Below, in pieces: positions 1 to 64,000 of a stretch of DNA of 64,000 nucleotides. Source of the DNA: a virus (lineage: Duplodnaviria > Heunggongvirae > Uroviricota > Caudoviricetes); the IMG/VR virus record IMGVR_UViG_3300032116_012976; one strand, 5' to 3'. The notes under the pieces are model-generated. The model had not been told where the DNA came from and did no database searches. It saw only the letters and a list, made by a program, of their open reading frames with translations. The translations under genes were made by a program, and so were the position numbers. Positions within the stretch are counted from its first letter, which is position 1. Every line of letters begins with the position of its first letter.

Positions 1-612
1 TATGTCAAGCAGTTGTGCGACGGGCGCATAGAACACTTCATGCAGTACGTGAGTTTAGACGGCTGGGGCTCACAAGCAGAATACATGCGTCACGGTATGG
101 ACTTCAATTTACTATGGGACAGGGTAAATCAATTTCTAACAGAAGTACCCAGCTACAACAGTCTAACGTTTATTGTGACCATGAACAATCTATCAGTAAC
201 CAGCTTGGAAAACCTGTTTGCTGGCATTCTAGGTCTGCGTAAAACCTATAGCAAAACCTATCAACGTGTGTGGTTTGATACACCTGTACTACGCGAACCG
301 GCTTGGCAGAGTTTGCAAATACTGCCAGAAAGCTATGCTGAACGACTGGAATATCTCTGGGCGTGGATGATACGTTGGACAGAAACTGCCGAAGATCCAT
401 TCCACGGATTCAAAGACTACGAACTTGCTAGACTGGACAGAGACATTGCATGGATGCGAGCAGGCCAAGGACAAGATCATTCCGCAGCAAAGGCAGACTT
501 TTATAGATTCTTTCGAGAACACGATCGCCGCAGAGGCACTGACTTTTTAAAGACCTTTCCAGAAATGAAAAGCTGGTGGGCAGAATGTGCATATCATGCT
601 AGGAACACATAA
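1..612 (+). CDS. C-terminal part of a radical-SAM-family paralog (5' end outside window)
   Basis: Frame is open from base 1. Tail FYRFFREHDRRRGTDFLKTFPEMKSWW aligns by eye with the tail of ORF 1686..3017 (FKQFHTQYDQRRNKDFGTAFPNLQAWY). Confidence 0.5.
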   Translation, partial: YVKQLCDGRIEHFMQYVSLDGWGSQAEYMRHGMDFNLLWDRVNQFLTEVPSYNSLTFIVTMNNLSVTSLENLFAGILGLRKTYSKTYQRVWFDTPVLREPAWQSLQILPESYAERLEYLWAWMIRWTETAEDPFHGFKDYELARLDRDIAWMRAGQGQDHSAAKADFYRFFREHDRRRGTDFLKTFPEMKSWWAECAYHARNT

Positions 613-1699
613 GCTCATAGTAGACGAATGGGCCGAAGTCTGGGACTTGCTCAAGCCATATGCTGACAGCAGTTTTTGGCAGTTGCCCAGCTTGGATCCT
701 GCCAATGTGTATGTTGTTGGCCGTGTGATATTGAAAGACAACTGGCAGACAATAACTGACTGGGCCACTCAGCACCCTGGACGCATTGTGTTCTCCAACC
801 CTGCAGAAGGATCAGAAACCATACTGCTACAGCTCAAGCGACTGCGCATTGCTGACTTGGTCCAAGACGGGCGCATAGGACTGTTGACGTCTGGGGATTT
901 AGAACCAGGGTGGAGCTATTGTAAAACAGACTGTTACTTTTCAAACATAGTGGAATACACAGAAAACAAATCGGCGCAACTACAAGCTGACATGGATTCA
1001 AAAGCGCATCGCCCATATGATTTTCTTTTTTTAAATGGCCGCCTGCGCCCACATCGCAAAGCACTGATAGACGGCCTGCGTGAAAATCAGCTGTTGGATC
1101 ATGCATTATGGACCAACCTGGGCAGTTCTGTTGAAATGGCATTTACTTCTGCACTGCAAACCAATCAGCTTGAGCCTATTAGACTGTTGCCCCCAGAATA
1201 TGAAATTGAACGTGCTGTACCCAACATGGAATCAGCGTATGCACACAGTTTTTGCAAGCATCATTTGTTTGGCAATACCTGGGGCGATGCCATTGTTAAT
1301 CCTGCTTGCTACACAAGCACATGGTTCTCAGTGGTAACAGAAACCATATTTGATTACCCGCACACATTTAGAACAGAAAAGATATGGAAGCCCATATTAA
1401 TGGCACACCCATTTGTGGCAGCTGCCAACAGGGGTTACTTGCGAGACTTGCGCAACGCAGGATTCCGCACGTTCCACAACTACATCGACGAATCCTACGA
1501 CCAAATTGATTGTCCAAGCAAGCGAATAGATAGTATAATAGCAACAATTGGCGAGATCTGTCAGAACGGTGCTGCTGAATTCTGGACAGCCGCCCAGGAT
1601 ATCTGTAAATATAATCAACAGCACCTAGTGGAGCACAATCAATTGGAACGTGCCCAACTCCCCATCAATTTAGAAAAGTATTTAGATGAACGATCTTGA
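587..1699 (+). CDS. putative glycosyltransferase, fucosyltransferase (GT10)-like 'TEK-motif' family, paralog 1 of 6
   Basis: C-terminal block VVTETIFDYPHTFRTEKIWKPILMAHPFV...GFRTFHNYIDESYD recurs in ORFs 5478, 13420, 14594, 55318 and 58621. It resembles the E-x(n)-[ST]EK motif of alpha-1,3-fucosyltransferases. Start 587 or 596 is ambiguous. Confidence 0.5.
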   Translation: MHIMLGTHKLIVDEWAEVWDLLKPYADSSFWQLPSLDPANVYVVGRVILKDNWQTITDWATQHPGRIVFSNPAEGSETILLQLKRLRIADLVQDGRIGLLTSGDLEPGWSYCKTDCYFSNIVEYTENKSAQLQADMDSKAHRPYDFLFLNGRLRPHRKALIDGLRENQLLDHALWTNLGSSVEMAFTSALQTNQLEPIRLLPPEYEIERAVPNMESAYAHSFCKHHLFGNTWGDAIVNPACYTSTWFSVVTETIFDYPHTFRTEKIWKPILMAHPFVAAANRGYLRDLRNAGFRTFHNYIDESYDQIDCPSKRIDSIIATIGEICQNGAAEFWTAAQDICKYNQQHLVEHNQLERAQLPINLEKYLDERS

Positions 1700-3017
1700 G
1701 TTCCGTCAGCAAGTATTAGACCCTCTCTCAGCCAGCTTTTGTGCGGCAAAATGGTATAACGCAACCATTTGGTTAGGAAGTGGACAGACCACAAGTTGTC
1801 ATCACCCGCCAGCTCATTTGATCGACAAAGATAAAGTCAGCATCAACCCTAGGCTACTGCACAATACTGATCAAAAGAAGGCAGATCGCCAACAAATGAT
1901 CAACGGGGAGCGTCCCCCTGGCTGTGAGTACTGTTGGAAAATAGAAGACATGGGTCGCAATGCCATTTCAGACCGTGTGTATAAGAGTAAGATATATCCC
2001 ATAGAGGCATTACATGAAGCTAGAAATACACCATACACTGAAGACGTCAACCTCCGTACACTTGAGATCGCTTTTGATCGCACTTGTCAGTTTGCTTGTA
2101 GCTATTGTAATCCAGCTTTCAGTTCAACATGGGTTAAAGACATCCGACGCAACGGAGCTTACCAGAACTTGGTCAGTGATGGTCGCAACCATTTTACCCA
2201 TGATCATGCTAACGCACAACTTTGGGATTATGGAGAACACAATCCTTACATTGATGCATTTTTTAAGTGGTGGGAGTCGGATCTGCATCGCACACTGCAA
2301 GAGCTCCGTATCACAGGAGGAGAGCCCCTCATGTCTGGTCACACATGGAAGCTCATTGACTGGTTTCGAACAAATTCAGGCAAGAGTTCAACACGCCTGG
2401 CTATCAACAGTAACCTAGGCACAGACGTAGACATTGACCGCTTGCTAGATGCAACGCAAAACATGGCAATTGACATATACACTTCAAACGAAGCTGTGGG
2501 TGTGCAAGCAGAGTACATACGCGACGGGTTGGTCTGGGCGGACTGGATGAACAATGTCAACCGCTTGTTAAGTTCCAAGCAGTTCCGTAGCATACATGTG
2601 ATGTGTACCATCAATGCCCTGTGCCTAGACAGCTTGGATCAATTGCTAGAGTGCATAGTGAAATGGAAGCTGGAGTATGGGCGTGATGCTATATCATTCA
2701 CACTAAACATCTTGCGTTTTCCCAGCTTTCAAAGTCCGTTGATACTGCCTGCGGAGTTGAAAACACACTACAAAACAGTGTTGGAAACTTGGCTCACAAA
2801 TCACAGCCACAGTGAATACCTGCACGAACACGAAATCAATCATTTACAAAGATTGATTGATTACCTGGATGTGGTGAAAACACCGCATTCAGACACATTT
2901 GAAATGCCCAAGCTATTGAATGATTTCAAACAATTCCACACACAGTATGACCAGCGTCGCAACAAAGACTTTGGCACAGCGTTCCCAAATCTGCAGGCCT
3001 GGTATAATTCACTATAA
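1686..3017 (+). CDS. radical SAM enzyme (type A)
   Basis: CxxxCxxC motif CQFACSYC, GGEPLM motif, N-terminal Cys-rich FCAAKW...SCHHPP. Overlaps the upstream ORF. Confidence 0.85.
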   Translation: MNDLEFRQQVLDPLSASFCAAKWYNATIWLGSGQTTSCHHPPAHLIDKDKVSINPRLLHNTDQKKADRQQMINGERPPGCEYCWKIEDMGRNAISDRVYKSKIYPIEALHEARNTPYTEDVNLRTLEIAFDRTCQFACSYCNPAFSSTWVKDIRRNGAYQNLVSDGRNHFTHDHANAQLWDYGEHNPYIDAFFKWWESDLHRTLQELRITGGEPLMSGHTWKLIDWFRTNSGKSSTRLAINSNLGTDVDIDRLLDATQNMAIDIYTSNEAVGVQAEYIRDGLVWADWMNNVNRLLSSKQFRSIHVMCTINALCLDSLDQLLECIVKWKLEYGRDAISFTLNILRFPSFQSPLILPAELKTHYKTVLETWLTNHSHSEYLHEHEINHLQRLIDYLDVVKTPHSDTFEMPKLLNDFKQFHTQYDQRRNKDFGTAFPNLQAWYNSL

Positions 3018-3038
3018 TTCACTATAATGTCATATAAT
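3003..3038 (+). repeat. 10-nt tandem duplication TATAATTCAC x2 plus two further TATAAT hexamers across a stop/start junction
   Basis: Direct reading: tataattcac tataattcac tataatg tca tataat. Contains the stop of ORF 1686 and the ATG of ORF 3027. Confidence 0.8.
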
Positions 3039-4286
3039 TACAACTCTACAGATCTAGTAAGACCCACAGAATTAACTGAGCGTGAGGAATTCTTACTAAA
3101 AGATTCAAAGACATTTTGCATTTATCCCTGGATCCATTTGCACGCCTATCCCACAGGCGAGGCATATCCCTGCTGTCATGCTGAAATGAAGCCAGGCATA
3201 GTAGGCAACTGTAGAACAAATACCTTAGAAGAAATATGGCAGGATGCACCCATGCAGAAGCTACGTGCAGACATGCTGAGCGAAACGCCACACGCTGCCT
3301 GCACACGTTGTTATGAGCAGGAAGAATCAGGATTCTTTTCAGGCCGTAAGAGTGCCAACAAACATCACGGACATCACATAAAGAAGCTGGATCAAAATCC
3401 TTTTGAAATGACCTACTGGGACATTCGTTTCTCAAACTTGTGCAATCTAAAATGCCGTAGCTGCGGATACATATTCAGCTCACAATGGTATCAGGATCAA
3501 GCCAAACTTGCTGGCGGCGACTGGAAAGCCCGCAACACAGTGCTAAACTATGCAGGGCGTACTGAAACTGACATGTGGGAACAATTAAAGCCTCATTTGG
3601 ACTATGTGGAACAGATCTACTTTGCTGGCGGTGAACCCTTGCTTATGGCGGAACACTACAATATTCTAGACGAGCTGGTGCGAAGAAAACGCTTTGACGT
3701 TAGACTCATATACAACACCAACTTCACACACACGGATCTCAAGGGTCGTTCAGTATTTGAATACTGGCGCCAGTTCGATTCAGTTGCTGTGGGTGCCAGC
3801 CTGGATGCGTCGGGCGCACGTGGGGAATACATTAGAAAAGGCACAGACTGGGCCGTAGTAGAACAGAACAGACGTGATATGTTGCGTGTGTGCCCTGAAG
3901 TGGATTTTTACATTTCACCTACCTTGAGCATAATGAATGCCTGGCACCTGCCTGATTTCCACCGTGACTGGGTGGAAAAAGGCCTGATCCGCGCACAGGA
4001 TTTAAATATAAATATCCTACAAGATCCTGCGCACTATAGAATAGACATTGCCACAGCCGAATACAAACACTCACTCACAGCACTGTATCAAAATCATATC
4101 CATTGGCTTAAAGGTCAGGACCCGCTAAATCGTGCCACACAAGGCTTTGAATCAGCCATTACCTTTATGATGGCCACAGACAACACACACTTGATAGATA
4201 CATTCTGGCGCAAAACAAATGAACTAGATTCAATAAGAAATGAATCAATATTGGATATAATTCCAGAATTGGCGGCACTAAAATGA
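3027..4286 (+). CDS. radical SAM enzyme (type B, SPASM/twitch-like)
   Basis: N-terminal FCIYPWIHL...PCC motif, CNLKCRSCG cluster motif, AGGEPLL. Confidence 0.85.
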   Translation: MSYNYNSTDLVRPTELTEREEFLLKDSKTFCIYPWIHLHAYPTGEAYPCCHAEMKPGIVGNCRTNTLEEIWQDAPMQKLRADMLSETPHAACTRCYEQEESGFFSGRKSANKHHGHHIKKLDQNPFEMTYWDIRFSNLCNLKCRSCGYIFSSQWYQDQAKLAGGDWKARNTVLNYAGRTETDMWEQLKPHLDYVEQIYFAGGEPLLMAEHYNILDELVRRKRFDVRLIYNTNFTHTDLKGRSVFEYWRQFDSVAVGASLDASGARGEYIRKGTDWAVVEQNRRDMLRVCPEVDFYISPTLSIMNAWHLPDFHRDWVEKGLIRAQDLNINILQDPAHYRIDIATAEYKHSLTALYQNHIHWLKGQDPLNRATQGFESAITFMMATDNTHLIDTFWRKTNELDSIRNESILDIIPELAALK

Positions 4287-5500
4287 ATATTCCACACGAT
4301 CAATTTTGCGTATTGCCCTGGGTGAGTTTAGAAGCCTCTCCCATTGGCACTGTACGCCCATGTTGTCTGGCAGATGATGAACTGACGGATGACTCTGGCA
4401 CAAAGTTCTCGCTATTGAATGCTAACTTTGCTGACATACAAAACTCACGTGCAATGACACGCCTGCGTGAACAGTTTCTTGCAGGCGAAAAGCCACAGAC
4501 CTGCCGCAAGTGCTGGATGGAAGAACGTGCTGGCCGCACATCAAAACGCATGCACACCTTGGACAGAATGAAACACATGGGCATATCAGGAGAATGGACC
4601 ACTGACGCCAAGCCGCTGATGTTCCTGGATTTGAAGCTGGGCAACATCTGCAATTTAAAATGTCGTATATGCGGATCATGGTCATCAAGCCAATTTGCCA
4701 CAGAAGAATTAAATGACATGCATCCAGATGACGATAAGAAAAAGACATTTCCCTATCAGATGCTGCGAGCAGGTGCGTGGCCCAGGGAAAATCAATCATT
4801 TTGGACAGAAATTGATGCCTGTTTAAATGACATACGCTACATTGAATTTACAGGTGGCGAGCCATTCATGATTGATCAGCACTTTGACATGTTGCAGGGC
4901 ATTGTGGATCGCGGAATTGCACATCAAGTGGAAATACACTACAACACAAATGGCACACAATGGCCTGCTCGCGGCCCGGACATCTGGCGCCATTTTAAAA
5001 CAGTAGAAGTGGCGTTCTCAATAGATGATGTGGGTGAACGCTTTGAATATCAACGCACCAATGCAGACTGGGCATTGGTGCTGGACACAATCACAAGTTT
5101 TCAATATCTTAGAGATCAACTGCCCAACCTGCGTTTACAATGCTGTAGTACCGTGAATGTGTTTAATGTGCGGTACATTGATCAACTAGCACACTGGATA
5201 GCACTGCAACGCTTTGACTTTGTGTACTGGAACATGATGCATGATGCCTGGTACTTTTCAATTGCCACACTGCCTGACACAGCCAAAGCTGCTGTCACAG
5301 AACACCTACGTTCAGCAGATGTGCCCGCACAATATCGTGAGGAGTTTGATAGAATCACAGACTTTATGAATGGGGGTGCGTCAACGGACGGCTTTATGTT
5401 GCGAATGAAAGTACGTGATTTAGATCGCAAAAGAAAACAAAATTTACGTGATGTAGCGCCAGAATTTGCTGAAATAATTGGGTATGACTATGACCAGTAA
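4283..5500 (+). CDS. radical SAM enzyme (type B paralog)
   Basis: FCVLPWVSL...RPCC, CNLKCRICG, TGGEPFM. ATGA overlap with the upstream ORF. Confidence 0.85.
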   Translation: MNIPHDQFCVLPWVSLEASPIGTVRPCCLADDELTDDSGTKFSLLNANFADIQNSRAMTRLREQFLAGEKPQTCRKCWMEERAGRTSKRMHTLDRMKHMGISGEWTTDAKPLMFLDLKLGNICNLKCRICGSWSSSQFATEELNDMHPDDDKKKTFPYQMLRAGAWPRENQSFWTEIDACLNDIRYIEFTGGEPFMIDQHFDMLQGIVDRGIAHQVEIHYNTNGTQWPARGPDIWRHFKTVEVAFSIDDVGERFEYQRTNADWALVLDTITSFQYLRDQLPNLRLQCCSTVNVFNVRYIDQLAHWIALQRFDFVYWNMMHDAWYFSIATLPDTAKAAVTEHLRSADVPAQYREEFDRITDFMNGGASTDGFMLRMKVRDLDRKRKQNLRDVAPEFAEIIGYDYDQ

Positions 5501-6497
5501 TCTGGTATTGATGCACGACACCAGACTGGTTCCTGCCAATTTGTCAAGGCATTTTCCTGTGGACTATGAGTTTTTTGATCCTGGCAAAACATATCCCAGC
5601 AACACAGTTTTTGTTTATGATCATTATCTCAGTGAAATTGCAGTCAAACAGCATCTTGACAGTCATCTGCAAGCTGGCTACAGAGTAATATACGACAACA
5701 AAAATGAACATTGGTTTACCACTGACCAATGGTGGATTGTTGAGCTGCTACAAAAATATCCACAACAACACCTTTTGTTTAGTTTGGGATCACAGCCTGG
5801 CGCATTGCCTGGACTCAGAGTGCAGGCTGTGCCTGCTTGGATATGGCTGCGTTGCCGAGACTATTGGGAAAAATTGAACTATCACAATATTGCATATACT
5901 CCAACTGCACGGTATAAAACATTGTGTATGATCAACTACACACGACCCTGGCGAGACCTGGTGTGGCAAGCATTGAATCCCATGGAGGCAGATGTGATGC
6001 GTAGTTATTTGTCCCAGGGGATCAGCATGCCCGACGATGTTACAGGTGATGGACACTTGTGGCAGGTAAATCCACGTTGGTTTCATATTTCTGCAATGAG
6101 CTTGGTGTGCGAAAGTTCAATTGGTGCTGTTTCTGGAGAAATTTCAGTCACTGCACCGTCAGGTGTGTTTGTGAGCGAAAAAAGTCTAAAGCCCATGGCC
6201 ATGCAACATCCATTTATTGTGGTAGCAACCCCGGGTACCCTAGCAGAGATACAGAGTTTTGGATTTGAAACATTCCCAGAGTTATGGGACGAAAGCTACG
6301 ATTCAATTGTGGACTTTGGTCAGCGATTAAACGTCATTATGCAACAAGTGCAACAGTTTGATACAGCACAATTAAACCAGCTGGTAGTGCAACAAAAACT
6401 CCAACACAATCAGCACAGGATTTTTGATCCTGCGGTAACACAGCAATTGCTACAGCAACAGGTGTTGGATCCCATATTAGAATTTTTAAATGAATAA
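5478..6497 (+). CDS. putative glycosyltransferase, GT10-like TEK-motif family, paralog 2
   Basis: LVCESS...VFVSEKSLKPMAMQHPFIVVATPGTLAEIQSFGFETFPELWDESYD. Confidence 0.5.
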   Translation: MGMTMTSNLVLMHDTRLVPANLSRHFPVDYEFFDPGKTYPSNTVFVYDHYLSEIAVKQHLDSHLQAGYRVIYDNKNEHWFTTDQWWIVELLQKYPQQHLLFSLGSQPGALPGLRVQAVPAWIWLRCRDYWEKLNYHNIAYTPTARYKTLCMINYTRPWRDLVWQALNPMEADVMRSYLSQGISMPDDVTGDGHLWQVNPRWFHISAMSLVCESSIGAVSGEISVTAPSGVFVSEKSLKPMAMQHPFIVVATPGTLAEIQSFGFETFPELWDESYDSIVDFGQRLNVIMQQVQQFDTAQLNQLVVQQKLQHNQHRIFDPAVTQQLLQQQVLDPILEFLNE

Positions 6498-7779
6498 ACC
6501 TGATACCATGTGCCTGGCACCTTGGGTGCATACCTATCTAAGCCCGCAAACTGAACGGCGCATGTGCTGTGCGTCACGCGAGCCTGCACAGAATTTTCGG
6601 CAGTACATAGACACTGAGTCAGGTACTGGTCAGTATATTCCTGTCACACTTGAAGAACATTGGAATTCAAATCACATGCGATCAGTGCGTCGCAGAATGA
6701 TGGCCGGAGAAACTTTACCTGAATGCGAAGTATGCAATGACCGACTCCTTAACACTAGCGTTTACCGCACCTACTTCGATCATTTATTTCAGCACAAACT
6801 GCCAGAAGTATACGCTAACACACAGCCCGATGGCACTACGACTATGGAACCTGTTTCATGGGATTATAGGTTCTCAAACTTATGTAACTTCAAATGCAGA
6901 ACCTGCGGAGATATGCTTTCAAGTGCCTGGGAGAGTGAACAAAAACAGAACAACATGGTCAACTGGGCTGATCCTAAAAACAATTGGATGCGAGACAGTA
7001 TACGTGACAGCATCTCCCAATTTCAGGATAGTCAAATTGAAGCCGAATTTGCTGCCGCCGTTGAACAACATCGTGTAGAAGAAATCTACTGGGTGGGCGG
7101 AGAGCCGCTAATGTACGAACAGCATTGGCGCCACATGAAAAGAATTGTTGAACTAGGAGATGGACCACGTGTTTATGCTAGATATAATACTAATCTCAGC
7201 CGTGTGCGTTACGGCGGTGTGGATCTATTTGATGATATCCTGGCGCACATTCGCGATTGGCAAATATGTGCTTCCCTGGATGGAACTGAGCAGATCGGGG
7301 AATATATTCGTACAGGATTGGATTATGCACAGTTCTGTCGTAATTTTGAACACGGACTCAAATACGCTACCAACCCTAGACAGATGCGTCTTGACTTTAC
7401 CCTCACACTGCCCGGCATGTTCGAGACTGGCGCAATGGAAAAGTTATCACAGACGTATGGGGTACAATTGTTAGCCAAAGTGATATTCAGCTTTAGTCCA
7501 GACATTGTTATGAGTCCACTTGCGCTGCCCAGACACTTGTTGGATCCATGGGTTGACGAACTAGCAGGCCGCTCCGCAGGTGACATGCGTGATGTACTGC
7601 TACAATTAAAGAACCGTCCATGCTTTGAGGAACAATGGCCGGATACATATCGCGCAGGACTTGCAAAAGGCAAAGCTCGTGTGTTACAATTAGAAAGCAT
7701 ACGCACACAGAAGATTACTATGGCAGAAATACTTGCTCAAAGACCAGCAGTGCTAGAATGGTGGAATAAAATTGCTTGA
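6490..7779 (+). CDS. radical SAM enzyme (type B paralog)
   Basis: MCLAPWVHT...RMCC, CNFKCRTCG, VGGEPLM. Confidence 0.85.
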   Translation: MNKPDTMCLAPWVHTYLSPQTERRMCCASREPAQNFRQYIDTESGTGQYIPVTLEEHWNSNHMRSVRRRMMAGETLPECEVCNDRLLNTSVYRTYFDHLFQHKLPEVYANTQPDGTTTMEPVSWDYRFSNLCNFKCRTCGDMLSSAWESEQKQNNMVNWADPKNNWMRDSIRDSISQFQDSQIEAEFAAAVEQHRVEEIYWVGGEPLMYEQHWRHMKRIVELGDGPRVYARYNTNLSRVRYGGVDLFDDILAHIRDWQICASLDGTEQIGEYIRTGLDYAQFCRNFEHGLKYATNPRQMRLDFTLTLPGMFETGAMEKLSQTYGVQLLAKVIFSFSPDIVMSPLALPRHLLDPWVDELAGRSAGDMRDVLLQLKNRPCFEEQWPDTYRAGLAKGKARVLQLESIRTQKITMAEILAQRPAVLEWWNKIA

Positions 7780-8833
7780 TCACATTGAAATAGACCTACG
7801 CGGACAAAACAGCCTACTAACTGTGCATATAGATGTGGCGGACAACACACTAAGTCGCAAATGGCTAACCGCGCTAAATGACATCATTAGAACTGATCTT
7901 CATTTGGAAAAGAATTACTGTTGGATGGGATGGACTGAAAGTGAACGAAATGCACAATACCTTTGTGAGCAAATTAATGCTAGTATTGATCACATCAATC
8001 GAAGTGGTATTGGCTATTGTATTGATTGTGATGCTTATACTGTAGAGAATACCATTGAGCCAGGAATCATTGGCACCAATCTAATCATCGGTGGCGTGGT
8101 GCATGAAAAAATGAACAATCTACACAGGTATTTTGAAGACCTACAAGGGTGGTCAGGTGGCATTTCAAATTATTATACTCGTGCAGATCCTGCTACACGC
8201 TGGCACATACGTCAACTAAATCTCCTGTGTCATGAATATGAAAGTCTTGTATTGAGCATGCGCAAGGCTGTGCATGCCCCTGAATGGCGCAGACCCTCAC
8301 AGTTGATGTGTTGGCTTAATGCACCGCGTTTTGCACTAGAACCCGCGGACTATGAATTGTTTGGCGTAGAAACCATCAACAGAACTCTAGGCGGTGTTTA
8401 TTTGGGTGTAAATAAAGCAGTTGGCAAACATCACTGGGAGGTGTTCAATGATGAAGGTAGGGATTCGCGTGTTGGCGAGCTTGTTACTACAGGACTGCGT
8501 GCTCAAACTGAAGCCGCTGGCGACTTTGATATCGAATGGGCCCGTGACCCAGGAGCATATCACTGGCAAATCAAAAAGTTACAAGAATTCCGCGCCTGGC
8601 TATTGGACAATGGGTTTGATCCAGAGGACAAAAGTCTCACCATTGGTCACCCAAAGGTGGCACAAGTTGACGTGATGCGAACATTTGGAACAACGGATTA
8701 TGAAAAGATTTGGGCGCAGTTGGCTCAACATCTTGATGTGTTGAGCATACGTACCGGGTGGGGCGAAGCTACATACAACTATCGCTGGAGCGATCCAGAC
8801 TATCATGAACAGCAAATAAGGAGATTGAAATGA
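7772..8833 (+). CDS. hypothetical protein
   Basis: 353-aa ORF in operon context, overlapping its neighbours. No motif recognised. Confidence 0.6.
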   Translation: MLDHIEIDLRGQNSLLTVHIDVADNTLSRKWLTALNDIIRTDLHLEKNYCWMGWTESERNAQYLCEQINASIDHINRSGIGYCIDCDAYTVENTIEPGIIGTNLIIGGVVHEKMNNLHRYFEDLQGWSGGISNYYTRADPATRWHIRQLNLLCHEYESLVLSMRKAVHAPEWRRPSQLMCWLNAPRFALEPADYELFGVETINRTLGGVYLGVNKAVGKHHWEVFNDEGRDSRVGELVTTGLRAQTEAAGDFDIEWARDPGAYHWQIKKLQEFRAWLLDNGFDPEDKSLTIGHPKVAQVDVMRTFGTTDYEKIWAQLAQHLDVLSIRTGWGEATYNYRWSDPDYHEQQIRRLK

Positions 8834-8931
8834 ATTGGATTAGACAAATTTGGGATAGAATTACACTAGAGTATCGTTATCGTAAAAAACTAAAAGAGCT
8901 ACGCAAAAGAGATCCTTTTATCTACAAATGA
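8830..8931 (+). CDS. small basic protein (33 aa), below the ORF-track cutoff
   Basis: MNWIRQIWDRITLEYRYRKKLKELRKRDPFIYK. ATGA overlaps at both ends (8830-8833 and 8928-8931) fill an otherwise empty gap. Confidence 0.5.
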   Translation: MNWIRQIWDRITLEYRYRKKLKELRKRDPFIYK

Positions 8932-9575
8932 AAAATCAGTTACTCACAATAGGTGATAGCTTTACACATGGTGACGAATTGTCAGATGTGTATCAAGCCT
9001 GGCCCTATCGTCTGTCAGACAAACTAGGATACGAAGTCCACAATCTTGGACAGTCAGGGTGCAGTAACGCTAGTATTTTGCGTAGAACATTAGAAGAACT
9101 TGCGACCAATCATTATGATTTAGTTATTATAGGGTGGACTTATCCGGGTAGAATTGAATGGAAAGATGACATTGGCATAGCGTATGATTTATGGCCAGGT
9201 GTGCCCAACGATACTAAATTTTTTAAAGATCATCCTTGGAGAGTTGATTTTTTAAACTTTATAAGTCAACATCACAATTCTGCTTATCTATACCAACAGT
9301 ATCTGATACAAACAATTTTGTTGCAATCGTTTTGCCAAGTCAACAGCATTGATTATAGAATGTTAGATGTACAATGGCACAATTACTACAGAAAAGTTGG
9401 ATCAGAAATGCATGATAAGTTAGAAGCAAAAATAGATACAACAAAATTTATAGGTTGGCAAAAGTTTGGTATGAGAGAACTAGTGGCTGATTTACCAAAA
9501 GGTCCTCAAAATCATCCGCTAGAACAAGGACATGAGAGAATAGCAAATGAAATCGCAAAACATATTGGGAATTAG
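8928..9575 (+). CDS. SGNH/GDSL-family hydrolase
   Basis: N-terminal LLTIGDSFTHGDE (GDS block). C-terminal H in ...LEQGHERIANE. Confidence 0.6.
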   Translation: MKNQLLTIGDSFTHGDELSDVYQAWPYRLSDKLGYEVHNLGQSGCSNASILRRTLEELATNHYDLVIIGWTYPGRIEWKDDIGIAYDLWPGVPNDTKFFKDHPWRVDFLNFISQHHNSAYLYQQYLIQTILLQSFCQVNSIDYRMLDVQWHNYYRKVGSEMHDKLEAKIDTTKFIGWQKFGMRELVADLPKGPQNHPLEQGHERIANEIAKHIGN

Positions 9576-11037
9576 TGCAGGCTTTCATGACGCTGCCTTG
9601 ACCTTGTTAGACCAGCACGGCAAGATTGTGTTTGCCGGCCATTCAGAACGTTACAGCAAGCAAAAAAATGATGCTGATATTTCATCAGCCATGCTTGACG
9701 AAATTGACATGAGTCAGGTAGGTACCATTGCGTACTACGAACGTCCGTGGATGAAACAACTGCGTCAATGGTATGCAGGACAGGGTATTGAGTGGAACAA
9801 AGTAACCACAAGACAAATACTAGAGCAACAGCTTGGCGCTGACCAAGTCAATGGCAAACGCATTAAAAACTACAATCATCATTTGTGTCATGCTGCTGCT
9901 GGTTTTCAAACAAGCCCTTATCCCATAGCCACAGTGGTTGTGATAGATGCTGTGGGCGAATGGGACACAGTGTCAATCTGGGGAGCAATGTATGATAAAA
10001 ATCTTAAAGCAACGTATACTCGACTTTGGTCGCAGAGTTATCCACATTCAATTGGATTATTCTACAGTGCTATTACTAAGCGCATTGGCCTACACCCACT
10101 AGACGAAGAATACATCACCATGGGCATGGCCGGATGGGGAACACCTCGATGGACCGAAGTCATGCGTGATGTACTCGTGGACAATCCAGAACAACTGCGG
10201 TTTAGATCAAACTTACACACAGGACTTGATTCAAGTTTTTTAGATTGTGCAACCAATGAAGATATTGCTGCTTCGGCACAACAACTCACAGAGTATCTAA
10301 TACACCAAGTTATGACCAAGGCCAAAAACTTTGGGTGGAGTGACAACTTGGTTTACATGGGCGGAGTGGCGCTAAACTGTTTGGCCAATAGGAGGTTAGG
10401 TGAATACTTTGATAACATATGGATTATGCCTTGTCCTGGTGATGCTGGCAGTAGCCTGGGCGCCGCCGCTCTTGCACACGGCGGTTGTGTTCAGTGGACT
10501 AGTGCTAGTCTTGGCCATAATATACCTGGTGATTACCCTGTTTACAATGCCATGGCTGCTCTTCTCACTGATCGTATTGTGGGTGTGGCATCGGGCCGAG
10601 CAGAATTCGGACCCAGAGCCCTAGGCAATAGATCATTGCTAGCAGACCCCCGTGGCGCTGACATAAAAGACCAAGTGAATTCGATCAAACGCAGACAAAA
10701 ATTTAGACCTTTTGCCCCAGTTATTCTGGAGGAGTTGGCTGACGATTACTTTGATATGCCTCGTTGCTGGAGTGACAGTAGGTATATGCAAATTGTCGCT
10801 CGTTGCCGGCATCCTGACTTATTTCCCGCTGTTATTCATGTTGACGGCACTAGTCGTGTACAGACTGTGCCCCGCGACGGATCAGGCATAAGAAAGCTGT
10901 TGGAAGCATGGTACGCCGAGACAGGTTGCCCTATGTTGCTTAATACAAGTTTAAACATACGTGGGGAGCCAATGGTAAACGACAGAGCAGACGCAGACCG
11001 ATTTGAAACACTGTATGGTGTAAAGGTATGTTCATGA
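9547..11037 (+). CDS. carbamoyltransferase (NodU/CmcH family)
   Basis: ILGISAGFHDAALTLL, NHHLCHAAAGF, LNTSLNIRGEPMV are typical of O-carbamoyltransferases. Confidence 0.8.
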   Translation: MKSQNILGISAGFHDAALTLLDQHGKIVFAGHSERYSKQKNDADISSAMLDEIDMSQVGTIAYYERPWMKQLRQWYAGQGIEWNKVTTRQILEQQLGADQVNGKRIKNYNHHLCHAAAGFQTSPYPIATVVVIDAVGEWDTVSIWGAMYDKNLKATYTRLWSQSYPHSIGLFYSAITKRIGLHPLDEEYITMGMAGWGTPRWTEVMRDVLVDNPEQLRFRSNLHTGLDSSFLDCATNEDIAASAQQLTEYLIHQVMTKAKNFGWSDNLVYMGGVALNCLANRRLGEYFDNIWIMPCPGDAGSSLGAAALAHGGCVQWTSASLGHNIPGDYPVYNAMAALLTDRIVGVASGRAEFGPRALGNRSLLADPRGADIKDQVNSIKRRQKFRPFAPVILEELADDYFDMPRCWSDSRYMQIVARCRHPDLFPAVIHVDGTSRVQTVPRDGSGIRKLLEAWYAETGCPMLLNTSLNIRGEPMVNDRADADRFETLYGVKVCS

Positions 11038-11720
11038 TTATAATTATGGGCGATAGTTGGGGCGTGGGAGAATGGGGATCGGATAAAGATCGCAGTTGTT
11101 GTTTAACGGGTCCGGGAATAGGTCAATTGTTTTCTTTGCATGGCAAAGTAATAAATTTTAGTCAGGGCGGTGCTAATAATTTTGAACAACAACAGGAGTT
11201 TGAACGGTTGTTGGCAAAATTCAAACCAGATGACAATGATCAATTTTATTGGATAGTTACAGATCCTTTAAGAAATGTTGTACCTAGCACGTTACTAGAA
11301 ACTGCTTCAAGTATTGAATCTGCCGCACAAGAACTGTTAAATTTGTTTTTTAAAAATATTAATTTCATTGCAACTAGTCGCAATATAACCATTAGGTTAA
11401 TTGGAGGGCTCTGTGATCTTGAACCTATATCTTACAGCCATTTAAAAGTGGTTGTTCCAAGTTGGTGCAAAATGCTTAATGCAACTCATACATCATCAAT
11501 TTTTGTAGATGACACAATTAAAGAGCTTGCACCATATATTGCAGCGCATAGGCCTGATTTAAAACATGAATGGACAGAAATAGCCAAAACTGCATTGGAC
11601 AAAAGAAAAAGTGTTAAGTACTTAGAATCTTGTGGGCTAATAGTGGCAGACCATCCTTCAAGACAAGCGCACAGATTACTAAGAGATTATTTGTCACCGG
11701 GCAACGAAAATGTTTTTTAA
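11028..11720 (+). CDS. SGNH-like hydrolase (divergent)
   Basis: N-terminal IIIMGDSWGVGEWG. Confidence 0.45.
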   Translation: MFMIIIMGDSWGVGEWGSDKDRSCCLTGPGIGQLFSLHGKVINFSQGGANNFEQQQEFERLLAKFKPDDNDQFYWIVTDPLRNVVPSTLLETASSIESAAQELLNLFFKNINFIATSRNITIRLIGGLCDLEPISYSHLKVVVPSWCKMLNATHTSSIFVDDTIKELAPYIAAHRPDLKHEWTEIAKTALDKRKSVKYLESCGLIVADHPSRQAHRLLRDYLSPGNENVF

Positions 11721-11768
11721 AAACATTGGTGTTAATATAATGCTAATTCAATCAGTTGATTCTTGTGG

Positions 11769-11865
11769 GAGTTTGACCTTGCACATACGTGGTGAGCCCA
11801 TGGTCAACGATAGAGCAGATGCAGATAGATTTGAACGTGAGTATGGTGTCAAGGTCTGTTCATGA
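11769..11865 (+). pseudogene. duplicated 3'-end remnant of the carbamoyltransferase gene
   Basis: Translates ...LHIRGEPMVNDRADADRFEREYGVKVCS*, versus the true gene end LNIRGEPMVNDRADADRFETLYGVKVCS* at 10951..11037. It keeps the same gttcATGA junction to the next ORF and has no start codon. Confidence 0.75.
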
Positions 11866-12407
11866 ATGTGCATGCAATTCATTTGCCCAATCAGGCTCGA
11901 TGTTTTTTAATTGACAGCTTTTTCCCACAAAGTCATCTAGCCAGCATACATGAAATATGTGAGGCTTTCAGCAAAGAGTCTGTGGCCTGGCAGCATCCTG
12001 AGTGGACCACGTATCGTTACATATATCAAAACTGCTCACCTGAATGGCAGTCAGTTGTGGACTATCTAAAAGTTCCCAACCCAGAACTCACTCAAGCACT
12101 GGGCTATGCTGTGACATGTGATGAAGTGTTGTTATGGGCAGAGTTTCAAGGCATTGGAATATTGCAACCGCATGTTGAAATACCCGGCGGTAAAAATCTC
12201 AGTCAGTTGTATATTACCAAACAGCCAGTGCCCAATAACGGCACTACCATCTATACCGATCAAAAAGAAATATTATGCTTGTTGCCGTATCGTGACAACT
12301 TTGGATGGTTCTTTGATGACAGTGGTCGAGTCATGCATGGGCGTGACAATGACGTACCACCAGACATCATACGTTTTACCATGATGATGCACTGGTCTAA
12401 AGTGTAA
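11862..12407 (+). CDS. hypothetical protein
   Basis: 181-aa ORF starting at the ATGA junction of the remnant. Confidence 0.55.
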   Translation: MNVHAIHLPNQARCFLIDSFFPQSHLASIHEICEAFSKESVAWQHPEWTTYRYIYQNCSPEWQSVVDYLKVPNPELTQALGYAVTCDEVLLWAEFQGIGILQPHVEIPGGKNLSQLYITKQPVPNNGTTIYTDQKEILCLLPYRDNFGWFFDDSGRVMHGRDNDVPPDIIRFTMMMHWSKV

Positions 12408-13448
12408 TTACAGATAAGTTTCTAAACCGCCACGACGGCGGATATCCTGTGTGCAACAAGATATACCGCCGTCCCAGAAGTAGCTGTGACGCAACTCACA
12501 TATAATGGGTTCAATCCCATGCTTCCTACAGTAATCAAAAACTTCTTTGTTGTACGCACTAAAGATCACGTGCGATTCATCTAACACAAGACAGTTGACA
12601 TCAAACACAGTTTCGGCCACAAAGCCAGTCCATTTGGTCAGATAAGTGTTCACAAAGTCTGTGAACTCAGGTGTGGGTGTTTGGCCTTGCACATACCATG
12701 CGCCAGGTGATTGTTCGTACTTGAACTTGCCCACTTCCATAGCGGCCCAGATTGAACTGTCCCAGATCTTACATACGTCCCAGCCAGGAAAGTCTTTGGC
12801 TAGATCCAAGTTAACATCGTGCTTGCTGGACAGTAACACACCGGGTTTGAGAATAGCAAACACAGCATCACCGTGTCCATCTGTAACAGCTTCGTGTATG
12901 CGATACTCTGGACCTAGGCAATTGTCCACAATCCAACGAGTTTGATCAGGACGCAAAAAGTCTGAGTTGTCAAAGAACACATCACGCCCCACACGCACAA
13001 TACAACTTGCACTTGCACCATTTAGTATGCAATCTGGATCCCAGGCGCTTTTGTGTGGGTTAATGACTGCATCTCCGTAGCCTCGGCAAACGTTATCCAG
13101 TTCAGGCATGGCCAACACACGCAACAATTTGCCGCCCAAGGTGATTTGCCAGTCGCGTGGTGTGAGTGGCGGCAGCGGAGCACCTCCTCCTTCAGTTTGG
13201 AACCATACAAATTGATCTTTTGCAGGTAGATCTGGACGACGAACTTGAGCTCCAAACTGCTCAATGGTCTTGGACAAGTTAGCAAGATCTTCTTCAGTTT
13301 CATGGAGAATCTGTTGCAGTTGATTGCGCACTTGTGGATTGTCTATGAAATCAAAGTAGTCAGGCGAGTAAGCACGACCCACAATTACTTCTTCAAGTGG
13401 TTGCCAGCTGGTGTAGGAGTTAACGATATTGCTCATGTATTTTCTCAA
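12408..13448 (-). CDS. amidinotransferase (glycine / inosamine-phosphate amidinotransferase family)
   Basis: N-terminal WQPLEEVIVG. C-terminal active-site block FWDGGISCCTQDIRRRG matches the GG-x-HC-x-T-x-D-x-RRRG signature of AGAT/StrB1-type enzymes. Confidence 0.75.
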   Translation of the reverse strand: MRKYMSNIVNSYTSWQPLEEVIVGRAYSPDYFDFIDNPQVRNQLQQILHETEEDLANLSKTIEQFGAQVRRPDLPAKDQFVWFQTEGGGAPLPPLTPRDWQITLGGKLLRVLAMPELDNVCRGYGDAVINPHKSAWDPDCILNGASASCIVRVGRDVFFDNSDFLRPDQTRWIVDNCLGPEYRIHEAVTDGHGDAVFAILKPGVLLSSKHDVNLDLAKDFPGWDVCKIWDSSIWAAMEVGKFKYEQSPGAWYVQGQTPTPEFTDFVNTYLTKWTGFVAETVFDVNCLVLDESHVIFSAYNKEVFDYCRKHGIEPIICELRHSYFWDGGISCCTQDIRRRGGLETYL

Positions 13449-14610
13449 TCAAGCTATTTAAACGCTTGCTCTTGTTGGCAACAAATAATTGCTGGTTGTG
13501 TTCTATGTCTGCTCTGGCAGCTTCGAACAACTGCGGTAACCTGGGTTGAGCGGCTGCTATGCTGTCACGCAAGCTCTCCCAACGCTGTGTGTGGTTTGCA
13601 ATTTTATCGTAACTGTTATCCAGTATGCCATCAAACACACGATAGCCCAGATCACGCAACACTTGCAAACTACCAGCACCACCGCCCACAAAAAACAACT
13701 GCCCGTGTTTGATAGGTTTGAATGTTTTTTCTGTAACAAATGCACCATTTGACTGATCCACATCAAATTGACTTTCCAACACTATGTTACAGTATGCGTT
13801 TGCAAAATATTTTGGTTCCATTACAGAATGATTGTTGCGATCGCTATCACTTAGTTCATCGCTGATGTAAGGTGCCTGATCCAGGAACCGTTTGCGATCA
13901 TAACGCAGCTGACTGATCATATCTACTTCTATTGGGCAGTCGGTATCTTCACCGTAAGGTTCTTCACAATAACTCCAATAACTGTTGCTCAGTATACCAG
14001 AGCGATGCAGGTCTGCCATGGCAGTGGCCCGCCACCATTTGTGCAGTCTGCTCAAACAAGTAAAATCTCGTTCTCGTGGCAAGTTGTGAATTTCTAAAGG
14101 CGCACTGTTGATGTTGCGCTGATAATACCACAGTTCAAAGTCGTGAAATGTAACAAAGCCGGGCAACTGGTCTGCGGATGTATTACTGCTGACAAATATA
14201 TAACAGTCTGGTGGCAACAGGTGTTGTTCGGCTAATGCGTCCAGTCTGTTTTTGATTCGTCTAGGACTGTCACCTTCGTGGTACATGAACAACACACGTA
14301 ACTCACTGCGGTGCAGTTTTTTTCTTACAGCAACTGTCATTAATTCAAAGTAGTCAATGTCAAAGTCAAAGAATCCCAAGCAAACAGGATAGTATGTGTT
14401 GGCTGGCAAGCTGTGGTCGATGTTGTGAACTGTTAAATCAATACCATGTTGACCACAGTATTCTTGTATTCGCACAGGAGTAGTGTATGGCCAGTGCTCG
14501 CCAAACTGTCTCCAGCCGGGAGTGTAAGGTCTAGCTTCGTGCCGTGCCAGGGCAGGATATATTTTACCTTTGATGGTTTGATCAGCAACAAGATTAAGTT
14601 TGTAATTCAT
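13420..14610 (-). CDS. putative glycosyltransferase, GT10-like TEK-motif family, paralog 3
   Basis: NIVLESQFDVDQSNGAFVTEKTFKPIKHGQLFFVGG...LGYRVFDGILDNSYD. Confidence 0.5.
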   Translation of the reverse strand: MNYKLNLVADQTIKGKIYPALARHEARPYTPGWRQFGEHWPYTTPVRIQEYCGQHGIDLTVHNIDHSLPANTYYPVCLGFFDFDIDYFELMTVAVRKKLHRSELRVLFMYHEGDSPRRIKNRLDALAEQHLLPPDCYIFVSSNTSADQLPGFVTFHDFELWYYQRNINSAPLEIHNLPRERDFTCLSRLHKWWRATAMADLHRSGILSNSYWSYCEEPYGEDTDCPIEVDMISQLRYDRKRFLDQAPYISDELSDSDRNNHSVMEPKYFANAYCNIVLESQFDVDQSNGAFVTEKTFKPIKHGQLFFVGGGAGSLQVLRDLGYRVFDGILDNSYDKIANHTQRWESLRDSIAAAQPRLPQLFEAARADIEHNQQLFVANKSKRLNSLIEKIHEQYR

Positions 14611-15790
14611 ACAACATGTTTTGTAGTTCAGGCCAAAGTATGCTAGTCAATCCGCCTTGGTAAAAATGATGAAAGTTGTGTTCTACTAAGGGCACACATG
14701 CACGATGAATTTGCTCACGTTCTTTCAACGACAAACTGTCAAGGTCCTTGAGTAATTTTACTACCTTTTCCACACGCAGTTGATCATCGGTTTCTTGGTC
14801 GTAACTTTCGTCAAACACAGAATCAAATGTTTTGAAACCATAACTGCGCATGTATTCCAAACTGCCAGCAGGCGCCATCAACACAAACGGCATTTCTAAT
14901 GCAATGGCCTTGAATGTTTTTTCAGTAATGTGCAATCGACGTCCAAAATAAACTGTTTCAGTTGGCACATACACAAGAGAATCCTGCGCTTCTGTAAAAT
15001 TGGTAAGCCAACAGCTGGCCATCTGTTGAGTTTCTTCGCCAGCAAACAGTCTAGGCAATTCAGCAGTTCGAAACACTTGCTCAATGTCTGGATATATGTT
15101 ATTATACTTCTTAGCAATGTCAACAATGTCAACATTTTCATACACACAGACTCGTGGAGCTGAAATGTGATTGTGTTCCAATTGCTGTTTGAACACATGA
15201 TACAAAAACAACACTCGATGATCACGTTTGCCAGCAACAATCCGATTGGGACTCATGAACGTTTTGGTAGGAGCACGATCACGTGCTCTAGGAATCAAAA
15301 AAGACTTATCGTATCCACGAAACCAATCTTGACAGGCCCATCCATGATAAAAATAGTAATGACTTTTCCAGCCATATATATCACACAACTGTTCAACTTG
15401 TTCTCCATGCTCGCTAACAATAACATGTCCTTGTGATGTTTTTATTTGTTTGTTTTTAATAATGTTTGCTAAATTTAGATCAGTATAATTTGCAATTAAA
15501 AAATCAGCCATGTTAATGTAGTTGCTGTCAGGATCGTTAAGTCTGTACACAACATCAGCCATGCGATCTAACACTTCGTTAAACAATCCTCCATGTGCAT
15601 CTAAATGAACTGGTTCTTGATCATGAAAAAATATATAATCTTCTTCCTCGATGCCATCATACCCAAAATTCAACAATGCGTTGGGGCTGGTATCACCAGG
15701 TGGATCACAAAAGAACATGCGTGTGCCAGGAACATTTTGCTTGATCCAAGGCCAAAATGTATTGTTGTAAATTTCGTCTATTCTAATCAT
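14594..15790 (-). CDS. putative glycosyltransferase, GT10-like TEK-motif family, paralog 4
   Basis: VYVPTETVYFGRRLHITEKTFKAIALEMPFVLMAPAGSLEYMRSYGFKTFDSVFDESYD. Its start codon shares the CATG at 15788-15791 with the divergent ORF. Confidence 0.5.
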   Translation of the reverse strand: MIRIDEIYNNTFWPWIKQNVPGTRMFFCDPPGDTSPNALLNFGYDGIEEEDYIFFHDQEPVHLDAHGGLFNEVLDRMADVVYRLNDPDSNYINMADFLIANYTDLNLANIIKNKQIKTSQGHVIVSEHGEQVEQLCDIYGWKSHYYFYHGWACQDWFRGYDKSFLIPRARDRAPTKTFMSPNRIVAGKRDHRVLFLYHVFKQQLEHNHISAPRVCVYENVDIVDIAKKYNNIYPDIEQVFRTAELPRLFAGEETQQMASCWLTNFTEAQDSLVYVPTETVYFGRRLHITEKTFKAIALEMPFVLMAPAGSLEYMRSYGFKTFDSVFDESYDQETDDQLRVEKVVKLLKDLDSLSLKEREQIHRACVPLVEHNFHHFYQGGLTSILWPELQNMLYELQT

Positions 15791-18700
15791 GTTTGATGTT
15801 TTTTATTCGGGGAAAAAACCCAATGTTGTGGTGGGAGTACAAGAAGCTGAATCGATTGATCATGCACGTCAGTTGAGTCGCACACGATATTTTTGGTGGA
15901 TACACTACTTAGCAGATCTCGAGCACTGGGATTTTTCTTGGGAGCCTGTACCGTGGCAAAGTCACCAACGCCACGCCTGGGCCAACCAACATCAACCTGA
16001 CGCTGGCATATATCTTGTGCCTGCAAACTGGGATGGGCAAGAAACCAATTATCACTCTGCTCCTGCAATACATCACGGGGTTGATGCAAACTACTGGCAC
16101 ATTCCCGGCTGGATTGATGCTACCAGCATAGATCCACAATGGAGTCCAGACCCAATGGATCCACCTTATATCTACGAGTTTCCTGTGGAGTGGGGATGGG
16201 ATAGAATTGGTGGGCCACAGTATCGAGTTCCTGGTGCTAGTGAAATCAAATACGTCAACGCTTTTGTAACAAAAACTCAGCACAATCCATTGCCTTGGTT
16301 TCAGCATTGTGAGTTTAACTGGACTGACGAAGCCTATCGTTGGCGCCCATGTCCCGAAGATCCTCCTTACATCTATGTGTTTGGTAATCAATGGTATCCA
16401 GCTGAAGTCATGCCTACTGTGGAATATCGAGTTCCTGGCGCCACAGAACGCAAATACATGGATCTGCGTGTGCAGTTACCAGAACGTCACACTAACCACT
16501 GGCACACTTTGCATGATTGCGAATGGGATTATTCATGGGTGCCAGACCCAGGAGATCCACCTTATATCTATGTTTTTGGCAATCAACATTGGCCTGCTGA
16601 AAAAATGCCCACAGTGGAATATCATGTGCCAGGCGCTACCGAGCGCAAGTACATGCACATGACTGCAAGATTACTCAGTGACAAAACCAATTGGACCATA
16701 CACGAATACATCAAACGATGGGACTATTCATGGGTGCCGGATCCAGGAGACCCACCATACATCTACATATGGGGCAATCAACATTGGCCCGGCGAGATCA
16801 TGCCCACCTTAACATATACAATGCCTGGTGCAACAGATATCAAATACGTAGATGGACCACAACCTGAGTTGGGCAGTTGCATGGGCAATTGGGAATGGTG
16901 CGAAGATATCAACGACAGTGAGTGGGATTGGACGTGGGTACCCAACCCCAAGGACCCTCCCTATATCTATGTGTTTGGCAATCAATGGAATCCGCCAGAA
17001 TTAAAAGCCAGTATCAAGTATCATGTAGATGGTGCTACAGAAGTCAAGTATATGGATCGACGCACCACAAGATTGCCGCAGCCTGATCTTTTTACTAATG
17101 TTCTTCCAGTGACGCAGTTTGATTACTCTTGGGAACCTGATCCCACAGATCCGCCAATGACCTATGTGTTTGGTAGTCAGTGGAATCCTGGTGTGCTAGA
17201 ACCCGCTGTAACATACAGCACTGGAGGCACAGAAATCAAGTATGTAGACAACATAATTGCTCAAGTGGCACCAAACCCTGAGTCCTGGACACTGCTGGAC
17301 GATGTGATAGAGTTTGACTACAGTTGGAGACCAAATCCCACAGATCCCCCTTACATTTATGTGTTTGGTAATCAATGGCTAAGTGCAGAAGTCCGACCTG
17401 CACTAGAGTATCATGTGCCAGGTGCTACAGAACGCAAGTACATGGATCATCCACGGGCTCAACGTCGTGGCAACCCAGAGTTATTTGTGAAGTTACATCC
17501 TTGTGCGTTTGATTGGTCGTGGGAACCAGAACCAGGATCGCCTCCTTACAAGTATGTGTTTGGTAATCAATGGCACGCCGCAGAAATCATGCCCACAGTT
17601 GAATACAACATGCCAGGTGCTACTGAACTCAAGTATATGGACGAGCCAAAAGCTAAACTACCCGAAAACCCCAATCGACCTTGGTACAATGTAGTTGAGA
17701 GCGACATGGATTATTCATGGGTACCGGATCCCGGAGATCCTCCATATATCTATGTGTTTGGCAATCAATGGCACTCAGCTGAAATCATGCCCACAGTAGA
17801 ATATCGCATGCCCGGCGCTACAGAACGCAAGTACGTGGATATATCCGCACAATTGCTACCTGACTTGACACACTGGCACATACCTGATCATGTTGATGTC
17901 ACGGACATGGACTTCTCTTGGGTACCTGATCCAGGTGAGCCGCCCTACATCTATCAGTTTGCCACACAGCACCAAAAAACAGGCGGCCCGCAATATCGGG
18001 TGCCATGTGCTAGTGAAGTCAAGTATGTGGATATGATGCGAGCCGAAGTCAAACGTGAGGCTGTGCCTATTTTTGAAATTGATCACATGGACGGCAATGC
18101 TGGTCAGATCCCTAACGTGGTCAAAAAGATTCGATATTTTGACAACTATAGAGACACTCTAATACGTCTGGCCAAGAGTCTAGTGGGCGAATACGAGCAT
18201 GTGTGGGTGTGTAGCAGTATATGCGATTACACTGACTTTGATTTTTCATGGCATCCAGAAACATGGCAAAGCACCATGCTCCATGTGTTCCCTAGCAACA
18301 AACAAAAGTTTGGGGACACATTCTACATGCATGTGCCTACCTTTGCTGAACGAGCAGAAAAGAAACAGTTGTTAGAATGGTATTCGGTAAACTATGTGTC
18401 ACGACGGGCAGTGCCACGCAGACCTATGCCTGTGATTGTGCATGATGGCGACAGTCAAGTTGATGCTGTAAAGTCACAAGACTTTGTGGGTCCATTGGCC
18501 ATGTTTACCAATCATGACTATGTGCCTAGCGACCTTGTTACAGTGCCCTTGTGGCGGCAAGAAACCAAGACTATTGTGCCTGTAAGTTCAGGCGCTGGCA
18601 GTGTAGTTGTGCCTAAAGTGGCTGTGCCCTTTATCAAGACACAGTTGTATGACTATCCGCACATAGACAAAACACAACGAATGTTGAAAGACAAGCCATT

Positions 18701-19388
18701 AGACATTGTGTTTATCAGCAATGGTGAAATCAACGCTAATCGACACTTTGAACATCTAGCCAGTGCGACTTGTAATTTAAAAAATAAACTGCATCGTGTG
18801 GATGGTGTGAATGGACGTGTGGCTGCTTATCATGCTGCCGCACAGGTCAGCGGTACACCTTGGTTCTTTGCAGTATTTGCTAAGTTGCAGGTCAATAAAG
18901 AATTTGACTGGAACTGGCAACCTGACCGCATGCAACAGGCCAAACACTATATCTTTCATGCCAAGAATCCTCTCAATGGACTGGTATACGGACACCAGGC
19001 CATGATTGCATACAACAAGAAGTTAGTGCTAGAGAACAAAGGTCTGGGCCTAGACTTCACACTAGACCAGCCACACGAAGTAGTACCCATCTTGTCAGGC
19101 ACAGCATGGTACACTGACTCACCGTGGATGGCCTGGCGTACTGCTTTCCGTGAAGTAATTAAACTGATGACCACTTTGCCTGATGTGGAAAGTGAATACC
19201 GCTTGAACAAATGGCTTGATATCAACAGCGACGAAGCGGACCCGCAGTGGAGTCGACTTGGTGCAGAAGATGCTGAGGAATATTACAACTCAGTCAACGG
19301 AGACTTTGCAGAACTGCGAAAGAGTTATGATTGGGCTTGGCTGGCTAGCTATGCGTTTATTAAACGATCTCTAACAACTGATCAATAA
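15789..19388 (+). CDS. 1199-aa tandem-repeat protein (W-x-W-x-P-x-P-x-DPPYIYVFGNQW...PGATERKYMD repeats) with a distinct C-terminal domain
   Basis: About 10 well-conserved repeats of roughly 65 aa plus degenerate copies at both ends. C-terminal ~450 aa are non-repetitive (IVFISNGEINANRHFEHL..., FDWNWQPDR...). Confidence 0.8.
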   Translation: MFDVFYSGKKPNVVVGVQEAESIDHARQLSRTRYFWWIHYLADLEHWDFSWEPVPWQSHQRHAWANQHQPDAGIYLVPANWDGQETNYHSAPAIHHGVDANYWHIPGWIDATSIDPQWSPDPMDPPYIYEFPVEWGWDRIGGPQYRVPGASEIKYVNAFVTKTQHNPLPWFQHCEFNWTDEAYRWRPCPEDPPYIYVFGNQWYPAEVMPTVEYRVPGATERKYMDLRVQLPERHTNHWHTLHDCEWDYSWVPDPGDPPYIYVFGNQHWPAEKMPTVEYHVPGATERKYMHMTARLLSDKTNWTIHEYIKRWDYSWVPDPGDPPYIYIWGNQHWPGEIMPTLTYTMPGATDIKYVDGPQPELGSCMGNWEWCEDINDSEWDWTWVPNPKDPPYIYVFGNQWNPPELKASIKYHVDGATEVKYMDRRTTRLPQPDLFTNVLPVTQFDYSWEPDPTDPPMTYVFGSQWNPGVLEPAVTYSTGGTEIKYVDNIIAQVAPNPESWTLLDDVIEFDYSWRPNPTDPPYIYVFGNQWLSAEVRPALEYHVPGATERKYMDHPRAQRRGNPELFVKLHPCAFDWSWEPEPGSPPYKYVFGNQWHAAEIMPTVEYNMPGATELKYMDEPKAKLPENPNRPWYNVVESDMDYSWVPDPGDPPYIYVFGNQWHSAEIMPTVEYRMPGATERKYVDISAQLLPDLTHWHIPDHVDVTDMDFSWVPDPGEPPYIYQFATQHQKTGGPQYRVPCASEVKYVDMMRAEVKREAVPIFEIDHMDGNAGQIPNVVKKIRYFDNYRDTLIRLAKSLVGEYEHVWVCSSICDYTDFDFSWHPETWQSTMLHVFPSNKQKFGDTFYMHVPTFAERAEKKQLLEWYSVNYVSRRAVPRRPMPVIVHDGDSQVDAVKSQDFVGPLAMFTNHDYVPSDLVTVPLWRQETKTIVPVSSGAGSVVVPKVAVPFIKTQLYDYPHIDKTQRMLKDKPLDIVFISNGEINANRHFEHLASATCNLKNKLHRVDGVNGRVAAYHAAAQVSGTPWFFAVFAKLQVNKEFDWNWQPDRMQQAKHYIFHAKNPLNGLVYGHQAMIAYNKKLVLENKGLGLDFTLDQPHEVVPILSGTAWYTDSPWMAWRTAFREVIKLMTTLPDVESEYRLNKWLDINSDEADPQWSRLGAEDAEEYYNSVNGDFAELRKSYDWAWLASYAFIKRSLTTDQ
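16131..18032 (+). repeat. in-frame coding tandem repeats (period roughly 190-210 nt)
   Basis: Repeated DNA such as ccagg(a/t)gatccaccttatatctatgt(g/t)tttggcaatcaa, read directly. Confidence 0.85.
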
Positions 19389-20460
19389 TGTATTCTACCT
19401 CTAAGTCTGTAAGCTCAGGGTAGATAGGCAAACTCAAACATCTGCGGCTAAGTGCATAACTGGCACTCAACATGTCTGGCCCTTGGTACTGTTGGAATAC
19501 AGGCAGTTCCTGTAGTGGTTCGGCATAGTGGATCTTGGTTTCAATCTTGCGCAAAGAGAGATTGCGTTGCACAATGTCACGTTGATCCACTTCAATCACA
19601 AACTTGTGATAGCAATGTTTGTCAAAATTGCTTTTGTCAATCAATGATCGTATGGGTGACTTTTCCAAGCGGTTCATCCAATAGGCAGCAATAGTACTTC
19701 TACGACTTTGCCATGCAGCCAAGTGCCGGGTCTTGATCATCATTTGCGCACAGTCCACCTCACTCATGCGTGAGTTGGTGCCTATTTCGCTGTGCTTGAG
19801 ATACTTGCCGTTGTTTACATAGTCTCTAGCAAACTCTTGCAGTTCATACCTGTTGGTCACTACAGCACCACCGTTGCCGTAGTTGGCAAAGTTTTTTGTA
19901 GGGTCAAAACTTATAGCGGCTGATTCGCTATGTCTATGGCATTTGTCGGCCAACCAGTGCTGTGCGGCATCTTCCACAATGATGTCGCCGTGATTGCGCC
20001 AGTGCTGATGAACACTCTGTCCATACAGGCCAACAAGGCACACTGCTTGATAACTTAGGTCTCGAGGCAACTTTCTATAGTCCATTTGCCCATAGTTGTC
20101 TGTGTCCAAGATGTAGATATTCCAGCCGGCTCGAATCCAAGCATTGGCAGTGGCTGGATAGGTCAGCGCAGGTATGACCACTGTGGGTGGTGTGATGCCG
20201 ATCTTGCTTCTAAAGTATTCAGCAATGATCTCTAGGGCATGTGTGCCTGAGTGACACAAGGTAGCATACTTGACACCGTTCTTTCTGCTGATCCAATGCG
20301 CAAACTCAGCAGTATAGTTGCCATCCATCAGTTGTCCCGAACGCAACACTTCATCAGTCACGTCCAGGATTTCCTGTCGGAGATTGTTATACTGCTTGCG
20401 GAGACCAGTAAACGGAATTGTTAAGCCAGTGGTAGTAATTTTCAAATCCTTCTTGAACAT
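19360..20460 (-). CDS. DegT/DnrJ/EryC1/StrS-family PLP sugar aminotransferase
   Basis: IPFTGLRKQY...VLRSGQLMDG, ...AISFDPTKNF... The start must lie upstream of the IPF motif, so it overlaps the epimerase 3' end by about 50-90 nt. Converges on, and overlaps, the end of ORF 15789. Confidence 0.8.
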   Translation of the reverse strand: MFKKDLKITTTGLTIPFTGLRKQYNNLRQEILDVTDEVLRSGQLMDGNYTAEFAHWISRKNGVKYATLCHSGTHALEIIAEYFRSKIGITPPTVVIPALTYPATANAWIRAGWNIYILDTDNYGQMDYRKLPRDLSYQAVCLVGLYGQSVHQHWRNHGDIIVEDAAQHWLADKCHRHSESAAISFDPTKNFANYGNGGAVVTNRYELQEFARDYVNNGKYLKHSEIGTNSRMSEVDCAQMMIKTRHLAAWQSRRSTIAAYWMNRLEKSPIRSLIDKSNFDKHCYHKFVIEVDQRDIVQRNLSLRKIETKIHYAEPLQELPVFQQYQGPDMLSASYALSRRCLSLPIYPELTDLEVEYIIDQLLEIV

Positions 20461-21355
20461 CAACCCGGGGATCAAAGCCTAATACTTGTCTGGCCTTGTC
20501 GATATTTAGTGCGCCACGGCTGGGAAAGTCTGCGTCTTTGTCTTTTACTTCTATTGAGCCCGAGCCCACAATGTCAACCACCATTTGGGCGGCCTGGAGG
20601 AGTGAGACTGAATGAGATTTAGTGATATTGTAAGTGTCGTTCGCAGCACCCACTTCCAATGCAGCCGCCACAATGCCATCCGCAGCGTCATCAACATAGG
20701 TAAAGTCAAGAGTCTCTCCCGCTCCGTTGACATTGAGAACTTGACCACGCATGGCTCGGAGCATAAATTTTGCCACAACACGATCTTCAACATCCAACGG
20801 ACCGTATACCGCTGAGGGGCGTATAATAACATATTCCATTCCTGTTCGACGAGCATAATCTTTTACCAGCCATTCTCCTGCAAGTTTCATGATGCCGTAT
20901 TGTCCAATTGGATTGCACGGAGCATCCTCAGTTACCTGATCGTCGAAGTCTCCGTACACCATTGAGCTTGAGATGTACACAAAGCGTCTAACACCGTATC
21001 TTTTGGCACTCTCAAGAACGTTGATCAGGCCACGCATCATTACATCAGCGCCGTGTGCAGGATTGGCGTTGACAACTTTCTGACGTGGAAATGAGGCCAT
21101 ATGGACAATCACTTCAGGCTGTTGAACTCTGATCACATAGTCAATGGTGTCCGCAGTTTCAATTGAGGCTGCATACAAAGGATGCCGATCAATCTTGACG
21201 GCTCGTTCTTCCATCAAGTAGTCTAATTCGGCCTGTGGAATAATGCCATAGTTGGTTTTGTTGTCAATGATGCTGACTGTGTGACCCTGGCGTTTGAGCC
21301 TTTGCACCACATTGTGTCCAATTAGGCCGTAGCCACCAGTTGTTAGTATTTTCAT
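20387..21355 (-). CDS. NAD-dependent epimerase/dehydratase (SDR)
   Basis: MKILTTGGYGLIGHNVV Rossmann motif; YxxxK region ...QYGIMKLAGE. Start moved to the ATGA junction at 21355. Confidence 0.85.
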   Translation of the reverse strand: MKILTTGGYGLIGHNVVQRLKRQGHTVSIIDNKTNYGIIPQAELDYLMEERAVKIDRHPLYAASIETADTIDYVIRVQQPEVIVHMASFPRQKVVNANPAHGADVMMRGLINVLESAKRYGVRRFVYISSSMVYGDFDDQVTEDAPCNPIGQYGIMKLAGEWLVKDYARRTGMEYVIIRPSAVYGPLDVEDRVVAKFMLRAMRGQVLNVNGAGETLDFTYVDDAADGIVAAALEVGAANDTYNITKSHSVSLLQAAQMVVDIVGSGSIEVKDKDADFPSRGALNIDKARQVLGFDPRVDVQEGFENYYHWLNNSVYWSPQAV

Positions 21356-21651
21356 TTGTTTCTCCACTTCATTTGATACCACATATAGACTCGTTCGTCC
21401 ATTATGGTAAAGTTGCCTGCTCTACTGTAGTCCCAAAAACGCCCATTGATATATTGTCCTGGATAGCCATAAGTTTCGATCAACCAACGCTCTTGCTCTA
21501 TAGTATGCACACCTTTGTGTTTGTACAGTGTCATTGGCACAAACTTTTCACCATCCCATACCTGCTTGCGCACCGGAGGTGGGAGAACTATATCTGACTC
21601 GTCGGCATATTCTATTACTGGTTGCCACCCCATTTGAGCCTCCAGAAACAT
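21352..21651 (-). CDS. hypothetical protein
   Basis: 99-aa ORF, coupled to the downstream gene. Confidence 0.5.
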   Translation of the reverse strand: MFLEAQMGWQPVIEYADESDIVLPPPVRKQVWDGEKFVPMTLYKHKGVHTIEQERWLIETYGYPGQYINGRFWDYSRAGNFTIMDERVYMWYQMKWRNK

Positions 21652-21944
21652 TCATTCTGTTCGCTGAGTCTGGCCACAATATCATAACGATGCCCGTAAC
21701 TGGCATAGTCAGTAGTTCTGTGCCAGTAAGGTTTTTCCACAGCATGTTCCATGACGAATTTACCAGCATCACTTTCTTGCCATTCGTAAATGGGCTGTGC
21801 CACAAACAGGTCTGGATCTTCAACATCGCCCATGCGGATGGTGTGTACTATAACATCACGGAAACTGATCCATTTACCATCAACCCATTTGGTTTGAGAT
21901 GGTTGCCAGTGAGTGGGTTTGGTATGATCTTGTGTGATGCCCAT
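21615..21944 (-). CDS. hypothetical protein
   Basis: 109-aa ORF. Confidence 0.5.
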   Translation of the reverse strand: MGITQDHTKPTHWQPSQTKWVDGKWISFRDVIVHTIRMGDVEDPDLFVAQPIYEWQESDAGKFVMEHAVEKPYWHRTTDYASYGHRYDIVARLSEQNECFWRLKWGGNQ

Positions 21945-21950
21945 GTGCTA

Positions 21951-21978
21951 GTATAGCACACCGACTATGATTGTGCAA
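21951..21978 (-). promoter_or_regulatory. possible sigma70-type promoter (TTGCAC-N16-TATACT)
   Basis: Minus-strand reading of gtgcaa...agtata. Weaker match than the main promoter family. Confidence 0.3.
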
Positions 21979-22657
21979 CCAAGTCTGCAGCCATTGGAAA
22001 GATTGCAGTAATGGCCTGGGCACAAGCACGGGCAATATCCATGTGTTCTTTTTGGGTGCCATTGCTGGCACGAAGTTCGATGTAATGTATCCACGAGCGC
22101 AATGTACCGTTCATGTACATGCGGCTAACAGTGAGACCTTCGGGCAACACTGCACGAGCTTGTTCTTTGGCAATACCGTTGTCAATAGCCCACTTGTACT
22201 CTTTCTTCACAGCATACAACACACGCTTTTGAGCACGTTCCCACTCGTAAGCAAGAAGCTTCTGCTCCTCATCCTCCATGTCCAAGTCTACGCTGTTCTG
22301 TCTATTCCGGGTGTCTTGGAATCGTGCCTCACGTAACACAAACGCCTCATCGAGTTCAGCTGTAGGATCAGCATATCGCTGGGAGAACTCTTGAAAGCTG
22401 AAACTTCTGTGACGTAGAATCTGTCGCGCAATGTCACGGGTGGTGACAATTTCCATGCAGGCAGAGACCATTTCGAGTGGGCTCCAGTGCTGGTGCTTGA
22501 TAAGGTATCTGATGAGTCGTTCGCTTGTGTCTGTGTTGAATTGATTGGCTGGGTTGGACACACGGGCGCAATACGCAATGAGTTCCTGAGCGTCATCAAC
22601 ACCTTGGGATCTAAATGATTCAGTTGGTTGACTGTAGGAAAGTAGCTTAACATTCAT
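21965..22657 (-). CDS. thyX: flavin-dependent thymidylate synthase
   Basis: ThyX signature RHRSFSFQEFSQRY plus ...ELRASNGTQKEH... Confidence 0.9.
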   Translation of the reverse strand: MNVKLLSYSQPTESFRSQGVDDAQELIAYCARVSNPANQFNTDTSERLIRYLIKHQHWSPLEMVSACMEIVTTRDIARQILRHRSFSFQEFSQRYADPTAELDEAFVLREARFQDTRNRQNSVDLDMEDEEQKLLAYEWERAQKRVLYAVKKEYKWAIDNGIAKEQARAVLPEGLTVSRMYMNGTLRSWIHYIELRASNGTQKEHMDIARACAQAITAIFPMAADLVAQS

Positions 22658-22959
22658 TTTAATTTGATAAGAATTTTATCAGTTTCGGGTTGTACAATTT
22701 CGGCAACAGCCGCGGCATCAACAATAAAGTTAACGGTATGAAGATCAGCTTCAATTTCACTAAGTGTGCGGCCCACAACAATCTCTAGTTCTTCACTGTC
22801 GAGACCCTGGCGCCGCAGTGTCTGCAGATTGATGGTTTTCTGTTTGCCACCTTTCTGCCGAATCACCACTTTTTTAATACATTCAAGTGGAATTTGTGTT
22901 TTGGTAACCTCATCAATGAGGTGCTCCCACTTGGCTAGAAATTCGTCACTGAACGGCAT
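22654..22959 (-). CDS. hypothetical protein
   Basis: 101-aa ORF, ATGA-coupled. Confidence 0.5.
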   Translation of the reverse strand: MPFSDEFLAKWEHLIDEVTKTQIPLECIKKVVIRQKGGKQKTINLQTLRRQGLDSEELEIVVGRTLSEIEADLHTVNFIVDAAAVAEIVQPETDKILIKLK

Positions 22960-23674
22960 GTGCGGTTACCTTGGCAGGTCGACCACGTTTCTTTGCTGGT
23001 GCAGCCACAGGTGCTTGCACGGTGTTGTTTACAACCACTCCAGGAAACATACGTTCAGCTTCTTTTTTCATTCTAGCAGCTTCGTTGATCAAGCCCTGTG
23101 CGTCAGCTTCCATGCGCTTGGCTTGCGTTAACATATTTGATGCAAGTGTTTTGTCATCCAGTGCATTGGAGGCATCGGCTTGCATGACTGGCATGCCGGC
23201 ACGTTGTTGAGCAGCTTCTTGTTCTAAACGTTGACGTTTGAACTCTTGCTCGGCCTGGCGCTTTTGCGCAGGATCAACCAAGCCAGAATTTGAATCTAGA
23301 TCAGCCATGCGTTTGGCAGCATCTTGACCTGATTCCATTTCTTTGACCAGTCGATTGAGTTCGTCTAGCTTGACTGAACTGGTTGTGGTAGGAGTAACAA
23401 TAACTTGATTGGTAGGAATCTTTTTAAGCATGCCTTCTTTGTGCAATGCTTCAAGGATTGCACGACCATCAGGCAGCAAGCTACGATGTAATGCATTGGC
23501 TAATGAAGTTTCTTGTTGTCCTGTTGGACTTTCTAACACTCTCATTACGGTATCATGAATGTGTGTGGGCAACACATCTGGATAAATTACAAGGCACATG
23601 TGATCTTCGCCAGGTATCTCTCTGAATATAATTGCGACCTTTCGATCGCCGTGACGTCCTACGTGTTTAAGCAT
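22946..23674 (-). CDS. hypothetical protein with C-terminal AT-hook-like KKRGRPAK
   Basis: Start moved to MLKHVGRHG (RBS aaggagatcaaaATG). The longer ORF-track version overlaps the upstream ORF. Confidence 0.55.
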   Translation of the reverse strand: MLKHVGRHGDRKVAIIFREIPGEDHMCLVIYPDVLPTHIHDTVMRVLESPTGQQETSLANALHRSLLPDGRAILEALHKEGMLKKIPTNQVIVTPTTTSSVKLDELNRLVKEMESGQDAAKRMADLDSNSGLVDPAQKRQAEQEFKRQRLEQEAAQQRAGMPVMQADASNALDDKTLASNMLTQAKRMEADAQGLINEAARMKKEAERMFPGVVVNNTVQAPVAAPAKKRGRPAKVTAHAVQ

Positions 23675-23861
23675 TTTGATCTCCTTGTGCTTGTTGTGCT
23701 TGTAGTTGAGCTTGACTATGGTCGAGAAACTTAGACAGTTTGTCATAGAGTCCACCAACAGTGCTCATTTCGGCTGCTTTGAATGCACCCCGATTGCAAG
23801 CCGCTTCGAGAAGCGACTTCATTGAAGCCATATCGGCTAGGGTAAGTTGTACATTTTCCAT
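23667..23861 (-). CDS. hypothetical protein
   Basis: 64-aa ORF. Confidence 0.45.
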   Translation of the reverse strand: MENVQLTLADMASMKSLLEAACNRGAFKAAEMSTVGGLYDKLSKFLDHSQAQLQAQQAQGDQNA

Positions 23862-23899
23862 ACAGATATTTAATATATAAACATCTGACGGAAATGTTT

Positions 23900-24106
23900 T
23901 TATGGGGTATTTTGGAAGAATTTGTTGGCCTTTTGGACAGCCTCTTCAATGGTCAGCGCAGGCACTATCACAAATGCCTGGTTGCTCACTATCTCCATGT
24001 CGTAAGGTATGCTACCAGTAAAACAAAAATCTTCTGGCACTTCCACCTGCACTTCAAAGTCCTGCATGCGGCGTGCTCGATCAATTACGTCAAGATGATC
24101 GCTCAC
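23900..24106 (-). CDS. hypothetical protein
   Basis: 68-aa ORF in a coupled chain. Confidence 0.45.
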   Translation of the reverse strand: MSDHLDVIDRARRMQDFEVQVEVPEDFCFTGSIPYDMEIVSNQAFVIVPALTIEEAVQKANKFFQNTP

Positions 24107-24291
24107 AGGATCTTACGCTCGTGGATCAGTGTTTCAAAGGTATCCCAGACTTTTTGGAACTTGCGTTCGTAGTAGTCAATCAGGACCTTGGTGTCTTCAA
24201 TGCTGGCACCTTGATCAATGTACATTTGCAAATCATTCGTGATCTTCCAGCACTCCATAATTTCTTGCTCAAAATCAAAACGGTCACTCAT
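24103..24291 (-). CDS. hypothetical protein
   Basis: 62-aa ORF, ATGA-coupled. Confidence 0.45.
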   Translation of the reverse strand: MSDRFDFEQEIMECWKITNDLQMYIDQGASIEDTKVLIDYYERKFQKVWDTFETLIHERKIL

Positions 24292-24569
24292 TTGAACTCC
24301 TTTAGTTCTTTGGGTTTCACAAAAATAAAATTATGCACTCGGCCATCCAGCTTGATAGGCAAATCCAAATGCACACTCACACGCGGACCTTCTACTAAGT
24401 TTATCTGCGTGTCATTGCCTACAGTGCCTCGGAATGGAATTTTGTTCCAAGTGCCTTGCACACGGTCTCCTATAAACCAAGTTGGCTTATATCCCACACG
24501 ATTAAAATAATCAGTTTGATTACCCACGGGGCTGACTCCATTCATCACGTGCCAGTTTGAACTCTGCAT
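24288..24569 (-). CDS. hypothetical protein
   Basis: 93-aa ORF, ATGA-coupled. Confidence 0.5.
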   Translation of the reverse strand: MQSSNWHVMNGVSPVGNQTDYFNRVGYKPTWFIGDRVQGTWNKIPFRGTVGNDTQINLVEGPRVSVHLDLPIKLDGRVHNFIFVKPKELKEFK

Positions 24570-24663
24570 ACACTCGGCGGAGCATGGTCACCACAGGAAT
24601 AAAGAAAAAGCCCGCAATAAATCCATACAGCAACCACTTTACGGCTTCCCATAAATCCATCAT
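24520..24663 (-). CDS. possible 47-aa membrane peptide (below ORF-track cutoff)
   Basis: MMDLWEAVKWLLYGFIAGLFFIPVVTMLRRVYAEF... has one hydrophobic helix. ATGA overlap with ORF 24660, but about 50 nt overlap with the next ORF. Confidence 0.35.
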   Translation of the reverse strand: MMDLWEAVKWLLYGFIAGFFFIPVVTMLRRVYAEFKLARDEWSQPRG

Positions 24664-24893
24664 ACAATTTGTCCTAGTCCTGCATAGATAAGTTGATCCA
24701 GCTCTGTTTGATAATCTGTACGACCCATTCTGCGTTTAAGCCAAATAGCGTTCAACAAATCTTTGGCACCATGCGAACTGTCAACAGGCAACTCGGCTCT
24801 AGACTCTAGTTCTTCTAAGAGATCTTCAGTATCAAAGTCACCAAGATCAACATCTACTTCTACTTCTGTGGTAATAGTTCTATACATCTTCAA
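24660..24893 (-). CDS. hypothetical protein
   Basis: 77-aa acidic ORF. Confidence 0.45.
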   Translation of the reverse strand: MKMYRTITTEVEVDVDLGDFDTEDLLEELESRAELPVDSSHGAKDLLNAIWLKRRMGRTDYQTELDQLIYAGLGQIV

Positions 24894-25104
24894 TTCCTAA
24901 TGTTGCAGGAGCATGATCCAACACATCTTGATCATCGCGGCGATAAAAATGCGCATCTGGATCTGTTATGGTCACACACAAATCACTGTGAGCGATGTCG
25001 TAGTCAACAAAGTCTCCACTGCTATTGTATACTCTAAACAAATAGGTGTCAAGTAATGCACTGTAGATCAAATGCCCTTCCACGCCGTTTGCAGATTGTG
25101 TCAT
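24880..25104 (-). CDS. hypothetical protein
   Basis: Shortened from ORF 24880..25395 to the Met at 25104, immediately after the stop of the vWA gene. Confidence 0.45.
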   Translation of the reverse strand: MTQSANGVEGHLIYSALLDTYLFRVYNSSGDFVDYDIAHSDLCVTITDPDAHFYRRDDQDVLDHAPATLGIEDV

Positions 25105-25105
25105 C

Positions 25106-26416
25106 TTACTTTTCCTCGTAGTAGGCGTATTGACCCCAGGGCGGAACAATGCTGTCGGTGCCATGCAGTATCCATACAGTGTCTGCATAATTCTCATCAC
25201 CCCACGAACCAAACGGGTAGCCGTCTGTAAACACAACCAGACGCTTGGGCTCAATTTCATTTTCTTTGAGATAGCGGAAGATAGCATCAAAGTCTGTTCC
25301 GCCGCCACCTGCGACTTCGTAATCACAAATACCGTCCAAATTGTCCGAGTCGTATTGTGCAGGGTTATAACACTCGGTATCAAAGGTAACCACATGGATT
25401 CGGTATGCAGGGAACGATTCCATGATGCCTTGGATTTCGCTTAAGAAGTCCTTGAGCATGCTCTCGCTAATGGATCCACTTGCATCCAACGCCACTGCAA
25501 TATCAATCATAGGATCCAGCTTCATGCCTGGCATCACAGCATCCATGTGCCAACCTTTGCGGCTGGCTCGCATCCATGTGTAGTCTGACTTGATGGTTGA
25601 CTCCAATTGCATACGGAGCAATTCGCGCCAGTTCATCTTGGGCTCGGTCAAGTCCTGAATCAGACGTTTGACACCTGCGGGCAAGTTACCTGCTCCATCC
25701 ACTGTAGCGGCAGCCGCTAACATGGCTTCCTTGATCTCGTCCTTAATTGCTTGACGCTCTTCGGGTGTGAGTTTGGGGCGACCCTTGCCTTTGCCTTCCT
25801 CGTCTCCGTCTCCGTCACCATCTGCGGGATCGCCATCACCGTCCAGATGGTCGTCCAACAACTTGTCAACAAGGTCGCTCAAGTTAATTTTCTTGGCGTT
25901 CTTCATCAAGTCATCATACACTTCCTCCGAACTCATACCCTCATACTTCTTGTCATACAGGCAAGGCACGGAAGTAATGAACTCACCCACATTGTGCTTT
26001 TTCAAGTCTGCGTTAACACAGAAGTCATTGGCAACGTTCCAAATCTGCGGGTCCCGCTCGCCACGGCGTCCAAAGTGGTCATACACACAATGCAACACCT
26101 CATGTCCAAACAAGAATTCAACTTCTTTGGGCTTGAGCAATTTAATGAACTTGCAGTTATAGTAGAAATTGCGTCCATCCGTTGCGGCAGTAGGACACCA
26201 TTCGTCAGCGTTCACCAACTTCAAACGAGTAGCAAGATTGCCAAAGAAACTGGCCTTAAGCAACAAACCCACACGGGCAGTAATCAATTGTTCACGCACC
26301 TCGCGATCCAGTTTGGGATCCATCTTGCCCAATAGATTTTTAAACTTGTCTGCTTCTTTGGAGTCAGCAGTGGTGCCTGCTTTGGCATATAACATGTCTG
26401 GATTGAAATATTGCAT
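25106..26416 (-). CDS. vWA-domain protein with HExxH metallopeptidase-like N-domain (CobT-like partner of the AAA+ ATPase)
   Basis: FGHEVLHCVYDHF (HExxH), and a vWA MIDAS-like block IDIAVALDASGSIS. Start moved to MQYFNPDM (RBS aaggaa) because the longer ORF runs into the promoter at 26442..26470. Confidence 0.7.
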   Translation of the reverse strand: MQYFNPDMLYAKAGTTADSKEADKFKNLLGKMDPKLDREVREQLITARVGLLLKASFFGNLATRLKLVNADEWCPTAATDGRNFYYNCKFIKLLKPKEVEFLFGHEVLHCVYDHFGRRGERDPQIWNVANDFCVNADLKKHNVGEFITSVPCLYDKKYEGMSSEEVYDDLMKNAKKINLSDLVDKLLDDHLDGDGDPADGDGDGDEEGKGKGRPKLTPEERQAIKDEIKEAMLAAAATVDGAGNLPAGVKRLIQDLTEPKMNWRELLRMQLESTIKSDYTWMRASRKGWHMDAVMPGMKLDPMIDIAVALDASGSISESMLKDFLSEIQGIMESFPAYRIHVVTFDTECYNPAQYDSDNLDGICDYEVAGGGGTDFDAIFRYLKENEIEPKRLVVFTDGYPFGSWGDENYADTVWILHGTDSIVPPWGQYAYYEEK

Positions 26417-26441
26417 GGGCTGTTCCTTAGTTGATGTGTAT

Positions 26442-26470
26442 ATTATAGCAAAAGATGATTTATTCGTCAA
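26442..26470 (-). promoter_or_regulatory. sigma70-type promoter TTGACG-N17-TATAAT with TGn extended -10
   Basis: Minus strand: ttgacgaataaatcatcttttgcTATAAT. Confidence 0.65.
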
Positions 26471-26775
26471 CTTACGACTTCAGTATTAGTTGTGGGTCTG
26501 TTCAGGTATTTGAGCTGGAACCAACTTTGTGCGGCTTCGCTAAAGAAGTCAACATGCACTTGCTGTTCGTAGTGCATGCTGGGACCGTCTTTGTATGGAT
26601 GCTCGTTTGCAACCAAGCCACGATGGTGCCGATACGTGAAACCCATCTCTTTTCGAAGCTGAGTCCGCAGTGCCATTTTCATGCCAAAGTCTCGAAGAAT
26701 CATGGCATAGATGTCCGACCACTCTCCGGGGTTGTGAAAGATGATCAAGTTCTTTTTGACAGTTACTTTGGACAT
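26467..26775 (-). CDS. hypothetical protein
   Basis: 102-aa ORF. Confidence 0.5.
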   Translation of the reverse strand: MSKVTVKKNLIIFHNPGEWSDIYAMILRDFGMKMALRTQLRKEMGFTYRHHRGLVANEHPYKDGPSMHYEQQVHVDFFSEAAQSWFQLKYLNRPTTNTEVVS

Positions 26776-26778
26776 ACT

Positions 26779-26838
26779 CTAAAAAGAGAGAGCCGTGTAG
26801 TCCACAGCCCGTGTATTTAATCTACACAGCCCTCTCTT
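26779..26838 (-). terminator. 17-bp hairpin plus T-run between the AAA+ gene and the next ORF
   Basis: Arms 26784..26800 / 26822..26838. The two imperfect positions are G:U on the minus-strand RNA but C:A on the plus strand. Followed by ttttt on the minus strand only 6 nt before the next ATG. Confidence 0.6.
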
Positions 26839-26841
26839 ATA

Positions 26842-27927
26842 TTAGGCTGATGCCTGCAAGATGTACTTGCCGTATTTGCTGTGGAACTCGTCAAAGTTCT
26901 TGAGCTTGGTGGGCAAGAACGGCAAGTCGTATGTGGTAAGTGCAATACGAGCACCCATCACAGTGAGCTCAGTCTCAAAGTTCTTCATCATGAAACCCAG
27001 GAAGTTATCCGCCATCTCATGGAACTTCTTGTCCTCAACCTTCTTCTCCACTGCATCCTTGAGCTCATAGCACATGGAGATAACCAGTGAGTACATGGCA
27101 CTGACCTCTTTCACGTTCAAGTCCTTGACCTTGCCTGCCAACACATCTGCAGGGTTGGGCATCTTGCTGGACACCTTGCGGTGGGCCATGAACTTAACTG
27201 CAAGACCTTCGCCCACAGTACCAGCAATCAAGTTGGTAAGGGTATCATTGTCTCCATCCTCGTCCTCCAACAGCTGGCTCACAAAGGTCCAGGTACGTGG
27301 AGTAGCAAAGGCACGGCTAGAACTCTTGGCATCAAAGTCGTACAAGTCCTGCTTGGCAAAACTCAAGTAACCCACCACGTCCTTGTGGATTTTGTTTTTA
27401 ACAGCCCAGTCTTGGTAGCTGGCAAAGTCCACTTTCATTTCCTGGTGCAGGAAACGGTTTGCAAGCGGAGTAGGCATGCGGTAGGTAACACCCTTGTCCG
27501 ACTCACGGTTACCTGCGGCAACCATCACAACGTTCTTGGGCAAGTGGTACTTGCCAATGCGTCGATTCAGAATCAACTGGTATGCGGCACTCTGCACTGA
27601 CGGAGCCGCAGAGTTGAGCTCGTCCAAGAACAGTACCACAATGGGATACTGGCTGGCAGTAGCCTCATCAGGCAATTCCACAGGAGGTGCCCAATCCATG
27701 ACACCTTTGTCTTTGTTGTAATAGGGAATGCCACGGATGTCTGTGGGCTCCATCTGACCCAAGCGGAGGTCAATCATGAGTCCGTCAAGTTCTTTAGTAA
27801 TGCCCTCAACCAGCTCTGACTTGCCGATGCCGGGAGGACCCCACAGGAACAACGGACGCTGAACTTTAAATGCTTTGAGCAGGCTTTTACGTGCCTGGAC
27901 GGAATTGACGGTGCGGGTATCTGACAT
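26842..27927 (-). CDS. AAA+ ATPase, MoxR/CobS-like
   Basis: Walker A LWGPPGIGKSEL, Walker B VLFLDELN. Size and pairing with the vWA protein are typical of phage cobS/cobT-like pairs. Confidence 0.85.
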   Translation of the reverse strand: MSDTRTVNSVQARKSLLKAFKVQRPLFLWGPPGIGKSELVEGITKELDGLMIDLRLGQMEPTDIRGIPYYNKDKGVMDWAPPVELPDEATASQYPIVVLFLDELNSAAPSVQSAAYQLILNRRIGKYHLPKNVVMVAAGNRESDKGVTYRMPTPLANRFLHQEMKVDFASYQDWAVKNKIHKDVVGYLSFAKQDLYDFDAKSSSRAFATPRTWTFVSQLLEDEDGDNDTLTNLIAGTVGEGLAVKFMAHRKVSSKMPNPADVLAGKVKDLNVKEVSAMYSLVISMCYELKDAVEKKVEDKKFHEMADNFLGFMMKNFETELTVMGARIALTTYDLPFLPTKLKNFDEFHSKYGKYILQASA

Positions 27928-27961
27928 GGGCTGTGTCCTTAAAATGTGTTAGTAAGCCGTT

Positions 27962-27990
27962 AGTATAACTGAAGTTGATTTATTGGTCAA
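27962..27990 (-). promoter_or_regulatory. sigma70-type promoter TTGACC-N17-TATACT
   Basis: Minus strand: ttgaccaataaatcaacttcagtTATACT. Confidence 0.6.
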
Positions 27991-28163
27991 CTATTGCAAG
28001 TCTCAAAAGGACTAAACAATTCTTCGTGATTGTCGCTTTCTTGCGACAGTTGTTCGTAGACCCACTCCACAGGGATCTCAAGATATCGTGCAATGGCACG
28101 AGGTTCGTGGCCTTCTTCCAGCATGGATTGGATGTCAATGCTAAGTTCGCTCATTCTACTCAT
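27987..28163 (-). CDS. 58-aa protein (below ORF-track cutoff)
   Basis: MSRMSELSIDIQSMLEEGHEPRAIARYLEIPVEWVYEQLSQESDNHEELFSPFETCNS. TAATG overlap with ORF 28163. Confidence 0.5.
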   Translation of the reverse strand: MSRMSELSIDIQSMLEEGHEPRAIARYLEIPVEWVYEQLSQESDNHEELFSPFETCNS

Positions 28164-28465
28164 TATACAGTTCCTTCAAGGTAAGGTTGAATTCGTTTGG
28201 CTTGACGGAAATCTTTTTCGGTCCACAACAGCCAGCTGTCAATGTCTTTTCTAGAGTCAGACAGTGTCATGTAATAACAAATATGGTGTCCACTGGGTGA
28301 TTTGGCAAGCAGAGTATTTTTATAATCTTCGTATGTGACAGCGGCTGGATTAAACACCTTGACAAGGCGAGTGTAAGGATCGTAAAAATGCGTCTGTGTG
28401 ACCAGCTCCACGTAGAAATCTCTTAGTTCAGAAAAATTACTCATTATGCAGTCTCCTTCATGCAA
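28163..28465 (-). CDS. hypothetical protein
   Basis: 100-aa ORF. Confidence 0.5.
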   Translation of the reverse strand: MHEGDCIMSNFSELRDFYVELVTQTHFYDPYTRLVKVFNPAAVTYEDYKNTLLAKSPSGHHICYYMTLSDSRKDIDSWLLWTEKDFRQAKRIQPYLEGTV

Positions 28466-28707
28466 TATTCAAACAAAACCCACTTGGCGCGGTTCAAAAA
28501 TTGACGAGCATAGTCGGCACGCTTGGCGTTAACCTTACCATATTCCGAGTCGATCATTTCCTGGGCATCACTCATCAAACTGGCTACCAACGTAGCAGGA
28601 CTAGAATAACGATAGATCAGGTCTTGCTCAACTTCTTCGCGCAATTCTGCTTCGGTCATGCCATACATGTGGATATCGCGTTTTTGACTTTCATTTAGTT
28701 GCTTCAT
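28444..28707 (-). CDS. hypothetical protein
   Basis: 87-aa ORF downstream of the promoter at 28738. Confidence 0.5.
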   Translation of the reverse strand: MKQLNESQKRDIHMYGMTEAELREEVEQDLIYRYSSPATLVASLMSDAQEMIDSEYGKVNAKRADYARQFLNRAKWVLFEYCMKETA

Positions 28708-28737
28708 TCCAGGCTCCTTTTTGCTTTGTATGCCACT

Positions 28738-28766
28738 ATTGTAGCAGATAGGGATTTATTGGTCAA
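28738..28766 (-). promoter_or_regulatory. sigma70-type promoter TTGACC-N17-TACAAT (TGn)
   Basis: Minus strand: ttgaccaataaatccctatctgcTACAAT. Confidence 0.6.
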
Positions 28767-28768
28767 AC

Positions 28769-28797
28769 CAAAAAAAAAGCCCTACATGTTGTAGGGC
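28769..28797 (-). terminator. rho-independent terminator
   Basis: gccctaca-tgt-tgtagggc hairpin followed, on the minus strand, by a T9 run. Confidence 0.8.
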
Positions 28798-28843
28798 TAT
28801 TGTAACACTTGAGTATTACCTTTTGAAATGTAGTACTCTAGTA

Positions 28844-29575
28844 TTACATTGGGATCAAATGCTCCAGCTCGCTTTGCCCATGCACATCAATGATAAAGTG
28901 CAGTCTTGGATGTGGGCTGTTATTTTTTACCCAGTGCTTTAGACCTGCGTTGAAAAAATAAACACGACCGTCTGCTGGTAGGTGCTGTTCTTGTATGCCT
29001 TGTTTGGTTAGCATAAACATACTGACGTCAGGGTGAGTCAGCACAGGAATGTGAAACCTTGTGACATAACTGGGGTCATAATCAAAGTGCGGTTTGATTT
29101 CGTGACCTGCTCCTAGGTATGCCAGTCTTGCTCTAGTAATTCGACTGGTAAACATGTCAAAAATCCGTTCAATCTCACCAGTCACCATGTTGGTGCGTAC
29201 TCCGTAGTTGAGATCGTCAGCTTCGGGCACATACCGAGGATCATTGGGATCCTGACGCTTGACTCGTTCTATCATGGTTGTGGCTTTAACTTCCACAGGC
29301 CCACGGCTTTTTGATTTGTCAAACTCAGTAAGTTGTATCTGTCTAAATTTTTCACTTTCCAAACTGGGTGCATCTGCTTCTTTAAACAAATTATCCAAGG
29401 TCCATTGGTTGGCTTTGATGAATGGAGTGAATGCACCATCAGTACTGGCCTTGACATCAACATAGTGATCCCAGTCTAGGAGACTGTTGTCTTTCAAGTG
29501 TTTGATCAATTGTGGTGTGTCTATGTGAAAATTGTTCAGATAGCCAAACGCTGGAAGTTGTTTTCGTGTTTTCAT
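28844..29575 (-). CDS. aspartyl/asparaginyl beta-hydroxylase-family (LpxO-like) 2OG-Fe(II) oxygenase
   Basis: HFDYDPSYVTRFHIPVLT...FFNAGLKHWVKNNSPHPRLHFIID matches the H-x-D...R-x-H-x-P...H-x-V-x-N-x-S...R-x-H pattern of that family. Confidence 0.55.
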   Translation of the reverse strand: MKTRKQLPAFGYLNNFHIDTPQLIKHLKDNSLLDWDHYVDVKASTDGAFTPFIKANQWTLDNLFKEADAPSLESEKFRQIQLTEFDKSKSRGPVEVKATTMIERVKRQDPNDPRYVPEADDLNYGVRTNMVTGEIERIFDMFTSRITRARLAYLGAGHEIKPHFDYDPSYVTRFHIPVLTHPDVSMFMLTKQGIQEQHLPADGRVYFFNAGLKHWVKNNSPHPRLHFIIDVHGQSELEHLIPM

Positions 29576-30303
29576 TGTTTGACCAGTCTAATTAAATATC
29601 CAGCAACATCAATTTGCCACCACTTTAGTCCAAAGCGCCAGTCACTGGGATTGGCATGATGATTGTTGTGCCATCCTTCGCCCCACACAAGTACACCTAA
29701 AATAGGATTGTTAACACTGGTATCTTTGCCAGGATAATCTTGCCAGCCTATGGTGTGACCAATGTTGTTGATCAAACCGCCTGCATGGAATAAAAACAAA
29801 GCAGGCACCAAGTGAGCATAGACCACAGCCATTGGATCTATAGCATACAGTATCACAGCATACGCACCGTGTATGGCCCAATAGTAATTGTGCATGAATG
29901 CATGAAATCTACTGCGCATGAGATCAGTAACCATTCTAAGACTGGGCTGATTGAACATGATTAAAAATTGCACACGGAAGAATCCTTTGTGCAAGGGACT
30001 GTGGGGATCGCGTTCGGTATCCACAAATTTATGATGTTCACGATGTATGGCAACCCAAGCAATACTAGAGCCCACTCCACCGAGAGTGCCAATTATGGTG
30101 CCAAGGTATTCCCACCAAGCAGGTGCTTTATAACTTCTATGACTCAATAGTCTGTGAAAAGTTGCACTGGCACCAATACTGCCAGTTACAACGTATACGC
30201 CAAACGCTACGGCCCATTGCCACCATTCACCATTCACCATTAGGCACACCAAGGCAGCTATGCACATGGTTTGAAAAACAAACAACCAGTTTATGCGTTT
30301 CAT
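29572..30303 (-). CDS. membrane fatty-acid desaturase (acyl-CoA/lipid delta-9-like)
   Basis: Three His boxes: HRLLSHRSY, HREHHKFVDTERDPHSP, GEGWHNNHHANP. Confidence 0.85.
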   Translation of the reverse strand: MKRINWLFVFQTMCIAALVCLMVNGEWWQWAVAFGVYVVTGSIGASATFHRLLSHRSYKAPAWWEYLGTIIGTLGGVGSSIAWVAIHREHHKFVDTERDPHSPLHKGFFRVQFLIMFNQPSLRMVTDLMRSRFHAFMHNYYWAIHGAYAVILYAIDPMAVVYAHLVPALFLFHAGGLINNIGHTIGWQDYPGKDTSVNNPILGVLVWGEGWHNNHHANPSDWRFGLKWWQIDVAGYLIRLVKQ

Positions 30304-31001
30304 GATCTTACTACCTCGCCATAGATTCTTCTAGTGTTGTTGCCACCAGCCAAAGAAACAATCTCTCCCGGTTCTACATCTCTAGTAACAGTGATTCGAG
30401 GATGTAGTTCAGCATTACTACCAATATTTGGTCCGCGCTCATTGTTAAATTTGCCGTACCCTACAATTGCAGTGTCAGGGTGAATTAACACATTGTCACC
30501 TAATGTTACTCTACTACAAATTTTTACAAATTCATGTAGGATGCAATTTTTTCCAATAGTGGTATGATGCGCAACAGTAGTAGAATTATGTATTCGGCTG
30601 TGAGCACCAATCTTTGTATAATGTGCTACTCCGGCGTTGAATCCAATATAGCACCCTGGGCCAATTTCTGCTTCGTCATACACCTCACTGGCTGGATGTA
30701 TCAGCGTTGCACAGTTGAGTTTATGTTGATCAATCAGATCAATATACGCAAGTCTTTTGGATTTCGATCTTAGATCAAGACTTGACCAAGACATTCCAAC
30801 AAAAAAATCATACTGGTCTCGAGCAGCCTCAAAATCAAACGAGTCTTCGCTTCCAATCACAGGCAATCCATTTTTAGTATCAGTGTTCCTGTAATAATCA
30901 CTGTCAACAATACCTGCAACGGGTATGTTACGAAGAGTACACACTCTTATAAAAATTTCTAAGTTTGTACTGGTGCCTAAAAAAACAATTGGTTTGTGCA
31001 T
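30300..31001 (-). CDS. hexapeptide-repeat sugar acetyltransferase (NeuD/PglD-like)
   Basis: N-terminal KPIVFLGTSTNLEI...VAGIVDSD, plus a left-handed beta-helix repeat region. Start moved to MHKPIVF. Confidence 0.65.
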   Translation of the reverse strand: MHKPIVFLGTSTNLEIFIRVCTLRNIPVAGIVDSDYYRNTDTKNGLPVIGSEDSFDFEAARDQYDFFVGMSWSSLDLRSKSKRLAYIDLIDQHKLNCATLIHPASEVYDEAEIGPGCYIGFNAGVAHYTKIGAHSRIHNSTTVAHHTTIGKNCILHEFVKICSRVTLGDNVLIHPDTAIVGYGKFNNERGPNIGSNAELHPRITVTRDVEPGEIVSLAGGNNTRRIYGEVVRS

Positions 31002-31042
31002 GCGATTATTTAAGTTAGTGTGCGAGCAAATAAATATTTCAT

Positions 31043-31825
31043 ATGAAAATCTCTCGCTCCTTGATCGACCCAGTGGCACTCAGTTCCGTTGGCATGTTAT
31101 TTCCAATTTGGACAGTGATCTGGTTGACAATAAACTGGTCATGGACTACATTTTTTGTTGTGCTATTGACCAGTTGGTTTATGGGAATTCACATCACTAT
31201 GTTTGCGCATCGCGCCTGGTGTCATCGCGCCTGGAAACCTAGTTCAGTAGTTGATTTGTATGGACTTGTTGTATTTACCTTGTGCCTAGTAGGCAACAGC
31301 ATTGGATGGGTGGGAATTCATCGCGAACATCATGCACATTGTGACACTGACCGTGATCCACATTCTCCATATCATAAGAGTCGGTGGGCTATTCAATTTT
31401 TGAGCTATTTCAATCAAGTCAAAACCAAATACATTGTGGACCTTGGTAGAGATTCTCGCCATCTTTGGTTTTATCATTGGTACTGGGCCCTCAACATAGT
31501 TTGGTTTGCATTGTTATTTGCAATTGATCCTGCCCTGGTAGGATTATGGATAGCAGTAATTGGACTCACAGTGTTCAAACTTCACACAATCAATTCATTG
31601 TGTCATCGCACACCTTGGTTCTTGCTACCTATACACAATGATGACACCAGCAGTAACAGTGTGCTGATGGTGTTATTAAACATCAACAATGGCGAAGCTT
31701 GGCACAAGAACCATCATCAAAATGCAGCCAACTATAGATTCAGTCAACGCTGGTATGAAATTGACCCACCTGCCAGAATAATTGAACTACTGGCGCAATT
31801 CAAGCTGGCCAGTATCAATCGCTGA
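31043..31825 (+). CDS. membrane fatty-acid desaturase (second copy, plus strand)
   Basis: HRAWCHRAW, HREHHAHCDTDRDPHSP, GEAWHKNHHQN. Confidence 0.85.
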   Translation: MKISRSLIDPVALSSVGMLFPIWTVIWLTINWSWTTFFVVLLTSWFMGIHITMFAHRAWCHRAWKPSSVVDLYGLVVFTLCLVGNSIGWVGIHREHHAHCDTDRDPHSPYHKSRWAIQFLSYFNQVKTKYIVDLGRDSRHLWFYHWYWALNIVWFALLFAIDPALVGLWIAVIGLTVFKLHTINSLCHRTPWFLLPIHNDDTSSNSVLMVLLNINNGEAWHKNHHQNAANYRFSQRWYEIDPPARIIELLAQFKLASINR

Positions 31826-32698
31826 CCCATCAAATGGGCTAACATAGCCCATGGCTCTCCACAACAGACGGTTTTCAATATTTTCAAATGCAGGACGAGC
31901 ATGCATGCTCAACCACTGGCAATTGATAATTATTTCATAGTCTTGCCAATGATGAGCGTACTGGTACTTGGGCTGAGTTAGAAATTTGTACAGATAACTG
32001 AACCATGCTTGTTGTCCAGCGTTTGGAACTGGTGTTTTGCCAATATAGAATATTGGATTTTGCATGGGTGACCAATGGATGCCCGTGGCCCCTGATTTGT
32101 TTTGAGTAACAAATTTGTTAAATCCTGTTCTGCCTTGATAGTTAACGTCTGCAGCCATAGGCCCGTTATCTGTACTGCCTGAGTAATTGTAATAACACAT
32201 GAGCTGATCCAGACTTCTTAATAGTCCAACTGGTGTATCGGTTGCTTGCCTAAGATCGTTTAATGCTTGTATGCTGTTGGTAAATCCTGTGATGCTGCCT
32301 TCAGTATGTTCTACCCCGTACAAACACAAAGCATCGGGACGTTCTGCGGCAGTTCTTCCTGGTTCGTTGCAGTGCCAAGGCAAATCATCTGGCATGCCAA
32401 ATAATCCAGTGATTTCACCGTGGACATCTTTCTTACCAGTGACTCTGATAATTTCTTTGTTGGTTTGTTCGACAAATATTTTTTCTTTGGCTGGAAGATC
32501 GTTATTGAGATCATCAAACACACCAGAAGTAAATTGATGATATTGATCAATGGTTAACGGTTGCGTGTTATGGATTACAACCAGCAAGTTGGTATAAGGT
32601 AGCGTTCTTAATTGATCGCGTTCGGTGCTGTTTACATCTAGCACGTTTAGTTGATCTACATGCACTACCCAGCCGTTTGGATCTAAAGTTAATTTCAT
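31787..32698 (-). CDS. TauD/TfdA-like 2OG-Fe(II) dioxygenase (paralog A)
   Basis: DLPWHCNEPG... resembles the HxD region of TauD-like enzymes. Paralogous to ORF 33739. Confidence 0.4.
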   Translation of the reverse strand: MKLTLDPNGWVVHVDQLNVLDVNSTERDQLRTLPYTNLLVVIHNTQPLTIDQYHQFTSGVFDDLNNDLPAKEKIFVEQTNKEIIRVTGKKDVHGEITGLFGMPDDLPWHCNEPGRTAAERPDALCLYGVEHTEGSITGFTNSIQALNDLRQATDTPVGLLRSLDQLMCYYNYSGSTDNGPMAADVNYQGRTGFNKFVTQNKSGATGIHWSPMQNPIFYIGKTPVPNAGQQAWFSYLYKFLTQPKYQYAHHWQDYEIIINCQWLSMHARPAFENIENRLLWRAMGYVSPFDGSAIDTGQLELRQ

Positions 32699-32817
32699 AA
32701 TTGTAATAAAATTACCGGTTACGACTCCGGTGCTGAACTATGGTGTCAGCCGTTCTGATCTGTACCCTATCACTTCACCATACTTTCACAAGCAGAGGGC
32801 TAGGCAGAAAGCCGCCT

Positions 32818-33438
32818 TTAATCTACATGATGCTCAGTTTTGAAATTGCCGTTTTGCAAGCCAATCCGTCCACCTTCTGCTTCAATGCGTTTGTACACAT
32901 CTTCCAACAAGATAGGCGCAAAATCAGTCTGCTCCACACATACGCAATGATACCGCACATCCAGTTCTGTGCCATACAAGATCTCTCCTGTACGGGCATC
33001 AACACCACGAGCTTTCTTAACTCGAGTGGCGTGCAAGTGTCCGTGGATGTTTACACCAAAGCGACCCAAGCTAGATTCATGCACAGGAATGTGACTCAAG
33101 ATCATTCCGTTCAACACATGATATGCTCGCAATTCACGAAAGTACCTGCGGTACTCATCATCACGGAAGATATCATGGTTGCCGCGGATCAATACCTTGT
33201 CGCCGTTCAAGCGATGTAACGTAGGCAATGCCTTGCGGTTAATAACCACGTCACCCAAATGGTAGACCTTGTCTGATGGACGAACACGGTCGTTCCAACG
33301 GCGGATCATTTCCTCATCCATCTCTGCAGGATCATCCCACGGACGCAATTTCACAGTGTCATCATCTGGGTGTGTAAACTTGCACACGCCAACATGACCA
33401 AAATGCGTGTCGCTTACCAAAAATGTTGCTGGCATCAT
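32818..33438 (-). CDS. metallophosphoesterase (calcineurin-like)
   Basis: VSDTHFGH, LGDVV, RGNHD, GHLH motifs. Confidence 0.8.
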   Translation of the reverse strand: MMPATFLVSDTHFGHVGVCKFTHPDDDTVKLRPWDDPAEMDEEMIRRWNDRVRPSDKVYHLGDVVINRKALPTLHRLNGDKVLIRGNHDIFRDDEYRRYFRELRAYHVLNGMILSHIPVHESSLGRFGVNIHGHLHATRVKKARGVDARTGEILYGTELDVRYHCVCVEQTDFAPILLEDVYKRIEAEGGRIGLQNGNFKTEHHVD

Positions 33439-33449
33439 GTGCCTCCTTT

Positions 33450-33683
33450 TTATTCTACTACTTTACAATAACGGCACTGAAATGCAAATGCTAATTTTTG
33501 ATGAGTTTTTCTCTCACCATTGTCTTGCCATTCGTATTCAATCCAGTCACCGTCTACTGTGACAATTTTGACTTCGCGGTTACTGCCGTCGGCAGGTGCC
33601 CAGCGTTGACCGCTTGCAAGCTCGTCGGCCGGGAAGAAGTGGCCACAAACAAGGTTGCGACCGTTTACAGTTTCAATTCTCAT
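33450..33683 (-). CDS. hypothetical protein
   Basis: 77-aa ORF downstream of the promoter at 33710. Confidence 0.5.
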   Translation of the reverse strand: MRIETVNGRNLVCGHFFPADELASGQRWAPADGSNREVKIVTVDGDWIEYEWQDNGERKTHQKLAFAFQCRYCKVVE

Positions 33684-33709
33684 TTTGCACTCCTTTCTGT
33701 TAATGTGTA

Positions 33710-33738
33710 ATTATAGCAGATCAGGAATTTTTGGTCAA
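33710..33738 (-). promoter_or_regulatory. sigma70-type promoter TTGACC-N17-TATAAT (TGn)
   Basis: Minus strand: ttgaccaaaaattcctgatctgcTATAAT. Confidence 0.65.
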
Positions 33739-34608
33739 TCACACTAAAGTATTAGAAATGTTGCAGTGATCAAAGTTAAGAGCAATGCGATGCACCACTC
33801 GATTCTGAATGTTTTCACAGCGCCATCTTTTGTGAATACTTAACCATTGTTCACTTAACACAATGTCACCGTCTTGCCAATCGTGGTGATATGTGTATTT
33901 TTCTTGCTCCACATGTTGTCGTAATTTTTGAATTAGGGCATCGCTTTTGTCTTTGTCAAAACCCAGTATCTGATGAATTTGTAAAAACGAAAAAAACATG
34001 CCTGTGACACCAGCCTGGTTGGTGTGTAACAAACTTGGATACCAATTGTGGTTGATGGCATTTGAATCTCGACTGGTGATTGTGTAAGTGTCTTCAGAGA
34101 TCACCCTAGCATCAAACCCCATGACCAGTTTTAAATCTTTGATTTGTTCTTTGAGTTCTTGGTCAAGATCTTGATAACTCAAAATGTTGTTGATCCAACT
34201 GGTTCGGCTGCCAACAGAATCTTTTACTGAATACAACCAAATCAACGGATCTCGGTCTTCACTACCGGTTCTATTGCAGTGCCAATCTAGATCACTCACA
34301 TGTTCAAACACACCTGGTTGTCCATGATGGTGACCACCGCCACCTACTCTGACAATTTTACCACGCCCGCCTTGTACTAATTTTGTGCCCGGTGTTGGCG
34401 TATTAGCCGGCGCCACTTGCTCACATGCACCAATTTTTTCACAGATGTCAACTTCGTCTCCGGGCAAAAGGTGTTGATCGCGTATCACAACCACGGTGTC
34501 TTTGGCAGCAAGCCAAGCAATGGTATTCATCTCTTGCTGTGAAGCAGAACGTAAATCAATATCAGTAATGATTGAAGTCCAACCATTTTCGTGTAGTTGT
34601 ATTTTCAT
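33739..34608 (-). CDS. TauD/TfdA-like 2OG-Fe(II) dioxygenase (paralog B)
   Basis: LDWHCNRTGSEDRDP... Same N-terminal MK(L/I)xLxxNGW as ORF 31787. Confidence 0.4.
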   Translation of the reverse strand: MKIQLHENGWTSIITDIDLRSASQQEMNTIAWLAAKDTVVVIRDQHLLPGDEVDICEKIGACEQVAPANTPTPGTKLVQGGRGKIVRVGGGGHHHGQPGVFEHVSDLDWHCNRTGSEDRDPLIWLYSVKDSVGSRTSWINNILSYQDLDQELKEQIKDLKLVMGFDARVISEDTYTITSRDSNAINHNWYPSLLHTNQAGVTGMFFSFLQIHQILGFDKDKSDALIQKLRQHVEQEKYTYHHDWQDGDIVLSEQWLSIHKRWRCENIQNRVVHRIALNFDHCNISNTLV

Positions 34609-35030
34609 GTGTCTAATTGCACTTCTTGCCAGGTCGAGTCGCCGAGCATTTTAACTGCCATCACGTAGGTGTGCTGTTCTCCAGGGCCAGCGCACCAGTG
34701 ATGCGGATGATTCATACTCAACCAATGCTCGTTTTTTATTGAGTTAAAATACACATAGTAAGTTTTACCATGTCGAGGTTGTAAGCCGTACTTGACGCCG
34801 TGCATGATCTCACTAACATGCAGGCGTTGTTGAAGTGCGTCGGCCTGTTGTTTTAACACTTCAACTTGTTGCATGATCCTGTCATATTCTTGTTGAGCAT
34901 GCATTCGCCCTACATTGAGTATGACATCTTTTTCTCGTTCAACAGGAACAGGGGCAAACGCAGGACTGCCCAACTCCATTGGGTAAGGCAGACTGTTTCT
35001 TCTATCTCCGTCTTCTTTAGATAGATCCAT
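34605..35030 (-). CDS. hypothetical protein
   Basis: 141-aa ORF, ATGA-coupled. Confidence 0.5.
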   Translation of the reverse strand: MDLSKEDGDRRNSLPYPMELGSPAFAPVPVEREKDVILNVGRMHAQQEYDRIMQQVEVLKQQADALQQRLHVSEIMHGVKYGLQPRHGKTYYVYFNSIKNEHWLSMNHPHHWCAGPGEQHTYVMAVKMLGDSTWQEVQLDT

Positions 35031-35286
35031 TGGTTCTACGTCTACGTCGGGGTTCTAAATCTTGTTCGCGATAGAGATAGTCTCTTGTGATTTTGCCTTG
35101 TTCAATTTCTTCAAGTACTGCCACTGAGTTGCTGTTTTTACTTGCAACTTTTCGCATGTCGCCGCGATTGAGTTCGCGCAATCGTCGAGAAGCCACTAGC
35201 ACCAAGTCATAGCGATTGCCAATTGCGGCTACTGCGGCTTCGCTGGTCAACCCGGCTGTTCTGTCGTTACTGTGAATAATTTTCAT
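35017..35286 (-). CDS. rpoZ: RNA polymerase omega-subunit-like protein
   Basis: AAIGNRYDLVLVASRRLRELN...AVLEEIEQGKI closely mirrors the bacterial omega core (IGNRFDLVLVAARRARQ...AL(R/E)EIEEG). Confidence 0.6.
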   Translation of the reverse strand: MKIIHSNDRTAGLTSEAAVAAIGNRYDLVLVASRRLRELNRGDMRKVASKNSNSVAVLEEIEQGKITRDYLYREQDLEPRRRRRTNGSI

Positions 35287-35572
35287 TGTTGTTTCCGTTT
35301 GAGTGATGGTGGTTGAGGGAATCTAAATCTTGAAATAGTTTTTTCTCTTGGGCTGTAAGTTTGTCTTTATGTGTCTTACGTGGATTGCCACACAAGTAAC
35401 ATGCAGGATTGCCGCAGTCCATGGCATGATGTTTGGCCAGGCGATGTGTTTGCCTAATGCTTCGTAAGTTGTAGGTGCTATGACTTTTGGCAATTTTGAC
35501 TTGTCTAGCAATTGCAACATCTGTTTTATGACGGCGAGCTGAGTTTTTGAATTTAGCAAAGTCGTTAGCCAT
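35267..35572 (-). CDS. hypothetical protein (Cys/His-containing, basic)
   Basis: 101-aa ORF. Confidence 0.5.
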   Translation of the reverse strand: MANDFAKFKNSARRHKTDVAIARQVKIAKSHSTYNLRSIRQTHRLAKHHAMDCGNPACYLCGNPRKTHKDKLTAQEKKLFQDLDSLNHHHSNGNNNENYSQ

Positions 35573-35760
35573 CAGCCACCTCTTCCGCTGGCTTTTCTAA
35601 CAGGTGCTCCTTTGATCATTGGTGCGCCGTAGTTTTGTTTGGTCTTGGTAGTTTTGGTTTTTACTGTGGGTCGAGCAGCCTCATGCTTTTTGGCAAGAGC
35701 CTCTCGCACAGCGTCAGTGAGTTTGGAAGATTTTGGATCGTTCATATAACTATTTAACAA
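35572..35760 (-). CDS. hypothetical basic protein
   Basis: 62-aa ORF downstream of the promoter at 35770. Confidence 0.45.
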   Translation of the reverse strand: MLNSYMNDPKSSKLTDAVREALAKKHEAARPTVKTKTTKTKQNYGAPMIKGAPVRKASGRGG

Positions 35761-35769
35761 TGTAGAACC

Positions 35770-35798
35770 AGTATAACACAGTTCTACATTGTTGTCAA
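35770..35798 (-). promoter_or_regulatory. sigma70-type promoter TTGACA-N17-TATACT overlapped by an 8-bp inverted repeat
   Basis: Minus strand: ttgacaacaatgtagaactgtgtTATACT. The inverted repeat tgtagaac/gttctaca (35761..35788) spans the spacer and -10. Confidence 0.55.
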
Positions 35799-35799
35799 G

Positions 35800-35928
35800 T
35801 TACATTGCCTGGAATTCTTCCTTACCGCAACCACACTCTGGACAGTTATAGTATTTTGGCAAATCGTCAAATTTACCATCTGTCTCTTCATTGTGGACAT
35901 GGCCACATACAGTGCATACGTATTCCAT
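35800..35928 (-). CDS. rubredoxin-like domain protein (42 aa)
   Basis: MEYVCTVCGH...YNCPECGCGKEEF has two CxxC pairs. RBS aaggagacggaaATG. The longer ORF-track version overlaps the rubrerythrin ORF. Confidence 0.65.
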   Translation of the reverse strand: MEYVCTVCGHVHNEETDGKFDDLPKYYNCPECGCGKEEFQAM

Positions 35929-35938
35929 TTCCGTCTCC

Positions 35939-36376
35939 TTATTGTGCTTCTTTGTGAGCAGCCAGGGCTTTGGTGAAACGATTGGCATGTGAGCGTTCGG
36001 CTTTGGCCAGTGTTTCAAACCAGTCAGCAATCTCGTCTAAGCCTTCGTCTCTGGCAGTTTTGGCCATGCCAGGATACATGTCAGTGTATTCATGTGTTTC
36101 GCCATGAATAGCACTTTCCAGAGCCTGCTCAACAGATTTGGCACTCATGCCAGTGGCGGGATCTCCAGCACCACCTTCGATCAAGTATTCCATATGACCG
36201 TGTGCATGTCCAGTTTCGCCTTCGGCAGTTGAACGGAACAAGGCAGCAACGTCATTGTCGCCTGCTACGTCGGCCATGTTTGCGAAATACAAGTATCGAC
36301 GATTGGCTTGCGATTCTCCGGCAAATGCCGCCTTCAAGTTTTCTTCGGTACGGGTACCTTTTACAGATTGTGTCAT
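35939..36376 (-). CDS. rubrerythrin diiron (ferritin-like) domain protein
   Basis: [27 protein letters not shown]...[10 protein letters not shown]...HGETHEY...AERSHANRF. Confidence 0.85.
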
Positions 36377-36400
36377 GTTTCCTCCTATAGTGACATCACT

Positions 36401-36430
36401 AGTATATAGTATAGAACATACCTAAGTCAA
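36401..36430 (-). promoter_or_regulatory. sigma70-type promoter TTGACT-N18-TATACT
   Basis: Minus strand: ttgacttaggtatgttctatactaTATACT. Confidence 0.45.
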
Positions 36431-36478
36431 GGCATTTTGCTATTGTATTTTTCTATGACGGAGTTTGAGGTTTTTTAT

Positions 36479-36553
36479 TGGCCGGCCCTGAGAGGATCGA
36501 ACTCCCACCGCTTGTTTCGAAGACAAGCATGATATCCATTTCACCAAGGGCCG
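36479..36553 (-). tRNA. tRNA-Arg(TCG)
   Basis: Hand-folded cloverleaf: 7-bp acceptor (cggccct/agggccg on plus), T-arm, anticodon loop CTTCGAA, CCA encoded. Confidence 0.8.
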
Positions 36554-36558
36554 AGAAT

Positions 36559-36632
36559 TGGTGCTCCCAACTGGTAACGATCCAGTGTTTCTACATTACC
36601 AATGTAGTGTAATGCCTTTATACTATGAGAGC
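36559..36632 (-). tRNA. tRNA-Thr(GGT)
   Basis: Acceptor with one G:U, anticodon loop TTGGTAA, atypical T-loop ATCGTTA, CCA encoded. Confidence 0.7.
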
Positions 36633-36636
36633 TAAG

Positions 36637-36710
36637 TGGAGCAGGATACCAGAATCGAACTGGTGACTGGACCTTGGCAAGGTTCTATTTTACCCCTAAA
36701 CTAATCCTGC
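36637..36710 (-). tRNA. tRNA-Gly(GCC)
   Basis: Acceptor gcaggat/atcctgc, anticodon loop TTGCCAA, CCA encoded. Confidence 0.8.
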
Positions 36711-36723
36711 ATTCCGTTACTTA

Positions 36724-37200
36724 TTAGGCAGCTCGTAAACTCTTAAATCTATCTGCCGCGTATGATGCTGCAAATGCTTCTGGCTTCACAAACGGAATCA
36801 CATTGCATGTTCCTTTGATGTAGCCCACAGCTTGCGAGATCACACAACTTGAACCGTATTGTTCGTCTGGGTTGATGTCCAAGTGAACTTCAACTTGACG
36901 GCCTTCTAGTACGTCAGCCAGTTTCAAATACAGTTCTGAAACCTTGTACACTTCGGTCATCAAACGCATGGCAGGTTTGCCTGGTTTCACGTCCCACACA
37001 CGCTCGCGTTGAACTTCGCCAAACAGTTTGCAGCCGTTGTTGCCGTTGATGTGTACCACAATGGCCAACACATAGTCGGCATACCAGGTACCGTCAATTT
37101 TGATTCGTTCAGAGTCGCAGCCAAGGTAGATGCGAGTTTCGGGCGTTTGTTTCTGGATAAATTCTGCTACTGATGCTATATCGAGCTTTTTCATTTTCAA
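36724..37200 (-). CDS. YkuK/DUF458-like predicted RNase H-fold protein
   Basis: IYLGCDSERIKIDGTWYADYVLAIVVHINGNNGCKLF...EVHLDINPDEQYGS recalled as the ykuK-family pattern. From memory only. Confidence 0.45.
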   Translation of the reverse strand: MKMKKLDIASVAEFIQKQTPETRIYLGCDSERIKIDGTWYADYVLAIVVHINGNNGCKLFGEVQRERVWDVKPGKPAMRLMTEVYKVSELYLKLADVLEGRQVEVHLDINPDEQYGSSCVISQAVGYIKGTCNVIPFVKPEAFAASYAADRFKSLRAA

Positions 37201-37223
37201 CTTTCAAAAATATTTATTGATAG

Positions 37224-37300
37224 TGGTACCCCAGGAGGGATTCGAACCCTCAGAATTCTCCTTTTGAGAGAGACACGTATTCCAGTTCCGTCACCGGGGC
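37224..37300 (-). tRNA. tRNA with Leu anticodon CAA but class-I (short variable loop) architecture, 77 nt
   Basis: GCCCCGG TG ACGG AACTGGAAT ACGT G TCTCT CTCAAAA GGAGA ATTCT GAGGG TTCGAAT CCCTC CTGGGGT A CCA. Confidence 0.7.
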
Positions 37301-37306
37301 ATTTGC

Positions 37307-37341
37307 AAAAAAAAAAACAGTAGGACTGGCCTACTGTTTTT
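37307..37341 (-). terminator. rho-independent terminator (bidirectional shape)
   Basis: acagtagg-actgg-cctactgt hairpin flanked by A11 and T5. On the minus strand it is followed by a long T-run. Confidence 0.8.
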
Positions 37342-37371
37342 ATAACTTGTGTCAGACAATCTGATCATGCG

Positions 37372-37671
37372 TTATTCTGTATAATCTTCTACAGTAAATG
37401 ACACAGGAACAACACTAAAAGTTGAAAGTTGTGCAGTCATCCATTCAACAAAGTCTTCTGCATTTTTTTTGTTTTCCCATTTTCGAGTTACAGTTAAATG
37501 GGTGGGACCTAGTTCTGACGGGTCGAGACCTGCGGTACCAACCACAGTAAAGTCATCATGCCCACCGTCTCCAACAATTTGTAAATAATTACTCCAAGGG
37601 ATAATAGTTCTTGCTGTTTCTCGATCTTCTACAGACGCATACACCAACACAGTTTTAGCAACTATAGCCAT
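37372..37671 (-). CDS. hypothetical protein
   Basis: Start moved to MAIVAKTV, preceded by ggagat. Confidence 0.5.
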   Translation of the reverse strand: MAIVAKTVLVYASVEDRETARTIIPWSNYLQIVGDGGHDDFTVVGTAGLDPSELGPTHLTVTRKWENKKNAEDFVEWMTAQLSTFSVVPVSFTVEDYTE

Positions 37672-37690
37672 AATAATCTCCTTTTTGTAT

Positions 37691-38464
37691 TTATTGCTTT
37701 GCGGCAATCACGCTTAAATGCCAACCTAGCTGTTGATTGACAGCCTGGCGTTGTGCATCGCTCATGGCAGCAAACCATGGTTCCAACACATAATTTCCTT
37801 GTTTGTACTGCTCTACATTGTACATAAAACAGTAATCTTGCTTGATGCTTTTGATATCAAAGTGTACGTCCAGCAGTTTTTGTATTTCTCCTTGACTGTA
37901 AACTCTGGCATATGGGCAGTTGTCTTGCGCTTCAAACTGGTCCAGCCCAGACTGAATCATTGCCCATTTCCAACTGTTGCGAGCATACACTAGGAAACGA
38001 AACTCCCCATCAGATGCTAGACTTGCGTAAGCATTGCTGACCACTTGTTCTACATTGGGATAGTGATGCAATACACCACAAGCATACACCATATCAAATT
38101 GTCCTAGCCCTGCAACACGCTGACTGTCGCCTGCGTCCATGTGATAGAATTCAGCATCTAATCCCATAACAGTAAATCTCTGCTCACAAAGTTCTATGCT
38201 ACGACTGCTAAGATCAATCCCAACGTATTCAGCACCATGCCGTACAAATTGTTCAGCATCAGATCCAATGCCGCATCCTAGTTCTAGCACCCGCCGTCCC
38301 TTGCAGTTTTCAAAGTCGGCCAACTGCCACAAATGCGGCCCAACAAACCATCTACGACGATTGATGTTGTTCCAAAATTCTTCTGTGCCTTCTGGTGCCA
38401 ACCCATGCTTTATATTACAAGGTTGTTGATCCCAGTACTGTTCTATTTGAGTAATTGTAGCCAT
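37691..38464 (-). CDS. class I SAM-dependent methyltransferase
   Basis: Motif I VLELGCGIGSD. Post-I VGIDLS. Confidence 0.75.
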   Translation of the reverse strand: MATITQIEQYWDQQPCNIKHGLAPEGTEEFWNNINRRRWFVGPHLWQLADFENCKGRRVLELGCGIGSDAEQFVRHGAEYVGIDLSSRSIELCEQRFTVMGLDAEFYHMDAGDSQRVAGLGQFDMVYACGVLHHYPNVEQVVSNAYASLASDGEFRFLVYARNSWKWAMIQSGLDQFEAQDNCPYARVYSQGEIQKLLDVHFDIKSIKQDYCFMYNVEQYKQGNYVLEPWFAAMSDAQRQAVNQQLGWHLSVIAAKQ

Positions 38465-38502
38465 ACAGTGTATTTAAAAGTCTGTGCAAGCTACATTAAA
38501 TT

Positions 38503-38579
38503 TGGTGCCCCAGAGGAGACTCGAACTCCTAAAATTTGGCTTCTAAGACCAACACGTATACCAATTCCGTCACCGGGGC
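38503..38579 (-). tRNA. tRNA with Leu anticodon TAG but class-I architecture, 77 nt
   Basis: GCCCCGG TG ACGG AATTGGTAT ACGT G TTGGT CTTAGAA GCCAA ATTTT AGGAG TTCGAGT CTCCT CTGGGGC A CCA. Confidence 0.7.
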
Positions 38580-38590
38580 TTAAATACATC

Positions 38591-38794
38591 ATGCAAACCA
38601 AACAAGACTCCATCAAAAAAATAGAGCGTTTGCTTGCAATGGAAACATTGGGCAAAACGTTTGTGACCAAACAACAACAGTTGGCCTACGAGCGCGGATA
38701 TCTAACAGGCTTGCTGGCTGCTATGGCCTACAACGACAATTCAGTCGAGCATGTGGTGAATCAACGCATCAAACATCTTACACCTAAAATCTAA
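38591..38794 (+). CDS. possible 67-aa ORF on the opposite strand within the tRNA array
   Basis: MQTKQDSIKKIERLLAMETLGK... Internal Met of ORF 38333..38794, whose upstream part overlaps a tRNA. No obvious RBS. Confidence 0.3.
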   Translation: MQTKQDSIKKIERLLAMETLGKTFVTKQQQLAYERGYLTGLLAAMAYNDNSVEHVVNQRIKHLTPKI

Positions 38795-38795
38795 C

Positions 38796-38871
<76 letters not shown>

Positions 38872-38876
38872 ATGAA

Positions 38877-38951
38877 TGGTGGGTGATGAGAGGATCGAAC
38901 TCCCGACAAACTGCGTGTAAGGCAGCGACTCTACCGCTGAGCTAATCACCC
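38877..38951 (-). tRNA. tRNA-Val(TAC)
   Basis: Acceptor gggtgat/atcaccc, anticodon loop CTTACAC, CCA encoded. Confidence 0.8.
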
Positions 38952-38956
38952 GTATA

Positions 38957-39047
38957 TGGTGGAAGTGGTGAGATTCGAACTCACGGACCCCTTTCGGAGC
39001 CGGCAGTTTTCAAGACTGCTGCAATCAACCAACTCTGCCACACTTCC
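38957..39047 (-). tRNA. tRNA-Ser(TGA), class II
   Basis: 91 nt, acceptor ggaagtg/cacttcc, anticodon loop CTTGAAA, long variable arm, CCA encoded. Confidence 0.8.
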
Positions 39048-39241
39048 TAAAAAATTAAAAAAGATACTGCTTTGCGTTTAAAGGTACTGAACATCCTTTC
39101 GGGTAGCTCACATCCTTCCTGGCACATGGTTCGACTGTGACTAGCAGTCTGGAACTTAATCCCAGCGGCACCTGGATAACGTTAAGGTCCCTAGCAGTTG
39201 GGCCCATAGTCAATGAGTTTTTCACACATCTTTTCTAAACT
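39048..39241 (-). other. unassigned 194-nt spacer in the tRNA array (possible small RNA)
   Basis: No ORF. Contains the direct repeat ggtactgaacatcc / ggtagctcacatcc and a duplicated ctagcagt. The minus strand ends in a T-rich run before tRNA-Ser. Confidence 0.25.
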
Positions 39242-39317
39242 TGGAGTAGGTGACAGGACTCGAACCTGCATTATACGGATTTGCAATCCGGCGCCTAGCC
39301 ATTCGGCACACACCTAC
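39242..39317 (-). tRNA. tRNA-Cys(GCA)
   Basis: Anticodon loop TTGCAAA, discriminator U73 as expected for Cys, CCA encoded. Confidence 0.8.
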
Positions 39318-39323
39318 ATCTAT

Positions 39324-39400
39324 TGGTCGGAGTACGAGGGTTCGAACCTCGGACCTCCTGGTCCCAAACCAGGCGCACTACCAGGCTGTGCTATACTCCG
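39324..39400 (-). tRNA. tRNA-Pro(TGG)
   Basis: Acceptor cggagta/tactccg, anticodon loop TTTGGGA, CCA encoded. Confidence 0.8.
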
Positions 39401-39406
39401 TGTATT

Positions 39407-39625
39407 TTATTTTACTTTGGGTTCTTGACTTTTGTCAAGTTCATGGGGTTCAGCAAATCTTGTGCCGTGGCCCAGATTCCAACTGTCTGCTGTGAAAATT
39501 TTTACAGGCTTCCAGTAACGACTTATGATGTTGTTGACAGCAACAGCCGCCGCCACAATCACTACAAATCCTATTGCTGTCAAAATACTACCAGCTAAGA
39601 ATACAGCCGCTTGATCCATGTCCAT
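39407..39625 (-). CDS. small membrane protein (72 aa) inside the tRNA array
   Basis: One clear hydrophobic helix AAVFLAGSILTAIGFVVIVAAAVAV. Confidence 0.5.
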   Translation of the reverse strand: MDMDQAAVFLAGSILTAIGFVVIVAAAVAVNNIISRYWKPVKIFTADSWNLGHGTRFAEPHELDKSQEPKVK

Positions 39626-39638
39626 TGTTTGTTCCTTG

Positions 39639-39712
39639 TGGAGCAGGGTAGGGGAATCGAACCCCTCGCTTTAGCTTGGAAGGCTAAGGTATTACCACTA
39701 TACGAACCCTGC
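39639..39712 (-). tRNA. tRNA-Gly(TCC)
   Basis: Acceptor gcagggt/accctgc, anticodon loop CTTCCAA, CCA encoded. Confidence 0.8.
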
Positions 39713-39760
39713 GTTAAAATACTTATTATACAACACTCAGACACTGTTGTAAAGATCATT

Positions 39761-39835
39761 TGGTTGCCATGGACAGTTTCGAAATGTCGACCTATCGCTT
39801 ATCAAGCGATTGCTCTTCCTCTGAGCTACACGGCA
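39761..39835 (-). tRNA. tRNA-Ile(GAT)
   Basis: Anticodon stem atcgc/gcgat, loop TTGATAA, CCA encoded. Confidence 0.75.
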
Positions 39836-39841
39836 AAAACT

Positions 39842-39915
39842 TGGCACGGGTACTAGGGCTCGAACCTAGAATGACAGAGTCAAAGTCTGTAGTGTTACCA
39901 TTACACTATACCCGA
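39842..39915 (-). tRNA. tRNA-Gln(TTG)
   Basis: Anticodon loop CTTTGAC, unpaired U1-U72 and G73 (Gln-like identity features), CCA encoded. Confidence 0.75.
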
Positions 39916-39927
39916 ACAAAAACTATT

Positions 39928-40002
39928 TGGTGGATGTAAGTAGAGTCGAACTACCACTTGACTCCGTATGAAGGAGGCGCACTACCATTATGCTATACAT
40001 CC
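39928..40002 (-). tRNA. tRNA-Met or Ile2 (CAT)
   Basis: GGATGTA...CCTCC TTCATAC GGAGT... Full cloverleaf. Met versus lysidine-Ile cannot be decided by eye. Confidence 0.7.
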
Positions 40003-40006
40003 ATGT

Positions 40007-40098
40007 TGGTACCCCCACCGGGAGTCGAACCCAGATGAACCAATTATCTGTTGCTTACGGGATATAAATCCGCCGTTTTACCATTAAACTATAGGGGC
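40007..40098 (-). tRNA. 92-nt tRNA with a 22-nt variable region; best-fit anticodon TAT (identity undetermined)
   Basis: GCCCCTA TA GTTT AATGGTA AAAC G GCGGA TTTATAT CCCGT AAGCAACAGATAATTGGTTCAT CTGGG TTCGACT CCCGG TGGGGGT A CCA. The A31-C39 pair is a mismatch. Confidence 0.55.
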
Positions 40099-40103
40099 AT
40101 GTC

Positions 40104-40178
40104 TGGGGTGTCGTATGAGAATCGAACTCATGACAGCGGAATCACAACCCGCGGTTTTGCCACTAAACTAACGTCACC
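40104..40178 (-). tRNA. tRNA-His(GTG)
   Basis: Anticodon loop TTGTGAT, C73 and an encoded G-1 (His hallmarks), CCA encoded. Confidence 0.8.
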
Positions 40179-40267
40179 ATATAGGAACACACTCAGGCGT
40201 AGTAGTTCGTTAGCCCACTAAGATACACGGCTACCACCCGTGTCATTAGTTGAATGTGTTTTTATAT
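40179..40267 (-). ncRNA. clamp-stem element filling the His-Lys tRNA spacer (89 nt)
   Basis: Arms atataggaacacactc (40179..40194) and gaatgtgtttttatat (40252..40267) pair around a ~57-nt insert with an internal hairpin acacgg/ccgtgt. Confidence 0.5.
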
Positions 40268-40341
40268 GGTAGGGGCGCCGGGATTCGAACCCGAAATTGG
40301 CAGATTAAAAGTCTGCTGTGATACCGTTTCACCACACCCCC
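40267..40341 (-). tRNA. tRNA-Lys(TTT)
   Basis: Anticodon stem gcaga/tctgc, loop CTTTTAA, CCA encoded. Confidence 0.8.
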
Positions 40342-40402
40342 GGTATCTTGTCACTCTTGTCACTATTCATGACAGACTCTCCTTTTTAAAATAAGTATTT
40401 GA

Positions 40403-41527
40403 ATGAACAAATATTGTCCAAAACCATTTGTTAGTATTCATATGTATACTGATAAAGATCTCAATCCAACTGTTAGGCCTTGTTGCAATTACAAACCTAT
40501 CAAGCAGTACGCAACGATTAATGATTATTTGCAATCATCTGAACTAGCGTCTCTTCAGCAACATTTGCTTACAAAAGAATCATTGCCAGATGGATGCAAG
40601 GCATGCAAAGTAGACGAAGATAATAACTTGCCTAGTATCCGAAACAAGTATATTAAAGTGTTTGAGCATGAAACCAAAACTAAAATTGTTGACTTGGAAA
40701 TTTTCCCTGGCAACGCATGTAATCTCAGTTGCTTGTCGTGCAATCCTTCTCATAGTACCAAATCAGGTCAGGAATATGCCAAACTTGGATGGATTAAACA
40801 ATCAATAGTGATCAATCACGAAGATCATGCACTTGAAGTTATTAAACAGTTGCCAGACCTTAAATCAATAGGTTTTATTGGCGGCGAATTTTTTGTAACC
40901 AAACACAATATTGAATTGCTCGATGCGGTTATTGAAAAAAATCTTAAAACACGAATTATTACCAATGCCACTCAACTAACCAAAAAACATCTTGAGCGGT
41001 TACAAAAAATATCTGACCTTGATGTGATGGTTAGTGTAGACGGTACTGGGCCAACATTTGAATTTTTACGCTATCCGGCACAATGGTCAGTTGTGCAATC
41101 AAACATTGTTGCACTACAACAGGCATTGCCCGGAGCAAAGATACATTTGTCGGCAGTGTTGCAATTTTTAAATTTGCAAAATATCATTGAACTGTTTGAA
41201 TACGCCAATGTCCGTCGACTGCCATTTAATGTGATCCCTTTATCTTATCCTGTTTGGCTACAGTCAGAAGTGCTTACCACTCTCGAACGTCAGCAGTTGA
41301 TTGCAGTTATACAAAAACAACTAACAGTTGCAAAACTTACCAAAACACAAAAACAGTTAATGACTGATACATGTAGTATGCTAGAAACAATACAGCACTC
41401 ACCTGCTCAACGAGAACAGTTTGTGTCTCGAACAAGCCAGCTGATTCGACTGCGCAACATCACACAACACACAATCAACTCAGTGTTTGGTGTGCTAGAA
41501 AATTTAGCGCAAGAAGTTATACAATAG
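40403..41527 (+). CDS. radical SAM enzyme (type B paralog) embedded in the tRNA array
   Basis: YCPKPFVSI...RPCC, CNLSCLSCN, IGGEFFV. Confidence 0.8.
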   Translation: MNKYCPKPFVSIHMYTDKDLNPTVRPCCNYKPIKQYATINDYLQSSELASLQQHLLTKESLPDGCKACKVDEDNNLPSIRNKYIKVFEHETKTKIVDLEIFPGNACNLSCLSCNPSHSTKSGQEYAKLGWIKQSIVINHEDHALEVIKQLPDLKSIGFIGGEFFVTKHNIELLDAVIEKNLKTRIITNATQLTKKHLERLQKISDLDVMVSVDGTGPTFEFLRYPAQWSVVQSNIVALQQALPGAKIHLSAVLQFLNLQNIIELFEYANVRRLPFNVIPLSYPVWLQSEVLTTLERQQLIAVIQKQLTVAKLTKTQKQLMTDTCSMLETIQHSPAQREQFVSRTSQLIRLRNITQHTINSVFGVLENLAQEVIQ

Positions 41528-41567
41528 CCAGGGACCTAACTCGTCAAGGGAGAGTATGGCTATGTGT

Positions 41568-41645
41568 TGGTACCACCTGAGAGATTCGAACTCCCCGCCC
41601 CTGCGTTCGTAGCACAGTGCTCTAATCCAAATGAGCTAAGGTGGT
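41568..41645 (-). tRNA. tRNA-Arg(ACG)
   Basis: Acceptor accacct/aggtggt, anticodon loop CTACGAA, CCA encoded. Confidence 0.75.
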
Positions 41646-41653
41646 GTATTGAA

Positions 41654-41853
41654 TTTGAGAGTAGTAGCATCACTGTTATTGCTACCATTGACCCGTGTAA
41701 TAAAGCCGGCCGGGAGGGTGATACGTCACTTGGAATACTTAACACACAGATTGATTACTTAGTTGTGTACGGAATCACGCCGCCCGTGCTTTACACTAGG
41801 TTGACCTTCGAAGAATCTTCCTAGCGTGTCTTTCTCTTGCTGACACTCTCAAA
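41654..41853 (-). ncRNA. 200-nt clamped spacer element between tRNA-Arg(ACG) and tRNA-Thr(TGT)
   Basis: Arms tttgagagt (41654..41662) and actctcaaa (41845..41853) pair. No ORF. Internal hairpins include gtagca/tgctac and ctagg/cctag. Confidence 0.4.
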
Positions 41854-41856
41854 ACT

Positions 41857-41930
41857 TGGTGCCCCACGACAGAATCGAACTGCCATCACAGGATTACAAA
41901 ACCAGTGTACTACCATTGTACTAGTAGGGC
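41857..41930 (-). tRNA. tRNA-Thr(TGT)
   Basis: GCCCTAC TA GTAC AATGGTA GTAC A CTGGT TTTGTAA TCCTG... Two U-U mismatches in the anticodon stem. CCA encoded. Confidence 0.65.
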
Positions 41931-41936
41931 GAATTG

Positions 41937-42026
41937 TGGTGGAAGACTAGGGAGTCGAACCCTATGACCCTATTACTAGAATCTACAGATTAGCAATCTG
42001 CTGCATTACCGTCCTGCCCGTCTTCC
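41937..42026 (-). tRNA. tRNA-Ser(GCT), class II
   Basis: 90 nt, acceptor ggaagac/gtcttcc, anticodon loop TTGCTAA, CCA encoded. Confidence 0.8.
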
Positions 42027-42031
42027 TGACT

Positions 42032-42107
42032 TGGCTCCCCAGCGTGGGATCGAACCACGGACACCTTGATTAACAGTCAAGTGCAACTACCGCTGTGCTA
42101 CTAGGGA
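42032..42107 (-). tRNA. tRNA-Asn(GTT)
   Basis: Anticodon stem cttga/tcaag, loop CTGTTAA, G73, CCA encoded. Confidence 0.8.
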
Positions 42108-42147
42108 ATAATCTACTTAGTAGGCACTCGAGCCTACTACAAAAATA

Positions 42148-42240
42148 TGGTGGAGCAACTTGGAGTCGAACCAAGAATGTTTACCACGAGGGGACGGATT
42201 TACAGTCCGCCGATGCACACGCCATAGCATCAATTGCTCC
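42148..42240 (-). tRNA. tRNA-Tyr(GTA), class II
   Basis: 93 nt, acceptor ggagcaa/ttgctcc, D stem GATG/CATC, anticodon loop CTGTAAA, 18-nt variable region, CCA encoded. Confidence 0.75.
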
Positions 42241-42245
42241 ATATT

Positions 42246-42320
42246 TGGTGGACCGGCGGGGGATCGAACCCCGACTAAAGGCTTGCAAAGCCCCTGTGCT
42301 CCCATTATCACTACCAGCCC
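42246..42320 (-). tRNA. tRNA-Ala(TGC)
   Basis: Anticodon loop TTTGCAA. The acceptor stem carries the G3:U70 Ala identity pair. CCA encoded. Confidence 0.8.
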
Positions 42321-42326
42321 AAATTT

Positions 42327-42400
42327 TGGCATCCCGGGAGGGACTCGAACCCCCACGAACGGTTTTGGAGACCGTCATGCTGCCATTACACCACCGAGAC
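42327..42400 (-). tRNA. tRNA-Trp(CCA)
   Basis: Anticodon stem acggt/accgt, loop CTCCAAA, G73, CCA encoded. Confidence 0.8.
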
Positions 42401-42408
42401 ATAATTTT

Positions 42409-42431
42409 AACACACTCTTGCGAATGTGTGT
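42409..42431 (-). ncRNA. GCAA-capped hairpin, minimal member of the clamp-stem family, 8 nt 5' of tRNA-Trp
   Basis: Minus strand acacattc-GCAA-gagtgtgt: 8 bp with one G:U. The same position is a C:A mismatch on the plus strand. Confidence 0.6.
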
Positions 42432-42432
42432 A

Positions 42433-42482
42433 TTAAAACATTCTAAACTACTTAGGCTGCCTGTTTGTAAAGAATGTTTTAA
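42433..42482 (-). ncRNA. 12-bp perfect clamp hairpin with 26-nt loop
   Basis: ttaaaacattct (42433..42444) pairs with agaatgttttaa (42471..42482). Confidence 0.5.
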
Positions 42483-42582
42483 TACGCTCGGATTTTTTTA
42501 TGTACAAGAACATAAGCCATCCCCGAGGCCGCCCATTTGTAGTTTAGAGTGATACAGGCTCGCGTTGCCGTTGCACTAAATG

Positions 42583-42610
42583 AAAAAACCCAGGGTTTTT
42601 ACGCCTGGGT
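42583..42610 (-). terminator. rho-independent terminator inside the ORF-free block
   Basis: acccagg...cctgggt hairpin followed, on the minus strand, by TTTTTT. Confidence 0.65.
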
Positions 42611-42818
42611 CCTTGGGTAAGATACGGTTGTATACTACTTAGGACCCTCTGCCTCCTGGAATGCTATTCATGCGACCATAGGCGTGTGACCAAACTGGTG
42701 TCTGGGCAAACTTGGGTAGCAGTGAACAATATTGTGTTTTCATCATAAGTCCTATTGTACAGTATTTACCTTTTGAGGTCAACCACTGTGTTAAAGTTAT
42801 TTAGCCTTTCGGCTGAAT

Positions 42819-42893
42819 TGGTTGCGGGGGAAGGAATCGAACCTCCGTCTCCCAGGTTATGAGCCTGGTGGTCTACCGCTGACGTACCCCGCG
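42819..42893 (-). tRNA. initiator tRNA-fMet(CAT)
   Basis: C1-A72 mismatch at the acceptor end (bacterial initiator hallmark), anticodon loop CTCATAA with a G-C-rich stem base, CCA encoded. Confidence 0.75.
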
Positions 42894-42904
42894 ATTGAAT
42901 TATT

Positions 42905-42986
42905 TATATAGAAACACACTCTATGCTTGGGGAACAATTCATTGAATTGAGCAACCACCAACGGGTACGGAGTGCGTTTGTATATA
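42905..42986 (-). ncRNA. clamp-stem element 11 nt 5' of tRNA-fMet (82 nt)
   Basis: Arms tatatagaaacacactc (42905..42921) and gagtgcgtttgtatata (42970..42986), 15 of 17 positions paired. Confidence 0.5.
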
Positions 42987-42993
42987 AAGTGGC

Positions 42994-44010
42994 GGACTGA
43001 GAATACATCCTAACCCAGTAACACCTCGGACATTATTACAAACCTTGCGAGTCTGCTTTCTTCCGATTTCCACTGCAACCATATTGCTATGTATCACAGT
43101 CTGTTACCAGTATCGCCGTTTTTAAAGACAGGCAGTAGTCTTGTCATCACATGCTACTCTACACCATCTATCCCGTTGACCTTTAGAGCCATTCACTGTC
43201 GCTAAACAGTTACGAAACTTCCAGTATAAACAGATTTCACCTTGCGAGTTACGTCTGACTGTATTGCCTTGCGGCTACAGCATTAGATACTTTTCACACA
43301 TGACCGAGTCAGTCTTTGCTTTTATGTTAGATAGTGGTTTTGAAGCCACAGCCTATTCCTTAACAGGGAATTGCTCTACGATGAGCTATATCAACCTACT
43401 GCGATGTGCTGACTCAGTTGCTTCATACTCTTTTGGAATACAAAATACAACACACCACGTTCCTTTTGTCTTGCGAACTACTCAGACGTCTTTTGCGATC
43501 AGTGTCGGGTCTCGGCTTTCGCGTACCTCCACCAACCACTCAAACTGCATACGAGCCCTTGGGTGCAACCCCTCGGACCGATACGCTACCCTTTCTCATA
43601 CCAATTAACTGGGCTGGTTTTGTATAGAAGTCAGCACCACCTGTTACTTTTCTGCAACTCCGGTTACCCTTGCGGGCCGGTAAGTTACAGCTCTTTCCTA
43701 TACTCCCAGCGTCATTGTTACAACCACCGGTCTTATCAGTGATCGGATCCTCACGGACCTGAGCAGGCTTGTTTACATGAACCATTGCTGGCGGACTTAT
43801 GTAGGCATACATCCTTTGGCTGGGTCACCCCAGTTATTCTTCGTACAGCTGGGCGAACCATACTGCACAGGACAATAAACTGCCCTATGTATCTATTGTA
43901 AGACAAACGTCTTTTGTTGTCAAACAGTTTTGGATAAATTTGTTGTTTATCTATCCAAAATAGTCTGTAACAGTTTTCTGCAGTCGTGTTACAGTGGGCA
44001 AATAAGTACC
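42994..44010 (-). ncRNA. candidate large structured ncRNA (~1 kb), class unknown (GOLLD/ROOL-like context)
   Basis: No credible ORF in an otherwise gene-dense window. Five CGCAAG (GCAA tetraloop) and two GTGA-capped hairpins on the minus strand, plus many local stems. Flanked by tRNAs. Confidence 0.4.
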
Positions 44011-44014
44011 CCAC

Positions 44015-44986
44015 ATGATCACTGAAATCTTAACCTATCACCACAGTCTCGACTGGAACATTGAACAATTCGTTGATAGCACATGTCTAGCAAACATTGT
44101 TCAGCCACACTGGCCAATGGTAACTTCTTCCAAAGGAGGATTGATACCAACAAATAAACCCAGCCGAGACTTTTTTGAGCTCAATAAAAAACGAGGACGT
44201 CCTACTGAACTTAGGAACAGTACCATTGACGCCTTGGTCAGTCTTGTGGCAACAAAATTGCATCTCAACGGATTTGTTACGAATGTGGTAGCAGAATGCA
44301 GTGGAAGCATGCATGCCTTGTACACTGCATCCATGGTGAGCTTGCAACACCAATTACCAGTGATTGTTTTTTGTGCTGATAATTTAGTTGATGACGAACT
44401 TCACATGTGGCGATTTGCCAGTATGGGTGCATTGGATCAATCCTCAGGAAGAGCATTTGACTCAACCAGTACTGGATTTCGAATGGGTAGAGGCATGGCT
44501 GCAATGTTGATAAAACATCCAAGTGTAAAATTCAACATGAGTGCATTTGCCACAATCAGCAATTATATCTTTCGTACCAACCCCACACTCATAGCCAATC
44601 CAGGTGATGCGCACCAATTGGCCAGAGATATTTCTGGCATCAATTTTGACACCATTGATTTTTGGAATGCACATGCAACAGGCACTCCAGTGGGAGATCA
44701 ATTTGAGTACAATGTTTTTAATTCTTTAGTTCACAAAGACATACCTATTGTCAGCTACAAAAGCCGCATAGGGCACTGTATCTCAGCCAGCGGCGCCATT
44801 GAAATGTGCATGAGTTTTGACGATTACCGTGCAAAAACCCTAAGACCCAATGTGTTAGCTGGTGATCTCATAGTCAAAGATTCAAGGATCATCGTAGATG
44901 CTGTGCCGTTTCCGGGCAAACGCATACTCAAGGCCAATTTTGGATTTGGCGGCAAAAACAGTTTTTGCCAAATTGACATTGAATAG
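44015..44986 (+). CDS. beta-ketoacyl-ACP synthase I/II-like (short, 323 aa)
   Basis: Cys-His-His triad context: AECSGSMHALY, NAHATGTPVGD, KSRIGHCISASGAIE. C-terminal FGFGGKNS. N-terminal region is shorter than FabB/FabF. No obvious RBS. Confidence 0.75.
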   Translation: MITEILTYHHSLDWNIEQFVDSTCLANIVQPHWPMVTSSKGGLIPTNKPSRDFFELNKKRGRPTELRNSTIDALVSLVATKLHLNGFVTNVVAECSGSMHALYTASMVSLQHQLPVIVFCADNLVDDELHMWRFASMGALDQSSGRAFDSTSTGFRMGRGMAAMLIKHPSVKFNMSAFATISNYIFRTNPTLIANPGDAHQLARDISGINFDTIDFWNAHATGTPVGDQFEYNVFNSLVHKDIPIVSYKSRIGHCISASGAIEMCMSFDDYRAKTLRPNVLAGDLIVKDSRIIVDAVPFPGKRILKANFGFGGKNSFCQIDIE

Positions 44987-44990
44987 ATTC

Positions 44991-45140
44991 TATAGTCAAG
45001 CACCGAGAGATGCTCAATTTATGCGTCCTCCGCTAAGAGTGCAATAGCCGATAGCAGTTATATTAGGATCCGTTCCCGGCCGGTTGGACCCGAATAGCGT
45101 AAGCGTCCTTACACGATACCTTTATCGGTGCTTGACTATA
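44991..45140. ncRNA. 150-nt element closed by a perfect 16-bp clamp, directly after the KAS stop codon
   Basis: tatagtcaagcaccga (44991..45006) pairs with tcggtgcttgactata (45125..45140). The interior has gc-GTAA-gc, ccggccgg and gcg/cgc stems. Confidence 0.45.
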
Positions 45141-45173
45141 AAAACTAAAAGTTCGGATTTGAAAATCAAATCC
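45141..45173 (-). terminator. possible terminator of the upstream minus-strand RNA
   Basis: ggatttga-aaa-tcaaatcc hairpin (45155..45173) followed, on the minus strand, by T-rich gaacTTTTagTTTTTat. Confidence 0.45.
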
Positions 45174-45590
45174 TCCCACTGCTAACTACTGCTTCCCAAT
45201 TTATCGTCCATCGGCACCCGTGGTAGGGCTTGCGATGCTCATCGGCCCTGAGTTCTGGCTCAGGTGATCCTTGGGATAGGACTGCTGGGCCTTGTCCTGC
45301 CCAGCATCAGGAAAATTAGTTGCTCTGCATCCCCCGGCGGTAATTGTAGTGCATCATCTCTTGGGTTGCCCCGCAATTCTCACACACCTTCCACCCGCTT
45401 CCCGACAGGGACCGCTATCGTGTTGCTAACGGCCTTTCGGTAAGAAGACTACCACCCTTGAGAGTCACCTCACTTCTTATCCTGCGGGTCACAGTATCCG
45501 CTAACCAAGCGGAACGTCGGGGAGAAGCCACGGTTGCAGGACCTAGTGCTCTTGCGAGGAAGTGTCCAGGCGATGTGGCTTCAAACTTGA
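45174..45590 (-). ncRNA. candidate structured ncRNA (~420 nt), class unknown
   Basis: ORF-free. Hairpins cctgag/ctcagg, tgctggg/cccagca, agggc/gccct, tccgc/gcgga. Two more CGCAAG on the minus strand (plus CTTGCG at 45229 and 45551). Confidence 0.35.
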
Positions 45591-45679
45591 GGCATCATGT
45601 GGGATTCGAACCCACGCAAGAAAACCTTGATGATCATTCAAGGTTGAAGCAAACCACACTCCGTTACATCCTATGACGC
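45591..45679 (-). ncRNA. tRNA-like element A (89 nt; canonical acceptor and T arm, non-canonical core, no CCA)
   Basis: GCGTCAT...GTGGG TTCGAAT CCCAC ATGATGC C. The core is an 8-bp hairpin with loop ATGATCA. No D-arm could be folded. Confidence 0.4.
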
Positions 45680-45687
45680 CATAAACT

Positions 45688-45778
45688 TGGTGGACAACAA
45701 TGGGAATCTAACCCACTTCTTCCTCGTATGCTATTACGAAGTTTCATACCAGCCTCAGGTAATTGACACATCATGTCC
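45688..45778 (-). ncRNA. tRNA-like element B (91 nt; degenerate)
   Basis: T-arm GTGGG TTAGATT CCCAT, 5-bp acceptor, CCA encoded. No canonical anticodon arm (7-bp stem CTTCGTA/TACGAGG with a 6-nt loop). Confidence 0.35.
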
Positions 45779-45785
45779 ATAAACT

Positions 45786-45860
45786 TGGCGGTCCCAGGGG
45801 GTAACGATCCCCCTCCTCAGCAGTGACAGTGCTGTGTGCGTCCATGAACACCTTGAGACC
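45786..45860 (-). tRNA. tRNA-Asp(GTC)
   Basis: GGTCTCA AG GTGT TCATGGAC GCAC A CAGCA CTGTCAC TGCTG AGGA GGGGG ATCGTTA CCCCC TGGGACC G CCA. Confidence 0.75.
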
Positions 45861-46063
45861 AAATTAGGATAAGCTACTGGGTTCCACGCCAGCCCTTAAT
45901 TGAGCAGTTACTCTGTCCATCTCATTTATTCAAAGTCTGTGTGCAGTGAGATTCTGCCTATCAGAGTCTGTAAGGGTAGTCTCCATCCTTACGCTTACGG
46001 TCTTCTGCCACCGGATCTCTATCGCTAATCAAACGCTACTTTAACGAAAGTAGTAACGGGATT

Positions 46064-46138
46064 TGGTAGAGCGTAGGGGAATCGAACCCCTCTTACAGGC
46101 GTGAAAGGCTTGTGTCCTAACCGATAGACGAACGCTCC
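46064..46138 (-). tRNA. tRNA-Glu(TTC)
   Basis: G1:U72, T-arm agggg/cccct, anticodon loop CTTTCAC, CCA encoded. Confidence 0.8.
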
Positions 46139-46147
46139 ATAGTTCAC

Positions 46148-46376
46148 TATATGAAAACACATTAGGGAAGTTCTTGACACGCATCACCAACTTGCATCAA
46201 GACCTCATTACAGGCCCAGTAGTTCCGCCGCCTTCCTGGAGTTTGGTGTAGCCTTATCCCTCACGCTCGATGGTGTCTCGCGCTACTCTTAGGCCCTCCT
46301 GCTTCATGGGTATCCGGCTCGAATCAGCCTTTGTTCACCCCTAACGGACTAGGTAACCCTAATGTGTTTACATATA
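46148..46376 (-). ncRNA. clamp-stem element 9 nt 5' of tRNA-Glu (229 nt)
   Basis: Arms tatatgaaaacacattaggg (46148..46167) and ccctaatgtgtttacatata (46357..46376), 19 of 20 paired, enclosing ~190 nt without an ORF. Confidence 0.5.
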
Positions 46377-46473
46377 GTGCCCAGAACTTAATCTGGGGCA
46401 CTATACAAAATTAAATTTTTAACGAACTTCAAAGTAGTTTCGATCAACTGCCTTTGTTTTCTAACTAGTCTCT

Positions 46474-46502
46474 AGTATAGCATCTCCTGCTTTACTGGTC
46501 AA
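46474..46502 (-). promoter_or_regulatory. sigma70-type promoter TTGACC-N17-TATACT (TGn) reading into the tRNA/ncRNA array
   Basis: Minus strand: ttgaccagtaaagcaggagatgcTATACT. Confidence 0.6.
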
Positions 46503-46571
46503 CTTGTTTTGTAAATGCCCCGCCTTGTTGCAGGGTCTTTACAAACTTCGCTGTTTTTCTAACTTGTGTCT

Positions 46572-46600
46572 AGTATAGCACCAATCCAATTATTGGTCTA
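46572..46600 (-). promoter_or_regulatory. tandem second copy of the promoter (TAGACC-N17-TATACT)
   Basis: Minus strand: tagaccaataattggattggtgcTATACT. About 98 nt upstream of the first copy, with shared flank ttttctaact.gt.tctagtatagca. Confidence 0.45.
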
Positions 46601-46607
46601 CTGCCAT

Positions 46608-46637
46608 AAAAAAACCCGCCTACTTGGCGGGTTTTTT
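46608..46637 (-). terminator. rho-independent terminator after the porin gene (bidirectional shape)
   Basis: acccgcc-tactt-ggcgggt flanked by an A-run and a T-run. Confidence 0.85.
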
Positions 46638-46656
46638 GGTTTGTACTACTTCTGTT

Positions 46657-47547
46657 TTAGAACTGTACGACCAACCCGCCTGCTACTTGTTTGACATCAG
46701 TGGCTGCTGAGGTTCCCTCAACTGTACGATACAAAACTTGTGCATAGGTCTTTTTGCTGAAAGCATACTCAGCACCTACGTTGTAACTCTTGATGCCATT
46801 TTCAATGCGACCATAGCTGGCCTTCACTGTGACTGGTCCACCAAGTTTGTGTGCCACGCCGACCAACTGAGCACGGTTGGTGTTGGCAGCAACGCCTTTG
46901 TTGTCGCTTGCGCTGGCAAACACAGTGGTTGCACCAAATTTAGCACGAGCAGCCAACACGTCACTGGTTTCTGCGCCAGCTTCGTAACGAGCATAAGTCA
47001 ACACAGCAGGTCCAACTGCGGCAATCACGGATGCGGCATAAGGATCAGCGGCAGTGCCAACAGCACCAGTGCTACGATCAAAGTTAGCAGAGACATTGCC
47101 AAAGTTCACAGAAGTGAAAGCGGCATTGCTCAAACGCAAACCACGCAGGTTATGCACGTCGGCAGCTGAGCTACCAATCAATGTGCCAAATGGATCATTG
47201 TCGCTGATGGCCAAGAAGTGAGTGTGAACATTGCGACCAAGATCAACGCTACCCATTTTGTGAGCAATACCCACGGTGCTTTGGCGATCGCCAAGTCTAG
47301 TGTCAGTACCAGTGTCTGGGCTGTTGGCTTGGATGCCGGTCTCGTATGTGGCACGAGCTGTTAATCCGCCACCTAAGTTTTCAGTAGCACGAATGCCAAA
47401 GTGACTCAAGTCATTGGCCATGCCTTGCACGGTGGAAGCACCAGTTTTGGTGTTGTCAAGGTAAGTGCCAACACGACCATAGATACCAACTTGTGCGCTT
47501 GCAACACCAGCAACTGCCAGGGTCAACGCAATTAGAACTTTCTTCAT
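46657..47547 (-). CDS. outer-membrane porin (Gram-negative trimeric porin family)
   Basis: Signal peptide MKKVLIALTLAVAGVASAQV, alternating beta-strand pattern, C-terminal ...GGLVVQF with terminal Phe. RBS aaggaaa. Confidence 0.8.
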   Translation of the reverse strand: MKKVLIALTLAVAGVASAQVGIYGRVGTYLDNTKTGASTVQGMANDLSHFGIRATENLGGGLTARATYETGIQANSPDTGTDTRLGDRQSTVGIAHKMGSVDLGRNVHTHFLAISDNDPFGTLIGSSAADVHNLRGLRLSNAAFTSVNFGNVSANFDRSTGAVGTAADPYAASVIAAVGPAVLTYARYEAGAETSDVLAARAKFGATTVFASASDNKGVAANTNRAQLVGVAHKLGGPVTVKASYGRIENGIKSYNVGAEYAFSKKTYAQVLYRTVEGTSAATDVKQVAGGLVVQF

Positions 47548-47595
47548 AAGTAATTTTTCCTTGTTAATGAAATGATCAAATGTCGATCATAGAGT

Positions 47596-47625
47596 ATTAT
47601 ATAGCACAAACACTGAGAATGTCAA
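47596..47625 (-). promoter_or_regulatory. sigma70-type promoter TTGACA-N18-TATAAT for the porin gene
   Basis: Minus strand: ttgacattctcagtgtttgtgctaTATAAT. Confidence 0.55.
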
Positions 47626-47651
47626 AGAAAATGGCTACTTTCGCAGCCATT
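47622..47651 (-). terminator. terminator at the end of the tmRNA coding piece
   Basis: aatggct-gcgaaagt-agccatt hairpin followed, on the minus strand, by ttttcttt. Confidence 0.65.
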
Positions 47652-47813
47652 TTGGTGGTTTCTGTTACGAGGTATTTCCTACCCTAGACGACCTTAAGCG
47701 GCCATCAAGAATTTTTCATCATTTGCAGATAAAAGTTTTGCTTGATTTACGGTCATCGCCTACCGTGCTGTCCACTCTGTTACTCTTTGCCCTGTCGAAT
47801 CTAGGTCAGGCCC
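47630..47813 (-). ncRNA. ssrA: tmRNA coding piece (two-piece / permuted ssrA)
   Basis: Starts GGGCCTGACCTAGATTCGAC (compare the standard GGGGCUGAUUCUGGAUUCGAC). Contains the tag frame. The 3' boundary is approximate. Confidence 0.8.
47694..47726 (-). other. ssrA: tmRNA tag reading frame ANDEKFLMAA*
   Basis: GCA AAT GAT GAA AAA TTC TTG ATG GCC GCT TAA. The ANDE...AA pattern is typical of proteobacterial tags. Confidence 0.8.
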
Positions 47814-48028
47814 ATCATAAAGAAACTTAATCTACGCTTAATGTTGTTAACAACAAGCATAATATTGGAAAAACAATTAATAAAAATTTTGCTAAATTTT
47901 CCATATTACCATAACTCACAGTTTTTTATTTTCTCTTCGTCCAATGTGGTATCACGTGTAAAATAAAATACACCAAACACTAACCAAAATAACAAAAATA
48001 AAACATAACCTATCATTAAACTTCCTTA

Positions 48029-48093
48029 TGGTGGACCTGGGGGGATTCGCACCCCCGTCCAGAACACTTTTCTCTCGGCTTCATACAGCAATA
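48029..48093 (-). ncRNA. ssrA: tmRNA acceptor piece (T-arm + 3' acceptor strand + ACCA)
   Basis: ...GGAC GGGGG TGCGAAT CCCCC CAGGTCC A CCA. Pairs with GGGCCTG of the coding piece, giving G3:U70. The 5' boundary is inferred from the promoter. Confidence 0.75.
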
Positions 48094-48099
48094 ACTCGC

Positions 48100-48128
48100 A
48101 GTATATATTTATTCTTTGGGCTTGTCAA
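48100..48128 (-). promoter_or_regulatory. sigma70-type promoter TTGACA-N17-TATACT for the tmRNA precursor
   Basis: Minus strand: ttgacaagcccaaagaataaataTATACT. Confidence 0.6.
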
Positions 48129-48278
48129 CTGCTTTGGAGATGATGTCATACACTTGTGCGTATGCATCAGTAATTTTGTCTAGTTGTTGTTCCGACACCA
48201 AGTCTGTGTCCTCCAGACTGACCAAGTCTCGGGCTAGATTTTCTTGTAGTTTTTTTATGGGATTGAGCACATACCTAT

Positions 48279-48812
48279 TTATTCATCCCCGCTATCTACT
48301 GGGATCCAGCCCAACTTAAAAAAGTCTTCCTGGATTTCTTCTGTGACATGTCCTTCGGGTACATATCTTTTAACACCGTCAGCATCACCATTGCCCAGTC
48401 CATCGCCTATGCCCGAACAGTACCAATCAATATAGTCACCTTGTTCACGCATGTCGGCAACAATACCCCCGGCATAGCGCCACGAACAACTGTAGGTCTC
48501 TCCCTTTAGCAAAGGCCATACTTCGTTGCGTTGCCAGTCTTGATTGCACAAGGCTGCGTAGATGTTTTGAGCGTAGGTATCGCTGGCCTTGGCTTTGTCG
48601 CAAACCCACTTGGTGCTACGCAAATCATATTCAAGATTGTTTTCTCGCCACCGTTCGTCGGCTTCGCGTTGAGCCTGATGTTCGTTGATCATGCGTTCAA
48701 GATCTAAAGCTCGTTGAACATCTTCGTCAGTGGCAGGATCTCCTCCTTCCGCAATGACATCTTCAATTCTGCATTGACTGTGAAAGGTTCCGCGAGTAGG
48801 ACTTTTGTTCAT
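48279..48812 (-). CDS. hypothetical protein
   Basis: Start moved to MNKSPTRG, because the longer ORF-track version (to 48890) runs through tRNA-Leu(TAA). Confidence 0.55.
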   Translation of the reverse strand: MNKSPTRGTFHSQCRIEDVIAEGGDPATDEDVQRALDLERMINEHQAQREADERWRENNLEYDLRSTKWVCDKAKASDTYAQNIYAALCNQDWQRNEVWPLLKGETYSCSWRYAGGIVADMREQGDYIDWYCSGIGDGLGNGDADGVKRYVPEGHVTEEIQEDFFKLGWIPVDSGDE

Positions 48813-48818
48813 AATGTT

Positions 48819-48904
48819 TGGTACCAGAGACGGGACTCGAACCCGTATGCCCTTGCAAGCGGCAGATTTTAAGTCTGCTGTGTATACCATTCCACCACTC
48901 TGGC
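48819..48904 (-). tRNA. tRNA-Leu(TAA), canonical class II
   Basis: 86 nt: GCCAGAG TG GTGG AATGGTATA...GCAGA CTTAAAA TCTGC + 15-nt variable arm + ACGGG TTCGAGT CCCGT CTCTGGT A CCA. Confidence 0.8.
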
Positions 48905-48922
48905 TTTGCGTTATTTAATACA

Positions 48923-48997
48923 TGGTCCGGCGTAGAGGAATCGAACCTCTATAATGACTTTAGAAGAATCATGTCCTATCCGTTGAACGAACGCCAG
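48923..48997 (-). tRNA. tRNA-Arg(TCT)
   Basis: CTGGCGT TC GTTC AACGGATA GGAC A TGATT CTTCTAA AGTCA TTAT AGAGG TTCGATT CCTCT ACGCCGG A CCA. Confidence 0.8.
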
Positions 48998-49002
48998 ATG
49001 TT

Positions 49003-49077
49003 TGGTGGGCCAACTTGGAATTGAACCAAGACTCGACCGATTATGAGTCGGTTGCTTTACCATTAAGCTATTGGCCC
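49003..49077 (-). tRNA. tRNA-Met or Ile2 (CAT)
   Basis: GGGCCAA TA GCTT AATGGTA AAGC A ACCGA CTCATAA TCGGT CGAGT CTTGG TTCAATT CCAAG TTGGCCC A CCA. Confidence 0.75.
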
Positions 49078-49100
49078 TGTGCTACATTGTAGCAGGAAAA

Positions 49101-49481
49101 CTATTTAGTGTCAACTGTTCCGTCGGCCAGGTGGTCATGTTTGATTTCTTTTACAGGATGCCCTAAAATGCTGGCAACAGAATTTTTGTAAGCAATACGT
49201 TTGTTGTTATGATCTCTAATGGCAATGGCTCGGCGACCAATCTCCTGAAGGCTCAACATTTGCTCCACGCCTGATTTGAGCTGCCATTCTAGATCCCAGA
49301 TAGCATGATGGATGTCGGTCATTGCTTGAATGTCCTCATCTAGTTCTGCGCTTTGTGGTAGTTGTCGAAACTTGTCCTCGTACCAATCAAGTTCAACTTG
49401 GTTGGCGCCTTTGGTTCGTGCATGTTTTACTCTGGCAATGCAGAGTCGATCAATTAGTTCTAATACTGGAAGAAATTCCAT
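49101..49481 (-). CDS. hypothetical protein
   Basis: 126-aa ORF downstream of the promoter at 49511. Confidence 0.55.
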   Translation of the reverse strand: MEFLPVLELIDRLCIARVKHARTKGANQVELDWYEDKFRQLPQSAELDEDIQAMTDIHHAIWDLEWQLKSGVEQMLSLQEIGRRAIAIRDHNNKRIAYKNSVASILGHPVKEIKHDHLADGTVDTK

Positions 49482-49510
49482 AGCATACCCTTTCTATTTT
49501 GTATAGAATT

Positions 49511-49539
49511 ATTATACAAAAATGCTAAGTGTTTGTCAA
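49511..49539 (-). promoter_or_regulatory. sigma70-type promoter TTGACA-N17-TATAAT
   Basis: Minus strand: ttgacaaacacttagcatttttgTATAAT. Overlaps the 3' end of the desaturase ORF. Confidence 0.55.
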
Positions 49540-50300
49540 CGGTCTTTGTCAGTTCTTACCAATTGAATTAAGCGGTATCCAGGATCAAATTCCCACCATT
49601 TTTTGCCAAACTGTGGATCTGCGGCAGCGGCGTGATGATTGTTGTGCCAGCCCTCTCCACCAGTCAAATATCCTACCAGCAGGTTATTTGAACTTTGATC
49701 ACGTGTGTCAAAATTTCTATATCCTGATGGACTGTGAGTGAGAGAGTTGGTCAGTGAACTGGCATGTTGCAACAATAGTGACGGAACCAAATAAGCATAC
49801 ACTACTGCATAAGGATCTATCATGTAAACTGCCACCCCGACCAAGATAGTGTACAACCAATGATTGTAGTACATGTGCATGTGAAATTTGGATTTCACAA
49901 TCTCTGGAGCATAACTTAATTTTGGAGTAGCAGGTGTGAGTCTAAATTGCACGGCTAGATAACCGTATACCGCAGGTGAGTGCGGATCATCTTTTGTGTC
50001 AGAGTGTCTATGATGCGCTCGATGTATTGCTACCCAATACAACATTGGTAAAGTTGTGCCAGGAATAGCAATCAATGTTCCTAGATATTCAAACCATTTT
50101 GGTGCTTGAAAAGAACGATGGGTGATCAGCCGATGAACTGTTACAGTTCCGACTACCATCTTGATATAGTAGACCAACAGACATATTGCCCACTGCCATG
50201 CTTCACTGTTGAAGATAAAGTAGACCAGGATCACATGTAGACAGGCACTGTATGCAATCATTTCGTTGTGCGAAGGCACAAACCAGTTTTTCTTTTTCAT
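49536..50300 (-). CDS. membrane fatty-acid desaturase (third copy)
   Basis: HRLITHRSF, HRAHHRHSDTKDDPHSP, GEGWHNNHHAA. Confidence 0.85.
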   Translation of the reverse strand: MKKKNWFVPSHNEMIAYSACLHVILVYFIFNSEAWQWAICLLVYYIKMVVGTVTVHRLITHRSFQAPKWFEYLGTLIAIPGTTLPMLYWVAIHRAHHRHSDTKDDPHSPAVYGYLAVQFRLTPATPKLSYAPEIVKSKFHMHMYYNHWLYTILVGVAVYMIDPYAVVYAYLVPSLLLQHASSLTNSLTHSPSGYRNFDTRDQSSNNLLVGYLTGGEGWHNNHHAAAADPQFGKKWWEFDPGYRLIQLVRTDKDR

Positions 50301-50308
50301 GCAGATAC

Positions 50309-50467
50309 TTATGCATCTACTTGCAGTAGGTCAGCCTCTTGATCCATTTCCATTTCGGTAATCAGCAGGTCAGCAAATTGCTGACAGAAGATAGCAAACC
50401 AAAGTTGGTCCATCGCTTCTTCGGGTGCGCCAGCGGCCCGCACCAGGCGTTCAAGTTCAGTATTCAT
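50309..50467 (-). CDS. 52-aa acidic protein (below ORF-track cutoff)
   Basis: MNTELERLVRAAGAPEEAMDQLWFAIFCQQFADLLITEMEMDQEADLLQVDA. ATGA overlap with ORF 50464. Confidence 0.45.
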   Translation of the reverse strand: MNTELERLVRAAGAPEEAMDQLWFAIFCQQFADLLITEMEMDQEADLLQVDA

Positions 50468-50760
50468 AGCCTGGAATCATAAGTGAAGGCAGCAAGATAT
50501 CGCATGCTGGCACGGCTGGGAATGTGCTGATTACAGAACCGTTGGTATGCCGCACGCCAACGCTTTTGGACAGGTGCTGGCGCATGGCAAGCAAGATAAT
50601 GCAAGTGGCCAAATCTGCGCCCAATGCTGATGTGATTGGGCTTCCAGCCTGCAGGATACCATTTGTCGCGAGTTTGCCAATTGTAGTTTACCCAGACACC
50701 CATTCGGCGTTCTTGCATGATATACTTTTTAGATATATCTTGTGGTCTAAATCGGTTCAT
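50464..50760 (-). CDS. hypothetical protein
   Basis: 98-aa basic ORF, ATGA-coupled. Confidence 0.5.
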   Translation of the reverse strand: MNRFRPQDISKKYIMQERRMGVWVNYNWQTRDKWYPAGWKPNHISIGRRFGHLHYLACHAPAPVQKRWRAAYQRFCNQHIPSRASMRYLAAFTYDSRL

Positions 50761-51551
50761 TTTTGCATCATCAGCGCATTGAAGTTTGCAGGAACAACAA
50801 TTGTTTGCACACGACCGTTCTTGATACCTTCTGAGATATTCATCATAGCCTGCGCTTGCATGTAAGCAATTGACTGAGCACCTTGATTACTCAATGCTTG
50901 CATACGTTCTGCTTCCATCTTAGCAGTCTTAACTTCAACTTCTTTTTGTTTCAATTCATTCTTGGCACGAACCAACTCATTTGCACTCGCAACCACAGAA
51001 TCTGCAGGTACAATATTCCGAATCAACACTTGACCAACAACCAAACTACCATCAAGTTTTTCATCAGCCAAACTCTTTTGAATTTGTTCTTTAATTGCTT
51101 GTTCCATCACTTGGCGATTATCAGCCATGTCTAGTGCCTCGTACTTTCGGGCTTCTTTGTAGATGGCATTACGAGTGGTTTGAACCATATAGTTGTACAT
51201 CAAGTAGATGTCGCCGTTGTGCCGAGCATGGAATGCTTGACTCTTTTGGCTATACAACTCGGCTACCTGTGCTTGATTGATGTTATAGATAACCACTGCA
51301 TCAAAGTCTTTCATTGTTGAGTTATCTTTAGCAACAGGTGTCATGTCCTCCAGTTTGACATTAACGTCCTTGATTGGGAATGTAAGAACATCACCCCAAA
51401 AGGTTTGATTAAACGAGCCAGGCATTAATTCACCTTGCTGGACTTGTTTATCAAAGCCAACACGTACACCAACTTCACCTGTTTCGATACGAGTACAACC
51501 TGTTGCCAGCACAGCCGCGGCAAGAACGGAGAGAGTCAAAATACGTTTCAT
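50757..51551 (-). CDS. SPFH/band-7 (prohibitin-like) lipoprotein
   Basis: Lipobox LATGC after the signal peptide. SPFH-like GEVGVRVGFDKQV...DFDAVVIYNI... followed by a coiled-coil tail. Confidence 0.7.
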   Translation of the reverse strand: MKRILTLSVLAAAVLATGCTRIETGEVGVRVGFDKQVQQGELMPGSFNQTFWGDVLTFPIKDVNVKLEDMTPVAKDNSTMKDFDAVVIYNINQAQVAELYSQKSQAFHARHNGDIYLMYNYMVQTTRNAIYKEARKYEALDMADNRQVMEQAIKEQIQKSLADEKLDGSLVVGQVLIRNIVPADSVVASANELVRAKNELKQKEVEVKTAKMEAERMQALSNQGAQSIAYMQAQAMMNISEGIKNGRVQTIVVPANFNALMMQK

Positions 51552-51560
51552 TTTATTTCC

Positions 51561-51749
51561 TTAAAAAAGTACCACAAGGGCAAGTAGACTACCAAAAGTA
51601 AGTATAGCACAAAATGCACTGTAAGTCAAGAGTTTTACCAAACTCCACGATTCTTTTCCGGACATGTTCCGTAGGTACTGAATGCCGAAAAAGAACATGC
51701 CAAACACAACAACAAAAGCCAATAGGATTCTAATCATCACACTCTCCAA
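51561..51749 (-). CDS. small two-helix membrane protein
   Basis: MESVMIRILLAFVVVFGMFFFGIQY...AFCAILTFGSLLALVVLF. Confidence 0.5.
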   Translation of the reverse strand: MESVMIRILLAFVVVFGMFFFGIQYLRNMSGKESWSLVKLLTYSAFCAILTFGSLLALVVLF

Positions 51750-52210
51750 ATTTCTTCAAAACCTTCCGACAAGTCTGGCTCTTCCCAGTCCCGAATCATG
51801 CGAGCAATCACCTCAGATGGGATTGTTTTGCCCGGACGGCCGGCCAATCGTCTAGCCAATTCTTCAGGCTCGGGCGTTCGAAATACCACAGCAATGGCCG
51901 AGTATTCCGGCAACATGCGAAACTTTTTGGCCCGGCTTGCCCGTGTGGTGCTGGTCTGATCCCAGATGATGTCGTTGTTGTTAGCCTGTGCAGTCAACGC
52001 ATGGTTGGTCATCAGGCGAACAGCAATAGGCATGTATTCTTCAAACACTTCTGAATAGGTCTTGCCTTGGCTCCGGGCATAATCTTCCACCCAGGGGTCT
52101 GTGCTGACCACACTCAAGCCCAAGGCCCAGACCTGGTCTTTGATCCAGGTGCTTTTGCCTGATCCTGGCACTCCTACCAACATGTACAATTTAGGCACTT
52201 TCAACTCCAA
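51737..52210 (-). CDS. P-loop kinase/ATPase (AAA_33 / polynucleotide-kinase-like)
   Basis: Walker A LVGVPGSGKST at the N-terminus. Confidence 0.6.
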   Translation of the reverse strand: MELKVPKLYMLVGVPGSGKSTWIKDQVWALGLSVVSTDPWVEDYARSQGKTYSEVFEEYMPIAVRLMTNHALTAQANNNDIIWDQTSTTRASRAKKFRMLPEYSAIAVVFRTPEPEELARRLAGRPGKTIPSEVIARMIRDWEEPDLSEGFEEIWRV

Positions 52211-52418
52211 AATGTTCTTTGATATTCTTTGCAGAAAAGGTCAACGCTCTATCCCATTGATTATTACCGTGCCCGTTACCAATGCTTGCTTGTTCAATAC
52301 ATTCTCTCACAATCAACTCGGCGAATTTTTTACACTCTGGCATATCCCAGTGTCCAATGCCAAACATATCTTTTTCGTAGCCAGCCTGTTCAGCAAGTTG
52401 TCGAATTCGTTCGTTCAT
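52191..52418 (-). CDS. hypothetical protein (KFAELIVREC family, copy 1)
   Basis: Shares ...LAEQAG...KFAELIVRECIEQA with ORF 52785. Confidence 0.5.
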   Translation of the reverse strand: MNERIRQLAEQAGYEKDMFGIGHWDMPECKKFAELIVRECIEQASIGNGHGNNQWDRALTFSAKNIKEHFGVESA

Positions 52419-52624
52419 ATCATACCCTCAAACAATTTTTTAACCGATATCGCCTGACCTGTAGTATAAACAATATCAAAACTATCATTCTCAATGTGAT
52501 ACCGATTGCGGTTGCAATTTACATACTCACCCTTGTCATCAGTATACACTTGTCGCATCTGTGTATAGGTTTTATCCACAGCACCATCAAAGATAACCCG
52601 TGTAGTGATTTTACGCTTGTTCAT
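52415..52624 (-). CDS. hypothetical protein
   Basis: 69-aa ORF, ATGA-coupled. Confidence 0.45.
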   Translation of the reverse strand: MNKRKITTRVIFDGAVDKTYTQMRQVYTDDKGEYVNCNRNRYHIENDSFDIVYTTGQAISVKKLFEGMI

Positions 52625-52788
52625 TCTTCAACCTCTGTTTCAAAAGTAGAAATTTCTTGATCTTCTGTCAGATCCAGACTTTCTAGTGCGTATTCTAAAT
52701 TGTTCCTGGATGCAAACACACGGACACTCACATCGGGCACTTCACTGTCTTTGTCAAATGTTTGAACAGCATAGCCGTAGACTTTCAT
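52621..52788 (-). CDS. 55-aa acidic protein (below ORF-track cutoff)
   Basis: MKVYGYAVQTFDKDSEVPDVSVRVFASRNNLEYALESLDLTEDQEISTFETEVEE. ATGA overlaps at both ends. Confidence 0.5.
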   Translation of the reverse strand: MKVYGYAVQTFDKDSEVPDVSVRVFASRNNLEYALESLDLTEDQEISTFETEVEE

Positions 52789-53078
52789 TCTTCAACTCCA
52801 AATTTCTTTTTCGCTAATTCTTGTTCGCATTGAGCAATGGAGGCGTCAAGCATAGCAGTTGTGATTTCTTTGGGATTCATTCCAAAATGCAATTTAATCA
52901 AATCTACTCCCTGACCGCGACTGATCATGTCACGCAACATGGGATTCAATGCTATGCAACATTCCCGCACAATCAACTCGGCGAACTTTTCAATTTCGTC
53001 ATCTAACAATGAAACAGCATGGTCATTGCTGTATACTGCGCCAGCCTCAACCGCAAGTAGTTTAATTTGTTCGTTCAT
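52785..53078 (-). CDS. hypothetical protein (KFAELIVREC family, copy 2)
   Basis: LAVEAG...KFAELIVRECCIAL. Confidence 0.5.
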   Translation of the reverse strand: MNEQIKLLAVEAGAVYSNDHAVSLLDDEIEKFAELIVRECCIALNPMLRDMISRGQGVDLIKLHFGMNPKEITTAMLDASIAQCEQELAKKKFGVEE

Positions 53079-53182
53079 TTTACATCCTTATATAACCATC
53101 GGCGGAATCTTGTTGATACTGTTGTTAGCACATTTATGCCAATAATAACAACGACTGCAATAACAATAACAATTTCAATCAT
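53075..53182 (-). CDS. 35-aa membrane peptide (below ORF-track cutoff)
   Basis: MIEIVIVIAVVVIIGINVLTTVSTRFRRWLYKDVK. ATGA overlaps at both ends. Confidence 0.45.
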   Translation of the reverse strand: MIEIVIVIAVVVIIGINVLTTVSTRFRRWLYKDVK

Positions 53183-53289
53183 TCTTTAACTCCAAAATGT
53201 TTTTTACATTTGTGAAATGGCATAATACGACCAAGCCATCCAATCAGTTCACCGCAATTTTGGCAACAGTATGATGGGTATTTCTTCAT
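53179..53289 (-). CDS. 36-aa zinc-ribbon-like peptide
   Basis: MKKYPSYCCQNCGELIGWLGRIMPFHKCKKHFGVKE. Start moved to the ATGA junction with ORF 53286. Confidence 0.45.
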   Translation of the reverse strand: MKKYPSYCCQNCGELIGWLGRIMPFHKCKKHFGVKE

Positions 53290-53564
53290 TTCAAATCGCC
53301 ACGCAGGGTGTGCCACATTTTGGGATCGGTGCCCAAGTAGATGCGATACTTTTGATAATTGCGCCACTGGCTCAGTCGGTTCACACCACGCTCGACCCAG
53401 TCAAACATGGCACTGCGGAACCACAAGGGATTCACAATGGCCACAATCAGTGCTGCCGCCACAGGCACAATCAGCACAGCCACAACCACCCAATGAAATG
53501 TCATGGCACGGTAGTAACGGCCACCACCAGGCACCAGTTCAATTTCTTTACTCATATTTGCCAT
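53286..53564 (-). CDS. membrane protein
   Basis: Hydrophobic segment AMTFHWVVVAVLIVPVAAALIVAIV. Confidence 0.5.
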   Translation of the reverse strand: MANMSKEIELVPGGGRYYRAMTFHWVVVAVLIVPVAAALIVAIVNPLWFRSAMFDWVERGVNRLSQWRNYQKYRIYLGTDPKMWHTLRGDLK

Positions 53565-53965
53565 TCCTTTTTTGTTTTGCGTTTGAAAGTTGTTGGGTCA
53601 ATCACTGCCGACAGGGCTTGCGTGACATCTTCCGCAGTGTCTGGGTCAGTGCTCTTTTTGAGTCCTAGTGCAACCTTTTCTTCTGCTGTGAGTTTACGCA
53701 GGGCCGCACGCCGCAGGCGCAGACGCTCTTGTTTGCGTTCTTCCTTTTCGCGGGCCTTGCGGTCTGCTTCTTTGTGTTTAGCCCACCATTCACGCACCTC
53801 GTCATCACGGAGCAACAACAGATCTTCAATCTTGTTGTTTTCCAGTTCAGTCATGGCCTTGCAGGCAATGCGAGCCAGCATGTCAGCACGGTCTTTGAGA
53901 TCGCGATACTGCCAACTGTCAGTGGGGCTGGAATAACTGTCTGATGCATAATCTCTACAGGGCAT
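53552..53965 (-). CDS. hypothetical protein (charged coiled-coil-like)
   Basis: 137-aa ORF, KEADRKAREKEERKQERLRLRR. Confidence 0.5.
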   Translation of the reverse strand: MPCRDYASDSYSSPTDSWQYRDLKDRADMLARIACKAMTELENNKIEDLLLLRDDEVREWWAKHKEADRKAREKEERKQERLRLRRAALRKLTAEEKVALGLKKSTDPDTAEDVTQALSAVIDPTTFKRKTKKEWQI

Positions 53966-53966
53966 G

Positions 53967-54359
53967 TTACTCTCCTTGTGTCTGCAGGGCTTTCAAAAAC
54001 TCCACACATGCGGCCTCGGTGCGCTTGGTCACTACCACCCGGCCACCCCAGAAGCCCACATACAGACTGCGGTGCTCCACAAACTTCACTTCACCGTCAG
54101 CACCAGTATGCTTTTGACGAGCCGCTGGCTTTGCAGGCACTGCCTTTTTTGCAGGTGCTTTAGGCACTGCGGCCACCACAGGCTTTGCTGTCACTGCCTT
54201 TGCAGGTGCAGGCACTGCAAGCGGACGATGCTCAAAGCCATGTTTCTTATCATACTTGGCAATGGCTTTTTCATCCATGCCCCATGTGGCCAGTAGTCGG
54301 CGAACTTCAGTGCCGGGCAGTTGATTCCAGTGTATGATAGGGTCAGTCCAGTTGGTCAT
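53967..54359 (-). CDS. hypothetical protein
   Basis: 130-aa ORF with an Ala/Pro/Lys-rich linker. Confidence 0.5.
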   Translation of the reverse strand: MTNWTDPIIHWNQLPGTEVRRLLATWGMDEKAIAKYDKKHGFEHRPLAVPAPAKAVTAKPVVAAVPKAPAKKAVPAKPAARQKHTGADGEVKFVEHRSLYVGFWGGRVVVTKRTEAACVEFLKALQTQGE

Positions 54360-54369
54360 GTTGGGCTCC

Positions 54370-54570
54370 TTAATAAGATTGATGTGAATGTCCGATACGA
54401 TACACGGGTGCGCCTGGCGTCAAATCATTTTCCGGAGTATACACTTCCGGCAACATGATATCCGCAAACTCACCGTAGGAGTAATAACCAGACTCGGTCA
54501 CTACCAAGCGAGCATCAGCGGGCAGGGCACGGAGTGCCTCAATCATTTGTGCTACAGTTATAGTGGTCAT
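54370..54570 (-). CDS. hypothetical protein (66 aa)
   Basis: Start moved to MTTITVAQ (RBS taaggag), 21 nt downstream of the predicted start site of promoter 54598. Confidence 0.5.
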   Translation of the reverse strand: MTTITVAQMIEALRALPADARLVVTESGYYSYGEFADIMLPEVYTPENDLTPGAPVYRIGHSHQSY

Positions 54571-54597
54571 CTCAAGCTCCTTAGTGTCTATGTGTGT

Positions 54598-54626
54598 ATT
54601 ATAGCAAATTGGGAATTTTTGGTCAA
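54598..54626 (-). promoter_or_regulatory. sigma70-type promoter TTGACC-N17-TATAAT (TGn)
   Basis: Minus strand: ttgaccaaaaattcccaatttgcTATAATacacaca. Confidence 0.7.
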
Positions 54627-54823
54627 CCGTGCAGAGCAGTCCAGGTTTCCCAGGGCTGATCGCGAATGTATTGTATTGCCTTAACACCACCTTTAACCCT
54701 GCAGGCATACTGCATGGCTGTGGCAAATTTGCCACGCTGACGATGTGTTTTGCGAGCTAATCCTACCGGATTGAGCTTCCATTTCCACAGCGAGTCATAT
54801 TTGCCGCGAATCATCTTGTGCAT
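54623..54823 (-). CDS. hypothetical basic protein (66 aa)
   Basis: ORF with RBS gaggag downstream of promoter 54851. Confidence 0.5.
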   Translation of the reverse strand: MHKMIRGKYDSLWKWKLNPVGLARKTHRQRGKFATAMQYACRVKGGVKAIQYIRDQPWETWTALHG

Positions 54824-54850
54824 GGTGGCTCCTCTGTTGTCTATGTGTGT

Positions 54851-54879
54851 ATTATAGCAAAACGGTGATTTGGTGTCAA
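54851..54879 (-). promoter_or_regulatory. sigma70-type promoter TTGACA-N17-TATAAT (TGn)
   Basis: Minus strand: ttgacaccaaatcaccgttttgcTATAATacacaca. Confidence 0.7.
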
Positions 54880-55205
54880 CCGTTTTGCTTCACGCGAACG
54901 TCCGTGTTCAGCGCAGGTGCATACTTTTGTATTAACTCGCGCTCCAACTTATGTGCGGCATCTTTGCCACGCACAATGTCCACGATAGCCACGTTCATTG
55001 CTTCAGTACCGTTTGCGCGAATTGCTTCGTACAAGTTCCAGCCTTTGTCTTCTGTGCGGCTACGGTAGATGTGCTTGTTCACACGGCTACGGAGCGACAT
55101 GTTGATTGTGCGCTGGGTTTTTGCGGTAATACCAATGTAGTACTCAAATCCAATTTGGATCATGTACACTATGTGGCTGCGATCAGTACGTTTCTTTCTC
55201 ATCAT
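54876..55205 (-). CDS. GIY-YIG nuclease-domain protein (109 aa, free-standing)
   Basis: [17 protein letters not shown] (GIY...YIG), [16 protein letters not shown]. The ATG lies 6 nt after the -10 hexamer. Confidence 0.6.
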
Positions 55206-55211
55206 GTGTGT

Positions 55212-55240
55212 ATTATAGCATTTTGGGCATTTTTGGTCAA
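55212..55240 (-). promoter_or_regulatory. sigma70-type promoter TTGACC-N17-TATAAT (TGn), apparently leaderless
   Basis: Minus strand: ttgaccaaaaatgcccaaaatgcTATAATacacacATGATG. Confidence 0.7.
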
Positions 55241-55267
55241 CCGAAATGCCTGTTGCAAAAATACAAC

Positions 55268-55307
55268 AAAAGTACTACTTTTTTTAGCCCTAAAAGTAGT
55301 ACTTTTT
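55268..55307. terminator. 12-bp perfect hairpin flanked by A- and T-runs (bidirectional terminator shape) between divergent units
   Basis: agtactactttt (55271..55282) pairs with aaaagtagtact (55292..55303). Confidence 0.55.
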
Positions 55308-55317
55308 TCAGCAAAAA

Positions 55318-56433
55318 TTGAATATTTGGTCAACCAAAGTGTGGGCTATAAGTAACAGCATGGACACTGATCTTTACCACGACATTTACACTAGCGAAAT
55401 TTTTGACACCAGCCAATGCATATGGCACGAAAATAATACCATGAATTTCTTTCACAGTTTGTTGATCAAACTGGGATATGAGCCTGTGCAAGATGGACAC
55501 AAAACATGGCGCCGTGGAGACCGTACTGTGGTGCTGTGTCTGGTAGACGACTACATCTCTACCACATACGACTATGACACACCAGTGGCATATCGATTTG
55601 ATCGCAATACCACAGTGATCACAGACAACTATGTTACCAGTCCAACCTTGTACAAGGTGTTTCAACTGCCATCCAGTTTCTTTGGCATCTATCATTATGA
55701 ACCCAAGCTGACCAATTTCAATCCCACACGCAGATTTAATTTTTCAGTCAATCGCATTGATTCCAAACGCATGTTGACCATGCTGGAAATTGCGTTGCGT
55801 TGTGAAAAGTATCCAGATGCTGAAACGTTGGACTTTATCAATTTCAACTGCTGGAGTTGGGAAGGTGACAATTCCACAGCTGAAGGATGCAATCAAAATT
55901 TCAGAGATGCCTACGAAAAACTAGAGCCACAATACAAAGCAGTGTATGGTGACACTTTTGAACGCATTGCTCAAACCATGCCATTTAAAAATCATGACAT
56001 GTCAGTTGAGCAGGCACACCTCAGTGCTTATGTGAACATGGTAATTGAAACCTACTCCAGTGACAGTTCAATTGCTCTCAGCGAGAAGATATTCCGTGCA
56101 TTGGTCACTCCGGCACCCTGGCAAGTGTATGCTGGCCGCCATGCAGTGGCCTATCTGGAAAGTCTAGGATTTGACACACTCAAAGACATTGTCAATCACA
56201 GTTACGATGTCATGATGGAAAACAAAACTGCTGCCTATGGTGACAAACTGGTTGAATACATCTTTGCTGGCGCAGATACATTTACCAAACTCAGTGCTAT
56301 GGATCGCACAGAACTGCGACATCGTTGCCTTACTGCCAGCAGACAAAATCAAAAGGTGCTCAAAGACATGAGTGCTCGTTGGCCTGCAGAGTTTGCCGCT
56401 TGGTTGCCGGCTGTTATAGACCATATCAAATAA
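55318..56433 (+). CDS. putative glycosyltransferase, GT10-like TEK-motif family, paralog 5
   Basis: VNMVIETYSSDSSIALSEKIFRALVTPAPWQVYAGRHAVAYLESLGFDTLKDIVNHSYD. Start 55318 or 55360 is ambiguous. Confidence 0.45.
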   Translation: MNIWSTKVWAISNSMDTDLYHDIYTSEIFDTSQCIWHENNTMNFFHSLLIKLGYEPVQDGHKTWRRGDRTVVLCLVDDYISTTYDYDTPVAYRFDRNTTVITDNYVTSPTLYKVFQLPSSFFGIYHYEPKLTNFNPTRRFNFSVNRIDSKRMLTMLEIALRCEKYPDAETLDFINFNCWSWEGDNSTAEGCNQNFRDAYEKLEPQYKAVYGDTFERIAQTMPFKNHDMSVEQAHLSAYVNMVIETYSSDSSIALSEKIFRALVTPAPWQVYAGRHAVAYLESLGFDTLKDIVNHSYDVMMENKTAAYGDKLVEYIFAGADTFTKLSAMDRTELRHRCLTASRQNQKVLKDMSARWPAEFAAWLPAVIDHIK

Positions 56434-56434
56434 C

Positions 56435-57976
56435 ATGTGTGGTGTTCTATACGTAAAAAGCACCACTGATATACCGCTAGAAAAGCACAACCAAGCTCTA
56501 GAAATTTTAAAAGATCGCGGTCCAGATTTTACCTGTTACCAACATCATGGTCGTGTGTTCTGTGCGCAAACAGTTCTGCACATCACTGGCAACACACAAT
56601 TTTACAATCGACAGTCAGATGATTTTTTTGCATTCAATGGCGAAATCTACAACTATCGCTGGTTTGGTTCCTACAGCAACGACACTGAGCTGATGTATCG
56701 TGCTGTAAAAGACGCACCAGTAAAAAAACTCAAATACTTTGAAGGACCGTGGGCGTGGGTGTATGCTCAAGGCGACCAAGTGATATATGCCACTGATCCA
56801 CAAGGCGAAAGATGCCTGTACAGATATCAAGACAACAACATACTGATTGTGAGTTCTGAGGTGGCAGCTATTTTGGTATACATCCGACCAAAATTACAAG
56901 ACATTGATTACACAACCAAACACTATCCAATTTGGCAAAACACGCCTTGGCAAGGAATTGAACGATGTGTGCCAGGTGTGATGTATGATCAGTCGGGCAA
57001 CACCACAGTGATTGACAGTATCTTTTCATGGGCCAAACCCAGTAGTATTCAAACATTGGACCAGGCCTGGGAAGAATATCAACCCTTGTGGGAACGGGTA
57101 ATCACTGACATGCGGCCAGAAACATCTTATGCCTGCACATTCAGTGGTGGGCTTGATTCTGGCGTGGTTGCAAAAAGTCTTCCACAAAGTCAGCACTATT
57201 ATACCACCAACATGCTGGGCAAAGACCCAGTGAGTGAACAATCTCAACGTATGTTGGAAGGCAGTCAACGAGACAAAATCATCAACATTGGTGTTACAGA
57301 ACAGCAATGGGCCGATGCATTTGAGCAAGTGTGTCGTCGCACACTGATGCCAGTTCAAAGCTACAGTTTTGTTGGCCAGTGGATAATTGCTCAACACTGC
57401 AAAGAACGTGTGTTGTTTACTGGTGTAGGCGCTGATGAACTGTTTGGTGGCTATGGCGTTTACTCACAGCTTGAATACACCACACAAACAAGTGCAAGTC
57501 CTTACAGTTCATTTGGCAATGACACTCACGCTCAACAACTGTGGCAACAATGTTTGCATGCACATCAAGGTCAAGCAGAGCCAGCCACTCTGTTGATGGA
57601 TTATATCACTCAAATTTGTGCAATAGACATGCGTGGCATTGACGTTTGTACCATGGCACATGGCATTGAACCACGCTCGCCATTTGTGCATCCTAAGATC
57701 ATTCGGTTTGCACTTGGCCTTCCCATGCACCTGAGGCGCGGCAAACCTTTGATTCGTCGACAGTTTTTGGCCTCCTGGCCTGAAGAAATGATACTTCCCA
57801 AAAAAGGATTCACTGGACATTGCAATGATTCATTGCCTTGGATGAAATTCACTGTGCCAGATCAGGCTCGGGCACCACAGTGGAAGCAAATTGTCAAAAC
57901 TGGATTTAGATATTATGCCAATCAATATCTTGATCAAACCACTCAGGACTTATCCGCACATGCGGATGTTGCTTGA
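56435..57976 (+). CDS. asparagine synthase-like (class II glutamine amidotransferase + ATP-PPase domain)
   Basis: N-terminal MCG(V) nucleophile Cys. PP-loop-like FSGGLDSGVVA. Confidence 0.8.
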   Translation: MCGVLYVKSTTDIPLEKHNQALEILKDRGPDFTCYQHHGRVFCAQTVLHITGNTQFYNRQSDDFFAFNGEIYNYRWFGSYSNDTELMYRAVKDAPVKKLKYFEGPWAWVYAQGDQVIYATDPQGERCLYRYQDNNILIVSSEVAAILVYIRPKLQDIDYTTKHYPIWQNTPWQGIERCVPGVMYDQSGNTTVIDSIFSWAKPSSIQTLDQAWEEYQPLWERVITDMRPETSYACTFSGGLDSGVVAKSLPQSQHYYTTNMLGKDPVSEQSQRMLEGSQRDKIINIGVTEQQWADAFEQVCRRTLMPVQSYSFVGQWIIAQHCKERVLFTGVGADELFGGYGVYSQLEYTTQTSASPYSSFGNDTHAQQLWQQCLHAHQGQAEPATLLMDYITQICAIDMRGIDVCTMAHGIEPRSPFVHPKIIRFALGLPMHLRRGKPLIRRQFLASWPEEMILPKKGFTGHCNDSLPWMKFTVPDQARAPQWKQIVKTGFRYYANQYLDQTTQDLSAHADVA

Positions 57977-58622
57977 AATATTTTTCAACCCAATCCAAGC
58001 ATTGTGATTCGCTAGGAGTCACTGACCTAGTGCGAGAACTGTTGAATTCATACCAGTACAACCCGTATGGTGCCTGAGAATCTGTAAATCTAAAAGTAAA
58101 CAACTGTCCGGGATCTGCTCCGCACAGTTTGGCAAATCTATCAAAAGTTGTGATTGGTTCAAAGTCTGAATACAAGTGTGCTCGACTGTGATGTGTGGTA
58201 ATAAATCCTGGCACAGTTTGTATTTCGGGCAATCGTTCTAGACATCGCAATCGTGAATCTCCATTGCCAGCAAGATATGTGCCATCACCCTGATCTAACA
58301 CCAAAAATGGTTTTATAATGCCCTGTGCTCGTATGTCTCGTATCCACATGTTGAGCTTGACAAGATTGGCAATGTCATAGTGATTGCGCGGCTCAGCTAG
58401 AAACCCTGCTGGCCCATCATGATCTAGCCACTGATTGGCCCATTCGCAAAGATCATTCAGTCGTTGGTTGGTTGAAAAGTGTCGAAATTCGCAACTGGGA
58501 TTCCAGAACAAGCAATGCATGCCTTGATTTGAACTGATCTGAATGGGATCTTGTTTGCTGGGCCAGTGAAATTCCACAAGAGGATTATTCCAATACATAG
58601 ATCTACTTAGTAAATAGGTCAT
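57906..58622 (-). CDS. hypothetical protein
   Basis: 238-aa ORF. Converges on and overlaps the AsnB-like 3' end by 71 nt, and shares CATG (58620-58623) with the divergent ORF 58621. Confidence 0.5.
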   Translation of the reverse strand: MTYLLSRSMYWNNPLVEFHWPSKQDPIQISSNQGMHCLFWNPSCEFRHFSTNQRLNDLCEWANQWLDHDGPAGFLAEPRNHYDIANLVKLNMWIRDIRAQGIIKPFLVLDQGDGTYLAGNGDSRLRCLERLPEIQTVPGFITTHHSRAHLYSDFEPITTFDRFAKLCGADPGQLFTFRFTDSQAPYGLYWYEFNSSRTRSVTPSESQCLDWVEKYFKQHPHVRISPEWFDQDIDWHNI

Positions 58623-59580
58623 GGACTATACATCTTTGTTTGCCAACACACTCTCTGGCTTGGGGTTTGATCTGCATGCAGTTTACAACTGCTTTGATCC
58701 GCCATATCGTCCAGAAACTGGTTGGCCGTTAAAGTTGCCCAACATTGAATTCAAACACAACACACTGCTGTTGTTGCATTTTCAAGATTTCATAACACCA
58801 TGTCAGGGTCGCATACTTGAACTGGAACAAGTAGAACGCCACTATGGCGCCAATGCACATCGTGTGCTGGTAACTTATTGGAGTCATAATTTACAAAAAT
58901 ACTATCAAGGACCAGTGAACCTTATCGAATTCAGCAATCACAACATGGCCACTGTGACTGCTATCCAAGCTCGTGAGTCACAATGGACCAATTCAATAAA
59001 TGCAAAAACTTCAGCATGGCAATGCCTCAATGGTCGCATGTGCTTGCATCGTCGACGTGCTGTGGACATCTTGCAACATTGGCCTAATGGTGTGTTAAGT
59101 TACGGCAACGACATTCCACTTGATGCTTGGGCTTATGACACCTATCGCGGCACAGAAAACGAAGATAACTTCATGCGACTGTTGCCGGTATATGCAAAAT
59201 GTCAAGTGAACATTGTGACTGAAACACAGTATGATGAGCCGCCAGGCATTGTGAGCGAAAAAACATTGATGGCGATGATTGCACAGCAGGTACCCATTGT
59301 GATTGGTCACCAAGGTATTGTGCAAGACTGTAGAGAGCTTGGGTTTGACATGTTTGACGACCTGGTGGACACCAGCTATGATAGCATGTCCAATGACGTT
59401 CGAGTCGAACAAGCCATAATGAAAAATCAAGATCTCATACTGGGAAAAATTAACCTTGCGCCATACCAAGAGCGACTGCAAAAACAAAGAAGTTTTTTGC
59501 TTGATGAATTTATAACTGGCACACAACAACGGTACATTCAAGACGTTGAACAGTTGGCTAAAAAACTAAGTGCGATTTAA
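58621..59580 (+). CDS. putative glycosyltransferase, GT10-like TEK-motif family, paralog 6
   Basis: VNIVTETQYDEPPGIVSEKTLMAMIAQQVPIVIGHQGIVQDCRELGFDMFDDLVDTSYD. Confidence 0.5.
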   Translation: MDYTSLFANTLSGLGFDLHAVYNCFDPPYRPETGWPLKLPNIEFKHNTLLLLHFQDFITPCQGRILELEQVERHYGANAHRVLVTYWSHNLQKYYQGPVNLIEFSNHNMATVTAIQARESQWTNSINAKTSAWQCLNGRMCLHRRRAVDILQHWPNGVLSYGNDIPLDAWAYDTYRGTENEDNFMRLLPVYAKCQVNIVTETQYDEPPGIVSEKTLMAMIAQQVPIVIGHQGIVQDCRELGFDMFDDLVDTSYDSMSNDVRVEQAIMKNQDLILGKINLAPYQERLQKQRSFLLDEFITGTQQRYIQDVEQLAKKLSAI

Positions 59581-59931
59581 AAACTTCAACCACTTTTCTA
59601 GATCGCCGTACATGGCCAACATCACTGCCTGCTGACTGCCAAACAAAACAATTTGCGGATGCTTGCCAATTTTAATGTAGTAAGGGCAATCTAACTTTTT
59701 ATCCAAGGTCAGTAAATGTTTGGGTTTAGCAACCAAGTCAGAAGGAGCATCAAATGCGTATGTTTCTAAGTCACAAGTACCAATTGCTGTATATCCAGCA
59801 TTGGTCAGTCTGAATCCGCCGCCATCTCTAAAGTTCATCCACCATGACTTGCAGGCTTCGTCGTAGGTCAGTTGGTCTTCCGACGGAAGACCTGTCAGTA
59901 TGCGTTCGGTAATCTGTTGTTTAGTTAACAT
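59566..59931 (-). CDS. hypothetical protein
   Basis: 121-aa ORF. Confidence 0.5.
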   Translation of the reverse strand: MLTKQQITERILTGLPSEDQLTYDEACKSWWMNFRDGGGFRLTNAGYTAIGTCDLETYAFDAPSDLVAKPKHLLTLDKKLDCPYYIKIGKHPQIVLFGSQQAVMLAMYGDLEKWLKFLNRT

Positions 59932-60229
59932 TGGGGTACACTTGTTCCCCTTGTGTTAACAGCATGACTGTGAATTTGTCAGTCTTGAACTGTGCATTTA
60001 ATTTTTTTGCCAAATTTTTAGCATGCCCTGGATTTGAGAAACTGACTTTTTTGTACTTGGGTCCGGGGTATTGCGTAAGCATGTTACCAGTCTTGAGATT
60101 GATTGGCTTTTGATCGTAAAAGACCGCCCACACACCTTCAGAGGCCAATACTTGTTCGGTCTTATAGGTTTGTTTCTCAGTGTGCTCAATTAGAACTAGC
60201 GGTTTGGGTCTACTCATATTTTCTCCCAA
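59921..60229 (-). CDS. hypothetical protein
   Basis: 102-aa ORF. Confidence 0.5.
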   Translation of the reverse strand: MGENMSRPKPLVLIEHTEKQTYKTEQVLASEGVWAVFYDQKPINLKTGNMLTQYPGPKYKKVSFSNPGHAKNLAKKLNAQFKTDKFTVMLLTQGEQVYPNVN

Positions 60230-60247
60230 GTTTATTTATCTAATAAA

Positions 60248-60463
60248 CTAGGTGTTTTTGAAGCTTCCGCCTGCGAGTTCTACCGTAATCACTTCATTGG
60301 AATTTGTAGCAGTGTTTGACCGTAGTTCTTCCAAAGTTACCAATAGCTTGGTAATGTCTGCATGCAGATCCTTAGCGTCACGAAGTGTCATGATAAAATC
60401 ACGTTGGTTGCGTGACTCATGCGCCTTGATAGAATCAACAAATCGGTGTATGTGTAAACTCAT
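60248..60463 (-). CDS. hypothetical protein
   Basis: 71-aa ORF, ATGA-coupled. Confidence 0.45.
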   Translation of the reverse strand: MSLHIHRFVDSIKAHESRNQRDFIMTLRDAKDLHADITKLLVTLEELRSNTATNSNEVITVELAGGSFKNT

Positions 60464-60828
60464 TTTTTAAGATATGGGTTGAGATCAGGTGGCGTCCAGC
60501 CTACAGGTTTGAGTACCTTACCATCTTCGCGCTTGCGAACCTTGCCGGTGTCTCGATCAATCTTGGCAAAGTTAGTTTTCATGACTTCTTTCCAAGCACC
60601 TTCGGCATCTGCGCCCATACTGTGTAATGCACCAATAGTAACAACCAAAATGTCAATAAGTGCATCAACAGTTTCGACTTGGTCGTGTGCTGTGATTGCA
60701 TCAGCCAATTCGTTGGCTTCTTCTTCAATCAATGTAACATACAAGTTAAATTGATCTTTGTTAAACTCGTTGACACTTTGGTCGCAAGCCTTCATAAATT
60801 TTTCTTGATCTCTAAACGGATTGGTCAT
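60460..60828 (-). CDS. mazG: MazG-like nucleoside triphosphate pyrophosphohydrolase
   Basis: LIEEEANELADAI...VDALIDILVVTIGALHSMG (EExxE...D pattern). Start moved to the ATGA junction at 60828. Confidence 0.6.
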   Translation of the reverse strand: MTNPFRDQEKFMKACDQSVNEFNKDQFNLYVTLIEEEANELADAITAHDQVETVDALIDILVVTIGALHSMGADAEGAWKEVMKTNFAKIDRDTGKVRKREDGKVLKPVGWTPPDLNPYLKK

Positions 60829-61451
60829 AAGTTCTCCCGAAGTTCCCAAAGTGCTACCCAGCCATTAGATTTTGGAAAATAACTGGTTTGTAATTTATGT
60901 GATATTTTTAAATCATATCCCATATTTGACAGTGATTGATTAATAATAAAGAAGGGAGTTTTAAAATTGACCCCACAATGCTTCCAAGATTTTCGAAGTT
61001 GTCTCGACCCGCTGATATTAATATCTTCTGGTAGATAAGCTAACGGATGCTCGGCAGTTACACAATCAAGCATTATGTATTTTGGTGTATTATAATTTAC
61101 AAATAGTTCCAACAGATGCAATGAACTATGATGATGATACAACACACCAAAACAAATTACAACATCAAATGGTTTAGCATCTCTCATAAGCCAAACATCA
61201 TCAACCACAACTTTGTCTACTCCAGGAATATCTTCTAATGTAGATTGGTGAACTATATTCCCTTCAATGCATTCTAAGTAACATGGTGCATGTTTTGCAA
61301 TTAATTTAGTGTGTTTTCCAACATGCGGCCCTACTTCAAGTACTCGAGCATTAGCACATACCTTCAAATAGTTTTCATCTATAAAATTATAATATTCAGT
61401 CTCATTACCAGTAACAGTTTTTACATCTTCTTTAAAGTCATAAGGATGCAT
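60825..61451 (-). CDS. putative class I methyltransferase
   Basis: Motif-I-like VLEVGPHVGKHT, then DVVICFGVLYHH. Confidence 0.45.
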   Translation of the reverse strand: MHPYDFKEDVKTVTGNETEYYNFIDENYLKVCANARVLEVGPHVGKHTKLIAKHAPCYLECIEGNIVHQSTLEDIPGVDKVVVDDVWLMRDAKPFDVVICFGVLYHHHSSLHLLELFVNYNTPKYIMLDCVTAEHPLAYLPEDINISGSRQLRKSWKHCGVNFKTPFFIINQSLSNMGYDLKISHKLQTSYFPKSNGWVALWELRENL

Positions 61452-61881
61452 TTGCTTGCTCCTCGGTGTAAAATGGTCCTTGATAGGTATAACGTTCTAG
61501 CACAATTAGTTTGGGATTCTGTAGCACTTTCCAACTGCGATGTTGTTTGATCGAATACCATCCGGCAGCAAACCATGATTTGCTTTTGGTTGTTTTGGTA
61601 AACAACGGCAATTTTAACTGCACATTCCACATGCCATTGTGTGTTCGGCAACCTGTAGGATAACCATGCACACAATCTTTTGGAATAGGCGTGACATGTT
61701 CTGGTTCAGCAAATTCAATGTTGGCCTGTCGGCGCAACATTCGAATGGTTTTAAATTTAGCAACCTTGTTGCGGATGGTAAGAGCAAACCCACCATCTAC
61801 AGCTTGAACGTTGCCAATTTTTTCATCGTCTTGTTTGAGTATCCAGTATTGATTGTCAATTACCGGTTTTGCTACTATCAT
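61438..61881 (-). CDS. hypothetical protein
   Basis: 147-aa ORF. Confidence 0.5.
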   Translation of the reverse strand: MIVAKPVIDNQYWILKQDDEKIGNVQAVDGGFALTIRNKVAKFKTIRMLRRQANIEFAEPEHVTPIPKDCVHGYPTGCRTHNGMWNVQLKLPLFTKTTKSKSWFAAGWYSIKQHRSWKVLQNPKLIVLERYTYQGPFYTEEQANASL

Positions 61882-62912
61882 TTTAACACTCCTTGATATG
61901 TTTGATTCAGCCAGCGACCAATTGGTTCGGCTTGGTCACTCAGCTTGGTAAGCTCATACTTGCCACAGAACTTGAGAAAGTGTGCGCCCACCATCCCTAT
62001 GTCTTTGTTACTGACTTGTTCACCAATCACAGCATCCACAGTATCTTTTACTTCTTGTGGTTGTGCAGTAAGGTCAATTAGTGTGACATTGCGTTCGTAG
62101 TCTTCGAGCACCTTGTGTTCTTTTTCTTCGTGGTCGGTCCAACGTTGCAACATGAGATTGTTCCAATTGTAGCCTTTTTTGTTGCGATCTTCAAATGCTT
62201 CTGTAATGCCTACACGATTCTTTGTGCCTTTTACTGGTGCACCAGGGTATGCTGAGAACACATTGTCGCCGGGATCACCGCGCACACATTTCAAGAACAG
62301 CACCCATTTCTGATAGTCAGTTGGGGCCACAAAGCTCCGGTCGGCTTTGCCTACTTTGATCTTTGAATTGCTTTCGATTGTGAAACTCAATTTGTTGCCT
62401 TTGGCATCAGTTACGCCATCAATACTGAACAGGTGGTCGTTTATGCCATTGTACAATTGCACATTTGGTGCAACCAACTGAACGAAGTCTGAATCACTGC
62501 TGACAATAATATGTTCATCTTGGGGGTGTAGTGCAATCCAGCGGCCTATGATATCGTCCGCTTCTGCTGTTGCGCAACGAATCACGCTACAATTTGTTTT
62601 CTCAGACAAGTATTTAGTCAGCTCATCATAGGTTTCCCAAAACAACTTGTCCTCTTCTGCTTCAGTTTCACTCATGGCACCACGGGCCACAGCACGATTA
62701 GCTTTGTAGGGCTTGTAGTGATCTTTACGCCAGCTACGCCCTTCTAGTGCAAAAACCACATGGTCTACACCAAAACGCCTAGCTACTTTATTTGCACTCA
62801 TCATGGTCAAGTGCAGTGCAAAGCCTAATTTAGTCCATGTGTCGCTGGCCCTGTGTGCTGAATGGCGGGCACGGAAAAACATGTTAGCAGTATCAATCAG
62901 TAGATATTTCAT
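61878..62912 (-). CDS. 5'-3' exonuclease / flap endonuclease (T4 RNase H-like)
   Basis: N-terminal YLLIDTANMFFRARH PIN-like motif, EADDIIG, SSDSDFVQL acidic clusters. Confidence 0.8.
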   Translation of the reverse strand: MKYLLIDTANMFFRARHSAHRASDTWTKLGFALHLTMMSANKVARRFGVDHVVFALEGRSWRKDHYKPYKANRAVARGAMSETEAEEDKLFWETYDELTKYLSEKTNCSVIRCATAEADDIIGRWIALHPQDEHIIVSSDSDFVQLVAPNVQLYNGINDHLFSIDGVTDAKGNKLSFTIESNSKIKVGKADRSFVAPTDYQKWVLFLKCVRGDPGDNVFSAYPGAPVKGTKNRVGITEAFEDRNKKGYNWNNLMLQRWTDHEEKEHKVLEDYERNVTLIDLTAQPQEVKDTVDAVIGEQVSNKDIGMVGAHFLKFCGKYELTKLSDQAEPIGRWLNQTYQGVLK

Positions 62913-63621
62913 TAGGGCGGTCCAGAAGTTTGTGTTCCTTCAAGTATTGTAACACATATTCCGACCAAAATCTATGACCATCGGCTCCAAAGTGATAACT
63001 TTTGGGATTCACATGCTCAAATCCGTTGTTTTTTAGTATGGCATTCCAACTGTGGTCTCTTGAATATGGCTCAATGTAATGCCCTTGCCAATCTCTTAGA
63101 TTAAATAAATCACTAAATGTACTGTTGCCACTGTAGAATAAATGTCGTACATTTAGATCTTTCAACCGACAATGCAGGTGCCATATTTTGTTATGCCATT
63201 CATCTGTTTTTTGAGTCCAGTTGACATCCAAAATGTACTGACGATACCTATCTTCAAGCTCTGGTGGTACCATGTCCACACCACTGGCGTTTACTTGATA
63301 GCATCGGCCTTCATACTCCCATTCTTCTCGTTCCCAAGTGGTCCATTGGATTACCATCACAGTGTCATACAAACGGCTATAGTTCTCATGAATCCACTTG
63401 TTAGTGGTACGCAGTATGCGGTCATTGCTGGCTGCTGACTCAGCATCACAGTAAAATTCAGTGTTGAGCATTCGGCTCAATTGCTTGCCCCAGCTGGCTT
63501 CCAAGTTGATTGGATGAGGTCTACGGTCAATGCCATATCTACCATCATCCACAGCAAAGCAATCAGGCACCACTGCTTCGGCAGCCGCTGTATGGCTGCA
63601 TCCATTTACATACAAGATCAT
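62893..63621 (-). CDS. hypothetical protein, possible divergent SGNH-like hydrolase
   Basis: N-terminal MILYVNGCSHTAAAE resembles a GDS block with Cys in place of Asp. C-terminal ...FGADGH. Confidence 0.35.
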   Translation of the reverse strand: MILYVNGCSHTAAAEAVVPDCFAVDDGRYGIDRRPHPINLEASWGKQLSRMLNTEFYCDAESAASNDRILRTTNKWIHENYSRLYDTVMVIQWTTWEREEWEYEGRCYQVNASGVDMVPPELEDRYRQYILDVNWTQKTDEWHNKIWHLHCRLKDLNVRHLFYSGNSTFSDLFNLRDWQGHYIEPYSRDHSWNAILKNNGFEHVNPKSYHFGADGHRFWSEYVLQYLKEHKLLDRPNEISTD

Positions 63622-64000
63622 TTTTGTAGCAGTACTTTTTCGGTCTCTGCGGCAACCACACGCTTGCGCAGGCTACTGGATGAGAATGAGTGATCTCGGC
63701 CGTTGAATACTAGTTCAATCCCGCGGTCATAGCATTCGTCGCGACCGGTAAAGTCTTTGTGTTCGTATTCTACTCCCAGTACTCGAACATCTAATGGCAG
63801 AATTAGTAGAAGGTCACGTAGATCTTGTTCGGTTTGGTACACAACAACTTCATCAACGTAACGGCATGCAGCCAGCTGTATCTGTCTCTCCACAATACTT
63901 TGTATCGGACGATTCTTAGTCTCAGGCCTATCGATAGTTGGGTCCGTTTGGAGCCCACAGATGAGGTAGTCACAGTGATTTTTTGCTTCAGAAAGCATGG
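63618..64000 (-). CDS. cytidylyltransferase-family nucleotidyltransferase (RfaE-II/TagD-like), 5' end outside window
   Basis: ...YLICGLQTDPTIDRPETKNRPIQSIVERQIQLAACRYVDEVVVY. The upstream HxGH motif region is missing, so the gene probably continues past base 64000. Confidence 0.6.
   Translation of the reverse strand, partial: MLSEAKNHCDYLICGLQTDPTIDRPETKNRPIQSIVERQIQLAACRYVDEVVVYQTEQDLRDLLLILPLDVRVLGVEYEHKDFTGRDECYDRGIELVFNGRDHSFSSSSLRKRVVAAETEKVLLQK

Follow-up and report, generated by a model that had tools for sequence, protein, structure and literature searches.

What would a phage make with an amidinotransferase, a carbamoyltransferase, an aminotransferase and an SDR enzyme encoded side by side? 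The original prediction placed these genes at 8928–21355 of the window (the whole stretch of DNA analysed, 64,000 nt), and proposed a guanidino/carbamoyl amino-sugar or aminocyclitol-like pathway. An ORF check found each of the listed genes in place. The window carries 30 tRNAs and a tmRNA, its 5'-3' exonuclease shares 45–47% identity with the enzymes of jumbo phages PA5oct, XaC1, XbC2 and CBB, and near-identical genes lie on metagenome contigs of 295–383 kb; together these features support a phage as the source.

A conserved island of soluble enzymes

Positions 1 to 21.4 kb form a single conserved island whose enzymes are soluble. At about 21 kb, beginning near base 1, it is larger than the segment first outlined. 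Its genes, its flank and the distal genes considered below are as follows.

13–612, plus: radical SAM paralog, C-terminal part, whose start may precede the window (RsoM2USA and L001 matches)
587–1699, plus: GT-B-like paralog 1 (BLAST cluster with the other three paralogs; L001 ortholog)
1686–3017, plus: N-terminal-twitch radical SAM (NCBIfam NF033640 N_Twi_rSAM, 297 bits)
3027–4286, plus: N-terminal-twitch radical SAM (NF033640, 387 bits)
4283–5500, plus: N-terminal-twitch radical SAM (NF033640, 329 bits)
5478–6497, plus: GT-B-like paralog 2 (shared BLAST cluster; collinear in relatives)
6490–7779, plus: N-terminal-twitch radical SAM (NF033640, 281 bits)
7772–8833, plus: conserved 353-aa protein, invariably placed after the radical SAM array and before the carbamoyltransferase
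8928–9575, plus: SGNH/DUF6071 hydrolase-like protein, genome-specific (DUF6071 9e-11; Lipase_GDSL_2 4e-7)
9547–11037, plus: NodU/CmcH/TobZ-family O-carbamoyltransferase (Pfam, PHROG and PDB matches)
11028–11720, plus: 230-aa protein in an SGNH-like slot (motifs: N-terminal GDSWG, C-terminal DHPSRQAH)
11862–12407, plus: 181-aa protein, genome-specific, without Pfam, NCBIfam or PHROG matches
12408–13448, minus: amidinotransferase-like enzyme, from a clade found largely in viruses, FWDGG-x-C motif (phmmer and profile searches against PDB)
13420–14610, minus: GT-B-like paralog 3 (AlphaFold2 model, Foldseek)
14594–15790, minus: GT-B-like paralog 4 (shared BLAST cluster; C-terminal likeness to paralog 3)
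15789–19388, plus: 1199-aa repeat array with C-terminal GT-A domain (repeat mapping, structure model)
19360–20475, minus: DegT/DnrJ/EryC1/StrS PLP aminotransferase (Pfam 5e-53)
20387–21382, minus: extended-SDR nucleotide-sugar epimerase/dehydratase-family enzyme (Pfam Epimerase 3e-46)
21965–22657, minus: ThyX flavin-dependent thymidylate synthase, conserved flank of the block (Pfam Thy1 4e-41)
30300–31079, minus: distal NeuD/PglB/VioB-like hexapeptide sugar acetyltransferase (Hexapep 1e-17; TIGR03570 1.9e-26, below cut-off)
56435–57976, plus: distal AsnB-like glutamine amidotransferase (Asn_synthase 2.6e-23; TIGR01536 5.9e-40, below cut-off)
60460–60849: PRA-PH/MazG pyrophosphohydrolase
62893–63621, minus: third DUF6071/SGNH-like gene, distal (DUF6071 9e-7; BLASTP against 8928–9575, 1e-5)
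63618–63998, minus: cytidylyltransferase-like partial ORF ending at the window edge (CTP_transf_like 1.3e-4)

Gene order is kept across four diverged relatives, namely the window and the contigs L001, L006 and L090 (up to 350 kb), and ThyX adjoins the block in each of the latter three. Block proteins are 40–90% identical between relatives while synonymous sites are saturated, and purifying selection is evident. A Kyte-Doolittle scan of the 17 proteins detected no membrane segment (highest 19-residue score 1.42), nor was any lipid-carrier machinery found.

Orthologs of the 353-aa protein are 56–69% identical in L001, L006 and L090; searches of Pfam, NCBIfam, PHROG and PDB gave no match for it. 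Two SGNH hydrolases had been predicted. The protein at 8928–9575 matches DUF6071 above the cut-off, with Lipase_GDSL_2 at 31 bits, slightly under its cut-off of 32.9; the one at 11028–11720 is a candidate by its motifs and has no family match in Pfam, NCBIfam or PHROG. In relatives the latter slot is filled by non-orthologous GDS...HPxxQGH proteins (hhalign probability 9%).

The amidinotransferase-like enzyme

The protein at 12408–13448 has no Pfam or NCBIfam match. A phmmer search against PDB nevertheless recovers AGAT (3e-16) and StrB1 (6e-13), as well as HsvA and SxtG, and a profile of 46 sequences from its family reaches about 1e-32 to the same four. Its GGISCCTQDIRRRG aligns with GGFHCWTCDVRRRG of AGAT, so that Cys331 falls on AGAT Cys407, and His192, Asp194 and Asp99 are retained with it. 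The AGAT/StrB1-type assignment stands as far as homology, the Cys, the His and two Asp residues are concerned. The AGAT triad residue Asp254 is replaced by Ser146, at a position that varies across the clade. In addition, Arg322 of AGAT aligns to Asp211 in an alignment read by eye; given these two replacements, amidino transfer from arginine is not assured.

Strong constraint acts on this gene. It is the most conserved of the block, with 91% identity to L001 against 41–76% for its neighbours, and its dN/dS between the window and L001 is about 0.03. In L006 the SDR and DegT genes enclose a second paralog from this clade, whose Cys, His and Asp are preserved. The clade is almost confined to viral contigs.

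Carbamoyltransferase and sugar-nucleotide enzymes

The NodU/CmcH carbamoyltransferase survives homology searching, as does the amidinotransferase family assignment. The protein at 9547–11037 exceeds the gathering scores of both Pfam Carbam_trans_C (1e-48) and Carbam_trans_N (3e-38), matches the PHROG "Nol-like carbamoyltransferase" at 2e-90, and has NovN-type, GdmN and TobZ proteins as its top PDB matches. It is 45% identical to a gene of Ralstonia phage RsoM2USA and 50% identical to one of marine virus AG-345-D19.

The DegT/StrS-type aminotransferase and the SDR enzyme are likewise borne out by their Pfam matches. In the former, the PLP lysine corresponds in the alignment to the Lys of a DPTKN motif, and the top PDB matches are 7b0d, DesV, QdtB, WbpE and NtdA. 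For the latter, UDP-glucose 4-epimerase 4zrm ranks first in PDB (7.7e-33), ahead of UDP-glucuronate decarboxylases and dTDP-glucose 4,6-dehydratases; these matches do not tie the enzyme to a single reaction.

No sugar nucleotidyltransferase lies inside the window's block. The sole candidate is 42 kb off, the predicted cytidylyltransferase at 63618, which was recovered as a weak, partial match (22.6 bits, cut-off 21); its 87% ortholog in L006 sits within the cluster, between ThyX and the SDR gene. The distal AsnB-like and NeuD-like genes have the expected Asn_synthase and Hexapep domains, with TIGR scores that fall short, and we infer that they are linked to the block.

Glycosyltransferase folds and radical SAM paralogs

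Five block proteins have glycosyltransferase folds, four GT-B-like and one GT-A, and they diverge fast (41–65% identity among relatives). GT-B-like paralog 1 has no Pfam, NCBIfam or PHROG match, and paralogs 3 and 4, the two GT-like genes of the original prediction, likewise have no sequence-family match. The AlphaFold2 model of paralog 3 (pLDDT 80.7) bears the prediction out. It adopts a GT-B fold, with Foldseek probability 1.0 to SenB, MshA, BshA and SdgB in PDB, and BFVD holds many phage homologs, one fused to UDP-glucose dehydrogenase. Paralogs 3 and 4 share a C-terminal stretch that is 39% identical (E 4e-10).

The 1199-aa protein contains at least eight repeats of about 65 aa (WDYSWxPDPxDPPYIYVFGNQ...), with no tandem repeat at the DNA level. 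The model of its GT-A domain, of low overall confidence (pLDDT 66), matches WrtF, ppGalNAc-T, ArnC, SunS/ThuS, GtrB and PBCV-1 A64R. The protein has more than 4800 homologs, of about 450–760 aa among the matches listed. Neither these repeats and the GT-A end nor the missing Asp254 of the amidinotransferase-like enzyme figured in the original prediction.

The upstream half of the block holds five N-terminal-twitch radical SAM genes, four of which score above the NF033640 cut-off of 170 bits. The partial gene at 13–612 is 28% identical to an RsoM2USA radical SAM gene (1.8e-18) and 67% identical to its L001 counterpart; the gene at 1686–3017 is 51% identical to an RsoM2USA gene; and in the protein at 3027–4286 Pfam places SPASM at residues 31–96 and Radical_SAM at residues 134–265. 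The original prediction had not covered 1–8833, which contains these five genes, two GT-B-like genes and the 353-aa protein.

Related gene sets in other phages

We compared 80 distant IMG/VR loci whose amidinotransferase family members are 30–39% identical. Genes nearby include N-twitch radical SAM (14 loci), GT-B-like genes of the block's family (12), SDR (11), UDP-glucose dehydrogenase (10) and GT1 (8); independent lineages, some of them on contigs of 330–345 kb, repeatedly show the GT-B-like, UDP-glucose dehydrogenase, SDR and radical SAM genes as neighbours. The commonest immediate neighbours are non-sugar genes, DUF6875-like (34) and DUF6614 (16), and 27 of the 80 loci have a small protein, usually adjacent, with weak likeness to the C-terminus of arginyl-tRNA-protein transferase (E 1.8e-4). 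Carbamoyltransferase and DegT genes stand beside the family in only one locus of the 80; part of the clustering may be lineage-specific.

Individual phages carry comparable sets. In RsoM2USA the radical SAM, SGNH-like and carbamoyltransferase genes follow the window's order, with an SGNH-like gene similar to 8928–9575 ahead of the carbamoyltransferase. In AG-345-D19, amidinotransferase, carbamoyltransferase and radical SAM genes lie within 5 kb, and ThyX directly adjoins the carbamoyltransferase. An analogous but independent set of annotated glycosyltransferase, DegT-like, radical SAM and amidinotransferase genes is present in S-SCSM2R, a cyanophage in culture; its amidinotransferase genes lie beside kdsA/kdsB and within the glycosyltransferase/DegT-like/radical SAM run.

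Proposed function and alternatives

The reading we favour, to which we give about an even chance, is that the island makes a glycan and decorates it with amino, carbamoyl and amidino groups in the cytoplasm of the infected cell. Judging from family membership, the SDR and DegT enzymes would convert a nucleotide-activated sugar, the putative donor, into an amino sugar, perhaps assisted by the distal cytidylyltransferase-like, NeuD-like and AsnB-like genes. All five glycosyltransferase-fold enzymes, the GT-B-like four and the GT-A protein with its repeats, would then join sugars to an acceptor. In the predicted product a hydroxyl would be O-carbamoylated by the carbamoyltransferase, and the amidinotransferase-like enzyme may pass an amidino group from arginine, through a thio-intermediate on Cys331, to an amine of the sugar or acceptor, which would become a guanidino group. 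The SGNH-like proteins may put on or take off acyl groups, and the N-terminal-twitch radical SAM paralogs could contribute tailoring by radical chemistry, for example epimerisation, oxidation or methylation.

The same chemistry might instead serve DNA or nucleotide hypermodification, in which hydroxymethyl-pyrimidines receive sugars, carbamoyl and amino/guanidino groups and host restriction is evaded. The GT-B fold is that of the T4 DNA glucosyltransferases, and thymidine hypermodification involves PLP and radical SAM enzymes; the solubility of all block enzymes, the flanking ThyX in all four relatives and its position beside the carbamoyltransferase in AG-345-D19 also fit. A phage NodU-family carbamoyltransferase produces 5-carbamoyloxymethylcytosine in DNA, and the PRA-PH/MazG domain, present in the window, co-occurs with DNA carbamoyltransferases (PMC8670742). 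However, the window's enzyme shares only 27% identity with the 5hmC carbamoyltransferase that has been characterised and is closer to NovN, GdmN and TobZ. As partner, a ThyA-type hydroxymethylase (PF00303) is reported (PMC8670742), and none was found in the window; hydroxymethylation is not a known ThyX activity. In that study carbamoyltransferases on unmodified contigs adjoined glycosyltransferases (PMC8670742), as the window's does, nucleotide sugars are the substrates of SDR and DegT enzymes, and a DNA beta-glucosyltransferase first appears at rank 35 among the top Foldseek BFVD matches (E 9e-4). We consider hypermodification unlikely.

A small-molecule pathway of aminoglycoside/aminocyclitol type, the more specific part of the original prediction, echoes the label "antibiotic synthesis genes" proposed by the S-SCSM2R authors. 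For the DegT protein, the structure ranked first in PDB bears the deposited name glutamine-scyllo-inositol transaminase. StrB1-type amidinotransferase, StsC/StrS-type aminotransferase and carbamoyltransferase families are found in streptomycin/bluensomycin-type pathways. Against this, Pfam, NCBIfam and PHROG scans, which took in most of the window's ORFs from 150 aa upwards and several shorter ones, returned no cyclitol synthase (myo-inositol-phosphate or 2-deoxy-scyllo-inosose synthase) and no recognisable transporter/exporter or resistance gene, although the contig of one relative has a kinase-like AAA_33 domain. Five fast-diverging glycosyltransferase folds, one with variable repeats, are more in keeping with glycans on macromolecules or surfaces than with a fixed metabolite, and the amidinotransferase clade is largely viral. 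We regard such a pathway as very improbable.

The genes might also form no single pathway, being an accessory island of independent genes in which the amidinotransferase-like enzyme acts on free amino acids, polyamines or protein lysines or N-termini. HsvA, which we take to be a polyamine-type amidinotransferase, is among its closest solved relatives, the commonest neighbours in the distant loci (DUF6875-like, arginyl-transferase-like, DUF6614) are not sugar enzymes, and the SGNH/DUF6071 gene at 8928–9575 and the 181-aa ORF, present in the window genome, are missing from L001 and L006. The S-SCSM2R homolog, moreover, has been found in purified virions. This view too seems doubtful to us, because the core order outlived synonymous-site saturation in four relatives, the L006 paralog is inserted exactly between SDR and DegT, sugar-type and radical SAM neighbours recur independently, and S-SCSM2R has the amidinotransferase/sugar-gene association twice.

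With its aminocyclitol flavour weakened, the original interpretation as a whole is partly supported; its broader proposal, that a phage encodes a pathway for decorated amino sugars, holds, in view of the five glycosyltransferase folds, the L006 paralog and the S-SCSM2R set. For glycan building and decoration, we prefer an acceptor among the phage structural proteins, or some other macromolecule of the cytoplasm, to a classical Wzx/Wzy envelope route, because all the proteins are soluble and lipid-carrier machinery was not found. The island includes an amidinotransferase-like enzyme that is unusually conserved and found mostly in viruses.

Enzymes of the predicted pathway

The region 8928-21355, which the original prediction had read as a guanidino/carbamoyl amino-sugar or aminocyclitol-like pathway, consists of ten long open reading frames (ORFs) on alternating strands with almost zero intergenic space. 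The conserved unit is larger than this region. Its main features are listed below, with Pfam scores and cut-offs in bits.

Main features of the island
13-612: N-terminal-twitch radical SAM gene, cut by the window start
587-1699 (+): GT-B-like paralog 1
5478-6497 (+): GT-B-like paralog 2
7772-8833 (+): orf353, conserved protein of 353 aa
8928-9575: SGNH/DUF6071 protein; DUF6071 9e-11, 42.3 bits (cut-off 27); Lipase_GDSL_2 31 bits (below the cut-off of 32.9)
9547-11037: carbamoyltransferase, NodU/CmcH/TobZ type; Carbam_trans_C 1e-48, 165.6 bits (cut-off 27); Carbam_trans_N 3e-38, 132.6 bits (cut-off 24)
11028-11720: SGNH-like slot
12408-13448 (-): amidinotransferase-like protein
13420-14610 (-): GT-B-like paralog 3
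14594-15790 (-): GT-B-like paralog 4
15789-19388 (+): repeat protein of 1199 aa with a putative C-terminal GT-A domain (the repeat GT-A protein)
19360-20475: DegT/DnrJ/EryC1/StrS aminotransferase; Pfam 5e-53, 181 bits (cut-off 19.8)
20387-21382: extended SDR, epimerase/dehydratase family; Pfam Epimerase 3e-46, 158 bits (cut-off 20.9)

The carbamoyltransferase that had been proposed at 9547 is borne out by database searches. Both its Kae1-like N domain and its YrdC-like C domain lie above the Pfam gathering scores, the protein matches the PHROG 'Nol-like carbamoyltransferase' (2e-90), and its nearest solved relatives are NovN-type enzymes, GdmN and TobZ; it falls below the NodU equivalog level (NF041651, 139 bits against a cut-off of 1000). 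The DegT/StrS aminotransferase expected at 19360 was also recovered. Its PLP lysine, in ISFDPTKN, aligns with the sFyPTKN motif of 7b0d, and the nearest solved relatives are 7b0d, DesV, QdtB, WbpE and NtdA; the protein reaches no NCBIfam equivalog cut-off. For the SDR epimerase/dehydratase at 20387, agreement is at the level of the family, with the YxxxK catalytic motif present as YGIMK. Among solved structures the enzyme matches a UDP-glucose 4-epimerase best and, after it, UDP-glucuronate decarboxylases (UXS) and dTDP-glucose 4,6-dehydratases, a mixture that does not single out one reaction.

Two SGNH hydrolases had been proposed, and the DUF6071 match retains the one at 8928-9575. The other, at 11028-11720, has no match in Pfam, NCBIfam or PHROG; an hhalign comparison of the two gave a probability of 9%, and the features that they have in common are only the GDS and HPxxQxH motifs. 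This slot is occupied in relatives by other, non-orthologous GDS...HPxxQGH proteins. A further DUF6071-like ORF is found at 62893-63621. As for the more distant genes that had been drawn into the pathway, the AsnB-like and NeuD-like genes are present, and the cytidylyltransferase-like partial ORF at 63618-63998 is a weak, truncated match.

The amidinotransferase-like protein

A phmmer search with the protein at 12408-13448 against PDB sequences returned AGAT (3e-16), StrB1 (6e-13), HsvA and SxtG, and no others. We also compared a profile of 46 diverse members of its family, the FWDGG clade, with the solved amidinotransferases, and obtained full-length matches to SxtG (9e-33), AGAT (1.5e-32), HsvA (1e-31) and StrB1 (2e-30). 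The protein has no Pfam-A or NCBIfam match at E up to 0.01, and its sole library match is PHROG 25854, of unknown function.

By alignment, Cys331 corresponds to AGAT Cys407, the cysteine of the amidino-thio intermediate, and is invariant in the 46 clade members. Asp194 (AGAT Asp305) is likewise present in all 46, and His192 (His303) and Asp99 (Asp170) are each present in 45. A C-terminal C-T-x-D-x-R-R-x-G motif is common to the window protein and the solved amidinotransferases. However, the position of the triad acid Asp254, in the FDAAD motif, is Ser146 in the window protein, and this column varies among S, N, D, A and E across the clade. The clade has invariant residues of its own: Asn285, Phe324, Trp325, Asp326, Glu279 and Trp273. 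The homology, the Cys, the His and two of the Asp residues bear out the AGAT/StrB1-type assignment made originally; the triad aspartate is not conserved, and Pfam and NCBIfam give no match. The similarity to AGAT, StrB1, SxtG and HsvA extends along the whole protein, whose length is close to that of StrB1; unlike those enzymes, the clade lies below the family models and occurs almost only on viral and metagenome-assembled genome (MAG) contigs. Judged from its sequence, the protein belongs to the amidinotransferase family by descent, as a distinct clade that departs from one defining catalytic feature, the triad Asp, and for this reason amidino transfer by it is something we infer.

In every comparison the amidinotransferase is the most conserved gene of the island: 91% against 41-76% in L001 and 80% against at most 72% in L006, two diverged relatives with a collinear island. 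Its dN/dS is approximately 0.03, a ratio that saturation of synonymous sites made computable for only a few gene pairs. L006 also has a second paralog of the clade that retains the Cys, His and Asp; it lies exactly between the SDR and DegT genes, and a cytidylyltransferase-like gene lies between ThyX and the SDR. We considered a creatine/guanidinoacetate auxiliary gene, as in ocean surveys of auxiliary metabolic genes, and rejected it as the main reading: there is no GAMT-like partner, and the neighbors are sugar enzymes.

Glycosyltransferase-fold proteins

The four GT-B-like proteins form one BLAST family, of which paralogs 3 and 4 have a C-terminal stretch in common (E = 4e-10). The family has no sequence-family match, and its profile has no significant match in PDB. 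The AlphaFold2 model of 13420-14610 (pLDDT 80.7) has a two-Rossmann GT-B fold, and Foldseek matched it to SenB, MshA, BshA, SdgB and OtsA with probability ~1.0 and TM 0.44-0.52. The two GT-like paralogs of the original prediction thus probably are such proteins, given this modeled fold and the C-terminal stretch that 14594-15790 has in common with it. In BFVD, the model has many homologs from uncultured tailed phages, with TM values of up to 0.8, as well as one from a mimivirus. The annotation of one homolog includes a UDP-glucose dehydrogenase domain, a link between the family and nucleotide-sugar metabolism.

The 1199-aa ORF contains at least eight diverged 65-aa repeats (WDYSWxPDPxDPPYIYVFGNQ...), with no tandem repeat at the DNA level. 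Its C-terminal domain matched WrtF, ppGalNAc-T, ArnC and SunS in Foldseek with probability ~1.0, from a model with a pLDDT of 66 and a TMq of only 0.22-0.29. The confident part of this model comprises residues 211-443, where the GT-A matches also include ThuS, GtrB and PBCV-1 A64R; a profile of the domain has no significant PDB match. More than 4,800 homologs of the domain were found, and those among the matches listed are ~450-760 aa long. Several listed lengths (for example, 541, 601, 666 and 735 aa) are about one 65-aa repeat apart, so that repeat number seems to vary between phage genomes.

Paralog 4 (-) and the repeat GT-A gene (+) start head to head on a common CATG (window 15788-15791), their ATG codons overlapping by two bases, which leaves no space for an intergenic promoter. 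This arrangement is kept in L001 (7748-7749).

Extent and conservation of the island

Upstream, in 1-8833, lie five paralogs of the NF033640 family (N-terminal-twitch radical SAM), four of them complete and one truncated at 13-612, scoring 281-387 bits (cut-off 170); counted over the five genes above this cut-off, the range is 199-387 bits. The CxxxCxxC motif (CNLKCRSC-type) is visible in their sequences, and the auxiliary-cluster domain precedes the radical SAM core. They are interleaved with two GT-B-like genes and followed by orf353. Another paralog at 40403-41527 brings the number in the window to six, including the truncated one. We found no characterized member of NF033640; neither a phmmer search with a radical SAM paralog nor the orf353 profile gave a significant PDB match.

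The gene order runs from the radical SAM array through orf353, the carbamoyltransferase, the SGNH-like slot, the amidinotransferase, the GT-B-like genes, the repeat GT-A gene, DegT and the SDR to ThyX. Besides the window, two metagenome contigs (295 kb and 350 kb), one IMG/VR contig and a 148-kb contig of a 'Haliscomenobacter' MAG share this order, apart from small insertions and losses. Island proteins are 40-90% identical between these genomes, and synonymous sites are saturated. Because order has been kept at this divergence, the genes are not decaying remnants; the original prediction had named unexpressed remnants as an outcome that would count against it.

The 148-kb contig (L090, NZ_JBBAKG010000003.1, 'Haliscomenobacter sp.') is collinear with the island and encodes an amidinotransferase of 84% identity. 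Most likely this is phage DNA that was binned into a bacterial MAG, though it could hint at the host. A megablast search with the 12.5-kb region gave zero matches among 50,697 phage records, and so there is no annotated close relative in that set. A scan for sigma-70 promoters and for terminators gave little information: it returned 41 promoter-like sites where 30±5 were expected and 10 terminator-like sites where 12±4 were expected. None of the 17 island proteins has a membrane-spanning segment.

Genome context

The 5'-3' exonuclease of the window is 45-47% identical to those of PA5oct, XaC1, XbC2 and CBB, and the window therefore comes from an uncultured jumbo phage of that broad group. One related sample may belong to a freshwater JGI project. 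Between 36479 and 49077, all on the minus strand, lie 30 tRNA genes covering most amino acids and a tmRNA gene (47603-48121, tag ANDEKFLMAA); few phages would be expected to carry so many genes for translation. A porin gene at 46657-47547 (-) matches the Gram-negative Porin_4 family (2.8e-25), and the identical protein occurs on contigs in 51 metagenome-collection blocks; it could be a host clue or an envelope-remodeling gene. Genes at 28844-34608, 44015-44986 and 49536-50300 encode an Asp/Arg beta-hydroxylase-like protein, two fatty-acid desaturases, two TauD-family dioxygenases, a ketoacyl synthase and a Band_7 protein; these lipid- and hydroxylation-type genes suggest remodeling of membrane or envelope lipids. 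At 25106-27927 (-), a MoxR-type AAA ATPase adjoins a DUF2201 metallopeptidase/VWA protein, a pair resembling the cobS/cobT-like genes common in large marine phages. A PRA-PH/MazG-like nucleotide pyrophosphohydrolase is encoded at 60460-60849 (-; 1e-11). This domain co-occurs with DNA-modifying carbamoyltransferases in the MetaGPA study (PMC8670742).

Distribution of the FWDGG clade

An exhaustive search of 1.84 billion cluster representatives identified 726 related clusters (at 50% identity), and members of the clade are encoded on at least 588 IMG/VR contigs. A pattern-limited scan of 185,579 species genomes gave 11 matches, each on a MAG contig; no isolate genome gave one. In this single scan the clade is almost absent from cellular genomes; the scan used 12 sequences and narrower patterns than the viral one, so that viral and cellular counts can be compared only loosely.

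We counted the neighbors of the gene in 80 distant viral loci (30-39% identity).

Genes near the amidinotransferase-like gene in 80 distant viral loci
DUF6875-like protein: 34
Small protein with weak similarity to the C-terminus of arginyl-tRNA-protein transferase, in most cases adjacent: 27
DUF6614: 16
N-twitch radical SAM genes: 14
GT-B-like family of the window: 12
Asp/Arg-hydroxylase-like proteins: 12
SDR: 11
UDP-glucose dehydrogenase: 10
GT1: 8

Several of these loci have two or three amidinotransferase paralogs. Among the loci surveyed for neighbors, the carbamoyltransferase and DegT accompany the amidinotransferase only in the close relative. In six loci (L049, L050, L055, L057, L073 and L085) and others, the amidinotransferase-like gene mostly adjoins a 143-aa protein like the arginyl-tRNA-protein transferase C-terminus (weak, E = 1.8e-4), DUF6614 and the DUF6875-like protein. 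Such distant loci may represent an arginine-related module.

In marine virus AG-345-D19, a stretch of 5 kb includes genes for an amidinotransferase, a carbamoyltransferase (50% identity) and a radical SAM protein. On its 66-kb contig (MH319720), which carries a distant amidinotransferase homolog, ThyX (51% to the window ThyX) directly adjoins a carbamoyltransferase gene that appears to be split into two ORFs (15371-17471). Ralstonia phage RsoM2USA has radical SAM, SGNH-like and carbamoyltransferase genes in that order, and no amidinotransferase.

Comparison with known systems

The cultured Synechococcus phage S-SCSM2R carries two gene sets with amidinotransferases, ORF264-269 and ORF301-310, whose functions are known from annotation only (BMC Biol 2025, PMC12801897). 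Its authors labeled them 'antibiotic synthesis genes' and detected a member of the FWDGG clade in purified virions (PMC12801897). That phage's ORF266 falls in the clade (29% identity) and adjoins kdsA/kdsB and 2OG oxygenases. ORF309 is a canonical amidinotransferase (22% identity) located among glycosyltransferases, a DegT-like 'AHBA synthase' and a radical SAM gene; it keeps an FDAAN motif with the triad Asp, which the window protein does not. S-SCSM2R differs in being a T4-like cyanomyovirus of 244 kb, unrelated to the PA5oct/CBB-like jumbo phages, and its set lacks a carbamoyltransferase, an N-twitch radical SAM array, a repeat GT-A protein and a GT-B-like family of the island type.

Among viral glycosylation sets are the PBCV-1 chlorovirus capsid glycosyltransferase A64R, the amino-sugar genes of Mimivirus and the LPS-gene cluster of cyanophage P-SSM2. 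The island resembles them in combining soluble glycosyltransferases with nucleotide-sugar tailoring enzymes; not only is A64R among the structural matches of the GT-A domain, but a protein of Mimivirus LCMiAC02 matches the GT-B-like fold. The island is of a known kind, that of viral glycan or auxiliary-gene islands. We know of no viral glycosylation set reported to have an amidinotransferase, a carbamoyltransferase and an N-twitch radical SAM array together.

Interpretation of the island

We see about an even chance that the island is a cytoplasmic unit for building and decorating a glycan. The SDR and DegT enzymes would supply an amino sugar; the transfer of sugars to an acceptor would fall to the GT-B-like enzymes and the repeat GT-A enzyme, and the carbamoyltransferase, amidinotransferase-like, SGNH-like and radical SAM enzymes would tailor the product. 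Because all of the enzymes are soluble and the S-SCSM2R protein is associated with virions, we lean towards phage structural proteins as the acceptor. No Wzx/Wzy or phosphoglycosyl transferase was found among the scanned window ORFs, which comprise most of those of at least 150 aa and several smaller ones.

A DNA hypermodification system is improbable. A phage 5-hydroxymethylcytosine carbamoyltransferase is known (eLife 2021, PMC8670742), with which the phage-encoded window enzyme shares the two-domain NodU/TobZ architecture; in addition, the ThyX flank of the island is conserved and a PRA-PH/MazG gene is present in the window. However, the window enzyme is only 27% identical to it over 443 columns, there is no ThyA-type dCMP hydroxymethylase (PF00303) within the window but only ThyX, and a carbamoyltransferase flanked by glycosyltransferase-like genes is the context of the 'unmodified' class of contigs in that study (PMC8670742). 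We give little credence, too, to an unlinked accessory island whose amidinotransferase acts on amino acids, polyamines or proteins; the position of the second paralog in L006 is the strongest single piece of evidence tying the amidinotransferase to the amino-sugar module. Pathways of the streptomycin/bluensomycin type combine StrB1, StsC and carbamoylation, and the three enzyme families co-occur in the island too. The island instead has many glycosyltransferase-fold proteins and a radical SAM array, and no cyclitol synthase (2-deoxy-scyllo-inosose or myo-inositol-1-phosphate synthase), exporter or resistance gene was found among the scanned window ORFs. An aminocyclitol or antibiotic pathway is therefore unconvincing, and we consider it very unlikely; of the pathway originally proposed, the decorated amino sugar is the part that stands.

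Alongside the reading as a glycan-building unit, we tentatively raise a broader idea, which is possible rather than probable: that the FWDGG clade is an essentially virus-specific family adding amidino or guanidino groups to a macromolecule made during infection, such as a virion glycan or protein or a DNA-linked sugar. This would be an undescribed class of viral macromolecule modification. The family, which is virion-associated in at least one cultured phage, would be central to the function of islands that also contain N-twitch radical SAM enzymes and the phage-specific GT-B-like family. Since the cultured S-SCSM2R carries a virion-detected member of the clade, the idea is directly testable. 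Phage sugar genes are known; a few phages also have annotated amidinotransferase genes, none of which, to our knowledge, has been studied. The clade is noteworthy in that it is large and mostly viral, departs from the textbook catalytic triad and includes the gene under the strongest constraint in a conserved island of 21 kb. If guanidino groups are indeed placed on a viral glycan, protein or DNA-linked sugar, this would be new chemistry for virus-host recognition or the evasion of defense.

Follow-up and report, generated by a model that had tools for sequence, protein, structure and literature searches.

A desaturase–hydroxylase pair at the core of a possible envelope-tailoring module in a very large phage

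Introduction

Does a phage that carries membrane desaturases beside an oxygenase and an acetyltransferase tune the fluidity of its host's membranes, or does it alter the host envelope in a more specific way? The window (the whole stretch of DNA analysed, 64,000 nucleotides from a very large phage) raises this question at positions 28844–31825, where a sequence-only reading had seen a lipid- and envelope-remodelling cluster. The ORFs that it named are all present with significant domain matches, both in the cluster and elsewhere in the window (a third desaturase, a ketosynthase (KAS), an SPFH protein and a porin). Metagenomic homologues of the cluster genes reach 92–100% identity and every family is large, indicating that these ORFs are real genes.

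Viral desaturases are already known. Passages of PMC5776448 report demonstrated Delta9 activity on C16 chains for two cyanophage vFADs, and passages of PMC7300359 and PMC7678222 infer a desaturase AMG in sea-ice/cryopeg and Lake Baikal viruses. Like the desaturases described here, these vFADs are phage-borne, short, DesC/SCD-type proteins with three His boxes; the same passages interpret them as AMGs for membrane fluidity, with a phage ferredoxin as possible electron source, and make no mention of a hydroxylase partner. Here, in contrast, three paralogues lie within 64 kb, one of them with predicted translational coupling to a 2-oxoglutarate (2OG) hydroxylase and a sugar N-acetyltransferase, and the phage encodes a rubredoxin, instead of a ferredoxin, as candidate redox partner. 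The desaturase–hydroxylase module itself appears to be undescribed.

Results

Three genes on the minus strand form the body of the cluster: HEX (30300–31001), a hexapeptide-repeat protein of the NeuD/PglB/VioB type; DES1 (29572–30303, 243 aa), a desaturase; and HYD (28844–29575, 243 aa), an Asp/Asn hydroxylase-family protein and the last gene of the operon. The open frame of HEX reaches back to a GTG at 31079 (30300–31079), but the ATG at 31001 is the probable start because homologues measure 226–233 aa. At the HEX/DES1 and DES1/HYD junctions alike, the stop and start codons share 4 nt (ATGA), and 46 nt past the HYD stop lies an intrinsic terminator graded as strong (28798–28778, minus strand), with a 9-bp stem (5 GC), a 3-nt loop and then TTTTTTTT, ending in a T8 tail. 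The two overlaps and the terminator support the cotranscription proposed earlier, and the arrangement marks HEX-DES1-HYD as one translationally coupled, strongly terminated transcription unit, as judged from its sequence features. The second desaturase, DES2 (31043–31825, plus strand, 260 aa), is divergent, as had been described; its 3′ end overlaps the stop of a neighbouring oxygenase gene, TauD1, by 39 nt, and its orthologue in related loci L008 and L094 is likewise inverted. DES3 (49536–50300, minus strand) lies further off.

DES1 matches PF00487 (FA_desaturase) at E=4e-16 (60.0 bits, cutoff 29.7), as does DES3 at 8.5e-18 (65.5 bits, same cutoff; 44% identity to DES1). A Pfam search with DES2 returned no matches at E<0.01; it matches the NCBIfam DesA_fam model (E=6e-18) and is 38% identical to DES1. 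The His boxes of DES1 read HRLLSH, HREHH and HNNHH, with N179 and H183 also kept, and those of DES2 read HRAWCH, HREHH and HKNHH, with all His ligands retained; DES3 has His boxes and extra Asn/His ligands after TM4 equivalent to those of DES1. Across 12 diverse desaturase sequences, H50, H55, H87, H90, H91, H183, H212, H215 and H216 are invariant. The best solved relative of DES1 is stearoyl-CoA desaturase SCD1 (4ymk, 5e-17), and every SCD1 metal ligand is present in all three phage enzymes. By crude Kyte–Doolittle hydropathy, DES1 peaks at about residues 7–49 and 143–178, similarly in DES2 and DES3, a pattern compatible with four TM helices in two hairpins. SCD1 (4ymk/4zyo) and DES1 thus share the nine metal-ligand positions and two TM hairpins, but the phage enzymes lack the N- and C-terminal extensions, which shortens them by about 100 residues. 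Against the NCBIfam DesA equivalog NF049918 all three score 65–98 bits (cutoff 400) over profile positions 4–241 of 385, and relative to that profile they are truncated 'mini' forms. Profile classification places them in the Delta9 acyl class, and the His-box proteins keep the lipid assignment given to them by the sequence-only reading. Sequence features thus identify DES1, DES2 and DES3 as minimal di-iron membrane enzymes that belong to the Delta9 class of stearoyl-CoA/DesC desaturases and have complete metal ligands; by analogy they would insert a Delta9 cis double bond. They are distant relatives of the cyanophage vFADs with demonstrated activity.

A candidate electron donor for these di-iron enzymes is a 42-aa rubredoxin (CxxC...CxxC) encoded at 35800–35928 on the minus strand. 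The sole other locus with an electron-donor gene near DES is L072, where a rubredoxin lies 1.4 kb upstream of DES-HYD.

HYD matches PF05118 (Asp_Arg_Hydrox) above the gathering score (E=5e-8, 33.4 bits, cutoff 22.6). Its H163-x-D165...H214 triad and R224 are invariant among 88 homologues, and its AF2 model (pLDDT 94) adopts the double-stranded beta-helix fold of the class, with Cpz10, proline hydroxylases and AspH as the top fold matches. Profile and model together identify HYD as a predicted soluble Fe(II)/2OG oxygenase of the Asp/Asn beta-hydroxylase (AspH/LpxO/Cpz10) superfamily, with the HxD...H triad and the 2OG-binding Arg intact. The earlier description of it as LpxO-like survives in part. 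LpxO is the sole curated NCBIfam model matched consistently by the HYD family (75 of 88 members, weakly, best E=7.5e-9), and homology searching did not move the protein to a protein-hydroxylase clade; the OlsC model is matched by one family member. LpxO is an inner-membrane protein, and hydropathy finds no TM or hydrophobic segment in HYD. Against the LpxO model NF033391, HYD scores 15.6 bits (E=0.0065; cutoff 500 bits over 297 residues) and aligns over model positions 137–219 only, about 85 core residues. With that score and no membrane anchor, HYD was rejected as an LpxO orthologue.

How, then, does HYD relate to characterised enzymes? LpxO (lipid A 2-hydroxylase) and OlsC (ornithine-lipid acyl 2-hydroxylase) share with it the PF05118 superfamily and the Fe(II)/2OG facial triad, and both hydroxylate lipid acyl chains, an activity that would suit a desaturase partner. 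Unlike them, HYD has a unique, conserved N-terminal region of 130 residues and no membrane anchor, and neither is its orthologue; the HYD family is nearly confined to viruses. Its nearest solved structures are Cpz10 (caprazamycin beta-hydroxylase, PDB 7v4f) and L-proline cis-4-hydroxylase (4p7w), with a sequence match of 6e-9 and a fold TMt of 0.67. These share the double-stranded beta-helix core with HYD at 17–19% identity, aligned to its C-terminal half only, but their substrates are soluble amino-acid or nucleoside compounds of antibiotic or amino-acid pathways, whereas HYD pairs with a membrane desaturase. To our knowledge, neither of the two pairs with such an enzyme. No LpxO or OlsC structure is among the solved-structure matches of HYD, and for this reason the comparison may be biased.

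The hexapeptide assignment of HEX holds (Hexapep, E=1e-17), but the acetyltransferase belongs with glycan (PerB/PglD-type) rather than lipid enzymes. Against TIGR03570 (NeuD/PglB/VioB) it scores 92.9 bits, below the curated cutoff of 160.8, making it at best a putative divergent member of that family. The AF2 model (pLDDT 88) superposes on PerB (4ea7) with TMq 0.76/TMt 0.85 and an RMSD of 2.2 Å over 213 columns, followed by PglD, WeeI, VioB and PglB-ATD; against LpxD and LpxA the TM scores reach just 0.2–0.46. Sequence similarity to LpxA and LpxD is confined to the hexapeptide repeats, and a Pfam search found in HEX neither the N-terminal uridine-binding domain of LpxD (PF04613) nor the C-terminal helical domain of LpxA (PF13720). 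An LpxA/LpxD-type acyl-ACP-dependent acyltransferase was rejected on these grounds. The model instead indicates a PerB/PglD/NeuD-type nucleotide-amino-sugar N-acetyltransferase. H134 and H145, each conserved to at least 90%, are candidates for the catalytic His of the beta-helix, which in PerB is His141.

PerB, PglD, PglB-ATD, VioB and WeeI share with HEX a layout in which a nucleotide-binding alpha/beta domain at the N terminus precedes a left-handed beta-helix, and the window likewise encodes a matching 4,6-dehydratase and DegT aminotransferase; they differ in that identity to HEX is 14–20% and that the operon partner of HEX is a desaturase instead of glycosyltransferases. Both sugar genes lie on the minus strand, 9 kb from HEX: an NDP-sugar 4,6-dehydratase/epimerase (20387–21382; PF01370 3e-46, PF16363 6.5e-35) and a DegT/DnrJ/EryC1 aminotransferase (19360–20475; PF01041 5e-53). 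By their domain matches they would carry out the two steps supplying NDP-4-amino-4,6-dideoxyhexose to HEX.

Comparison of loci singles out the DES–HYD pair as the conserved core of the cluster. A Delta9-type desaturase lies within 5 kb of HYD in 49 of 56 non-redundant HYD loci and is directly adjacent in 26; HEX is restricted to closer relatives (10/56). At least 582 viral stretches encode DES; HYD is present as well in 47 of the 71 DES-centred loci sampled, or about two thirds. In 28 of these 47 the two genes are neighbours, compared with 7.7±2.4 (maximum 16) after shuffling of gene order (0 of 2000 shuffles reached 28), and they share a strand in 25 of the 28 adjacent pairs. The viral lineages with this arrangement share only 27–60% HYD identity. 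The adjacency is far above chance across viral lineages and extends to a Bdellovibrionaceae chromosome. Among isolates, Pelagibacter phage Mosig carries both families side by side, as confirmed by hhalign, within a block of aminotransferases, radical SAM enzymes, TauD, a methylase and an acetyltransferase.

Gene order around the pair varies among relatives: HEX-DES-radical SAM-x-DegT-x-x-HYD in L002, DES-DegT-x-x-HYD in L012 and L016, TauD-HEX-TauD-DES-HYD with overlapping genes in L007, and DES-HYD-x-KAS-DES in L040, L044, L143 and L147. A DegT gene thus sits within the DES...HYD operon in L002, L012 and L016. Three proteins inserted between DES and HYD in relatives belong to no recognisable family, and accessory genes are absent from most DES–HYD loci. 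The mirror-tree signal between DES and HYD is weak (Pearson 0.52, Spearman 0.21), and with one and the same relative HYD shares 60% identity and DES1 91%.

Cellular homologues occur in Bdellovibrionota, on MAG-derived contigs for which binning errors are possible in the case of L088 and L169. A chromosome contig of a predatory bacterium (Bdellovibrionaceae) carries DES-HYD-DES beside LspA, PBP4 and SLT. In L169, HYD adjoins KR, KS, ACP, acyl-AMP ligase (FAAL) and FA_hydroxylase genes, and in a further contig it lies among GT2 and ArnT-like PMT_2 glycosyltransferases. Because these independent contexts are related to envelope lipids or glycolipids, a lipid substrate for HYD is favoured, as a contextual inference.

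The cluster belongs to a larger syntenic island with two TauD/TfdA-family Fe(II)/2OG oxygenases, TauD1 (31787–32698; PF02668 5.8e-19) and TauD2 (33739–34608; PF02668 2.9e-24), and between them a metallophosphoesterase (32818–33438; PF00149 9e-6), all on the minus strand. TauD1 lies directly upstream of HEX in L007, L008 and L013, and TauD2 (83.5% nt identity) between HEX and DES1 in L007 and L093; the positions of TauD2 and DES2 differ among the window, L093 and L094. In related phages the metallophosphoesterase is a conserved module neighbour, and its orthologues precede HEX in over 10 loci. Both the TauD-like pair and the DES–HYD core had been overlooked by the sequence-only reading. The KAS I/II-type ketosynthase (44015–44986, plus strand) is N-terminally shortened, with an intact Cys95-His219-His253 triad. 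It lies with Porin_4 (46657–47547) and Band_7/SPFH (50757–51551), the latter on the minus strand as is the porin, 13–21 kb off, past a tRNA array. KAS and Band_7 recur near DES/HYD in some relatives, and KAS can be regarded as a loosely linked lipid gene; the porin has no tie to the cluster in the relatives' loci compared. The proposal that the phage rewires the membrane lipids and outer membrane of its host is well founded for lipid desaturation and loose where it drew on the porin and the SPFH protein.

Discussion

We tentatively favour an oxygen-dependent envelope-tailoring module, with the desaturase–hydroxylase pair as its conserved core, by which this very large phage would re-tailor host envelope lipids. 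DES1 would enter the host inner membrane, take O2 and two electrons (from host ferredoxin or phage rubredoxin) and, like the cyanophage vFADs, introduce a cis double bond into C16/C18 chains of the membrane's lipids. HYD, produced in step with DES1, would act on the same pool of envelope lipids, hydroxylating an acyl chain or a head group by analogy with LpxO or OlsC. The phage dehydratase and DegT aminotransferase would supply NDP-4-amino-4,6-dideoxyhexose, which HEX would N-acetylate for use in an envelope glycan. The infected envelope may then be more fluid, more hydroxylated and differently glycosylated, with possible gains in stress tolerance, virion assembly or release, or exclusion of other phages. 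Against this stand the nearest solved folds of HYD, which act on small polar molecules, its position far under the LpxO threshold without a membrane anchor, and the fact that the gene coupled most tightly to DES1 is HEX, a sugar enzyme. The restriction of HEX to closer relatives, the rarity of electron-donor genes near DES and the possible binning errors in L088 and L169 also count against it.

Might the genes instead make one product? HEX, DES, HYD and TauD-like enzymes (with DegT and radical SAM in relatives) may form a dedicated pathway that makes or tailors a specific amphiphile, such as an N-acylated amino-sugar lipid, or else a glycolipid (lipid-A-like or otherwise) with a desaturated, hydroxylated acyl chain, serving as envelope component, signal or toxin. 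We regard this as possible, though rather unlikely. The operon genes are all translationally coupled, the L007 genes overlap, and aminotransferases, a radical SAM enzyme and unknown proteins stand between or beside DES and HYD in L002, L012, L016 and Mosig; these insertions and the coupling of HEX fit a multi-step pathway better than bulk membrane editing. Moreover, the best sequence matches of the HEX beta-helix beyond the phage family are to LpxD, and the FAAL-ACP-KS-KR surroundings of HYD in L169 are typical of specialised lipid synthesis. However, the fold and domain layout of HEX are those of acetyl-CoA-using PerB/PglD, unlike acyl-ACP-using LpxA/LpxD; most DES–HYD loci have no accessory gene, and the inserted proteins resemble no family. 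Delta9-class enzymes with characterised activity, among them those of PMC5776448, are known to use ordinary acyl-lipids or acyl-CoA.

A non-lipid role for HYD is doubtful. It would hydroxylate a soluble small molecule (an amino acid or nucleoside derivative) or an Asp, Asn or Pro residue of a phage or host protein; its linkage with DES would reflect shared regulation or a common need for O2 and iron. By sequence and fold it is closest to Cpz10 (PMC9814697), L-proline cis-4- and 3-hydroxylases and human AspH; the protein is soluble, its numerous invariant Arg and Asp residues point to a substrate that is polar or anionic, and Asp/Asn hydroxylase genes are core in pelagimyophages that have no desaturase (PMC7029224). 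Yet the structural comparison carries the possible bias noted above, LpxO is the only consistent curated match, the cellular contexts are lipid- or glycolipid-related, and adjacency to DES recurs in very distant lineages and a bacterial chromosome. That same adjacency makes it very unlikely that there is no functional unit, only independent auxiliary genes accumulated in one hyperplastic island: the shuffle test, the same-strand pairs, the 4-nt overlaps of the window's own junctions and the bacterial pair all speak for a unit, against the fluid placement of TauD2 and DES2, the unequal HYD and DES1 identities, the minority of loci with HEX and the weak mirror-tree signal.

A bolder form of the envelope-tailoring idea, which we consider improbable, is that DES–HYD (with HEX, DegT, TauD-like and radical SAM enzymes in some lineages) constitutes a virus-spread pathway, shared with Bdellovibrionota, that directly desaturates and hydroxylates a glycolipid such as lipid A, or builds a new N-acyl amino-sugar lipid, the soluble 2OG hydroxylase being an obligate partner docked on the mini Delta9 desaturase.

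Virus-encoded desaturases are an accepted, thinly tested AMG class, and they frequently come with a 2OG hydroxylase as their fixed partner. The question thereby moves from phages tuning membrane fluidity to phages that modify lipids oxidatively in two steps. With lipid A or some other glycolipid of the cell surface as substrate, the pair would be relevant to phage exclusion, to envelope biology in predator–prey interactions and to how diverse the envelope lipids of aquatic bacteria are. Should the glycolipid or N-acyl amino-sugar lipid reading be true, the enzymology would be the first of its kind described in a virus, and a direct desaturation of lipid A the first described in any organism.

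Architecture of the desaturase-hydroxylase cluster

The cluster comprises four ORFs, three in tandem on the minus strand and one on the plus strand, and all four genes named by the sequence-only reading are real and carry domain matches. The Fe(II)/2OG oxygenase HYD (28844-29575, minus strand; 243 aa) matches Pfam Asp_Arg_Hydrox at 33.4 bits against a threshold of 22.6 (E=5e-8), and the desaturase DES1 (29572-30303, minus strand; 243 aa) matches FA_desaturase (E=4e-16). The hexapeptide-repeat acetyltransferase HEX is listed at 30300-31079 (minus strand), with NeuD/PglB/VioB as its top NCBIfam match (92.9 bits). Homologue lengths of 226-233 aa make the ATG at 31001 the most likely HEX start, leaving a gap of ~41 bp to the start of the divergent DES2. 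This second desaturase (31043-31825, plus strand) is transcribed divergently as proposed, with 38% identity to DES1 and an NCBIfam DesA_fam match (6e-18); a Pfam search of DES2 returned no match. Because stop and start codons overlap as ATGA at both the HEX/DES1 and the DES1/HYD junction, and a terminator (9-bp stem, T8 tail) lies 46 nt beyond HYD, HEX-DES1-HYD forms one translationally coupled unit, in agreement with the suggested cotranscription.

Desaturases with intact metal-binding sites

DES1, DES2 and a third desaturase, DES3 (49536-50300, minus strand), are paralogues sharing 38-44% identity. The HX4H, HX2HH and HX2HH boxes and an extra ligand His after TM4 are invariant across a diverse 12-sequence alignment, and the extra Asn ligand is kept in all three window desaturases. 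Their hydropathy is compatible with two TM hairpins, and the nearest solved relative is stearoyl-CoA desaturase SCD1 (5e-17). At ~245 aa, these are 'mini' versions that fall below the NCBIfam equivalog cutoff.

AlkB is a precedent for rubredoxin as an electron donor, and by that analogy a 42-aa rubredoxin (35800-35928) could serve the desaturases. It lies in a minus-strand stretch (35017-36376) with a rubrerythrin (35939-36376) and an RNA polymerase omega-like ORF (35017-35286). The second case of a rubredoxin, in locus L072, is 1.4 kb upstream of DES-HYD; rubredoxin was found near DES in that one other locus only, and we rejected it as a conserved DES partner.

HYD belongs to the LpxO superfamily and is not LpxO

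HYD is a soluble protein. In its 88 homologues H163-x-D165...H214 and R224 never vary, and the same holds for an N-terminal region specific to the family, which contains an RKxLP motif. The confident AF2 model (pLDDT 94) most resembles Cpz10, the caprazamycin beta-hydroxylase (PMC9814697), followed by L-proline hydroxylases and then human AspH. The 'LpxO-like' label holds at the level of the superfamily, and LpxO is the one NCBIfam model matched by 75 of the 88 family members. HYD itself scores 15.6 bits against that model's cutoff of 500 and lacks the membrane anchor, and was therefore rejected as an LpxO orthologue.

We also observed a mosaic relation between 28844-30314 of the window and 9990-11493 of the related locus L093. 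DES1 shares 84.7% nucleotide and 91% amino-acid identity with IMG/VR contig 3300010885_044600, while HYD is only 60% identical to its counterpart there, the similarity ending ~55 nt into HYD. Such mosaicism points to allele exchange or to a rapidly evolving N-terminal part of HYD.

HEX resembles sugar N-acetyltransferases

The HEX model (pLDDT 88) superposes on the GDP-perosamine N-acetyltransferase PerB (TM 0.76/0.85, 2.2 A) and also on PglD, WeeI and VioB, and gave no fit to LpxA or LpxD. Fold and domain content thus reject an LpxA/LpxD-like lipid acyltransferase. From the model, HEX is predicted to work like PerB/PglD, yet it scores under the curated family cutoff. Encoded at 19360-21382 (minus strand) are a DegT/DnrJ/EryC1 aminotransferase (19360-20475) and an NDP-sugar 4,6-dehydratase/epimerase (20387-21382). 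Given established pathway knowledge, dehydratase, DegT and HEX would supply the three steps of the canonical route to an NDP-4-acetamido-4,6-dideoxyhexose. No glycosyltransferase was identified among the window ORFs scanned.

DES and HYD are linked across viral loci

HYD-family proteins (~245 aa, >120 clusters) are encoded in 120 viral stretches; a search of 185,579 bacterial and archaeal species, represented by one genome apiece, found them in only four contigs, all four MAG-derived. DES relatives occur in at least 582 viral stretches. ORFs were called in every fetched locus and searched with the window proteins. Among 56 HYD loci, non-redundant at 90% identity, the nearest DES lies immediately upstream on the same strand in 22, immediately downstream on the same strand in three, and adjacent on the opposite strand in one; it is within 5 kb in 23 and at 5-10 kb in two, and was not found in five.

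Conversely, 47 of 71 non-identical DES-centred loci carry a HYD-family gene, which is within 100 bp of a desaturase in 28, on the same strand in 25 of these. Shuffling gene order within the 47 loci yielded 7.7±2.4 neighbouring DES/HYD pairs with a maximum of 16 (2000 shuffles), against the 28 observed. The linkage is non-random and long-lived. The pairing extends over HYD identities from 27 to 60%, and in the isolate Pelagibacter phage Mosig a distant Asp_Arg_Hydrox gene abuts FA_desaturase. A mirror-tree comparison of DES and HYD gave a modest signal (Pearson 0.52, Spearman 0.21, Mantel p=0.001), which we discarded as evidence of co-evolution since shared phage ancestry could produce it. A single desaturase clade dedicated to HYD was likewise rejected, HYD-adjacent desaturases being spread over several clades.

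HEX is present in 10 of the 56 HYD loci, confined to closer relatives and mostly directly before DES-HYD. The nearest relatives (L007/L093, L008/L094 and L013) have in common an island of metallophosphoesterase-TauD-HEX-(TauD)-DES-HYD-AAA-VWA in shuffled order; in L093, TauD2 separates HEX from DES1, and L094 has its inverted DES2 elsewhere. Compared with solved structures, the TauD-family oxygenases TauD1 and TauD2 gave weak, uninformative matches to CarC and TauD only. DES and HYD are separated by a DegT-like aminotransferase and unknown-family proteins in L012 and L016, by these together with a radical SAM enzyme in L002, and by extra cupin paralogues, called from sequence motifs only, in L055 and L057. 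Proteins between DES and HYD in L002, L012, L016 and L062 had no Pfam family, and a ~240-aa protein beside DegT in L012 (4895-5623) was rejected as a HYD paralogue. A ketosynthase (KAS) gene adjoins DES/HYD in L040, L044, L143 and L147, and a Band_7 gene is recurrent near DES/HYD in phages.

Bacterial counterparts

A Bdellovibrionaceae MAG contig (L089, CANBND010000058.1) holds overlapping DES-HYD-DES genes at 5139-7556; lspA and genes for a PBP4-type carboxypeptidase and an SLT transglycosylase flank them, and an M14 peptidase is also encoded. This cluster is a cellular counterpart of the viral module, and possibly its source or recipient. On a Bdellovibrionota contig (L169/L087), HYD lies beside a short-chain ketoreductase, a ketosynthase, a 90-aa ACP, a PF04116 fatty-acid hydroxylase and an acyl-AMP ligase. 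On a Bacteriovorax contig (L088), its neighbours are three GT2 enzymes, an ArnT-like PMT_2 glycosyltransferase, a radical SAM enzyme and an amine oxidase. All these settings concern envelope lipid or glycolipid synthesis. Bdellovibrio lipid A is described as unusual, with mannose in place of phosphate (Schwudke 2003, as cited in PMC2233673); any tie to HYD is speculation.

The phage and the remainder of the window

The window derives from a very large, uncultivated phage, to which a 47.6-kb ENA contig (L091) also belongs; related IMG/VR and JGI contigs reach 340-700 kb. AAA and VWA genes of phage type are present (PHROG, 330 and 359 bits). There is no close relative among sequenced phages: a megablast search with the region gave no match in 50,697 phage records, and tblastn of DES1 returned only Pelagibacter phage Mosig and two 'Acinetobacter phage MD-2021a' records, both evidently bacterial chromosome. 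In one of these (L005, CAKLQH020000002.1, 254 kb), trpB/trpC, btuB, baeSR, ugpQ and aidB surround the desaturase, so the phage label is probably wrong.

The window contains 30 tRNA genes, a permuted tmRNA and a GOLLD RNA. The tRNA genes (36479-49077, all minus strand) span nearly all amino acids and are interspersed with small ORFs, a radical SAM gene (40403-41527), KAS and a porin. Inside this array, just upstream of KAS, is the full-length GOLLD RNA (42994-43458, minus strand; RF02032, 204 bits against a 150-bit gathering score), with a tRNA-like element embedded at 43325-43395. The two-piece tmRNA (47603-48132, minus strand; RF04321, 115 bits, and an alpha_tmRNA match) has the tag peptide ANDEKFLMAA (ARAGORN), which could hint at the host lineage.

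Four further genes had been drawn into the membrane proposal, and DES3, KAS, SPFH and porin are all real. KAS (44015-44986, plus strand) is shortened with its Cys-His-His triad intact, and no ACP gene was found beside it. The Band_7/SPFH protein has a signal-like hydrophobic N-terminal segment, its lipoprotein label coming from the PHROG family description only. The porin (46657-47547, minus strand; Porin_4, signal peptide) has Neisseria PorB as its top curated match (E=6e-9), possibly pointing to a betaproteobacterial host; we found no evidence tying the porin to the desaturase cluster.

Elsewhere, 1686-11037 (plus strand) has the appearance of a cluster for tailoring peptides or small molecules: four successive radical SAM enzymes, two with an unusually N-terminal SPASM domain, precede a GDSL/DUF6071 protein and a carbamoyltransferase (PF02543/PF16861). 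Another biosynthetic enzyme of the phage is an amidotransferase of asparagine synthase type (PF00733 and GATase_7) at 56435-57976 (plus strand).

A model for cluster function

With the operon anatomy, intact catalytic sites and fold classes established, the best explanation, which we hold tentatively at somewhat less than an even chance, is lipid desaturation by DES1 and lipid hydroxylation by HYD alongside a glycan branch served by HEX. DES1 would sit in the inner membrane and desaturate acyl chains, as virus-encoded fatty acid desaturases of cyanophages do, for which PMC5776448 reports measured desaturation. Its electrons could come from host ferredoxin or the phage rubredoxin; HYD would hydroxylate the same lipid pool in LpxO/OlsC fashion. 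The main rival, rather unlikely in our estimate, has every one of these genes acting in a single dedicated pathway to a specialised amphiphile, which would better account for the sugar N-acetyltransferase and aminotransferases embedded in the operon. Less probable again is a non-lipid substrate for HYD, to which the resemblance to Cpz10 and proline hydroxylases points. That the island genes are together by pure coincidence is the least probable reading and is hard to reconcile with the shuffle test.

The sequence-only observation is therefore confirmed and its interpretation partly supported: altered lipid unsaturation is reasonable, and gene context makes a role in outer-membrane and lipid A change plausible, though unproven. 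Phage desaturases were described previously (PMC5776448, PMC7300359 and PMC7678222); Asp/Asn hydroxylase genes are listed as core genes of pelagimyophages, and fabF and stearoyl-CoA desaturase have been noted in freshwater members (PMC7029224). The literature searched contained no description of the DES-HYD pair, of the three-gene set that includes a PerB-like enzyme, or of the pair in bacteria. The DES-HYD module, whose proposed chemistry is inferred, is a widespread one.
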